DNA of 24,371 bases from Clostridia bacterium (GTDB taxonomy: Bacteria > Bacillota > Clostridia > Christensenellales > Aristaeellaceae), in assembly GCA_045599485.1 (NCBI GenBank), contig JAZRWA010000081.1, positions 1 to 24,371 of the forward strand. The letters run 5' to 3'. The position numbers and the translations under genes were made by a program. Of this stretch, positions 1-24,371 are shown piece after piece. Positions within the stretch are counted from its first letter, which is position 1. Each line of letters begins with the position of its first letter. The notes beneath the pieces were generated by a model that searched no databases, had not been told where the DNA came from, and saw only the letters and a program-made list of their open reading frames with translations.

Positions 1-489
1 GCCGATACCTCCGACTTGCTGGTCAACTGGGAATTGAAGGACTGGGAGTGCGACTGCGGCCGGGAGTTTGCCTTCAAAAGTGCCGATGGTCTGCTGGCGG
101 GCATCCGCAAGTATCATTTGGAGGACCGCAGCATGCTGAACAGCTTTTCCTCCTCCGTGCTGGAATATGTGTGGAAACAGTCAAAGGGCAGCATGAGCAT
201 TCACGGTCAGGGCGTGTACCCGACCAGCAAGATGCGTGACATCGCCCTTTTTGCCCCCAAGACCTATTGGGACTGGGCCTGCATGTACGGCCCCTCCGGC
301 ACGCCCAAGCGCCTGCCCGAAAAGGTGAGCTACGATAACTGCATCGCCCAGGGCATCATTCCCTGCGTGTGCATTCCCGACACGCTGGAAAACTACCGTC
401 AGGCCATTGAGTTTGGCTGCCGCATGTTTACCAGCGACGACCCCGAGCAGGGCCTCCAGAACCTGCGCGAGCTGGGCGAGAGAGAATAA
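1..489 (+). CDS. 5'-truncated CDS (C-terminal 162 codons), possibly a glycerophosphodiester phosphodiesterase-like fold
   Basis: Frame 1 is open from the window edge to TAA 487-489. The C-terminus ...AQGIIPCVCIPDTLENYRQAIEFGCRMFTSDDPE resembles the GDPD-family end (G-x-D/x-x-x-TD-x-P). Function is a weak guess. Confidence 0.4.
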   Translation, partial: ADTSDLLVNWELKDWECDCGREFAFKSADGLLAGIRKYHLEDRSMLNSFSSSVLEYVWKQSKGSMSIHGQGVYPTSKMRDIALFAPKTYWDWACMYGPSGTPKRLPEKVSYDNCIAQGIIPCVCIPDTLENYRQAIEFGCRMFTSDDPEQGLQNLRELGERE

Positions 490-498
490 CGCCGCGGC

Positions 499-527
499 TT
501 GACAGGGGCGGCGGACGGCACTATAAT
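499..527 (+). promoter_or_regulatory. Consensus sigma-70-type promoter upstream of the ArsR-family gene
   Basis: TTGACA at 499-504, exact 17-nt spacer, TATAAT at 522-527, about 35 nt upstream of ATG 563. Confidence 0.7.
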
Positions 528-545
528 TTGAGCGTTTATTCAAAT
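526..545. promoter_or_regulatory. Candidate ArsR/SmtB operator (6-8-6 inverted repeat overlapping the -10 and start site)
   Basis: ATTTGA (526-531) and TCAAAT (540-545) are exact reverse complements with an 8-nt spacer. The repeat sits directly on the -10 of the regulator's own promoter. Confidence 0.35.
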
Positions 546-562
546 GAAAGAAGGGGAGACGC

Positions 563-946
563 ATGGAGAACGAAACGATGACGGGGCTTGGCGAAAACGA
601 GGCGCCGATGTGCGGCTATCTGTGCGTCCACCCCGACACCATCGACAGCGTGCGCCGCACCCTGCCCGATGATGATACCCTGCTCAATGTCAGCGAGCTG
701 TTCAAGGTGCTGGGCGACAGCACGCGCATGAAGATCCTGTTTGTGCTGCTGGTCAGTGAGATGTGCGTGTGCGACCTGTCCCAGATGCTCGGCATGAGCA
801 TATCGGCCATTTCGCATCAGCTGCGCATCCTGCGGCAGGCACAGCTGGTCACCTTCCGCCGGGAGGGAAAAACGGTGTTTTACGCCCTGGCGGATGAGCA
901 TGTGCGTACGCTGCTCAGCCAGGGCATTGAGCACGTGCAGGAATAA
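563..946 (+). CDS. ArsR/SmtB-family metal-sensing transcriptional repressor
   Basis: LFKVLGDSTRMKILFVLLVSEMCVCDLSQMLGMSISAISHQLRILRQAQLV..REGKTVFYAL is the canonical ArsR wHTH. EMCVCDL matches the alpha-3 ELCVCDL metal site, and there are extra N-terminal Cys (MCGYLC). Stop is TAA. Confidence 0.9.
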   Translation: MENETMTGLGENEAPMCGYLCVHPDTIDSVRRTLPDDDTLLNVSELFKVLGDSTRMKILFVLLVSEMCVCDLSQMLGMSISAISHQLRILRQAQLVTFRREGKTVFYALADEHVRTLLSQGIEHVQE

Positions 947-949
947 ACC

Positions 950-978
950 TTGTACAAACAGGGACTGCATGTTATAAT
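950..978 (+). promoter_or_regulatory. Sigma-70-type promoter for the aminopeptidase/gpmI unit
   Basis: TTGTAC at 950-955, 17-nt spacer, TGT-extended TATAAT at 973-978. Confidence 0.6.
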
Positions 979-1011
979 AAATACCAAATCATCTATGGAG
1001 GAGAAACGACA

Positions 1012-2397
1012 ATGGAAAGACCGAACGCGTGGAAAACTTATGACGCCCAGGCACTGGAAGCGCTGGAAAAGTACAGTGCTGAATACCGCTCTTATCTGGA
1101 TAACGGCAAGACCGAACGCGAGTGCGTGACCGAGACCGTGGCCATGGCCAAGGAACACGGCTATACCGATCTGGCGGATGCCGTCAAGGCCGGCAAAAAG
1201 CTGGTGCCCGGCGATAAAGTATATGTCAACTGCATGGGCAAGGCCCTGATGCTGTTCCACATCGGCACCGCGCCGCTGGAAAAGGGCATCAACATTGTGG
1301 GCAGCCACATCGATTCTCCCCGCATGGACCTGAAGCAGAACCCCTTCTATGAGGATACCGATATCGCTTATGCAGACACGCATTACTACGGCGGCATCAA
1401 AAAGTATCAGTGGGTCGCCCGCGCGCTGGCGCTGCATGGCGTGGTGGTCAAAAAGGACGGCACCACCGTGCAGGTGGTCATCGGTGAAAAGGACGATGAT
1501 CCCGTGGTGGGCATCTCCGATCTGCTGCCGCATCTGGGCGCCGATCAGATGAAGAAGACCCTGGCCGAAGGCATCGACGGCGAAGGTCTGGATGTGATGG
1601 TGTGCGGCAAGCCCCTTGAAGGCGAAGAGAAGGAGGCTGTCAAGGCAGGCCTGCTCAAGATCCTCAAGGAGACCTACGGCATCGAGGAGGAGGATATGCT
1701 CTCCGCCGAGATCGAAGTGGTGCCCGCCGGCAAGACCCGTGATTACGGCCTCGACCGCAGCATGCTGCTGGGCTATGGCCATGATGACCGCGTGTGCGCC
1801 TATGCCTCTGTGGCCGCTCAGTTTGAGCTGCCTGCCGTGCCCGCCTACACCTGCTGCTGCCTGCTGGCCGACAAGGAAGAGATCGGCAGCGTCGGTGCTA
1901 CCGGTATGCGTGCCCATTACTTTGAGAACGCCGTGGCCGAGCTGATCAACCTGACTTATGACAGCTACAGCGAGCTGCTTGTGCGCCGTGCGCTGGCTGC
2001 CTGCCGTATGCTGAGCTGCGACGTCAGCGCGGGCTATGATCCGCTGTACGCCCATGCCTTTGAAAAGAAGAACGCCGCCATTCTGGGCCGCGGCGTGTGC
2101 TACAACAAGTTTACCGGCAGCCGCGGCAAGTCCGGCTCCAATGACGCCAATGCCGAGTTCCTGGGCCGCCTGCGCACCATCATGGACAACAACAATGTGT
2201 GCTGGCAGACGGCCGAGCTGGGCCGCGTCGACGTGGGTGGCGGCGGCACCATCGCTTACATCTGCGCCCTGTACGGCATGGAAGTGGTGGACAGCGGCGT
2301 GGCCGTGCTGTCCATGCATGCTCCCCAGGAGATCATCAGCAAGGCGGACCTGTACGAGGCCATCAAGGCTTACAAGGCCTTCATGATCGAGGGCTGA
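1012..2397 (+). CDS. M18-family aminopeptidase (aminopeptidase 1 type)
   Basis: 461 aa with GGAGG about 10 nt upstream. Motifs IVGSHIDSPRMDLKQNP, HDDRVCAY, DKEEIGS and SMHAPQE are typical of clostridial M18 aminopeptidases. Stop is TGA. Confidence 0.85.
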   Translation: MERPNAWKTYDAQALEALEKYSAEYRSYLDNGKTERECVTETVAMAKEHGYTDLADAVKAGKKLVPGDKVYVNCMGKALMLFHIGTAPLEKGINIVGSHIDSPRMDLKQNPFYEDTDIAYADTHYYGGIKKYQWVARALALHGVVVKKDGTTVQVVIGEKDDDPVVGISDLLPHLGADQMKKTLAEGIDGEGLDVMVCGKPLEGEEKEAVKAGLLKILKETYGIEEEDMLSAEIEVVPAGKTRDYGLDRSMLLGYGHDDRVCAYASVAAQFELPAVPAYTCCCLLADKEEIGSVGATGMRAHYFENAVAELINLTYDSYSELLVRRALAACRMLSCDVSAGYDPLYAHAFEKKNAAILGRGVCYNKFTGSRGKSGSNDANAEFLGRLRTIMDNNNVCWQTAELGRVDVGGGGTIAYICALYGMEVVDSGVAVLSMHAPQEIISKADLYEAIKAYKAFMIEG

Positions 2398-2430
2398 AAA
2401 TAACCCGGTAAGGGAAAGGACAACAAAACA

Positions 2431-4008
2431 ATGAACAAGAATCCCATTGTACTGGTGGTAATGGACGGAGTCGGCAAGACCGACAAGGACGTGGGCGGCG
2501 GCAACATGGTGCTGCATGCCAGCACCCCCACTTTGGACAAGATGATGGCGATGTACCCCAACACCGCCATTCAGGCGCACGGCACCGCCGTGGGTCTGGC
2601 TTCCGATGACGATATGGGCAACAGCGAAGTGGGCCACAACGCCCTTGGCTGCGGCCAGATCTACGCCCAGGGCTCCAAGCTGGTCAACGAGTCCATCCAG
2701 AGCGGTCTGCTGTTTGAAAGCGACACCTGGAAGGAGCTGACCGGCAACTGTGTCAAAAACAACTCCACCCTGCACCTGATCGGTCTTCTGTCCGACGGCA
2801 ACGTGCACAGCAACATCCACCATCTGGAGGCGCTGATCAAGAATGCCAAGGAACAGGGCGTCAAGCAGGTGCGCGTGCATGCGCTGCTGGATGGCCGCGA
2901 TGTGCCCGCCACCTCCGCGCTGCAGTATGTGGACGAGATCGAAGAGTGCATGGCCGCCCTCAATGACGGCGATTTCCATGCTTGCATTGCCTCCGGCGGC
3001 GGCCGCATGAAGATCACCATGGACCGCTATCAGGCCAACTGGGCCATGGTCAAGGCCGGCTGGGACATTCATGTGCACGGCGAGGGCCGTCAGTTTGCCT
3101 CTGCCCGCGAAGCGGTGGAGACCTACCGTGCCGAGACCGGCGCCATCGACCAGGATCTGCCGGCATTTGTTATCGCCAAGGACGGCAAGCCCGTGGGCAC
3201 CATTGAGGATAACGACAGCGTGGTGCTGTTCAACTTCCGCGGCGACCGCGCGCTGGAGCTTTCGATGGCGTTTGACAATGCCGACTTTGACGCCTTTGAC
3301 CGCGGCCGCAACCCCAAGGTGCTGTACGCCGGCATGCTGCAGTATGACGGCGACCTGAAGCTGCCTGCCCGCTATCTGGTCAATCCGCCCGCCATCCGCA
3401 ACACCATGAGCGAGCTGATGGTCAAGAACGGCATCAGCGAGTATGCCGTGTCCGAAACGCAGAAGTATGGCCATGTGACCTATTTCTGGAACGGCAACCG
3501 CTCCGAAAAGTTTGATGAGCAGCTGGAGACCTTTGAAGAGGTGCCCTCCGATGTGCGCTCCTTTGACGAGGCGCCGTGGATGAAGGCCGCCGAGGTGACC
3601 GACAAGGTGATCGCCGCCATTGAAAGCGGCAAGTATGATTTCATCCGCTGCAACTATCCCAACGGCGATATGGTGGGCCATACCGGCAACCTGGATGCCA
3701 CCCGCATCGGCGTGGAGAGCGTCGATCTGCAGCTGGCGCGCGTGTGGAAGAGCTGCCAGGAAAAGGGCTACACCCTGCTGGTGACGGCCGACCACGGCAA
3801 TGCCGATGAGATGCTGCAGGCCAACAAGAAGGGCGAGATGCAGCCCAAGACGGCGCACAGCCTGAACCCCGTGCCCTTCATCGTGTGCGATGAGAGCAGG
3901 AAGCTCAAGGACGGCGCGTTCGGCCTGGCCAATGTGGCGCCCACCGTGGCGCAGCTGATGGGCCTGGAAGCGCCTGCCTGCTGGCTCGAGGGCATGATCG
4001 TGGAGTAA
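2431..4008 (+). CDS. gpmI: 2,3-bisphosphoglycerate-independent phosphoglycerate mutase
   Basis: 525 aa. VLVVMDGVG..., NSEVGHNALGCGQI and ...ADHGNADEM are iPGM signatures. It lies 33 nt after the aminopeptidase with no terminator between. Stop is TAA. Confidence 0.9.
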   Translation: MNKNPIVLVVMDGVGKTDKDVGGGNMVLHASTPTLDKMMAMYPNTAIQAHGTAVGLASDDDMGNSEVGHNALGCGQIYAQGSKLVNESIQSGLLFESDTWKELTGNCVKNNSTLHLIGLLSDGNVHSNIHHLEALIKNAKEQGVKQVRVHALLDGRDVPATSALQYVDEIEECMAALNDGDFHACIASGGGRMKITMDRYQANWAMVKAGWDIHVHGEGRQFASAREAVETYRAETGAIDQDLPAFVIAKDGKPVGTIEDNDSVVLFNFRGDRALELSMAFDNADFDAFDRGRNPKVLYAGMLQYDGDLKLPARYLVNPPAIRNTMSELMVKNGISEYAVSETQKYGHVTYFWNGNRSEKFDEQLETFEEVPSDVRSFDEAPWMKAAEVTDKVIAAIESGKYDFIRCNYPNGDMVGHTGNLDATRIGVESVDLQLARVWKSCQEKGYTLLVTADHGNADEMLQANKKGEMQPKTAHSLNPVPFIVCDESRKLKDGAFGLANVAPTVAQLMGLEAPACWLEGMIVE

Positions 4009-4093
4009 CGAGGATGAACGAACGGAGACAATTTGGGAACCACCCTTTTTGAAGCCAAAAAGGGCGGTTCCCAAGCCCTCCGCGAAAAAGCAG
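4006..4093 (+). repeat. Hairpin-plus-tail repeat, copy 1 (starts at the gpmI TAA)
   Basis: Stem-loop TTGGGAACC-ACCCTTTTTG-aagc-CAAAAAGGGC-GGTTCCCAA (4033-4074) followed by the tail GCCCTCCGCGAAAAAGCAG. It is near-identical to 15861-15921. Confidence 0.85.
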
Positions 4094-4107
4094 TTTAACT
4101 GCATAGA

Positions 4108-4159
4108 ATAACACCCTTGCTTTGATGTCGGTTCACCTTCATCATTGCAAGGGTGTTAT
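4108..4159. repeat. Second hairpin type (B element), copy 1
   Basis: 13-bp stem ATAACACCCTTGC / GCAAGGGTGTTAT around a 26-nt loop. A closely related copy in inverted orientation lies at 17181-17228. Confidence 0.8.
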
Positions 4160-4176
4160 GCTGTTGACATAGATTT

Positions 4177-4266
4177 GCCCTTTCTCGGAGGGGGTAAAAG
4201 GGGGAACCATGCTTTCGGGCTCCGAAAGCGTGGTTCCCCCTTAAAAACCTTATCGTTCGCTGTCGA
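4177..4266 (-). repeat. Hairpin-plus-tail repeat, copy 2 (gene-sense with gdhA; doubles as its intrinsic terminator)
   Basis: Read on the minus strand: TAA, spacer ..ACGATAAGGTTTTT.., stem GGGGGAACCA...TGGTTCCCCC (4200-4240), then TTTTA and the tail CCCCCTCCGAGAAAGGGC. Confidence 0.85.
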
Positions 4267-7982
<3,716 letters not shown>

Positions 7983-8001
7983 AACACACCTCCGAACCGC
8001 T

Positions 8002-9105
8002 CTATAACAGATGCGAAATGCAATCCCGGTCCGCCTCCTCGGGGGAGAAGGTGATCAGGTAAACGCGCACATTGGGCCCCATGCGGCGGATGTCGCGGAC
8101 GGCATCGCTGAGCAGGGCACCAAGGCGTGTGGTAATGATGATGACGGCGCCGACCGATACGGCGGCACGGGCTTCCATGAGCAGTACCCGTCCGAAATCC
8201 TGCGGGGAGGAAAAGGTAAGGTGGGCAAGCAGGGTGCTCAGCCCTTCGGTGCTGCCCGAGGGGGCGGCGCGGAACTCGGCCACGTGCTCATCATAAAAGG
8301 GCATGCGCACGGGCGATTGATGGGACAGCTGGATCTCCGCGGCGGACAGCGCCGTCTCGGTCAGCACATCGCGCAAACACAGCGCGCTCTCGCCCTCTGC
8401 CGCGGGGGCGGAGCAGTCGGTCAGGATGAGGGTGCCGGGCGGGGCCGGCGTTTCAAAGCTGCGCACGATGAGCTCGCCGCGGCAGGCGCTCAGCTTCCAG
8501 TGGATGCGCTTGAGGGGGTCGCCGCTGCGCCAGGCGCGGGTGCTGTCGGGGTAGGAGGCATCCTCGGCGGCGGTGAGCCCGCGGGCGGAACCGTCGTCAC
8601 TGCCGGCATATTCCAGGTTCATGGCTTCAAAGGGGCGGGGCAGCACCAGCATTTCTCCGCTTGCGGCCGCAAGGCGGACACGGCAGCGGAACAGGTGCAA
8701 GGGGTCGCTGCAGGCGGCGGAAAGGATCGACAGGCGGCGGCAGCCGACATGGTCGCCGGGCAGGTCGATGGTCAGCTCGGGGCGGCGGGCAGAGCGGCAG
8801 ACAAAGGCGTGCAGAAAGCGCTGCTCCCCGAAGCGGCAATCCAGCGCCCAGCTCATGGGCGTCAGGTAGGAATGGTGATAAAAGCGCACTGCCGGCGAAA
8901 AGCTGCCGCCGCGGAGGACGCGCTGTTCGGCAGGATCGACCTCGCACCGCAGCGTCAGGCGCAGCAGCAGCAGACCCAGTCCGTTGTACAAAAGCGTCAG
9001 CACGGCAAAAACGGCCGCGATATAAAAGAATCGCGCGCCGGAGGCCAGCCCGAACAAAAGTGACATCAGGCCGGTCAGCAGGAAGAAAAAGCCGCGGGCC
9101 GTCAT
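8002..9105 (-). CDS. DUF58-family protein (MoxR-operon partner)
   Basis: 367 aa with two N-terminal TM helices and ...DSTRAWRSGDPLKRIHWKLSA..., typical of DUF58. ATG 9105 overlaps the MoxR TGA (ATGA). It ends at TAG 8002-8004. If TAG is read, it ends at TGA 7966-7968. Confidence 0.75.
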   Translation of the reverse strand: MTARGFFFLLTGLMSLLFGLASGARFFYIAAVFAVLTLLYNGLGLLLLRLTLRCEVDPAEQRVLRGGSFSPAVRFYHHSYLTPMSWALDCRFGEQRFLHAFVCRSARRPELTIDLPGDHVGCRRLSILSAACSDPLHLFRCRVRLAAASGEMLVLPRPFEAMNLEYAGSDDGSARGLTAAEDASYPDSTRAWRSGDPLKRIHWKLSACRGELIVRSFETPAPPGTLILTDCSAPAAEGESALCLRDVLTETALSAAEIQLSHQSPVRMPFYDEHVAEFRAAPSGSTEGLSTLLAHLTFSSPQDFGRVLLMEARAAVSVGAVIIITTRLGALLSDAVRDIRRMGPNVRVYLITFSPEEADRDCISHLL

Positions 9106-10055
9106 TTGAGGCGCATGGGGACGGGCACGGAGGAAAGCAGGGCGGACAGGATGCCGTCGGCGGTCTGCCCCTTCATGCGGGCTTCGGGCGACAGCACCAG
9201 ACGGTGCGCCAGCACCGGCACCGCCATGAGCTTGACATCCTCGGGCAGCACATAATCGCGCCCCGAGAGCAGGGCACAGCCCTGCGAGGCACGCAGCAGC
9301 GCGATGGAGCCGCGGGGCGAGGCGCCCAGCGTCAGCAGGGGATGGCTGCGGGTGGCGGCGGACAGCTGCGCCACATAGGCGCGGATCTACGGCGCGGTGT
9401 AGACATCGCCCACGGCCTGCTGCATGGACAGCACATCCTCGGCGGTGCAGACGGGCTGCAGCGCGCCGAGCGGCACACTGCGCCCGGTGTAGCGCTCCAG
9501 AATGTCCATCTCCTCTTCCAGCGTGGGGTAACCCATGCTGATGCGCAGAAAGAAACGGTCCATCTGCGCCTCGGGCAGGGGGTAGGTGCCGACAAAATCA
9601 ACGGGGTTCTGCGTGGCCAGCACCATAAAGGGCGCGGGCAGGGGGTGCGTGACGCCGTCCACCGTCACCTGACGCTCCTCCATCACCTCCAGCAGGCTGG
9701 ACTGTGTTTTGGGCGAGGTACGGTTGATCTCATCCGCCAGCACGATCTGGCTCATGACGGCACCAGGGCGGAATTCCATCTGCCCCGTGGTCAGCGACGG
9801 CATGGTAAAGCCCGTGATGTCGCTGGGCATCACGTCGGGTGTAAACTGAATGCGCTTGAACGAACAGGAAAGCGAACGCGCCAGCGCGGCCACCATGGTG
9901 GTCTTGCCCACACCGGGCACATCCTCGATCAGCACATGACCGCGGCAGATGAGGGCGATGAGCGCCAGATGGATGGCCTCATCCTTGCCGACGATGACGC
10001 GGCCGATGTTTTTGGAAAGGGCGGAAACCAGGGTCAGAAGGCTGTCTTTCAGCAT
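9102..10055 (-). CDS. MoxR-family AAA+ ATPase carrying one in-frame TAG at 9387-9389
   Basis: Start placed at ATG 10055 (MLKDSL...), with AAGGAG 6 nt upstream and downstream of the promoter at 10092-10120. Walker A is EDVPGVGKT and Walker B is VLADEINR. The frame continues VGDVYTAP-TAG-IRAYVAQLSAATRSHPLLTLGASPRG...GRDYVLPEDVK..HRL, the conserved MoxR lid. 317 codons. Stop is TGA. Confidence 0.85.
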
Positions 10056-10091
10056 GGGAAACTCCTTTGACTTTGGGAGAATATCCATCAT

Positions 10092-10120
10092 ATTATACCC
10101 AATAAACGGCGTGAACGCAA
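10092..10120 (-). promoter_or_regulatory. Sigma-70-type promoter of the moxR-DUF58-transglutaminase operon
   Basis: On the minus strand: TTGCGT (10120-10115), 17-nt spacer, TATAAT (10097-10092). Confidence 0.6.
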
Positions 10121-10186
10121 CGAAGGCGGCAATTGTTTACATTCATCTGTATGCCTTTGGACCGTCCCTCCACAGTATTTGGTGTA

Positions 10187-10215
10187 GTGACAACGGACGG
10201 TCTTCATGCTATAAT
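10187..10215 (+). promoter_or_regulatory. Sigma-70-type promoter of the FAD-protein gene
   Basis: GTGACA at 10187-10192, 17-nt spacer, TGC-extended TATAAT at 10210-10215. Confidence 0.6.
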
Positions 10216-10241
10216 ATTATGGTATAAAGGGAGGTTTGTCC

Positions 10242-11834
10242 ATGCTGCGAGTTGCCAACATTTCGGTGCCCCTGTGCCGGGACGCGGACAGGCGGGCTTT
10301 TGAGCTTGCCCTCAAAAAGCTGCGTCTTCCCGAAGAGAGGGTAACGGAATGGCATGTGAGCAAAAAAAGCGTGGACGCCCGGGACAAGTCGAAGCTGTGC
10401 TTTGTGTACGCCATCGACCTTGCCGTTGAAAAGGAAGAGGCCCTCCTCACACGTCTGAAACCCGGCATCGCCGCCAAGGCGCCCGAATCACAGCCCCTGT
10501 GCTGTGAGAAGGCGACCCCCAAAGCACACCGCCCCGTGGTGGTGGGGCTGGGACCGTGCGGGCTGTTTGCCGCCCTGTATCTGGCGCGGGCAGGGCTTCG
10601 CCCGATCTGCCTGGAAAGAGGGCAGCGGGTGGAGGAAAGAAAAAAGAGCGTGCAGCGGTTTTTTGCCGACGGCACGCTGGATCCCGAAAGCAATGTGCAG
10701 TTTGGCGAGGGCGGCGCGGGCGCTTTTTCCGACGGCAAGCTGACGACCGGCATCAAGGATGCCGCCTGCCGTCAGGTGCTGGAGGAGCTGGTGCGCCACG
10801 GCGCGCCCGATAACATTTTGTATGAGGCGCATCCCCATGTGGGCACCGACCGCCTGCCCGGCGCGGTGGCGGCCATCCGCGAGGAGATCCTTGCCCTGGG
10901 CGGCGAGGTGCGCTTTGAAACAAAACTGCTGGGACTGATCTCCGAAAACGGCCGTCTGCGCGCCCTGCGTGTGACGGACGGCAGCACTGAAACCGAATTG
11001 CCCTGCGACAGCGTCATTCTGGCATTGGGGCACAGCGCCCGCGACACCGTGCGGCAATTGTATGCCGACGGTCTGCGCATGGAGCAGAAGCCCTTTTCCG
11101 TGGGCGTGCGCGCGGAGCATCCGCAGGCGCTGGTCAACCGCTCGCAGTACGGCAAAGCCGCCGACAGCGGACTGCTGGGCGCGGCGGAATACCATATCCA
11201 TGTTAAATTGCCCGATGGACGTGGCGTGTACTCCTTCTGCATGTGTCCCGGCGGTCAGGTGATCGCCGCGGCCAGCGAGGAAGGCGGCGTGTGCACCAAC
11301 GGTATGAGCGTGTTTGCCCGTGACGGCGAAAACGCCAACGCCGCCCTGCTGGTGGATGTGCGTACGGAGGATTTTCCCTCTAAGCATCCGCTCGCGGGCA
11401 TGGAGATGCAGCGCGAATGGGAGCACAGGGCGTTTATCGCGGGCGGAGGCAATTACCGTGCCCCGGCGCAGCGCATGGAGGACTTTTTGAACCGCCGTCC
11501 CAGCACCCATGGCGGCCCGGTGCAGCCGAGCTATCGCCCGGGCGTGACGTGGACCGATCTGGACGAGGTGCTGCCTGCCTTCGCGGCGGAAAGCCTGCGG
11601 GCGGGCATCCCGCTGCTCAAAAGGCAGCTGCACTGCATTGACCTGCCCGACGCCGTGCTGACGGGCATTGAGGCACGCTCCTCCAGCCCCGTGCGCATCC
11701 CGAGGGATGAGACGCTGCAATCCACGGTGCGCGGCGTGTTCCCCGCCGGGGAGGGCGCCGGCTATGCGGGCGGCATCATGAGCGCGGCCGTGGACGGCCT
11801 GCGCGCCGCCAAAGCCCTGATCCAAAATGATTGA
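10242..11834 (+). CDS. FAD-dependent protein (COG2509-type NAD(FAD)-utilizing dehydrogenase)
   Basis: ATG 10242 lies 7 nt after GGAGG. Rossmann motif VVVGLGPCGLFAALYLARAG, plus ...FCMCPGGQV... and GEGAGYAGGIMSAAVDG. Stop is TGA. Confidence 0.8.
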   Translation: MLRVANISVPLCRDADRRAFELALKKLRLPEERVTEWHVSKKSVDARDKSKLCFVYAIDLAVEKEEALLTRLKPGIAAKAPESQPLCCEKATPKAHRPVVVGLGPCGLFAALYLARAGLRPICLERGQRVEERKKSVQRFFADGTLDPESNVQFGEGGAGAFSDGKLTTGIKDAACRQVLEELVRHGAPDNILYEAHPHVGTDRLPGAVAAIREEILALGGEVRFETKLLGLISENGRLRALRVTDGSTETELPCDSVILALGHSARDTVRQLYADGLRMEQKPFSVGVRAEHPQALVNRSQYGKAADSGLLGAAEYHIHVKLPDGRGVYSFCMCPGGQVIAAASEEGGVCTNGMSVFARDGENANAALLVDVRTEDFPSKHPLAGMEMQREWEHRAFIAGGGNYRAPAQRMEDFLNRRPSTHGGPVQPSYRPGVTWTDLDEVLPAFAAESLRAGIPLLKRQLHCIDLPDAVLTGIEARSSSPVRIPRDETLQSTVRGVFPAGEGAGYAGGIMSAAVDGLRAAKALIQND

Positions 11835-11851
11835 AAAAAGGAGGAAAGACC

Positions 11852-13420
11852 ATGCAGAATAACCCGCAGGAAAACCGTTATACCAAAAAAGGCTACGTGG
11901 AGCTGACCTCCTCTTATTCCGCCGCGCCGCGGCAGCCGCAGCGCCCCGCACAAAATAATCCGTACCAACAGCCGGTACAGAACAATCCATATCAGCAGCC
12001 TGCGCAGGGCAACCCGTATCAGCAGTCTGCGCAGAACAATCCGTATCAGCAGCCTGCGCAGGGCAATCCGTACCAACAGCCGGTACAGAACAACTCCTAT
12101 CAGCAGCCGGTACAGCCGCAGCCGCCGGAAGAGCCGGAGGACAGCGAATACCGTCAGGAATACTATCAGGCGCAAAAGCCCGCGCCCTTCAAGGCGCAGA
12201 ACGCCTATCAGGCCCCGAGGCCGAAGGGGCACGGTGCCTTCAACGTGATCCTGATCATACTGATCATTTTGCTGGTGCTGGCCGGCGGCATGGCGGTGTT
12301 CAGCCGTTATGGCGGCACCATCGACAACAAGCAGACCAGCGGCATCATCAATTCCAGCCTGCGCACCAGCTATACAGGCGACGCCGTCATTGTGCGCAAC
12401 GAGACGCTCTTTACGCAGGAGAACATTTCCCGCATTGAGTTTGGCGTCCGCGAAGGCGGTCAGGTCAAGCGCGGTGATACCGTTTGCACGGTGTACACCT
12501 CGGGCGTCAGCAAGACCGATATCAGCAACCTGGCCACCTACCGCACGCAGGTGGAAAGCTACATGAAAACGCTTCTGGCCTCCAGCAATGCGGAGACCGA
12601 TCAGGAGATGCGGTACCACAACAACACCGTGCTGCAGCTGGCGCAGGATATCCAGACCGCCGTACACCGCGGCGGCGGCAACCTCGGCAATCTGGAAAGC
12701 CGCCTCAACAGCGCCGTATCCGAGCGTGCCTATTACATCAAGCAGAAGTTTGTGGATGACCAGAAGCTGGCCAGGCTGTATGATGAGGCCAAAACCACCG
12801 AGCAGAAGGTGGAAACGTGGACCAAGTCCTTCGGCGCGACCGATGTGGGCGTGGTCTCCTTCTACACCGATTATTTTGAGCGCGCCCTCAACCTGAACAC
12901 CTATGAGAGCTTTTCTCCCGCCGAGGTGCGCTCCATGTACAACGGCATCCTGCCCGCTTCGGTCAACTTTGCCCGCAACGAGGTGCCTGTTTACCGTCTG
13001 GTGAGGGATGGCAGCTATGTGGTGCTGATGCTGTGCGACGACCTGACCTGGAACCCCACCGTGGGCTCCACCTATGAGCTGACCATTGAAAGCTTTTCCA
13101 ACCGCAGCGTGGCGGCGACGGTGGAATCGGTCTCCCTGTCCGACAAAGACCTGCTGGTGCGCCTGCGCATCAGCGGCAGCGTGAGCGACATCCTGTATGT
13201 GCGCTCCTGCCATGTGCAGCTGACCGAGATCATTGCCAGCATTGCCGTGCCCGCCGGCGCCATCACCACCTATAACGGCGAGATCGGTGTGGTCGTCATT
13301 CAGGCGGACGGCGAGTATTTCCTGCCCGTGACCATCATCAGTCAGGACAGCCAGACGGCGTACATCCTGCCGCAGATCGACAATATCCTGACGCAGAACT
13401 CCACCCTGCGCCTGTTCTGA
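11852..13420 (+). CDS. Membrane-anchored protein with an N-terminal Q/N/P/Y nonapeptide repeat and a HlyD/membrane-fusion-like body
   Basis: ATG 11852 lies 7 nt after GGAGG. It has a repeat region, a TM helix (AFNVILIILIILLVLAGGMAVF), then a lipoyl-like hairpin motif (GGQVKRGDTVCTVY) and a coiled-coil-like stretch. The functional call is tentative. Stop is TGA. Confidence 0.5.
   Translation: MQNNPQENRYTKKGYVELTSSYSAAPRQPQRPAQNNPYQQPVQNNPYQQPAQGNPYQQSAQNNPYQQPAQGNPYQQPVQNNSYQQPVQPQPPEEPEDSEYRQEYYQAQKPAPFKAQNAYQAPRPKGHGAFNVILIILIILLVLAGGMAVFSRYGGTIDNKQTSGIINSSLRTSYTGDAVIVRNETLFTQENISRIEFGVREGGQVKRGDTVCTVYTSGVSKTDISNLATYRTQVESYMKTLLASSNAETDQEMRYHNNTVLQLAQDIQTAVHRGGGNLGNLESRLNSAVSERAYYIKQKFVDDQKLARLYDEAKTTEQKVETWTKSFGATDVGVVSFYTDYFERALNLNTYESFSPAEVRSMYNGILPASVNFARNEVPVYRLVRDGSYVVLMLCDDLTWNPTVGSTYELTIESFSNRSVAATVESVSLSDKDLLVRLRISGSVSDILYVRSCHVQLTEIIASIAVPAGAITTYNGEIGVVVIQADGEYFLPVTIISQDSQTAYILPQIDNILTQNSTLRLF
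11951..12112 (+). repeat. Six tandem 27-bp coding repeats
   Basis: Units start at 11951, 11978, 12005, 12032, 12059 and 12086. Each encodes Q(N/G)N(P/S)YQQ(P/S)(V/A). Confidence 0.95.
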
Positions 13421-13425
13421 CGGGG

Positions 13426-13454
13426 TTGCAATCCTTTGCCGCAGCGGGTATAAT
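13426..13454 (+). promoter_or_regulatory. Sigma-70-type promoter upstream of sepF
   Basis: TTGCAA at 13426-13431, 17-nt spacer, TATAAT at 13449-13454. Confidence 0.6.
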
Positions 13455-13513
13455 GTTGAATGACCGGGGTCGCTTTTCCCGGTGTTTCACGCGTCTTTTT
13501 TCAAGGAGGAAGC

Positions 13514-14323
13514 ATGGCGTTTCGTGATGTGTTTTCCAGTGTAAAAAACTGGTTCAGCCCCAATAATACTTTTTTCAACGGTCAGAGCGAGCCGGAAAAC
13601 GATTACGGCTCCTACCGTCAGGGCGCGCCCGCCCCGGCACCGCGGGAGGCGGAGCCCGCCCCCAAGCCCGCTCCGCAGCCGGCGCAGCCCGAGGCGGCGT
13701 GGACGCCGACCTATCAGACGGGCAATTATGACCCGCGGCAGAATGTGACCACGCCGCGTCCCGAGGGCGCGAAGACCTTTTTTGAGCAGGGCATGCAGCA
13801 GCCGGCTCCCCAGCCCGTGCCGCCCGTGCAGGAGGAAAACGGACGCGTCCCCAATGTGTGCGTCTTCAACACCTACAACCTGCAGGCTTGCCGCAACGCC
13901 ATTGAGACCATCCGAAACGGGGATATCGTGGTGGCGGTGATGGATAACCTGGCCGACCCCAACGAGCTGCGCCGCTATGTGGATATGCTCAACGGCGCCG
14001 CCTATACGCTGGAAAGCTCCATGACGCGCCTGTCCGGGCGCAGCGGGGTGTATATCATCACCCCTCCCGGTGTGCACATCTATACCGATGATGCCACCAG
14101 CCGTGTCAACGGGCAGCAGCCCGCCGCGCAGAGCGCTTATGCCGCGCCGCAGACCGGTACCTTCCGCGCAAGCTATCCGCAGCCGCAGTACGGCGGCTAT
14201 TATCAGTCGGTCTCGCAGGCGGCCTACACTGCGCCGCAGCAGCCGGCTGCCCCGCAGATGACGATGCAGGGCCCCTCCCGGGGCTATTCGCCGGACCATA
14301 ACGGCGATTATTACCACTATTAA
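13514..14323 (+). CDS. sepF: SepF-family cell-division protein with a long P/Q-rich linker
   Basis: ATG 13514 follows AAGGAGG. The N-terminal amphipathic MAFRDVFSSVKNWF and the C-terminal domain align to the SepF/DUF552 core. That domain reads NVCVFNTYNLQACRNAIETIRNGDIVVAVMDNL..ELRRYVDMLNGAAYTLESSMTRLSGRSGVYIITPPGVHI. Stop is TAA. Confidence 0.8.
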   Translation: MAFRDVFSSVKNWFSPNNTFFNGQSEPENDYGSYRQGAPAPAPREAEPAPKPAPQPAQPEAAWTPTYQTGNYDPRQNVTTPRPEGAKTFFEQGMQQPAPQPVPPVQEENGRVPNVCVFNTYNLQACRNAIETIRNGDIVVAVMDNLADPNELRRYVDMLNGAAYTLESSMTRLSGRSGVYIITPPGVHIYTDDATSRVNGQQPAAQSAYAAPQTGTFRASYPQPQYGGYYQSVSQAAYTAPQQPAAPQMTMQGPSRGYSPDHNGDYYHY

Positions 14324-14347
14324 GCGACTCAAGGAGGAACAGGTCCC

Positions 14348-14929
14348 ATGGCTGCGAACATTACCGTCCGCATGATCGAAGACAAGGAGTTTACCGAGCG
14401 CTTCCGGGCGTATGATAAAGAAGAGGTCAACCAGTTTCTGGATGATATCTGCGATACTATGATGGCCATGCAGACGACCATCAACAACCTGCAGCAGCAG
14501 GTGAACGAGCTCAGCGGCGGCAGCAGTACCTGGGAGGCCGAAAAGGCGCAGCTGGAGCAGGCGCTGGCCGAGGCGCGGGCCGAAGCGAGCAAGGCTCGCG
14601 CGGCCGCCGTGCAGCAGCCGCCCGTGGTGGTCACCGCGCCCTCTTATTCCGAGTATTCCGAAAGCGCGCGCCGCATGATGGAAAAAACGCAGAAGGCCTG
14701 TGATGAGCTGCTGCAGGAAGCGCGTGAGGAGGCGGAAAACATCCGCCGCAGCGCGGCTTCGGTGACGGCCGTCTCCGGGGATAACAGCGCGCTGATGGCG
14801 GAAAGGGACGATCTGAAGCACGAGCTGGAGGACCTGCGTTCCGCCGCCGCTGCGTACCGCGCCCGCGCGCTGCAGCTGATGGAGGATCAGCGCACCGCCA
14901 TGGACAACTGCGGTCTGTTTGAATTTTGA
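14348..14929 (+). CDS. divIVA: DivIVA-domain protein
   Basis: The N-terminus ITVRMIEDKEFTERFRAYDKEEVNQFLDDI matches the DivIVA lipid-binding domain, followed by coiled coil. AAGGAGG lies upstream. Stop is TGA. Confidence 0.85.
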   Translation: MAANITVRMIEDKEFTERFRAYDKEEVNQFLDDICDTMMAMQTTINNLQQQVNELSGGSSTWEAEKAQLEQALAEARAEASKARAAAVQQPPVVVTAPSYSEYSESARRMMEKTQKACDELLQEAREEAENIRRSAASVTAVSGDNSALMAERDDLKHELEDLRSAAAAYRARALQLMEDQRTAMDNCGLFEF

Positions 14930-14939
14930 AAATTTTGAA

Positions 14940-14978
14940 GGCGGCGTAAGGACGGTGTTGTCCCGCGCCGCTTTTTTG
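14940..14978 (+). terminator. Rho-independent terminator after divIVA
   Basis: GCGGCG (14941-14946) pairs with CGCCGC (14966-14971), with an inner GGAC..GTCC stem, followed by TTTTTT (14972-14977). Confidence 0.65.
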
Positions 14979-15000
14979 TACGTCGGAAAGGAGGGCTTGC

Positions 15001-15837
15001 ATGCCTGCTGAAACCACGGTGCCCGTTTCCATTGCCGAGGATGTGCGGCTGGCGGCGGCGACGCTCAATCATTTTTATCAGAGCCTGCCTAATATTTTGT
15101 ATCATCTGGCCCTGTCGGGCGTGATCATTGTGCTGGGGCTGCTGCTGTTGAAGCTGATGCGGCGGCTGATCAACAAAAGCTATCGCCGCAAGGTGCAGGA
15201 GCGCAACTCCAGAGAGGCGGAAACCTTCCGTTCGCTCATCAGCAGCGTGGTCAGCTATCTGTTTTATTTTCTCATCGCGCTGACGGTGCTGCACGTGATG
15301 GGCGTGGATGTGTCCTCCATTCTGGCGGTTGCCGGAATCGGCACGGTCGCCATCGGCTTTGGCGCGCAGGCGCTGGTGAAAGACATCATCAGCGGCATGT
15401 TCCTGTGGCTGGAGGGCAATGTGGCGGTGGGCGATGTCATTACCGCCGCCGGCTGCAGCGGCGTGGTGGTCAGGGTATCGCTGCGCACCACCACCATCCG
15501 CAGCGCGGATGGCTGCTGCTGCGTGGTGCCCAACGGGGATATCCGAACGGTCATCTGCCGCTCCCGGGACATGGTCAAGTCACAGGTCAATGTGACGCTG
15601 GCACATGGGCAGGATATGGAAAAGGCGCTGGCCGTCCTGCGGGAGGAATGCGCTTTGGTGGGCGAGCAGCTGCACCTGAAGGACGCGCCGAAGGTGGTGG
15701 GCTGCATTGCCAACGACGCGCGCTGTGTGACCATCCGCTGTGAGTGCGACAGCAAGCCGTAGGATGACTGGCGGGTCGAGCGGGAGCTGCGCGAGCGGCT
15801 GTTTGAGCGGCTGTACCGCGAGGGCTTCAAGGCGTAA
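15001..15837 (+). CDS. MscS-family mechanosensitive channel carrying one in-frame TAG at 15760-15762
   Basis: AGGAGG lies 6 nt upstream. GIGTVAIGFGAQALVKDIISGMFLWLEGNVAVGDVI...LRTTTIRSADG..VPNGDI is the MscS core. After ..CECDSKP-TAG the frame continues DDWRVERELRERLFERLYREGFKA, typical of the MscS C-terminal helix, to TAA 15835-15837. Confidence 0.8.
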
Positions 15838-15921
15838 CGGAGACGAAGACGATGAGGTTTTTGGGAATCCCCCTTTTTGAAGTCCCAAAGGGCGGTTCCC
15901 AAGCCCTCCGCGAAAAAGCAG
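15835..15921 (+). repeat. Hairpin-plus-tail repeat, copy 3 (starts at the MscS TAA)
   Basis: TTGGGAATCCCCCTTTTTGAAGTCCCAAAGGGCGGTTCCCAA (15861-15902) plus GCCCTCCGCGAAAAAGCAG, near-identical to copy 1. Confidence 0.85.
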
Positions 15922-16291
15922 ATCAAAAAGTACTTACAATTTTGCTTTGATGTCAGTATCAGGAATCCCGGAACGTATGTTGTGATATTATCATGAAAAA
16001 CGGTAAGTTAAATCCGCAAGAAGTTTGAATGTGATGGATAATGATATGTTTGATGCGAAACAAATTGAATTTTTGCATGAAATCGGGTTATAGATAGATA
16101 ATGACAAACTAACCGATGACGATTGTATTTGTATTTAGGATGCAGTTTCGTAGTATCTTCAAAAATATGGCTTTGATGAAGGATATAACATCAATGAAAT
16201 GGGTGTCATGTGTGAGTCAATTTTAGATGTGATATCTGAAATCGACGAATTAAAATGATTAAGGCAAAGGATTAATGAAGTAAAAAAATCA
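15922..16291. other. AT-rich island (foreign-looking insert)
   Basis: Direct count gives 17/60 G+C for 16021-16080 and 19/60 for 16081-16140, against flanks above 60%. It is bounded by repeat copies 3 and 4. Confidence 0.8.
16034..16258 (+). pseudogene. 74-codon acidic ORF with three in-frame TAG codons (pseudogene under the standard code; intact if TAG is sense)
   Basis: One frame reads MDNDMFDAKQIEFLHEIGL-TAG-IDNDKLTDDDCICI-TAG-DAVS-TAG-YLQKYGFDEGYNINEMGVMCESILDVISEIDELK-TGA. TAGs are at 16091, 16136 and 16151. There is no in-frame TAA or TGA despite about 30% GC. No clear RBS. Confidence 0.5.
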
Positions 16292-16372
16292 GCCCTTTCT
16301 CGGAGGGGTGCAGGGGAACCATGCTTTCCGGCTTCGGAAAGCGTGGTTCCCCTGCATAAAAAAACCGGAGGT
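16292..16372 (-). repeat. Hairpin-plus-tail repeat, copy 4 (reverse orientation)
   Basis: Reverse-orientation tail GCCCTTTCTCGGAGGGG (16292-16308) and stem TGCAGGGGAACCA...TGGTTCCCCTGCA (16309-16356). The GGAGG RBS of the next gene lies in the element's spacer. Confidence 0.85.
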
Positions 16373-16378
16373 ATCCTG

Positions 16379-17002
16379 ATGCGTGAGCTGACGGAAAAAG
16401 AGAAGAAAAGAGCCGCGAAGGTCGCGGCGAAACAGGCGGATATGGAACGCGCGGGCTGGAAGGCGCAGAATGTGACGATCGGCGTGGTGCGCGCCAACGT
16501 GTACGCGCTGCTGTGGCTCCTTCCTTTTGCGGGGCTTTTTATCGCGCTGTTTGTGCTGATGGGGCACACGTACGACATTGAAACGGAAAACATTGTAAGC
16601 TTGCTGCTGTTGCCTGCGGCGATGATCGCCGCGATTTTTGTACACGAGGGTCTGCATGGACTGACATGGGGGCTGTTTGCAAAAGAGCACTTCAAGAGCA
16701 TTGAATTTGGCTTTATCAAGGAGATGGCAACGCCCTATTGCAGCTGCACCGAGCCGCTCGGGCGCGGGGCATACCTGCTGGGCGCGTTCATGCCCTGCCT
16801 GCTGCTGGGGTTGGTGCCCTGCGCGGCGGCGGTGTTTACGGGGCAGGTGTTTGTGCTGGCGTTTGGGCTGATCATGATCGGCGGCGCGGGCGGCGACCTG
16901 ACCATCATGCTCAGGATGCTGCTTTTCAGAGAAAACAAACGCGAGGTGCTCTACCTCGATCACCCGACGGAGTGCGGCTTCATTGCGCTGACGAGGGAAT
17001 AA
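16379..17002 (+). CDS. DUF3267-like membrane protein with an HExxH motif (putative zincin peptidase)
   Basis: ATG 16379 lies 7 nt after GGAGG. There are several TM helices and a VHEGLHG (HExxH) motif. Stop is TAA 17000-17002. Confidence 0.7.
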   Translation: MRELTEKEKKRAAKVAAKQADMERAGWKAQNVTIGVVRANVYALLWLLPFAGLFIALFVLMGHTYDIETENIVSLLLLPAAMIAAIFVHEGLHGLTWGLFAKEHFKSIEFGFIKEMATPYCSCTEPLGRGAYLLGAFMPCLLLGLVPCAAAVFTGQVFVLAFGLIMIGGAGGDLTIMLRMLLFRENKREVLYLDHPTECGFIALTRE

Positions 17003-17079
17003 CGAGAGGATGTTGGGGCGACCACTCTTTCCGAAGCCGGAAAGCATGGTCGCCCCAAACCCCACCCGAAAAAGGGCAG
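17000..17079 (+). repeat. Hairpin-plus-tail repeat, copy 5 (starts at the DUF3267 TAA)
   Basis: TAACGAGAGGATG, stem TTGGGGCGACCA..CTTTCCGaagcCGGAAAG..TGGTCGCCCCAA (17013-17058), tail ACCCCACCCGAAAAAGGGCAG, then a T-run. Confidence 0.85.
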
Positions 17080-17092
17080 ACTTTTTTTAAAA

Positions 17093-17164
17093 GGGAGAGA
17101 GGCACGCTTTGCGATGCCGAAAAGCGTCCCTCTCCCCCTTAACCCCCTGCTCCGAGAAAAGGCA
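17093..17164 (+). repeat. Hairpin-plus-tail repeat, copy 6
   Basis: Stem GGGAGAGAGGCACGCTTT...AAAGCGTCCCTCTCCC (17093-17136) with the tail ...CCCCCTGCTCCGAGAAAAGGCA. Confidence 0.75.
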
Positions 17165-17180
17165 TTTTTTCAGACATAAG

Positions 17181-17228
17181 AACACCCTTGCAATGATGGA
17201 AGGTGACCTTCATCAAGGCAAGGGTGTT
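17181..17228. repeat. B-element hairpin, copy 2 (inverted relative to 4108-4159)
   Basis: AACACCCTTGC-aatgatggaaggtgaccttcatcaag-GCAAGGGTGTT. The reverse complement of the 4110-4157 copy matches arm for arm and over most of the loop. Confidence 0.8.
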
Positions 17229-17266
17229 GCATTTTATATATTTATGATTGCTTTTTCCCGGAAGGT

Positions 17267-17321
17267 TTGGAAATCCTGCTTTTTGGCACAAAAAGCGTGG
17301 TTTCCAAGAACCCTCCATCCG
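17267..17321 (+). repeat. Hairpin-plus-tail repeat, copy 7 (diverged)
   Basis: TTGGAAATCCTGCTTTTTGgcaCAAAAAGCGTGGTTTCCAA (17267-17307) plus the tail GAACCCTCCATCCG, ending 3 nt from the DUF362 stop. Confidence 0.7.
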
Positions 17322-17324
17322 TTG

Positions 17325-18407
17325 TCAGTGCGTATACGCCCAGTCCTCGAGCGCCTCGATGATCTTTTCGGCGGTCGGCGGGCAGCCCTTGGCGTACATC
17401 TCGGCGCCGAGGCAGCAGTTGCCCACGCCGAAGCCGTCCAGCGTTTGCCCTTTGAAGCCCTGACCGATGCGGATGTGCAGGTTTTTGCCCATGCCGCTGG
17501 AATAGAGCGCGCGGGTCAGGTTGGCAAAGCAGGCGGAGCAGGCCTGATTCTGCTCCACATTGCGGGTGATGCGCGCCACAGCGCCCGTGGGGCGGGCCGC
17601 GGTCTGCACCGCGTCAGAGGGCGCGTTGAGGCACACGATGTCATCCTCCTTCACCCTGGTGCTGCCGCCGCCCCACTGCTCGCACAGGCCGATGTAGGGC
17701 ACCTCAGAGAGCGAAAGCCCCATCAGCTGCGCGCCGTAGGCATCCAGCTGCACCGGGTCGGTGCCGATGTACATGCGGTTGGTCTGGACGGGGTTGCCGC
17801 CTTCTTCAAAGTCGAGGTCGCCGCAAATGCTGTCCACAATGGTGAGGCGCGGCTTCAGCGCGGCGCCGAGGGCGGCAATGGGCTTTTGCAGACCGAGGGC
17901 GTGGAAATGGCGCTTTTCACGGTCGGGCAGGCAGCCCTTGAGGTTTTTGAGCGCGCAGGTCATGATGGTCTGACCGTGTCCCTTCAAGACGGGCAGGTCG
18001 ACCAGCAGGCCCGCGTTCAGTGCGCGGTCGCAGATGGCGATGGGACCGATGGCGGTGTTGACGTTGGTGGTCTTGTCGCGCTTGAGGTCGTAGAAGGGCA
18101 CGCGGTACTTGGTGCACACGCGGTCATAGCCCGCGGTGCGCATGGCGTTCATGGTCTCATCGCCCACCCAGCTGCCTTCAATGACGCTGATATCCTTGAC
18201 ACCGTGATCCTGAAAATATTCGATGGCGCCGCTCAAAACGCCGGGGTGCGTGGTGGCACCCGTCTCGGGACGGCCCGCGATGACCAGGTTGGGCTTGAGG
18301 GCGACGGAGCCGCCATCGGGCACCAGCTCGATGGCGTTGATGGCCTCCAGCAGCCGGATGGTCATGGTGTGGGCATCGGTGCCGTATATTTGAAAGATCT
18401 TGCTCAT
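17325..18407 (-). CDS. DUF362-domain protein
   Basis: 360 aa. ...VALKPNLV..., ...LKGHGQTIMTCALKNLKGC... and a C-terminal Cys cluster match DUF362-family architecture. Stop is TGA. Confidence 0.7.
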   Translation of the reverse strand: MSKIFQIYGTDAHTMTIRLLEAINAIELVPDGGSVALKPNLVIAGRPETGATTHPGVLSGAIEYFQDHGVKDISVIEGSWVGDETMNAMRTAGYDRVCTKYRVPFYDLKRDKTTNVNTAIGPIAICDRALNAGLLVDLPVLKGHGQTIMTCALKNLKGCLPDREKRHFHALGLQKPIAALGAALKPRLTIVDSICGDLDFEEGGNPVQTNRMYIGTDPVQLDAYGAQLMGLSLSEVPYIGLCEQWGGGSTRVKEDDIVCLNAPSDAVQTAARPTGAVARITRNVEQNQACSACFANLTRALYSSGMGKNLHIRIGQGFKGQTLDGFGVGNCCLGAEMYAKGCPPTAEKIIEALEDWAYTH

Positions 18408-18534
18408 TTTTGTGATTTCCTCCGAAAAAATGATGGTTTACAGACCCATTATAACAGAAAACTTATCTATTCGCGATAACAATTTGGAGCATTCCTTTCA
18501 AGAATGAAAAGATGTGATGATTGTATAACAGAAT

Positions 18535-18572
18535 GGCCTTTTCTCGGGTGGGGTTCGGGGAGGGGATGCTTT
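18535..18572 (-). repeat. Truncated hairpin-plus-tail repeat, copy 8
   Basis: GGCCTTTTCTCGGGTGGGGTTCGGGGAGGGGATGCTTT parallels the reverse complement of copy 5 (TGCCCTTTTTCGGGTGGGGTTTGGGGCGACCATGCTTT). The second hairpin arm is missing. Confidence 0.6.
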
Positions 18573-18599
18573 GACAAACATGGATGACTTTGGTATGAT
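18571..18599 (+). promoter_or_regulatory. Sigma-70-type promoter of the GNAT gene
   Basis: TTGACA at 18571-18576, 17-nt spacer, TATGAT at 18594-18599. The -35 sits at the truncation point of repeat copy 8. Confidence 0.6.
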
Positions 18600-18619
18600 A
18601 GTTGATGGAGGCGTAAAAA

Positions 18620-19168
18620 ATGGAACTGAAACAGATGCGCAAGGCTGACGCGGATCTGAAGACGGTCCGGGCCATCTTTCTGGAGGCCTTCCCGAAGATC
18701 GAGCGGCCCCCCTTCAAAGTGCTGACACGCAGGCTGGGTACGGGTCTGGCGGAGCTGTGGGGCGTGTATGACGCGGGAAAATTGAAGGGCTTTGCCGAGG
18801 TCATCTGCAGTGATACGGCGGTGTACCTGTTCTTTTTGGCCATGCACAAGGATTGCCGCGGTCAGGGCTGCGGCGGTTTTACGGTGCGCGAGCTGATAAA
18901 AAAATACGCCGGAAAGAAATTCTTTCTGGCGTTGGAAAGCCTGACCGAGGAAGGCGCGGAAAACATGGAAGAGCGCATCCGCCGGCACGGCTTTTATGCA
19001 AGGCAGGGATTGCATGACCTGCCGGTGCAGCTGTATGAGGGCGGCGTGACCTTTGACGCCATGGGCGTGGGGGAGGCGCCGACCAAAGAGGAATACGAGG
19101 GCATGATGCGGCGGTTTCTGGGCGCTTACGGGCTGTTCATCCGCTGCAGACGGATCGAAAAGAAATGA
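18620..19168 (+). CDS. GNAT-family N-acetyltransferase
   Basis: 182 aa with GGAGG 8 nt upstream. ...LAMHKDCRGQGCGGFTV... is the acetyl-CoA-binding motif A (R/Q-x-x-G-x-G/A). Stop is TGA. Confidence 0.75.
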   Translation: MELKQMRKADADLKTVRAIFLEAFPKIERPPFKVLTRRLGTGLAELWGVYDAGKLKGFAEVICSDTAVYLFFLAMHKDCRGQGCGGFTVRELIKKYAGKKFFLALESLTEEGAENMEERIRRHGFYARQGLHDLPVQLYEGGVTFDAMGVGEAPTKEEYEGMMRRFLGAYGLFIRCRRIEKK

Positions 19169-19489
19169 TCAGTTGAGCAGGGCGGGATTGATGCGGTAGC
19201 CGCGGCGATAGACCGTCTGAATGATATCATTGCCGAGCTTCATGCGCAGACGGCGCACGTGCACATCAATGGTGCGGGTCTCGTAAGCCTGACAGCTGCC
19301 CCAGGCGGTCAAAAGCAGCTCCCGGCGGCTGAGGGCGGGGCTGTCCTTGCGCGCGCTGTGGCGGAACAGCTCTTCGAATAACAGATATTCCTGGTTGGTC
19401 AGCTGCACTTCCTGACCCGAAAGGGATACGCGCCGTGTGACGGGGTCGAGCCGGACGGCGCTTTTTTTGATCCTGCAAGGTTGAAGCAT
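19169..19489 (-). CDS. Stand-alone OmpR/PhoB-type winged-helix DNA-binding protein (no receiver domain)
   Basis: ATG 19489 lies 8 nt after GGAGG. ...VQLTNQEYLLFEELF....SRRELL..WG......TRTIDVHVRRLRMKLG...IQTVYRRGYRI is a Trans_reg_C domain. About 106 aa. Stop is TGA. Confidence 0.75.
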   Translation of the reverse strand: MLQPCRIKKSAVRLDPVTRRVSLSGQEVQLTNQEYLLFEELFRHSARKDSPALSRRELLLTAWGSCQAYETRTIDVHVRRLRMKLGNDIIQTVYRRGYRINPALLN

Positions 19490-19568
19490 TGGGATCACCT
19501 CCACCCATATAACGCGGGCGGAGGATCTTTTGTTGCAGAGATGTAAAACTGTTCACATTTTGTTAACA

Positions 19569-19594
19569 AATAAAAAGAGCAGCCGGGGCTGCTC
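19569..19594 (-). terminator. Rho-independent terminator after the MreB-like gene
   Basis: On the minus strand: GAGCAGCC..GGCTGCTC stem followed by TTTTTATTT. Confidence 0.65.
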
Positions 19595-19609
19595 CGAAAA
19601 AAGACCGGG

Positions 19610-20641
19610 TCAGGGGCGGAAACGGTTGGTGGCCAGATAACGGCCAAACTCGCGCGGGTTTTCCATGGTGGCGGCGCAGCCCATGGCCACGCAGTCATGC
19701 GGGTTGGCGGCCACGGTGCACTTGACCTTGAGGGAGGCGGCAATGGCATCGGACAGGCCGTACAGCATGGCACCGCCGCCGGTGAGGGTGATGCCGCTTT
19801 TGTCAAAAATGTCGTTGCCCAGCGCGGCCGGGGTGCGCTCCAGCACACCGCGGATCTTTTCGATCAGGTCGGTAAGCGGCTCGTCCATGGCCTCAAAAAC
19901 CTCATCCGAGGAGACGCGCAGCGATTTTGGCAGACCGCTGATGAGGCTGCGGCCGGCGACATCGGCATACAGCGATTCACGCAGGGGAATGGCGGAGCCG
20001 ATATCCATCTTGAGCTTTTCGGCGGTAAGCTCGCCGATGAGGAAGTTGTGCTTGCGGCGCAGATAGCGGATGATGGCCTCGTCAAACTGATCGCCACCCA
20101 GCTTGGGATTGTCGCTGACGGTGACATGATCGTTGGAAAGCACGGCAATGTCGGTCATGCCGGCGCCGATATCCACCACCATGGAGCCGCTGACCGAGCG
20201 GACATCAATGCCCGCGCCGAGGGCGGCGGCCAGGGGACGATCGAGCGGCTGCACGCGCTTGCAGCCCGAATCGTACAGGATGGCGGCGATGTGGCGGCGT
20301 TCTTCCTCATTGATGCCGCTGGGCATGGAAATAACGGCGTTCGGGCGCTTGAACCAGTGCTTGCCCACCGTTTGCTGCACAAAATAGCTGAGCAGATCCT
20401 TGGCGGCCTGGATATCGCTGACCACGCCTTCGCGCAGCGGGCGCACTGCCACCAGGTGGGAGGGTACACGGCCGATCATGCGGTAGGCGTCGCGGCCCCA
20501 GTAACGGATGCACCGGGAGGCGGGCGCATCGGGCTCTTTGATGACGACCGACGCCTCGCGCAGCTTGATGCCGTCGCCGCAGGCGTAGATGATCAGCGAG
20601 GAAGTACCCAGATCGATGCCGATGTCTTCAACGGATGCCAT
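19610..20641 (-). CDS. MreB/Mbl-family actin-like protein
   Basis: 343 aa. DIGIDLGTSS, ...VISMPSGINEEERR.., ..MVVDIGAGMTDIAV.. and ..ITLTGGGA.. are actin-fold phosphate and adenosine motifs. Stop is TGA. Confidence 0.85.
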   Translation of the reverse strand: MASVEDIGIDLGTSSLIIYACGDGIKLREASVVIKEPDAPASRCIRYWGRDAYRMIGRVPSHLVAVRPLREGVVSDIQAAKDLLSYFVQQTVGKHWFKRPNAVISMPSGINEEERRHIAAILYDSGCKRVQPLDRPLAAALGAGIDVRSVSGSMVVDIGAGMTDIAVLSNDHVTVSDNPKLGGDQFDEAIIRYLRRKHNFLIGELTAEKLKMDIGSAIPLRESLYADVAGRSLISGLPKSLRVSSDEVFEAMDEPLTDLIEKIRGVLERTPAALGNDIFDKSGITLTGGGAMLYGLSDAIAASLKVKCTVAANPHDCVAMGCAATMENPREFGRYLATNRFRP

Positions 20642-20764
20642 GACTCAAAAAATCTCCTTTAATAACGGAATCCTGACACTGTAATTCGACACAGTGCGGC
20701 AAATTCCTGCCAAAATTGGGATATAATCCCCACAAAAAATATAAAATAAGCAAAAACTGACGCG

Positions 20765-22033
20765 TTAAACTCCACTTTCGTCCTGCATCCACAGGGTGCG
20801 GCGGCCTAAAACATCCACCGTCATGATGACGGGATCCCCACGCAGAATGGGCAGGCTGATGGTGGTTTGAAGCTATGGCGTCTGCTTGAGGCGCGCGGCG
20901 GAGGTGTAGACCTGAAAAACGCCGTCCCGGAGGTAGCCGGCGGACCACTGGTCCACCGCGTCGAGCGGGTGCCGGAGGCCGCCGGGCAGCAGCTTTTCGA
21001 TGAGCGCGCGGTCCTCCGCTCCCGGCAGGTAATCGGTCAGGGTGATGCTGTAATAGCCGATGCCGGGCAGCACCGAGGCCTCCATTTTTTCGGGGCGGTC
21101 GGAAAGGGGCGCACGCAGCGCCAGCCCTGTGCCGAGCAGGCGTTTGCGGCTGACCGAGATGGCGGCTTCCCCGCAGTCGATGCCCAGATAGCGGCAGCCG
21201 TTTTCGTGCGCGGCGATGAGCGTGGTGCCCGAGCCGCAGCACAGGTCGGCCACGAGGTCGCCGGGGCGGGTGCAGCAGCGGATGATGCGGTCCAGCAGCG
21301 CGCGGGGCTTTTGCGTATCATAGCCGGTGCGCTGGGGGTCCTTCTGCTGCAGGTGGCTGACATCCATCCACACGTCGTCGGGATAGACGGGCTCATCATC
21401 GTAATAGGTGTAGACCTTGCCGCCCACGCGGATGGTGCGGCAGGCGCGGCCGTTTTCGTCCACCGAGCGCTTCATGTGGTTTTCACGGTTTTCGCCGCGG
21501 GGGATGGGCACGCGGGTGATATCAAAAAACAGATTGCGGGATTTGGCGTAGAACAGGATGACGTCGTGCTTGCGGCTGAAATGCTTTTTGCTGCGGCCGC
21601 CGGACTGGTAGGCCCAGATGATCTCATTGATAAAGTTTTTTTCACCGAAGATCTCGTCGCACAGCAGGCGCGCGTAGGCGTTCATGCGGCTGTCCAGATG
21701 GAGGAAAAGGGCACCGGTATCGCTGAGAAGCAGCTTGGCCTGCTCCAGCAGGGCGCGCAGGAGCGTTAAAAATTCCTCCCGGCTGCTGCCGTGAAAATCG
21801 CCGAAGGCGGGCAGCGTCAGCACAGGGCTGCCTTTTTCCCAGCCCTCGCGGCCGCAGCGCATGCGGAAATGAAACTCCTCCCCGGTAAAGAAGGGGGGAT
21901 CGATATATACGCACTGCGCCTGCCCCTTCCACGGGGTCAGCGAAACAGCGGCGGCGTTGTCCATCAGCAGGATGCCGCCGGGGCCGTCGCTCATGTGCAG
22001 CTCTTTTTGACATTCGGTGCGGTGCCAGGCCAT
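20765..22033 (-). CDS. Beta-class (N6-adenine type, DPPF) DNA methyltransferase with a C-terminal extension, carrying one in-frame TAG at 20873-20875
   Basis: Motif IV is VYIDPPFF, followed by motif I DLCCGSGTTLIAAHENGCRYLGID (PF01555 order). After ..ARLKQTP-TAG the frame stays open for 35 GC-rich codons (LQTTISLPILRGDPVIMTVDVLGRRTLWMQDESGV) to TAA 20765-20767. That is exactly where composition drops to AT-rich intergenic DNA. Confidence 0.75.
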
Positions 22034-22039
22034 GGAATT

Positions 22040-22546
22040 TCAATCCCCCAGTTCACGGCGTAACGATTCAAAATAGGGTATCAGGGCATTCAGGTAGGCT
22101 TTGTTTTCGTCCGATTGGCACAGTACCCGGGCGGCCTCACGGGCGGCGTCGATAAAGGCGGGGTCCAGCGCGCGGGGGCCGTTTTCGGCCAGCGGACAGC
22201 AGGAGAAAGCCCTTGGATCCATGCGCAGGGCGATGCGGCCTTCCTCCTTGATGACAGGCGTCAGGGGAAAAAGACGGCAGGCCAGGGGACGGTCGTTGCG
22301 GTCACAGCGGCCGGAGCAGGTCAGCAGTGTCATGCCGGGCAGAACGCTGTCGTCGCGGCTCAGCGCAAAGCCTTCCGGCAAAACGCTGTACAGCGCTTCC
22401 TCACCGGGAAAGAGCAGCATGCCGCCCTGACCGTCCTCATCGGGCGCGCAGCAGGCGGCCCCGCAGACGCGGCCGCAATCGCTTTTGAGCGGGGTGATAT
22501 GCTGTAATAACGCCCTTGCGCGCAGCACCGCTTCCGTTGCCGTCAT
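22040..22546 (-). CDS. YkgJ-like cysteine-cluster protein (putative Zn/Fe-chelating domain)
   Basis: Start at ATG 22546 (MTATEAVL..) after GGAGG. Contains CGRVCGAACC plus later CSGRC and SCCP. Its TGA at 22040-22042 lies 6 nt from the methyltransferase ATG, so they are probably co-transcribed. Confidence 0.55.
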   Translation of the reverse strand: MTATEAVLRARALLQHITPLKSDCGRVCGAACCAPDEDGQGGMLLFPGEEALYSVLPEGFALSRDDSVLPGMTLLTCSGRCDRNDRPLACRLFPLTPVIKEEGRIALRMDPRAFSCCPLAENGPRALDPAFIDAAREAARVLCQSDENKAYLNALIPYFESLRRELGD

Positions 22547-22576
22547 GCCAAAACCTCCTGCATTATAAACGGGTAC

Positions 22577-22605
22577 AGTATAGCATAGTTTGGTATCGAA
22601 TGCAA
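22577..22605 (-). promoter_or_regulatory. Sigma-70-type promoter of the ykgJ-like/methyltransferase unit
   Basis: On the minus strand: TTGCAT (22605-22600), 17-nt spacer, TGC-extended TATACT (22582-22577). Confidence 0.55.
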
Positions 22606-22644
22606 CTTGACGGCCTTGGGGGGCCGTGACGGTGGCTGAAAGAG

Positions 22645-22677
22645 GCAAAAAAACAGCACGGTCATGAACCGTACTGC
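22645..22677 (-). terminator. Rho-independent terminator after the acetyltransferase gene
   Basis: On the minus strand: CAGTACGGT-tcatg-ACCGTGCTG stem followed by TTTTTTTG. Confidence 0.65.
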
Positions 22678-22686
22678 TTTGAACCG

Positions 22687-23307
22687 TTATTCGATGACAC
22701 GGTAGGAGCCGAGGATGTCGGGGCGGTTTTTGAGGCTGTCCGCCTCGGTGAGGGGGCGGATGACGCGGGCGGGCACGCCTGCGGCAAAGCTGTTTGCGGG
22801 AATGGAACGGGTGACCACGCTGCCCGCGCCGATGACGCAGCCATCGCCGATGGTGACGCCGGGACATACGGTCACGCCCGCGCCCAGCCAGCAGTCATTG
22901 CCGATGTGCACCTCCTCCGCCCAGCACAGGTGAGCATGGCTGCCATCGGGGGCCAGCAGCGCCCTGCGCTCCTCCTTGAGCATGGGGTGCAAAGGCGTCA
23001 CGATGGTCACATTGGGGCCGAAGTTGCAGTTCTCGCCGATAGTGACGGGGGCGTCATCCTGACAGGTGAAGTGGAAGTTGATAAAGGTGCCCTTTCCGAT
23101 GCGCGTATGGCTGCCGTAATGGAAGGTGATGGGGCCCTGCAAGTACACGCCTTCGCCCTTGAAGCCGAGCAGGGAGGCAAGGATGCTTTCCCTTTGCTCG
23201 GTCTCATCCTCATAGAGACGGTTATAATCCTGATTGAGGGCATGAGCCTTCTTTTTTTGTTCCTTGCGCCACGGCTCGGCGGGGTTGAACAGCTTTTCGG
23301 TTTGCAT
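22687..23307 (-). CDS. maa: Maltose/galactoside O-acetyltransferase (left-handed beta-helix)
   Basis: 206 aa with an N-terminal Mac domain and hexapeptide repeats (IGENCNFGPNVTI.., IGNDCWLGAGVTVCPGVTIGDGCVIGAGSVV). Stop is TAA. Confidence 0.8.
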   Translation of the reverse strand: MQTEKLFNPAEPWRKEQKKKAHALNQDYNRLYEDETEQRESILASLLGFKGEGVYLQGPITFHYGSHTRIGKGTFINFHFTCQDDAPVTIGENCNFGPNVTIVTPLHPMLKEERRALLAPDGSHAHLCWAEEVHIGNDCWLGAGVTVCPGVTIGDGCVIGAGSVVTRSIPANSFAAGVPARVIRPLTEADSLKNRPDILGSYRVIE

Positions 23308-23316
23308 GAAGTCACC

Positions 23317-23790
23317 TCAATAGCTTTCCGCGCGGCGCTGCCTGCGCAGATTGTCCCGCTTTTCGGCCTTTTCCCATTCCAGACGTTCGGCATCGGTCTG
23401 GGGGACCAGCTGCGGCACGGGCTTGGGGGTGTGGGTACCGTCCTCCACCGCGACCATGACCACATAGGCAGTGTTGATCAGCTCCTTGGGCACGCCTTTG
23501 TTTTCATGGTAGGTGTCGATGCGTACCTCCAGCGAGGTGCGGCCTGTGCGGGTGACATAGCCGTCGAGGGTGACCACATCGCTGACGATGGCGCTTTTTT
23601 GAAAGGTGATGTTGTCGATGGCGACCGTAAACACCTGCGAGTTGGTGTGGCGAAGCGCCACGATGCCGGCCAGCATATCGATCCAGCTGAGCAGGCGGCC
23701 GCCGAACAGGTTGCCCTGCGCGTTGGCATCGCCGGGCAGGATCAGATAGTGCTGGATGGTGCGGGAATCGGCTACAAGACGGGTCTCCAT
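23317..23790 (-). CDS. Acyl-CoA thioesterase (hotdog fold, YciA-like)
   Basis: ATG 23790 lies 8 nt after GGAGG. ..PGDANAQGNLFGGRLLSWIDMLAGIVA..TVAIDNITFQKS...TGRTSLEVRI.. Stop is TGA. Confidence 0.8.
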   Translation of the reverse strand: METRLVADSRTIQHYLILPGDANAQGNLFGGRLLSWIDMLAGIVALRHTNSQVFTVAIDNITFQKSAIVSDVVTLDGYVTRTGRTSLEVRIDTYHENKGVPKELINTAYVVMVAVEDGTHTPKPVPQLVPQTDAERLEWEKAEKRDNLRRQRRAESY

Positions 23791-23795
23791 GGGGG

Positions 23796-24368
23796 TCACC
23801 TCCGCTTTTTGTTCAGGATGGGGCCGGCCAGAGCGCCGACCAGACCGCCCAGCAGGTGCGCCAGCTGGGAGATGTTATCCGCCGTGAACAGGCCGTTGTA
23901 GATCTCCCGTCCCAGATACACCGCCGCCACCAGCAGCACGGTGATGGGCAGACCGCCATCCCGGACCGCGGCGTAGGAGCAGAGCAGGATCATCATAAAC
24001 ACCACGCCGCTGGCGCCCAGCAGCGCCGTGCCGGGCATAAACAGGATGTTGAACAAGCCGGTGATCAGCGCGGTAAAGGCCATCAGCAGCACAAGGCGCA
24101 CGCCGCCGTATTTTTCCTCCAGCATGGGACCCAGCAGCAGGATGTACAACAGGTTGTTGAACAGATGATCCCAGCTGCTGTGACCCATGATGTGGGTGAA
24201 GCAGCGGATGTATTGCAGGGGATCACCAAAGCCTGTGCGGTATACGGTGAAAAGCGAATGCGTGAAGGCACCGCCTGAAATGGTGTTGATGATCTGAATG
24301 AGCAGACACAGCGCGCAGAAGATCAGTATGACCGGCGCGTTCAGCGTCAGACGAAACTTTTTTTTCAT
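23796..24368 (-). CDS. Rhomboid-family intramembrane serine protease
   Basis: 190 aa with about 6 TM helices. H..GH...H.FNN, GASGVVF (GxSG) and HLLGGLVGAL (catalytic His). Its TGA overlaps the RBS region of the next gene. Confidence 0.8.
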   Translation of the reverse strand: MKKKFRLTLNAPVILIFCALCLLIQIINTISGGAFTHSLFTVYRTGFGDPLQYIRCFTHIMGHSSWDHLFNNLLYILLLGPMLEEKYGGVRLVLLMAFTALITGLFNILFMPGTALLGASGVVFMMILLCSYAAVRDGGLPITVLLVAAVYLGREIYNGLFTADNISQLAHLLGGLVGALAGPILNKKRR

Positions 24369-24371
24369 GTC

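What the first reader, a model, noticed from the sequence alone, without database searches (positions are those of the whole stretch)
9102..10055. MoxR AAA+ ATPase interrupted by TAG between the ATPase core and the lid domain
The coding strand reads ...GAT GTC TAC ACC GCG CCG TAG ATC CGC GCC TAT GTG GCG CAG CTG..., which translates as DVYTAP-TAG-IRAYVAQLSAATRSHPLLTLGASPRG.

The segment after the TAG is the conserved MoxR region (x-x-Y-I/V-x-x-L-x-x-x-T-R...G-A-S-P-R) followed by GRDYVLPEDVK and HRL. It has no RBS or ATG of its own, and the ORF track only finds a GTG at 9374.

Together with the transglutaminase, two of the three genes of one operon need TAG read-through to be full length.
Basis: partly seen in the sequence, partly recalled or inferred. 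Interest (0 to 1): 0.7.

Follow-up and report, generated by a model that had tools for sequence, protein, structure and literature searches.

The report
Amber codon read as amino acid
The TAG that seems to cut this MoxR ATPase gene in two is one of many in-frame TAGs in a small group of gut Christensenellales bacteria, which apparently translate TAG as an amino acid (most likely glutamate), something not yet described for any bacterium.

Summary
A TAG at 9389..9387 (minus strand, codon 223 of 317) lies between the AAA_3 core and the AAA_lid_2 domain of a MoxR gene.

It is not a one-off lesion. All five TAGs in real reading frames of the window are internal relative to homologues: MoxR, DUF58, transglutaminase, MscS and a DNA methyltransferase. 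No window gene ends at TAG.

Related contigs from at least five other assemblies (85-97% nucleotide identity) add seven more in-frame TAG sites. These are in TruA, a histidine kinase (two sites), a response regulator, a Fic-like protein, an XRE regulator and a second transglutaminase site.

- Two sites are shared between assemblies.
- There are no in-frame TGA or TAA codons and no frameshifts.
- dN/dS downstream of the TAGs is 0.03-0.40.
- 179 orthologues from more distant Christensenellales have no in-frame stop.
- The nearest sense relative has Glu at six of eight sites (GAG or GAA). Distant homologues have Glu at two more. Column log-odds are +14 nats for Glu.

Best reading: a clade-wide UAG sense codon, probably Glu. 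The suppressor tRNA and the status of RF1 could not be examined. The literature searched reports no bacterial UAG reassignment.

The parts
9102..10055 (-). MoxR-family AAA+ ATPase gene, 317 codons including an in-frame TAG at codon 223; stop TGA at 9104..9102 overlaps the DUF58 start
   Evidence: AAA_3 E=7.7e-61; AAA_lid_2 E=5.1e-26; orthologues of 317 aa at 96% identity.
9387..9389 (-). In-frame TAG, codon 223 of MoxR; Glu (GAG) in the closest relatives
   Evidence: L001-L003 carry GAG here. Glu in 18 of 18 aligned orthologues.
9546..9938 (-). AAA_3 ATPase core (residues 40-170; Walker A GVGKTT, Walker B LADEIN)
9147..9356 (-). AAA_lid_2 domain (residues 234-303, contains GASPRG), encoded wholly downstream of the TAG
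   Evidence: dN/dS 0.18-0.20 after the TAG.
7966..9105 (-). DUF58 gene. The TAG at 8004..8002 (codon 368) is internal; read-through to TGA 7968..7966 gives 379 aa, against 380 aa in the relatives
   Evidence: relatives have GAA at this codon; outgroup alignments continue past it.
5694..7982 (-). Transglutaminase-like membrane protein (TgpA_N, Transglut_core, DUF4129), 762 codons with an in-frame TAG at 6527..6525 (codon 486), four codons before the GYC motif that holds the conserved Cys of the transglutaminase core
   Evidence: L001 has GAG; dN/dS is 0.24 after the TAG and 0.26 before it.
15001..15837 (+). MscS-type channel gene with an in-frame TAG at 15760..15762 (codon 254 of 278)
   Evidence: MS_channel_3rd spans the TAG; closest uninterrupted homologue has GAG Glu; the same TAG is present in L085, L086 and L087.
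20765..22033 (-). N6/N4 DNA methyltransferase gene with an in-frame TAG at 20875..20873 (codon 387 of 422)
   Evidence: homologues are 405-423 aa and stay homologous for the 35 residues (36 codons with the stop) after the TAG. L088 and L089 share the TAG. L110 has CAG.

Best explanation
In this bacterium and its close relatives, a roughly genus-level clade of uncultured gut Christensenellales, UAG is not a terminator. It is a rare sense codon, most likely read as glutamate.

The MoxR mRNA is therefore translated straight through codon 223. This gives the normal 317-aa AAA+ ATPase with Glu at a position where its orthologues have Glu. The same applies to the other two genes of the operon (DUF58 and the transglutaminase), to MscS and to the DNA methyltransferase.

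Shown:
- TAGs occur in frame in many unrelated genes.
- Sequence downstream of them is conserved.
- TAG positions are shared between strains at some sites and differ at others.
- No gene in the sample ends at TAG.
- The TAG columns prefer Glu.

Inferred, not shown:
- The decoder is a tRNA with a CUA anticodon, probably derived from tRNA-Glu by a C36-to-A change.
- RF1 is lost or disabled, so that RF2 terminates at UAA and UGA.
- A non-discriminating GluRS, usual in Clostridia that lack GlnRS, might tolerate the altered third anticodon base. This last point is speculation from general knowledge.
For: 1. All five TAGs in GC3-supported frames of the window are internal relative to homologues.

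2. Twelve distinct in-frame TAG sites were found in about 33 gene families of the clade. The sources are independent assemblies: the window's NCBI MAG, GCA_024404275.1, GCA_024500545.1, ENA ERZ27247129 and Logan SRR27361835, SRR28408226, SRR21151038 and SRR18398363. ERZ27247179 (L110) and SRR21150928 (L111) contributed the sense-codon versions used for comparison.

3. There are no in-frame TGA or TAA codons and no frameshifts in these genes. About 60% of random nonsense changes would give TAG, so the chance that all 12 are TAG is about 0.002.

4. No gene ends at TAG, whereas outgroup Christensenellales loci use TAG for about 16% of stops (57 of 353 crude calls). The chance of none in 23 genes is 0.018, and in about 33 gene families about 0.003 (0.84^33; one search gives the 23-gene figure).

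5. Two sites are conserved across strains, with the frame and the homologous end kept (MscS, methyltransferase).

6. dN/dS after the TAGs is 0.03-0.40, and equals the upstream value in the transglutaminase and the histidine kinase.

7. 84 MoxR, 54 transglutaminase and 41 DUF58 orthologues from GTDB outgroup genomes carry no in-frame stop.

8. Amino acid. The nearest sense relative has Glu at 6 of 8 sites: GAG four times and GAA twice. GAA is not a one-step neighbour of TAG. Binomial P is 0.0003-0.004. Distant homologues have Glu at the XRE and Fic sites. Summed column log-odds are +14.3 nats for Glu and -5.0 for the next best residue.
Against: - No tRNA gene is present in the window or in any clade contig.
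- RF1 could not be looked for.
- There is no proteomic evidence.
- One site has Gln (CAG) in a relative at 94% nucleotide identity, and one has Ser (TCG) in the nearest relative.
- TAG positions are skewed towards 3' ends. All five in the window lie in the last 36% of the gene, and 10 of 12 overall lie in the 3' half. This suggests that decoding is inefficient or that UAG still terminates part of the time.
- TAG is only 0.07% of codons.
- Two large code surveys report no bacterial UAG reassignment. The prior is therefore low, although neither survey could be shown to have covered these MAGs.
Confidence: 0.75

Rival explanations
1. Partial suppression. UAG is still recognised by RF1, but a suppressor tRNA or near-cognate reading lets a fraction of ribosomes through. 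Each TAG-containing gene then yields a mixture of truncated and full-length protein, and the TAGs act as tolerated or expression-lowering variants.
For: TAG sites are skewed towards 3' ends. TAG is very rare, 5 in 7398 codons. Conserved in-frame stops with dN/dS below 1 have been described sporadically in bacteria (PMC7918605).
Against: No genuine TAG terminator was found among about 33 gene families, against about 16% in the outgroup. TruA carries a TAG at codon 48 of 273, and the L001 transglutaminase at codon 237 of 766. Roughly one gene in five is affected, far more than the sporadic cases reported. The Glu preference implies a specific decoder.
Confidence: 0.13
2. UAG is a sense codon but encodes something other than Glu: pyrrolysine, as in the archaeal all-TAG-as-Pyl code, or glutamine, as in recoded phages and many eukaryotes.
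For: A genome-wide UAG-to-Pyl code exists in archaea (bioRxiv 10.1101/2024.09.30.615893). One site aligns with CAG Gln in a close relative. Every site is at a polar and probably exposed position.
Against: For Pyl codes the cited authors state that TAG replaces different codons with no consensus. Here Glu dominates with +14 nats. If UAG meant Gln, most TAGs should derive from CAG by a transition, but only 1 of 8 does. Two sites correspond to GAA, which points to amino-acid identity and not to mutational proximity.
Confidence: 0.08
3. Ordinary nonsense mutations. MoxR and the other genes are pseudogenes in a decaying genome.
For: The MoxR TAG is seen only in this genome, and GAG to TAG is a single substitution. 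None of the affected genes is strictly essential.
Against: All twelve lesions are TAG; none is TGA, TAA or a frameshift. dN/dS downstream is well below 1. Frames and homologous ends are kept across strains that share a TAG. Glu columns are enriched. Neighbouring housekeeping genes are intact.
Confidence: 0.03
4. Sequencing, assembly or polishing artefact, for example G-to-T damage errors.
For: Several sites differ from relatives by a G-to-T or C-to-A change.
Against: The MscS TAG recurs in contigs from three different Logan runs plus an NCBI MAG. The methyltransferase TAG recurs in the ENA ERZ27247129 contig and in the Logan contig of ERR6929691, which may be one and the same sample, and in the 386-aa product P0361 (MCQ2454400.1) of an NCBI MAG, which is truncated at that codon. 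Two sites need two substitutions from GAA.
Confidence: 0.01

Closest known systems
Bacterial UGA reassignments (translation tables 4 and 25: Mycoplasmatales and other lineages read UGA as Trp; Gracilibacteria and Absconditabacteria read UGA as Gly)
   Same: A stop codon becomes a sense codon throughout a monophyletic bacterial clade. Standard gene callers split or truncate the genes. The expected mechanism is a cognate suppressor-type tRNA plus loss of one release factor.
   Different: The codon here is UAG, not UGA, so RF1 and not RF2 would have to be lost. The amino acid is Glu. The clade is GC-rich (about 60%) and its genome is not obviously reduced. According to PMC8629427, all known bacterial stop reassignments involve UGA.
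UAG-to-Gln recoding in bacteriophages (code 15-like; crAss-like and Lak phages)
   Same: In-frame TAG codons are decoded by a tRNA(CUA) in a bacterial translation system.
   Different: That recoding is a phage trait, confined to phage genomes and often to late genes, and the amino acid is Gln. Here the TAGs are in chromosomal housekeeping and accessory genes (TruA, MscS, MoxR) and the columns prefer Glu.
Archaeal Genetic Code 34 (all TAG read as pyrrolysine; bioRxiv 10.1101/2024.09.30.615893)
   Same: Genome-wide loss of TAG as a stop. TAG is rare and scattered in ordinary genes. Coding density under table 11 is hardly changed, so the recoding is easily missed.
   Different: Code 34 needs the Pyl machinery, and TAG columns there show no amino-acid consensus. 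Here the consensus is Glu.
UAR-to-Glu nuclear codes of peritrich ciliates and Blastocrithidia (PMC12153298)
   Same: The same codon-to-amino-acid assignment (UAG read as Glu), carried out by cognate tRNA-Glu with an altered anticodon.
   Different: Those are eukaryotic, involve eRF1, and usually change UAA together with UAG. Here UAA still terminates about 40% of genes.
Laboratory amber suppressors and RF1-deleted E. coli (for example PMC4434889)
   Same: They show that a bacterium can live without UAG termination and can read UAG with a tRNA(CUA).
   Different: They are engineered strains. Nothing in the literature searched reports a natural bacterial lineage fixed in this state.

Membership tests
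MoxR AAA+ ATPase (AAA_3 + AAA_lid_2) | AAA_3 P-loop core with Walker A and Walker B motifs | tested here: met
   PF07726 matches residues 40-170 over the full model, E=7.7e-61. GVGKTT and LADEIN are visible in the translation.
MoxR AAA+ ATPase (AAA_3 + AAA_lid_2) | C-terminal lid domain contiguous with the core in one polypeptide | tested here: inconclusive
   PF17863 matches residues 234-303, E=5.1e-26, in the same frame. Contiguity depends on translating the TAG at codon 223. That is supported by comparative evidence, but the protein itself has not been observed.
MoxR AAA+ ATPase (AAA_3 + AAA_lid_2) | Operon partner of the DUF58/vWA type | tested here: met
   The DUF58 gene overlaps the MoxR stop, and a transglutaminase gene follows. 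The same order is found in L001 and L003.
Genome-wide stop-codon reassignment | The codon occurs in frame at homologous positions in many unrelated genes | tested here: met
   Twelve sites in eleven different genes of the clade.
Genome-wide stop-codon reassignment | A consistent amino acid at the aligned columns | tested here: met
   Glu at 6 of 8 nearest-relative sites and at 2 of 2 sites with only distant homologues. Log-odds +14.3 nats. The exceptions are one Gln and one Ser.
Genome-wide stop-codon reassignment | The codon is no longer used as a genuine terminator | tested here: met
   None among about 33 gene families sampled, against about 16% in the outgroup. The sample is small, about 35 kb of non-redundant sequence.
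Genome-wide stop-codon reassignment | Phylogenetically coherent distribution | tested here: met
   Present in every clade assembly that gave a few kb or more (85-97% nucleotide identity to the window). Absent from 179 outgroup orthologues.
Genome-wide stop-codon reassignment | Cognate tRNA with an anticodon complementary to the stop codon | not testable with these tools
   No tRNA gene in the window or in clade contigs. The full MAGs could not be retrieved.
Genome-wide stop-codon reassignment | Loss or alteration of the matching release factor (RF1, prfA) | not testable with these tools
   prfA is not in the sequence held, and there was no way to query the MAGs.
Pyrrolysine decoding | pylTSBCD genes and TAG in methylamine methyltransferases | not testable with these tools
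   Neither is present in the sequence held. Indirect evidence against: the Glu consensus at TAG columns.

The most novel reading that the evidence does not exclude
A clade of uncultured, GC-rich gut Christensenellales uses a previously undescribed bacterial genetic code. UAG is reassigned from stop to glutamate, and UAA and UGA are the only terminators. This would be the first natural bacterial reassignment of the amber codon to a canonical amino acid.
Probability: 0.6. Interest if true: 0.92.

Novelty: new variant of a known kind. Interest (0 to 1): 0.86.

Why it matters
All accepted bacterial stop-codon reassignments involve UGA. Amber reassignment is known from phages, eukaryotes and, as pyrrolysine, archaea.

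A free-living, GC-rich gut bacterium that reads UAG as Glu would:
- add a new code table;
- give a natural example of life without RF1-type UAG termination;
- provide a natural tRNA(CUA) and GluRS pair of interest for genetic-code engineering;
- bear on phage-host code conflicts in the gut.

There is also a practical consequence. About one gene in five of these MAGs is currently annotated as truncated or split. Examples are the 386-aa methyltransferase and the 253-aa MscS in the NCBI-derived gene calls for this contig. Completeness, pseudogene and functional calls for the clade are therefore wrong under table 11.

Tried and rejected
- Looked for the window's own genome by exact-protein look-up with MreB, DUF58, DUF362 and the methyltransferase. 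Nothing was on record, although the collection lists products from a 24,372-bp NCBI contig.
These loci served as controls.
- The JGI metagenome scan with the histidine kinase gave only homologues at 34% identity or less. They were no use for judging the TAG column.
- tblastn of MscS and the methyltransferase against the GTDB loci gave no hits, because synteny is not kept.
- The first all-ORF tblastn screen for in-frame stops was swamped by off-frame ORFs of this GC-rich DNA. It was replaced by a screen with curated window proteins.
- tRNA scans of the window and nine clade contigs found no tRNA.
- PDB alignment of the response regulator showed that its TAG lies in the variable inter-domain linker, which says nothing about the amino acid.
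- No shared sequence context was seen around the twelve TAGs. The base after the TAG is A four times, G five times, C twice and T once. Context-dependent recoding of the SECIS or PYLIS type was therefore not pursued.
- A restart at GTG 9374, giving a split two-polypeptide MoxR, was considered and rejected. There is no ribosome-binding site, and all homologues are single chains.

Full report
**Observation**

On the minus strand, the frame 10055..9102 is open except for one TAG at 9389..9387. It starts at an ATG eight bases after AAAGGAG and ends at a TGA that overlaps the next gene's ATG. The joined 317-aa product matches Pfam AAA_3 over residues 40-170 (E=7.7e-61) and AAA_lid_2 over residues 234-303 (E=5.1e-26). 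The TAG is codon 223, between the core and the lid. After the TAG the first start-like codon is the GTG at 9374, with no ribosome-binding site.

**What the orthologues show**

All 120 listed homologues are single proteins, nearly all 313-323 aa (one of 378 aa), that cover both halves. Four are 96% identical to the window product. In an alignment of 18 of them the TAG column is Glu in every sequence. Contigs carrying the closest orthologues (L001-L004, 85-90% nucleotide identity) have GAG at that codon in the three that were aligned, L001-L003.

**The window as a whole**

GC3 periodicity and Pfam identify about 23 real genes, all chromosomal and including housekeeping genes. They include Gdh, iPGM, an M18 peptidase, MreB, SepF and DivIVA. 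Only five TAGs lie in these frames, and every one is internal relative to homologues.

| Gene | TAG position | Codon | Evidence |
|---|---|---|---|
| MoxR | 9389..9387 | 223 of 317 | see above |
| Transglutaminase | 6527..6525 | 486 of 762 | four codons before the GYC motif with the conserved core Cys; L001 has GAG |
| DUF58 | 8004..8002 | 368 | L001 and L003 have GAA and run 12 codons further, to 380 aa, overlapping the transglutaminase start exactly as the window does if read through |
| MscS | 15760..15762 | 254 of 278 | the Pfam C-terminal domain spans it; the closest uninterrupted homologue has GAG Glu and most others have Glu or Asp |
| N6/N4 DNA methyltransferase | 20875..20873 | 387 of 422 | all homologues are 405-423 aa and clearly homologous over the last 35 residues |

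The other genes end in TGA or TAA.

**Relatives**

The collection holds contigs of a narrow clade from independent assemblies.

- The MscS TAG is at the same codon in contigs from three different Logan runs (L085-L087) and in the NCBI MAG GCA_024500545.1. The following 24 codons are open, keep the family's near-invariant W, E, R and R, and end at the homologous TAA.
- The methyltransferase TAG is shared by ENA ERZ27247129 and Logan ERR6929691 (L088, L089). It is also implied by the 386-aa product MCQ2454400.1 from an NCBI MAG, which is truncated at that codon. The tail shows four synonymous and two conservative differences from the window. Another strain has CAG at this codon (L110).
- L001 has its own TAG in the transglutaminase at codon 237. 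The window has TCG there, and Glu is the commonest residue in more distant homologues.
- New clade DNA to the left of the window (L090 from ERZ27247129 and L091 from GCA_024404275.1) adds four sites:
  - an OmpR-type response regulator, TAG at codon 128, in both contigs;
  - a histidine kinase, TAG at codon 219, in both contigs;
  - the same kinase, codon 234, TAG in L091 and GAG in L090;
  - TruA, codon 48 of 273, TAG in L091 and GAA in L090.
- L088 has TAGs in a Fic-like gene and in an XRE regulator. Homology to plasmid-borne homologues continues across both.

In total there are twelve distinct in-frame TAG sites in about 33 gene families. There is no in-frame TGA or TAA, no frameshift, and no gene that ends at TAG.

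**Controls**

- Curated window proteins were searched against 84 GTDB loci of other Christensenellales and more distant bacteria. They matched 84 MoxR, 54 transglutaminase and 41 DUF58 orthologues, none with an in-frame stop.
- Crude gene calls in the outgroup loci use TAG for 16% of stops (57 of 353). The chance that none of 23 window genes ends at TAG is therefore 0.018. For about 33 gene families it is about 0.003 (0.84^33).
- From the window's codon usage, about 60% of random single-step nonsense mutations would give TAG. Twelve out of twelve then has a probability of about 0.002.
- dN/dS after the TAGs:

| Gene | dN/dS after TAG | dN/dS before TAG |
|---|---|---|
| MoxR | 0.18-0.20 | 0.04-0.05 |
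| Transglutaminase | 0.24 | 0.26 |
| Methyltransferase | 0.15 | 0.011 |
| MscS | 0.40 | 0.10 |
| Histidine kinase | 0.03 | 0.07 |

Pseudogenes and sequencing errors are therefore poor explanations.

**Which amino acid**

The nearest relative with a sense codon has:
- Glu at six of eight sites: GAG for MoxR, transglutaminase 486, MscS and kinase 234; GAA for DUF58 and TruA;
- Gln at one site (methyltransferase, CAG);
- Ser at one site (L001 transglutaminase, TCG).

GAG makes up only 16-24% of the one-step neighbours of TAG in this genome, which gives P = 0.0003-0.004. GAA is not a one-step neighbour at all. Distant homologues have Glu at the XRE site and at two of three sequences for the Fic site. 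Summed log-odds over ten columns are +14.3 nats for Glu and -5.0 for the runner-up. Two sites could not be judged. The response-regulator TAG lies in a variable linker, and the column for kinase codon 219 was not examined.

**Mechanism**

The pattern is what a clade-wide reassignment of UAG to a sense codon would produce. TAG terminators have been purged. TAG reappears at low frequency (0.07% of codons, about 1% of Glu codons), mostly at Glu sites, and the sites vary between strains.

The expected machinery is a tRNA-Glu-derived tRNA(CUA) together with loss or weakening of RF1. I could test neither. No tRNA gene lies in the sequence held, and the MAGs could not be fetched.

The 3'-biased distribution of sites suggests that decoding is inefficient or that some termination persists. 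A partial-suppression state is therefore the main rival.

Pyrrolysine is disfavoured. In Pyl codes TAG columns show no consensus, whereas here they do.

**Literature**

- The Codetta screen states that all known bacterial stop reassignments involve UGA (PMC8629427).
- A 2026 k-mer screen of 2.7 million assemblies lists no bacterial TAG reassignment (10.64898/2026.04.02.715157).
- gTranslate mentions genome-wide UAG recoding only for archaeal pyrrolysine.
- Sporadic conserved in-frame stops in bacteria have been described (PMC7918605), but not at this density and not with an amino-acid consensus.
- I found no report on Christensenellales.

**Verdict**

The MoxR gene is intact and is made full length by reading UAG. 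The interest lies in the lineage's genetic code, not in MoxR. Confidence that UAG is translated in this clade is about 0.85. Confidence that it means Glu is about 0.65-0.7. The tRNA, RF1 and protein-level evidence are missing and are the decisive next steps.

Noticed in passing
window 4032-4098 and 15860-15926; related copies at 4201-4227, 16293-16352, 17016-17075 and 18536-18572: A family of intergenic, self-complementary GC-rich repeats, about 40-67 nt and REP- or terminator-like. Copies of 29-42 nt, identical to window copies, sit at or next to the ends of relatives' contigs (L085-L088, L111). The repeats probably cause the assembly breaks.
   Followed up: partly
window 11939-12115: Five tandem 27-nt (9-aa) repeats rich in Q, P, N and Y, near the N-terminus of the HlyD_2-family gene (11831-13420).
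   Followed up: no
window about 5950-6330 (minus strand): A long low-complexity linker rich in Ser, Pro and Thr ([13 protein letters not shown]...) between the transglutaminase core and the C-terminal transmembrane and DUF4129 part.
   Followed up: no
all twelve TAG sites (window, L001, L088, L090, L091): In-frame TAGs are skewed towards the 3' part of genes. All five in the window lie in the last 36% of the gene, and 10 of 12 overall lie in the second half. This hints at inefficient decoding or residual termination at UAG.
   Followed up: partly
L088 1978-2910 and 7818-8123: The related strain carries a Fic-like gene and a small XRE-family regulator that the window lacks. Each has its own in-frame TAG, so even accessory and probably mobile genes in the clade contain TAG sense codons.
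   Followed up: partly
window 20765-22033 and its neighbour MreB (19610-20641): An orphan N6/N4 DNA methyltransferase with a conserved C-terminal extension of about 130 aa is widespread in related Clostridia (homologues of 405-423 aa). It lies next to mreB in the window and in the clade contigs L088 and L110. No restriction partner is visible.
   Followed up: no
public annotation of this contig (products P0241 and P0364): The gene calls on record for this contig (source NCBI) give the methyltransferase as 386 aa and MscS as 253 aa, that is, truncated at TAG. Table-11 annotation of these MAGs therefore mis-describes about one gene in five.
   Followed up: yes

What the first reader, a model, noticed from the sequence alone, without database searches (positions are those of the whole stretch)
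15760..15837. The MscS channel's conserved C-terminal helix lies beyond an in-frame TAG
After ..IRCECDSKP comes TAG (15760-15762), then 24 more GC-rich codons in frame: DDWRVERELRERLFERLYREGFKA. The frame ends at TAA 15835-15837.

MscS-family proteins typically end their beta-domain with a P-x-x-x-W-x-V-x-R-E-L/F motif followed by a helix. The extension therefore looks like real protein rather than 3' UTR.

The TAA, not the TAG, coincides with the start of repeat copy 3. This matches how copies 1, 2 and 5 abut the TAA of gpmI, gdhA and DUF3267.
Basis: partly seen in the sequence, partly recalled or inferred. Interest (0 to 1): 0.65.

Follow-up and report, generated by a model that had tools for sequence, protein, structure and literature searches.

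The report
TAG apparently read as glutamate
The "stop" codon TAG inside this bacterium's MscS channel gene is one of eight in-frame TAGs on the contig. All sit where relatives have glutamate or another acidic residue, and TAG never ends a gene, so this gut or rumen Clostridia lineage probably reads TAG as glutamate, which would be a genetic-code change not yet described in bacteria.

Summary
The MscS ORF (15001-15762) meets TAG at 15760-15762. Twenty-four more in-frame codons run to TAA at 15835-15837, and they are homologous to the C-terminus of every orthologue.

The TAG is not a local oddity. All five ORFs in the window that "end" in TAG continue in frame into conserved protein: MscS, a transglutaminase-like protein, a DUF58 protein, a MoxR ATPase and a DNA methylase. 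A sixth, small phage-related ORF carries three more TAGs.

- Close relatives have GAG or GAA (Glu) at four of these sites.
- In wider homologues the sites are Glu in 120 of 120 (MoxR) and 21 of 23 (transglutaminase).
- No gene has an in-frame TAA or TGA, or a frameshift.
- Real stops in the window are 10 TAA, 14 TGA and 0 TAG.
- In the surrounding clade, 0 of 53 database-called genes end in TAG, against 13.6% in more distant Clostridia.
- The MscS TAG is present in several independent assemblies that have diverged by dS of about 0.29.
- A G-to-T error or mutator bias is excluded.

Best reading: TAG is a sense codon here, most likely Glu, so MscS is a full-length 278-aa protein. The decoding tRNA and the state of release factor RF1 could not be examined.

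The parts
15001..15837 (+). MscS-family mechanosensitive channel, 278 codons when the TAG is read through (253 + TAG + 24)
   Evidence: Pfam PF21088, PF00924 and PF21082. NCBIfam MscS models. PDB 3t9n alignment to residues 44-268. Orthologues of 277-281 aa.
15760..15762 (+). In-frame TAG at codon 254 of MscS
   Evidence: Relative L004/P0001 has GAG here. L001-L003, from three different sequencing runs, have the same TAG. The homologue column is D 41, E 30, N 19.
15763..15834 (+). Post-TAG tail of MscS (DDWRVERELRERLFERLYREGFKA), the last helix of the cytoplasmic domain
   Evidence: GC3 is 0.92. The tail is homologous to orthologue C-termini such as ..EVWALERELRLAMFERLRAEGFKA. It is open in frame to the same TAA in every TAG-bearing relative.
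5694..7982 (-). Transglutaminase-like membrane protein, 762 codons, with an in-frame TAG at 6525-6527 (codon 486), five codons before the catalytic-motif Cys (GYCTYFAS)
   Evidence: Pfam Transglut_core covers residues 436-546 across the TAG, and DUF4129 lies downstream. L085 has GAG here. The site is Glu in 21 of 23 orthologues. dN/dS downstream is 0.24, against 0.27 upstream.
7966..9105 (-). DUF58 protein, 379 codons, with an in-frame TAG at 8002-8004 (codon 368) followed by 11 more codons to TGA
   Evidence: Relatives L085 and L087 have GAA (Glu) here, the identical tail [11 protein letters not shown], and a called length of 380 aa. The tail shows 3 synonymous and 0 non-synonymous changes.
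9102..10055 (-). MoxR-family AAA+ ATPase, 317 codons, with an in-frame TAG at 9387-9389 (codon 223) ahead of the AAA lid domain
   Evidence: Pfam AAA_3 covers residues 52-182 and AAA_lid_2 covers 246-315, in the numbering of the 329-aa query. PDB 2r44 aligns across the TAG. Four relatives have GAG. The site is Glu in 120 of 120 homologues.
20765..22033 (-). N6/N4 DNA methyltransferase, 422 codons, with an in-frame TAG at 20873-20875 (codon 387) followed by 35 more codons to TAA
   Evidence: Pfam N6_N4_Mtase. Homologues of 404-431 aa align out to query residues 412-421. The post-TAG segment is alignable (L..L..P...G......DV.GRR). The column is variable, with Glu the commonest residue at 6 of 27.
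16034..16258 (+). Small AT-rich ORF of 74 codons with three in-frame TAGs (16091-16093, 16136-16138, 16151-16153), ending in TGA
   Evidence: It is homologous to hypothetical protein WAK79800.1 of Flavonifractor phage Chenonceau: 41% identity over 68 aa spanning all three TAGs, which align to D, E and D.
15860..15926 (+). Copy of the intergenic hairpin repeat that follows the MscS TAA
   Evidence: It is 90% identical to copy 4032-4098, which follows the gpmI TAA at the same 23-24 nt spacing. The contigs of relatives L001-L004 all break inside it.

Best explanation
In this uncultured Clostridia lineage TAG is not a terminator. It is translated as an amino acid, most probably glutamate. MscS is therefore made as a full-length 278-aa channel subunit, with Glu at position 254 and the normal C-terminal helix, ending at TAA 15835-15837.

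Shown:
- There are several in-frame TAGs at Glu or acidic positions of intact, conserved genes.
- TAG is never used as a stop, in the window or in its wider clade.
- The MscS TAG persists across diverged lineages.

Inferred, not shown:
- The decoder is a tRNA with anticodon CUA charged with Glu, for example a derivative of tRNA-Glu.
- Release factor 1 has been lost, or no longer acts on UAG.
- The history looks like codon capture. The wider clade carries no TAG in coding frames at all, neither as a stop nor as a sense codon. The window's genus has begun to place TAG at Glu sites, about 1% of Glu codons.
For: 1. Every TAG-terminated ORF in the window continues in frame into homologous protein. 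This holds for MscS, the transglutaminase, DUF58, MoxR and the methylase. A phage-related small ORF adds three more TAGs.

2. Codons at the TAG sites in relatives of 85-92% nucleotide identity:
- MscS: GAG.
- Transglutaminase: GAG.
- MoxR: GAG in four of four relatives.
- DUF58: GAA in two of two relatives.

Wider homologues have Glu in 120 of 120 (MoxR) and 21 of 23 (transglutaminase). The small-ORF TAGs align to D, E and D. Under random nonsense mutation with the window's own substitution spectrum, only 11% of new TAGs would come from GAG, so four of four has P of about 1.7e-4 (3.5e-3 with equal rates).

3. In about 7,200 codons and 22 genes there is no in-frame TAA or TGA and no frameshift. 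Real stops, including two further ORFs, are TAA 10, TGA 14 and TAG 0.

4. Clade level, using database gene calls:
- L089: 0 of 20 genes end in TAG.
- L092: 0 of 20.
- L097: 0 of 13.

My own ORF filter gives 0 of 52 in L005-L011, against 27 of 199 (13.6%) in more distant Clostridia (Fisher P = 0.002). Taking 0 of 77 against an expected 13.6% gives P = 1.3e-5.

5. The MscS TAG occurs in three distinct sequence variants, from at least four sequencing runs and two NCBI assemblies. These form one allele clade that has diverged by dS of about 0.29, and the tail is still open to the same TAA in all of them. Another relative, L085, has its own TAG at a different transglutaminase codon, where homologues have N, D or E.

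6. The segments downstream of the TAGs remain under purifying selection.

7. G:C-to-T:A changes make up only 27 of 379 window-branch substitutions, so the GAG-to-TAG pattern does not come from a G-to-T bias.
Against: - No tRNA with a CUA anticodon was found. The window and 20 related loci hold only one tRNA, Leu-UAA. Two metagenome scans for a tRNA-Glu-like body with a CUA anticodon found nothing.
- The sample is small: one 24-kb contig plus about 20 kb from the same genus.
- That only TAG occurs among the in-frame stops is not significant on its own (P = 0.17 for 5 of 5, 0.06 for 8 of 8).
- The MscS tail alone has dN/dS of 0.45 over 24 codons, which cannot be told apart from relaxed selection.
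- Three close relatives (L004, L086, L087) show no in-frame TAG, and GCA_024500545.1 has the MscS TAG but GAG in MoxR. TAG use is therefore sparse and varies between lineages.
- The methylase site and the L085 site are not conserved Glu positions.
- GluRS normally reads the anticodon, so charging a CUA tRNA with Glu would need co-adaptation. This point rests on general knowledge and was not tested.
Confidence: 0.72

Rival explanations
1. These are ordinary nonsense mutations. The MscS gene and the other TAG-bearing genes are recent pseudogenes or tolerated truncations, and the post-TAG sequence has not yet decayed.
For: Close relatives have intact GAG versions of MoxR, the transglutaminase and DUF58. 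TAG is the commonest expected nonsense codon in this GC-rich genome, at 59-70% of routes. The MscS tail has a raised dN/dS of 0.45.
Against: - This would make 6 of about 25 genes pseudogenes, all by TAG and none by TAA, TGA or an indel.
- All datable sites derive from Glu codons, with P of about 2e-4 to 4e-3.
- Truncation would remove the transglutaminase catalytic core and the MoxR lid domain, yet the downstream dN/dS values are 0.24 and 0.19.
- The MscS TAG has persisted over dS of about 0.29 in several lineages.
- It does not explain why TAG is absent as a true stop in the window and across the clade.
Confidence: 0.1
2. TAG is translated, but not specifically as Glu. It could be read as Gln or pyrrolysine by a dedicated tRNA. 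Alternatively it could be read ambiguously by near-cognate tRNAs in a cell that lacks RF1 activity on UAG, so that TAG is an unassigned codon that is tolerated.
For: The same evidence that TAG is not a stop applies here. UAG is read as Gln in recoded phages and many eukaryotes, and as Pyl in some Firmicutes (general knowledge; PMC8629427). The methylase and L085 sites are variable positions. No tRNA was recovered that could settle the amino acid.
Against: - None of the TAG sites aligns to Gln, Lys, Tyr or Trp in close relatives.
- Four of four datable sites are GAG or GAA. Two of them are invariant or nearly invariant Glu, and the three small-ORF sites are acidic.
- If TAG meant Gln, the easy C-to-T route from CAG (235 codons, the largest single route at 33%) should dominate, and it is never seen.
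- No methylamine methyltransferase or pyl gene lies in the window.
Confidence: 0.14
3. This is a sequencing or assembly artefact, for example oxidative G-to-T errors, or a chimeric or contaminated MAG contig.
For: GAG to TAG is a G-to-T change. The window is a MAG contig.
Against: - The MscS TAG is reproduced in independent assemblies from several runs and in a second NCBI genome.
- G:C-to-T:A is a minor class, 27 of 379, on the window branch.
- The DUF58 site differs from relatives by two bases, GAA against TAG.
- The contig is syntenic with relatives across housekeeping genes, in the order FAD protein, HlyD-like, SepF, DivIVA, MscS.
- An artefact cannot remove true TAG stops.
Confidence: 0.03

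Closest known systems
Bacterial UGA reassignments (code 4, UGA to Trp, in Mycoplasmatales, several endosymbionts and some Eggerthellaceae; code 25, UGA to Gly, in Absconditabacteria and Gracilibacteria)
   Same: A stop codon appears in frame at conserved positions of ordinary genes. It is no longer used as a terminator, and the trait is shared by a clade (PMC8629427; PMC13462651).
   Different: The codon here is UAG and the inferred amino acid is Glu. The release factor expected to be affected is RF1, not RF2. The genome is GC-rich (about 60%) and shows no sign of reduction. Here the cognate tRNA and the loss of the release factor are not demonstrated. The papers read state that all known bacterial stop reassignments involve UGA.
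UAR to Glu nuclear codes of eukaryotes (Blastocrithidia nonstop; peritrich ciliates, NCBI table 30)
   Same: UAG is read as glutamate. GAG and UAG differ by one base, so Glu codons can drift to UAG (PMC12153298 abstract; table 30 from general knowledge).
   Different: Those are eukaryotes that use eRF1, and UAA and UAG change together. Here TAA remains the commonest or second-commonest terminator, with 10 of 24 stops.
Amber-recoded phages (TAG to Gln and others, in crAss-like, Lak and other gut phages)
   Same: In-frame TAG occurs in gut-associated sequences. Standard gene callers split such genes into fragments.
   Different: The window is chromosomal, carrying gpmI, gdhA, sepF, divIVA and mreB. 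The TAG sites align to Glu, not Gln. Usage is very sparse, at about 0.1% of codons.
Pyrrolysine decoding of UAG (pylTSBCD) in some Firmicutes and archaea
   Same: UAG is translated in bacteria, and UAG is depleted as a stop in obligate Pyl users (10.1101/2024.09.30.615893 abstract).
   Different: The TAG sites here replace Glu codons in unrelated housekeeping proteins, not sites in methylamine methyltransferases. No pyl genes were seen, but the genome could not be searched.
Genomically recoded E. coli (C321.deltaA and RF1-free strains)
   Same: The wider clade's state resembles the engineered state: no TAG in any coding frame and only TAA or TGA as terminators. That state frees UAG for a new meaning (PMC11903333 and PMC4434889, listed).
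   Different: This is natural rather than engineered, and loss of RF1 is only inferred.

Membership tests
MscS family (small-conductance mechanosensitive channel) | Pore-lining TM2/TM3 helices (PF21088) and beta-domain (PF00924) | tested here: met
   PF21088 scores 39.1 bits against a cut-off of 23.1. PF00924 scores 54.4 bits against 20.2. The PDB hit 3t9n has E = 3.5e-40.
MscS family (small-conductance mechanosensitive channel) | C-terminal alpha/beta cytoplasmic domain (PF21082) present and complete | tested here: inconclusive
   PF21082 aligns to residues 196-275 (profile positions 3-85 of 88) across the TAG. Its score of 20.4 bits is just below the 21-bit cut-off. The 3t9n alignment and 119 orthologues cover the same segment.
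Stop-codon reassignment (alternative genetic code) | The codon occurs in frame in several unrelated conserved genes, at positions that share one amino acid in homologues | tested here: met
   There are eight TAGs in six genes. Four of four datable sites are GAG or GAA in relatives. Wider homologues have Glu in 120 of 120 and 21 of 23. Three sites align to acidic residues in the phage homologue.
Stop-codon reassignment (alternative genetic code) | The codon is no longer used to terminate genes | tested here: met
   Window stops are TAA 10, TGA 14 and TAG 0. Clade relatives give 0 of 53 by database gene calls and 0 of 52 by my ORF filter. More distant Clostridia give 27 of 199.
Stop-codon reassignment (alternative genetic code) | A cognate tRNA with the matching anticodon (CUA) | not testable with these tools
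   There is no tRNA in the window and none with CUA in 20 related loci. Pattern scans of metagenome contigs found nothing. The full assemblies could not be read.
Stop-codon reassignment (alternative genetic code) | Loss or altered specificity of the matching release factor (RF1, prfA) | not testable with these tools
   No genome-wide search was possible. The species is not among the GTDB representatives scanned.
Stop-codon reassignment (alternative genetic code) | Phylogenetic coherence, with the trait shared by related lineages | tested here: met
   In-frame TAGs occur in at least three lineages of the genus at 85-92% nucleotide identity: the window, the L001 type and L085. Absence of TAG stops extends to relatives at about 55% MscS identity and 77% MoxR identity.
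Pyrrolysine system | pylT/pylS/pylBCD genes, and TAG in methylamine methyltransferase genes | not tested
   None of these genes lies in the 24-kb window. The TAG sites replace Glu codons, which does not fit Pyl. The genome could not be searched.
Programmed (context-dependent) stop-codon readthrough | A shared sequence context or downstream structure at the readthrough sites | tested here: not met
   The contexts differ: CCG TAG GAT, CGT TAG CAG, TTA TAG AGC, CCG TAG ATC, CCA TAG CTT. There is no Rfam match in the window. No fold analysis of the individual sites was done.

The most novel reading that the evidence does not exclude
A family-level clade of gut and rumen Clostridia has purged TAG from all reading frames, presumably after losing RF1 activity on UAG. 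One genus within it has captured the free codon for glutamate. This would be the first natural reassignment of UAG to a canonical amino acid in a bacterium. It would also be a live example of the codon-capture route, with the unassigned stage and the reassigned stage both surviving in sister lineages.
Probability: 0.5. Interest if true: 0.93.

Novelty: new variant of a known kind. Interest (0 to 1): 0.86.

Why it matters
**Genetic code.** The papers read say that every accepted natural stop-codon reassignment in bacteria involves UGA (PMC8629427, 2021; PMC13462651, 2026). UAG is known only as conditional pyrrolysine. A bacterial UAG-to-Glu code would be a new entry in the table of genetic codes. 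It would also show that RF1-dependent termination can be given up in nature, as it has been in engineered E. coli.

**Evolution.** Sister lineages with no TAG at all sit next to lineages that use TAG sparingly at Glu sites. That gives a direct test bed for the codon-capture and ambiguous-intermediate models.

**Annotation.** Standard gene callers split or truncate these genes. MscS is listed as 253 aa, the transglutaminase as 485 plus 265 aa, and MoxR as 234 aa. Protein databases and pseudogene counts for this clade are therefore wrong.

**Phage and gene transfer.** Phage and horizontal gene traffic into and out of such hosts would be filtered by the code difference.

Tried and rejected
- **G-to-T error or mutator bias.** I polarised substitutions on a four-sequence alignment. 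GC-to-TA is only 27 of 379 on the window branch. Rejected.
- **TAG-only pattern as proof.** It is not significant on its own: P = 0.17 for 5 of 5 and 0.06 for 8 of 8. I did not rely on it.
- **Synteny in GTDB genomes.** The single genome-contig scan showed that the species is not among the representatives (best MscS identity 55-56%). MoxR and the transglutaminase are not next to MscS in those relatives.
- **First crude ORF caller.** It produced spurious antisense TAG-ending ORFs. I replaced it with a GC3>GC1>GC2 filter and with the database's own gene calls.
- **Looking for tRNA(CUA).** ARAGORN on the window and on 20 loci found none. Two metagenome pattern scans for a tRNA-Glu-like CUA tRNA gave no hits. 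This is uninformative, because the genus seems to be absent from that collection and the tRNA body was guessed.
- **Extending the contig.** The window is the whole 24,372-nt NCBI contig. Look-ups of two window proteins found no record.
- **Third homologue search (transglutaminase).** It did not return the close fragments, only orthologues of 35-50% identity. These were still useful for column statistics.
- **One look-up returned no DNA**.
- **Other searches that led nowhere.** Rfam found nothing in the window. The small ORF had no Pfam or plasmid match.

Full report
**1. The observation**

The window reads ...AAG CCG TAG GAT GAC TGG CGG GTC GAG..., with TAG at 15760-15762. The frame stays open for 24 codons (DDWRVERELRERLFERLYREGFKA) and ends at TAA 15835-15837.

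The tail's GC by codon position is 0.79/0.38/0.92, which is a coding pattern. The intergenic stretch that follows is 0.43 GC.

With the TAG masked, three lines of evidence cover the tail:
- Pfam finds the three MscS domains. The C-terminal one (PF21082) aligns to residues 196-275, that is, across the TAG, but at 20.4 bits it is a hair below its 21-bit cut-off.
- The solved Thermoanaerobacter MscS (3t9n) aligns to residues 44-268 across the TAG.
- Of the 120 best database homologues, almost all are 270-290 aa long and cover the tail.

A hairpin repeat copy starts 23 nt after the TAA. Another copy starts 24 nt after the gpmI TAA.

**2. The TAG in relatives**

The closest full-length orthologue (P0001, 89% identity, locus L004) has GAG (Glu) at the TAG position and the same TAA.

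A second group of sequences carries the same TAG, followed by an open tail to the same TAA. This group comprises P0002, P0122 and the window's own P0121. The sequences are 253 aa as called and come from at least four sequencing runs and two NCBI assemblies. The TAG-bearing sequences form one allele clade. They differ from each other by dS of about 0.29. The TAG is therefore real, not an assembly error, and it is not recent.

**3. The rest of the window**

The decisive step was to look at the other ORFs. All five ORFs that end in TAG continue in frame into conserved protein.

- **Transglutaminase-like protein.** Fragments 6525..7982 and 5694..6491 join into one 762-codon gene. Pfam Transglut_core covers residues 436-546. 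The TAG is codon 486, five residues before the GYCTYFAS catalytic motif.
- **MoxR ATPase.** The gene continues through its AAA lid domain.
- **DUF58 protein.** It gains 11 codons and then matches the 380-aa length of relatives.
- **DNA methylase.** It gains 35 codons that align with the C-termini of homologues of 404-431 aa.
- **Small AT-rich ORF (16034-16258).** It has three more in-frame TAGs. It is homologous over 68 of its 74 residues to a hypothetical protein of Flavonifractor phage Chenonceau.

All other genes are full length against Pfam, with no in-frame TAA or TGA and no frameshift. These are the ArsR-family regulator, M18 aminopeptidase, GpmI, GdhA, an FAD-dependent protein, an HlyD-like protein, SepF, DivIVA, DUF3267, DUF362, a GNAT acetyltransferase, an OmpR-type DNA-binding protein, MreB, a hexapeptide acetyltransferase, a thioesterase and a rhomboid protease.

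With TAG treated as sense, the window's terminators are TAA 10, TGA 14 and TAG 0.

**4. What stands at the TAG sites in other sequences**

| Site | Relatives at 85-92% nucleotide identity | Wider homologues |
|---|---|---|
| MscS codon 254 | GAG (L004) | D 41, E 30, N 19 of 119 |
| Transglutaminase codon 486 | GAG (L085) | Glu in 21 of 23 |
| MoxR codon 223 | GAG in four of four | Glu in 120 of 120 |
| DUF58 codon 368 | GAA in two of two | not examined |
| Methylase codon 387 | no close relative available | variable, Glu commonest at 6 of 27 |
| Small ORF, three sites | no close relative available | D, E and D in the phage homologue |

One relative, L085, has its own in-frame TAG at transglutaminase codon 236. 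The window has TCG there, and homologues have N, D or E.

Every TAG site whose history can be read is thus a Glu codon, and none is Gln, Lys, Tyr or Trp. Under random nonsense mutation, weighted by the substitution spectrum measured on the window's own branch, only 11% of new TAGs would come from GAG. The largest route would be CAG by C-to-T, at 33%. Four of four from Glu has P of about 1.7e-4, or 3.5e-3 with equal rates.

**5. TAG as a terminator in the clade**

The species is not among 185,579 GTDB representatives. The nearest have 55% MscS identity and are rumen or gut Clostridia MAGs.

| Sequence set | Gene calls used | Genes ending in TAG |
|---|---|---|
| L089 (MoxR 75% identical to the window's) | database | 0 of 20 |
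| L092 (MscS 54%) | database | 0 of 20 |
| L097 (MscS 54%, syntenic with the window) | database | 0 of 13 |
| L005-L011 | my GC3>GC1>GC2 ORF filter | 0 of 52 |
| 20 more distant Clostridia loci | same ORF filter | 27 of 199 (13.6%) |

The last two rows differ with Fisher P = 0.002. Taking the window plus the database calls, 0 of 77 has P = 1.3e-5 at an expected 13.6%. The upper 95% bound on TAG-stop use is 3.8%.

Those wider relatives also show no credible in-frame TAG. In them TAG seems simply absent from coding frames. The window's genus uses it sparsely, at 8 in about 7,300 codons, or roughly 1% of Glu codons.

**6. Alternatives**

- **Artefact.** The MscS TAG recurs in independent assemblies. 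The DUF58 site differs from relatives by two bases. G:C-to-T:A changes are a minor class, 27 of 379. Rejected.
- **Pseudogenes.** This would need 6 of about 25 genes to be hit, all by TAG and all at Glu or acidic sites, with no other lesion. It would also need downstream dN/dS to remain at 0.24 (transglutaminase), 0.19 (MoxR), and 0 non-synonymous against 3 synonymous changes (DUF58 tail). It does not explain the missing TAG stops. The MscS tail alone (dN/dS 0.45 over 24 codons) would not be decisive.
- **Context-dependent readthrough.** The contexts share nothing, and Rfam finds nothing.
- **Gln, Pyl or ambiguous near-cognate decoding.** These cannot be excluded without the tRNA. They fit the Glu-only pattern poorly, and no pyl-type gene is in the window.

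**7. Mechanism**

Shown: TAG is tolerated inside essential domains. It sits at Glu positions, is inherited across diverged lineages, and is not used as a stop.

Inferred: a tRNA with anticodon CUA charged with glutamate reads it. RF1 is lost or no longer acts on UAG. The history follows codon capture, with TAG first purged in the clade and then reintroduced at Glu sites in one genus.

I could not test the tRNA or RF1. The window is the whole contig, no fetched locus holds a CUA tRNA, and two pattern scans for a tRNA-Glu-like CUA tRNA in metagenome contigs found nothing. That negative result is weak, because the tRNA body was guessed and the genus appears to be missing from that collection.

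**8. Comparison with what is known**

The MscS itself is an ordinary member of the MscS family. What is unusual is the code.

The papers I read state that all known bacterial stop reassignments involve UGA (PMC8629427; PMC13462651). A 2026 k-mer screen of prokaryotic assemblies reports no bacterial TAG reassignment, and it treats TAA/TAG-to-Glu signals as eukaryotic contamination (10.64898/2026.04.02.715157).

UAR to Glu is known in eukaryotes such as Blastocrithidia (PMC12153298). TAG to Gln is known in phages, and TAG to Pyl in some Firmicutes and archaea.

A contaminant is unlikely here. The contig is bacterial and syntenic with Clostridia relatives, and it keeps TAA as a stop. I therefore rate this as a new variant of a known kind of system.

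**9. Verdict**

The best explanation is that TAG is a sense codon, most probably Glu, in this lineage, with confidence of about 0.7. Full assemblies, read pile-ups and proteomics would settle it.

Noticed in passing
window 16034-16258 (+): A small AT-rich ORF (GC3 0.31 on a contig of 61% GC) sits between two hairpin repeats. It carries three in-frame TAGs in 74 codons, a far higher density than in the housekeeping genes. Its only detectable homologue is a hypothetical protein that lies between the head-morphogenesis and neck genes of Flavonifractor phage Chenonceau. It may be a phage-derived gene adapted to a host that reads TAG.
   Followed up: partly
window 4032-4098, 4202-4238, 15860-15926, 16293-16352, 17016-17075, 17269-17305, 18536-18572: A family of intergenic palindromic hairpin elements (GGGAACC...GGTTCCC, often followed by AAGCCCTCCGCGAAAAAG). 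They lie 23-24 nt after gene ends, in either orientation. They look like REP-like or terminator-like repeats. They have no Rfam match.
   Followed up: partly
L001-L004 (3' ends), aligned to window 15838-15889: All four relatives' contigs stop at the same point inside the hairpin repeat after MscS. The repeat is therefore numerous enough in these genomes to break short-read assemblies.
   Followed up: no
L085 4724-4726 (transglutaminase codon 236): A relative from another sequencing run has its own in-frame TAG where the window has TCG (Ser) and homologues have N, D or E. This shows that TAG positions turn over between lineages of the genus.
   Followed up: yes
L005-L011, L089-L095, L097: Relatives at family-level distance (MscS about 55% identical, MoxR about 75%) show no TAG at all in coding frames, neither as a stop nor in frame. 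More distant Clostridia end 13.6% of genes in TAG. TAG looks unassigned or purged across a whole clade.
   Followed up: partly
window 11939-12115 (+): A tandem repeat with a 27-nt period lies inside the HlyD-like gene 11831-13420. It encodes a Pro/Gln/Asn-rich repeat of the N-P-Y-Q-Q-P-A-Q type near the N-terminus.
   Followed up: no
window about 22040-22630 (-): A probable gene that the coarse ORF filter missed. It contains a CGRVCGAACC Cys-rich motif and ends in TGA. The longer ORF 22040-22867 has no Pfam hit, and its N-terminal part has poor coding statistics.
   Followed up: no
window 5950-6200 (-), transglutaminase residues about 555-625: A long Pro/Ser/Thr/Glu-rich low-complexity linker ([12 protein letters not shown]...) lies between the transglutaminase core and a second transmembrane segment. 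It probably caused the word-based homologue search to miss the close fragments.
   Followed up: no
assemblies GCA_024500545.1 and GCA_024404275.1: GCA_024500545.1 carries the MscS TAG allele (P0002) but an intact GAG MoxR (P0128). TAG sites are therefore polymorphic between genomes of the genus. These two public assemblies are the obvious places to look for tRNA(CUA) and prfA.
   Followed up: no

What the first reader, a model, noticed from the sequence alone, without database searches (positions are those of the whole stretch)
20765..22033. Methyltransferase coding signal continues 35 codons past TAG, to the point where GC content collapses
The annotatable ORF stops at TAG 20873-20875 (..SAARLKQTP). 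The same frame stays open through LQTTISLPILRGDPVIMTVDVLGRRTLWMQDESGV to TAA 20765-20767.

About two-thirds of third positions in this stretch are G or C, like genic sequence. The genuinely AT-rich intergenic and promoter DNA of the downstream MreB-like gene begins right after 20765, not after 20873.

The enzyme already has a roughly 110-residue non-catalytic C-terminal region after motif I. The extension would complete that presumed target-recognition or DNA-binding module.
Basis: partly seen in the sequence, partly recalled or inferred. Interest (0 to 1): 0.65.

Follow-up and report, generated by a model that had tools for sequence, protein, structure and literature searches.

The report
TAG read as amino acid, lineage-wide
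The DNA methyltransferase gene really does continue past its TAG "stop", and so do four other genes in this window, which points to an uncultured gut Clostridia lineage that reads TAG as an amino acid (most likely glutamate), a genetic-code change the literature I searched does not report for bacteria.

Summary
The frame stays open for 35 codons after TAG 20873-75. GC collapses only after TAA 20765-67. All about 80 orthologues (405-423 aa) run through the tail, which keeps their invariant residues.

The case is not isolated. All five TAG-"terminated" reading frames in the window continue as conserved coding sequence: methyltransferase, MscS channel, MoxR ATPase, DUF58 and transglutaminase. All 23 genes end in TAA or TGA.

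Two of these TAGs are shared with sister-lineage contigs from independent assemblies (85-94% nt identity). Their downstream tails evolve like coding DNA. No in-frame TAG is seen in 185 orthologous genes of 79 other species.

The nearest relatives with a sense codon have GAG, GAG, GAG, GAA and CAG at the five columns. Summed column log-odds give Glu +13.8 bits, the next residue -1.4 and Gln -6.8.

Best explanation: UAG is translated in this lineage, most likely as glutamate. A tRNA with a CUA anticodon and loss of release factor 1 could not be tested, because only about 24 kb of this genome is at hand. Screens published in 2021 and 2026 list no bacterial TAG reassignment.

The parts
20765..22033 (-). 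Full methyltransferase coding sequence with TAG read as sense (422 codons plus TAA stop at 20765-20767); beta-class N6/N4 DNA methyltransferase
   Evidence: PF01555 E=5e-41. Orthologues of 405-423 aa cover 98-100%. AF2 model pLDDT 81, pTM 0.82. Fold matches M.BceJIV, CcrM, MboIIA and RsrI.
20873..20875 (-). In-frame TAG, codon 387 of the methyltransferase
   Evidence: TAG in the window and in L002-L005 (three distinct alleles); CAG in L001. The column is variable in orthologues (A, D, R, E, K, Q) and is never TAG in 79 other species.
20768..20872 (-). 35-codon tail that encodes the last three beta-strands of the C-terminal domain
   Evidence: Invariant P395, L397, G399, D407, G410. 8 of 9 variable sites are at third codon positions. 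dN/dS 0.15 against TAG-bearing sister alleles. Strands 391-395, 401-407, 412-417 at pLDDT above 90.
20642..20764 (-). AT-rich intergenic spacer between the methyltransferase stop (TAA) and the MreB-like gene start (ATG 20641-20639)
   Evidence: GC 0.32-0.43. Substitutions fall at all three phases right after the TAA.
15001..15837 (+). MscS-type mechanosensitive channel gene with in-frame TAG at 15760-15762; real stop TAA 15835-15837
   Evidence: The MS_channel_3rd match spans the TAG. Orthologues are 277-281 aa against 253 aa to the TAG. The tail keeps W257, E260, R261, R264, L271, E274. TAG is shared with L090-L092; GAG in L093.
9102..10055 (-). MoxR AAA+ ATPase gene with in-frame TAG at 9387-9389; real stop TGA 9102-9104
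   Evidence: The AAA_lid_2 domain lies wholly after the TAG. Orthologues are 317 aa. The column is Glu in all 16 aligned relatives, and GAG in four sister contigs.
7966..9105 (-). DUF58 gene with in-frame TAG at 8002-8004; real stop TGA 7966-7968
   Evidence: The 11 residues after the TAG ([11 protein letters not shown]) are identical to sister strains L086 and L088 and end at the same TGA. Both sisters have GAA at the column.
5694..7982 (-). Transglutaminase-like membrane protein gene with in-frame TAG at 6525-6527, four codons before the GYCTYFA cysteine motif; real stop TAA 5694-5696
   Evidence: Transglut_core 2-108/108 spans the TAG. GAG in L086; Glu in the nearest orthologues and modal overall, 27 of 73. 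Post-TAG dN/dS 0.24 over 272 codons against 0.26 pre-TAG.

Best explanation
In this organism and its sister lineage (uncultured Clostridia from herbivore gut samples; the closest public genome is MAG Horse_feces223, GCA_024404275.1), UAG is not used as a terminator. It is translated as an amino acid, most likely glutamate. The methyltransferase is therefore made as a 422-residue protein. Its last 35 residues form three strands of the C-terminal domain. The annotated 386-aa product is an artefact of applying genetic code 11.

Shown here:
- Five in-frame TAGs lie inside conserved genes.
- Some of them are shared across diverged lineages.
- The sequence after them is under protein-level constraint.
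- The aligned columns are strongly enriched for Glu.
- Relatives outside the lineage lack such TAGs.

Inferred, not shown:
- The decoder is a tRNA with a CUA anticodon charged with Glu. One route is a single C36-to-A change in a tRNA-Glu(CUC) copy. In Firmicutes that lack GlnRS, a non-discriminating GluRS already accepts more than one base at position 36.
- Release factor 1 is lost or weakened.
- This was made easy because TAG is already a very rare terminator in the wider clade.
For: 1. The tail is homologous and structurally needed.

2. Every TAG that ends a standard-code ORF in the window is followed by conserved coding sequence. Pfam domains span or follow the TAG in MoxR, transglutaminase and MscS, and the DUF58 tail is identical to its sisters. 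All 23 genes end in TAA (10) or TGA (13).

3. The TAGs are real. The same TAG in the methyltransferase and in MscS appears in contigs from NCBI, ENA and Logan assemblies of different samples, at 85-94% nt identity to the window.

4. Constraint persists after the TAG. 8 of 9 variable methyltransferase tail sites are at third positions. Post-TAG dN/dS is 0.15 (methyltransferase), 0.40 (MscS), 0.19-0.20 (MoxR), 0 (DUF58) and 0.24 (transglutaminase, 272 codons).

5. TAG positions turn over. Three are window-specific, one is sister-specific (L086 transglutaminase residue 237, TCG in the window) and two are shared. One nested allele has CAG.

6. Amino-acid signal. The nearest sense codons are GAG, GAG, GAG, GAA and CAG. 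The MoxR column is Glu in all 16 relatives. The column of L086's own TAG is modally Glu in orthologues. Summed log-odds are E +13.8 bits, D -1.4, Q -6.8. GAG makes up only 14-24% of one-step precursors of TAG, so 4 of 5 from Glu codons has P of about 0.005-0.013.

7. Lineage restriction. There are 0 in-frame TAGs in 185 orthologous methyltransferase, upstream-gene and MreB genes of 79 other species, against 5 of 23 genes here (Fisher P = 1e-5).

8. No local RNA structure follows any TAG.
Against: - No tRNA gene is present in the window or in 12 sister contigs. The presence or absence of prfA could not be examined. The two molecular hallmarks of a reassignment are therefore untested.
- Only six TAG columns support the Glu call. 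They rest on related sequences that are not independent.
- One column has Gln in the closest allele, and one has Ser in the window.
- '0 of 23 genes end in TAG' is not informative by itself, because TAG ends only 3.7% of genes in related species.
- Random nonsense mutation in this codon usage would give TAG 58-64% of the time, so 5 of 5 TAG is only P of about 0.07-0.11.
- For the three window-specific TAGs, pairwise dN/dS mostly reflects time before the TAG arose.
- Three of five TAGs follow Pro. This could mean that termination still competes.
- Two large code screens (Codetta 2021, PMC8629427; KACI 2026, doi 10.64898/2026.04.02.715157) report no such bacterial code. GCA_024404275.1 was public by then. 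The one KACI supplementary file held as text does not mention that assembly.
Confidence: 0.68

Rival explanations
1. Ambiguous decoding. The lineage carries an efficient amber suppressor tRNA but keeps a working RF1. Each in-frame TAG then gives a mixture of full-length and truncated protein, and the TAGs are tolerated or mildly deleterious leaky stops rather than a clean reassignment.
For: Three of five window TAGs directly follow a Pro codon. From established work in E. coli, this is a context in which release-factor termination is inefficient. TAG codons are still rare: 5 in 7,396 codons against 282 GAG. TAG positions differ between sister lineages, as expected for a young system.
Against: About one gene in five carries an in-frame TAG, including inside the catalytic core region of the transglutaminase and before the lid of an AAA+ ATPase. 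This would be costly if termination competed strongly. Two TAGs have persisted across 6-12% nucleotide divergence. The Pro pattern is post hoc and rests on five sites.
Confidence: 0.15
2. UAG is translated as glutamine. This is the assignment known from TAG-recoded gut phages (code 15) and the usual outcome of near-cognate read-through.
For: The one closely related allele with a sense codon in the methyltransferase has CAG, a single transition from TAG. In bacteria that make Gln-tRNA by transamidation, a tRNA-Gln(CUG to CUA) mutant is a one-step suppressor (established knowledge, not tested here).
Against: Four of five window columns have Glu codons in the nearest sense relatives. One of these columns is Glu in all 16 MoxR relatives. 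Column log-odds for Q are -6.8 bits against +13.8 for E. The methyltransferase column itself is variable and holds E or D in many orthologues.
Confidence: 0.08
3. Independent nonsense mutations. The five genes are truncated pseudogenes or shortened variants, perhaps produced by a G-to-T mutational bias, and the downstream sequence has not yet decayed.
For: GAG to TAG is a G-to-T transversion, and TAG is the commonest nonsense outcome in this codon usage at 58-64%. Three of the TAGs are seen only in the window strain.
Against: Five of 23 genes would be knocked out with no frameshift and no TAA or TGA interruption. The methyltransferase and MscS TAGs are shared by lineages 6-12% apart, with tails that stay open, end at the same stop and change mostly synonymously. 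The DUF58 column needs two steps from GAA. There are no such TAGs in 185 orthologous genes of 79 species.
Confidence: 0.05
4. Pyrrolysine insertion at UAG, either gene-specific or genome-wide as described for some archaea.
For: UAG is the Pyl codon. Code-inference tools that do not model Pyl would miss it.
Against: None of the five genes is a methylamine methyltransferase. The aligned columns are acidic, and invariant Glu in MoxR, not Lys-like. No stable structure follows any TAG. Whether pyl genes are present could not be tested.
Confidence: 0.02
5. Sequencing or assembly artefact at the TAG positions.
For: The window is a metagenome-derived contig.
Against: The same TAGs occur in contigs from different samples, archives and assemblers, on distinct haplotypes.
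Confidence: 0.01

Closest known systems
Bacterial stop-codon reassignments of UGA (code 4, UGA=Trp in Mycoplasmatales and others; code 25, UGA=Gly in Absconditabacteria/Gracilibacteria)
   Same: A stop codon is used as a sense codon throughout the genes of a lineage. In-frame 'stops' sit inside conserved domains. Standard-code annotation yields truncated or split genes.
   Different: The codon here is UAG, not UGA. The screens I read list only UGA among bacterial stop reassignments. The genome is GC-rich (about 60%), not AT-rich or reduced. The decoder and release-factor status are unknown here.
TAG-recoded gut bacteriophages (genetic code 15, TAG=Gln; crAss-like and Lak phages)
   Same: The same codon is involved, the same habitat (animal gut), and there are the same annotation symptoms.
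   Different: The window is ordinary chromosome, not phage. It carries glutamate dehydrogenase, phosphoglycerate mutase, SepF, DivIVA, MreB, MscS and MoxR. The aligned columns point to Glu, not Gln.
UAG (and UAA) = glutamate in some eukaryotes (peritrich ciliates; Blastocrithidia UAR=Glu, PMC12153298)
   Same: The same inferred amino acid is assigned to UAG.
   Different: Those are eukaryotic nuclear codes, usually with UAA changed as well. Here TAA remains a terminator for 10 of 23 genes.
Archaeal code with all TAG as pyrrolysine (bioRxiv 10.1101/2024.09.30.615893)
   Same: A prokaryote in which TAG is sense in many ordinary genes.
   Different: That case is in a different domain. Its amino acid is Pyl with a dedicated pyl system. 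The columns here are Glu-like.
Beta-class N6-adenine/N4-cytosine DNA methyltransferases with an extra C-terminal domain (CcrM, PDB 6pbd; M.BceJIV, 8urk)
   Same: The motif order is DPPF (45-48) before the GSG AdoMet motif (267-269). There is a PF01555 match and the catalytic fold is similar. A C-terminal domain lies beyond motif I.
   Different: The C-terminal domain (about 300-418) was not matched to the CcrM C-terminal domain or to any solved structure specifically. The target sequence and base are unknown. The gene sits in a conserved neighbourhood of upstream Cys-rich gene, methyltransferase and MreB-like gene, with no restriction gene seen.

Membership tests
Genome-wide stop-codon reassignment (UAG as sense codon) | In-frame UAG inside conserved regions of several unrelated genes | tested here: met
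   There are five genes in 24 kb. Pfam domains span or follow the TAG, and orthologue lengths match the read-through products.
Genome-wide stop-codon reassignment (UAG as sense codon) | UAG not used as a true terminator | tested here: inconclusive
   0 of 23 genes end in TAG. However, TAG ends only 3.7% of genes in related species, so 0 of 23 is expected about 40% of the time anyway.
Genome-wide stop-codon reassignment (UAG as sense codon) | A consistent amino acid at the aligned columns of homologues | tested here: met
   Over six columns, Glu scores +13.8 bits and the next residue -1.4. The nearest sense codons are GAG three times, GAA and CAG. The sample is small.
Genome-wide stop-codon reassignment (UAG as sense codon) | Phylogenetic coherence: shared by a clade and absent outside it | tested here: met
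   The TAGs are shared with sister-lineage contigs. None is found in 185 orthologous genes of 79 other species.
Genome-wide stop-codon reassignment (UAG as sense codon) | Cognate tRNA with a CUA anticodon | not testable with these tools
   No tRNA genes are present in the window or in 12 sister contigs.
Genome-wide stop-codon reassignment (UAG as sense codon) | Loss or change of release factor 1 (prfA) | not testable with these tools
   prfA is not in the sequence held, and the single scan of the genome collection had already been used.
Genome-wide stop-codon reassignment (UAG as sense codon) | Peptide evidence across the codon | not testable with these tools
   This needs proteomics.
Beta-class N6/N4 DNA methyltransferase (Pfam PF01555) | Profile match above the curated cut-off | tested here: met
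   141 bits against a cut-off of 26.7, residues 40-294.
Beta-class N6/N4 DNA methyltransferase (Pfam PF01555) | Catalytic DPPY/F motif placed N-terminal to the AdoMet-binding FxGxG-type motif | tested here: met
   D45, P46 and P47 are invariant (DPPF in the window, residues 45-48). G267, S268, G269 and T270 are invariant in 27 sequences.
Beta-class N6/N4 DNA methyltransferase (Pfam PF01555) | Fold similarity to solved members | tested here: met
   Foldseek gives M.BceJIV, CcrM, MboIIA and RsrI at E 1e-11 to 1e-14.
Beta-class N6/N4 DNA methyltransferase (Pfam PF01555) | Methyl transfer to DNA at a defined site | not testable with these tools
   This needs an enzyme assay or methylome sequencing.
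Pyrrolysine decoding | UAG in methylamine methyltransferase genes, pyl genes present, Lys-like or idiosyncratic columns | tested here: not met
   The genes are unrelated to methylamine use. The columns are acidic. There is no downstream structure. The presence of pyl genes could not be tested.
Phage genetic code 15 (TAG=Gln) | Phage genome; Gln at aligned columns | tested here: not met
   The gene content is chromosomal housekeeping. Gln scores -6.8 bits.
Pseudogene by nonsense mutation | Relaxed constraint and decay downstream; confined to one genome | tested here: not met
   Post-TAG dN/dS is 0-0.40. The tails stay open and end at the same stops in diverged lineages.

The most novel reading that the evidence does not exclude
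This lineage of uncultured gut Clostridia (the window's organism and the Horse_feces223 group) uses a genetic code in which UAG encodes glutamate, while UAA and UGA remain stops. In the literature I searched, this would be the first bacterial reassignment of the amber codon. It appears to be caught at an early stage: about 0.07% of codons are TAG, and sites are still being gained and lost between sister lineages.
Probability: 0.55. Interest if true: 0.92.

Novelty: new variant of a known kind. Interest (0 to 1): 0.82.

Why it matters
The bacterial stop-codon reassignments listed in the screens I read all involve UGA.

- **Code evolution.** A free-living, GC-rich gut bacterium that reads UAG as an amino acid would add a new kind of natural code. 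It would be a young example in which codon capture can be watched: TAG is a rare terminator in the wider clade, and TAG sense codons are few and turning over.
- **Biotechnology.** A natural suppressor tRNA and synthetase pair, and possibly a natural RF1-free background, would interest people who engineer amber suppression.
- **Phage biology.** TAG-recoded phages live in the same habitat, so the host's decoding of TAG bears on how they interact.
- **Annotation.** About a fifth of the genes in such genomes would be mis-annotated as truncated or split under code 11. Here the methyltransferase, MscS, MoxR, DUF58 and transglutaminase are all affected, and this propagates into protein databases.

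Tried and rejected
1. **Isolated read-through or a recent nonsense mutation in the methyltransferase.** This was my first reading. I dropped it when all four other TAG-ended frames in the window also continued as coding sequence.

2. **Absence of TAG terminators as evidence.** I rejected it as weak after measuring 3.7% TAG ends in 79 related species.

3. **A first all-against-all scan for in-frame TAGs in 80 related loci.** It was swamped by antisense and off-frame shadow ORFs and by runs of N read as X. I replaced it with a scan restricted to orthologues of verified window genes. Two apparent hits from the first scan (L009, L054) were not confirmed. L009 lies antisense to the upstream gene. 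L054 was not examined further.

4. **Local RNA signal for read-through (PYLIS- or SECIS-like).** No excess folding was found downstream of any TAG.

5. **tRNA genes.** None was found in the window or the sister contigs.

6. **TAG=Gln.** This was suggested by the CAG allele. It is disfavoured by the other columns.

7. **Literature.** Searches for a described bacterial TAG reassignment found none. One search call failed on a term-length rule.

8. **Pattern search for a tRNA-Glu(CUA) in metagenomes.** I considered it and did not run it. The sequence is unknown, and a hit could not be tied to this lineage.

Full report
**The observation**

On the minus strand an ATG at 22033 opens a 386-codon frame that ends at TAG 20873-20875. 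The same frame then runs 35 more codons (LQTTISLPILRGDPVIMTVDVLGRRTLWMQDESGV) to TAA 20765-20767. GC by codon position in the tail is 0.63/0.43/0.66. In 60-nt windows GC drops to 0.32-0.38 only below about 20765, where the spacer to the MreB-like gene (19610-20641) begins. The description is accurate.

**Homology of the tail**

The protein is a beta-class N6/N4 DNA methyltransferase. It matches PF01555 at E = 5e-41, with DPPF at 45-48 ahead of the GSGT motif at 267-270.

A search with the read-through product found thousands of relatives. The best 120 are 404-428 aa long and cover 95-100% of the 422-aa query. The only 386-aa entry is the window's own cluster. In an alignment of 27 sequences the tail holds five invariant columns: P395, L397, G399, D407 and G410. 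The TAG column is variable.

An AlphaFold2 model (pLDDT 81, pTM 0.82) has a confident C-terminal domain at residues about 300-418. The tail contributes strands 391-395, 401-407 and 412-417. The catalytic part resembles M.BceJIV, CcrM, MboIIA and RsrI.

**Close relatives**

The 90%-identity cluster holds three different 386-aa alleles and one 422-aa allele with Gln at the column. The alleles lie on contigs from NCBI, ENA and Logan assemblies of different samples.

At the DNA level four other contigs carry TAG and one carries CAG. The CAG allele groups with the other related contigs (L002-L005), and the window is the most divergent sequence. Of the 9 variable sites in the tail, 8 are at third codon positions. 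Immediately after the TAA, substitutions fall at all positions. The tail thus evolves as coding sequence in TAG-bearing genomes.

**The turn in the analysis**

I listed every standard-code ORF in the window that ends in TAG. Each one is followed in frame by coding-like sequence. Treating TAG as sense gives the following:

| Gene | In-frame TAG | Real stop | What follows or spans the TAG |
|---|---|---|---|
| Transglutaminase-like | 6525-27 | TAA 5694-96 | Transglut_core 2-108/108 spans it |
| DUF58 | 8002-04 | TGA 7966-68 | 11 more codons, identical to the sisters, ending at the sisters' stop |
| MoxR | 9387-89 | TGA 9102-04 | The whole AAA_lid_2 domain |
| MscS | 15760-62 | TAA 15835-37 | 24 more codons to the orthologues' length |
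| Methyltransferase | 20873-75 | TAA 20765-67 | The 35-codon tail |

All 23 genes then end in TAA (10) or TGA (13). There are 5 TAGs among 7,396 codons.

The region is ordinary chromosome. It carries an M18 aminopeptidase, phosphoglycerate mutase, glutamate dehydrogenase, SepF, DivIVA, MreB and others.

**Sister lineage**

Contigs at 85-94% nucleotide identity cover window positions 5329-24371 almost completely. At the window's TAG columns they carry:

| Gene | Codon in relatives |
|---|---|
| MoxR | GAG in four contigs |
| Transglutaminase | GAG |
| DUF58 | GAA in two contigs |
| MscS | TAG in three contigs; GAG in a third lineage, L093 |
| Methyltransferase | TAG in four contigs; CAG in one |

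One sister contig (L086) has its own in-frame TAG at transglutaminase residue 237, where the window has TCG. Some TAGs are therefore shared and others are lineage-specific.

**Constraint after the TAGs**

Post-TAG dN/dS values are below.

| Gene | Post-TAG dN/dS |
|---|---|
| Methyltransferase | 0.15 |
| MscS | 0.40 |
| MoxR | 0.19-0.20 |
| DUF58 | 0 (three synonymous changes, none non-synonymous) |
| Transglutaminase | 0.24 over 272 codons (0.26 before the TAG) |

For the window-specific TAGs these values largely reflect time before the TAG arose. For the two shared TAGs they reflect time with the TAG in place, but the counts are small.

**Which amino acid**

- The MoxR column is Glu in all 16 aligned relatives.
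- The MscS column is E, D or N, with Glu in the closest sense relative.
- The transglutaminase column is Glu in the sister and in the nearest orthologues (27 of 73 overall).
- The column of the sister's own TAG is also modally Glu.
- The methyltransferase column is variable.

Summed log-odds over the six columns are E +13.8 bits, D -1.4 and Q -6.8. GAG is only 14-24% of the one-step mutational precursors of TAG in this codon usage. Four of five TAGs from Glu codons therefore has P of about 0.005-0.013. This is what one expects if GAG to TAG is synonymous.

**Restriction to the lineage**

In flanks of 79 other species fetched around the methyltransferase, none of 80 methyltransferase, 64 upstream-gene or 41 MreB orthologues has an in-frame TAG in the aligned region. 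Against 5 of 23 genes here, Fisher P = 1e-5.

TAG ends only 22 of 597 genes in those species. This weakens the 'no TAG terminators' argument. It also gives a plausible precondition for codon capture.

**Other mechanisms**

- No tRNA gene lies in the window or the sister contigs.
- No excess RNA structure follows any TAG.
- Sequencing error is excluded by the independent contigs.
- Independent pseudogenisation would need five clean TAG knock-outs in 23 genes, two of them kept across diverged lineages with intact tails.
- Pyrrolysine does not fit the genes or the columns.
- Glutamine fits one column and conflicts with four.
- A leaky code with RF1 retained remains possible. Pro precedes three of the five TAGs, which hints at it.

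**Literature**

The Codetta screen states that all known bacterial stop changes involve UGA. A 2026 screen of 2.7 million assemblies lists only UGA and sense-codon changes in bacteria. An archaeal TAG=Pyl code and phage TAG=Gln codes are described. I found no report of a bacterial TAG reassignment.

**Verdict**

The finding is real. The methyltransferase is most likely made as a 422-aa protein. The deeper point is that this lineage appears to translate UAG, probably as Glu. The decoder tRNA and the state of RF1 are untested, because only about 24 kb of the genome and short sister contigs were available.

Noticed in passing
window 20876-20878, 15757-15759, 9390-9392: Three of the five in-frame TAGs directly follow a proline codon (CCA TAG, CCG TAG, CCG TAG). 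At about 5% Pro this is unlikely by chance (about 1e-3, post hoc). It might mean that TAGs are best tolerated where release-factor termination is poor.
   Followed up: no
L007-L085 (79 related species): TAG is a very rare terminator across the wider clade: 22 of 597 gene ends (3.7%), against about 48% each for TGA and TAA.
   Followed up: partly
L086 4724-4726 (transglutaminase residue 237; window 7275-7277 is TCG): The sister lineage has an in-frame TAG of its own at a column where orthologues are modally Glu and the window has Ser. This suggests GAG to TAG in a common ancestor followed by TAG to TCG in the window's line.
   Followed up: partly
L002 1816-3072 vs window 22616-22667; L002 7080-8209 vs window 18476-18607: The sister strain carries two insertions that the window lacks. 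One is about 1.2 kb with a Fic/DUF6788-like gene. The other is about 1.1 kb with a small HTH_3 regulator gene.
   Followed up: no
window 19610-22546 and L007-L085: The order of Cys-rich 168-aa gene (no Pfam match), methyltransferase and MreB-like gene is kept in most of 80 species, and no restriction gene is seen beside it. This looks like a conserved orphan methyltransferase rather than part of a restriction-modification system.
   Followed up: partly
window 7966-7982: With TAG read as sense, the DUF58 gene ends at TGA 7966-7968 and overlaps the transglutaminase start (ATG 7982-7980) by 17 nt. The sister contigs show the same arrangement. MoxR and DUF58 overlap by 4 nt (9102-9105).
   Followed up: yes
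window about 5950-6150 (minus strand): The transglutaminase-like protein has a long Pro/Ser/Glu-rich low-complexity linker (PSPSPS...) before a C-terminal membrane segment and a DUF4129 domain. Its length differs between the window and the sister strain.
   Followed up: no
methyltransferase residues 143-154, 182-186 and 202-241 (window about 21311-21607): The segment between the catalytic motif and the AdoMet motif is modelled with low confidence (pLDDT below 50), although it holds many invariant residues (YYDD, DVW, QQKDPQRTGY). It may fold only on DNA, as target-recognition loops do in CcrM-like enzymes.
   Followed up: no
L054 about 3962-3964: A possible in-frame TAG in the gene upstream of the methyltransferase in an uncultured Christensenella MAG. 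The first crude scan flagged it, and the later restricted scan did not confirm it.
   Followed up: partly
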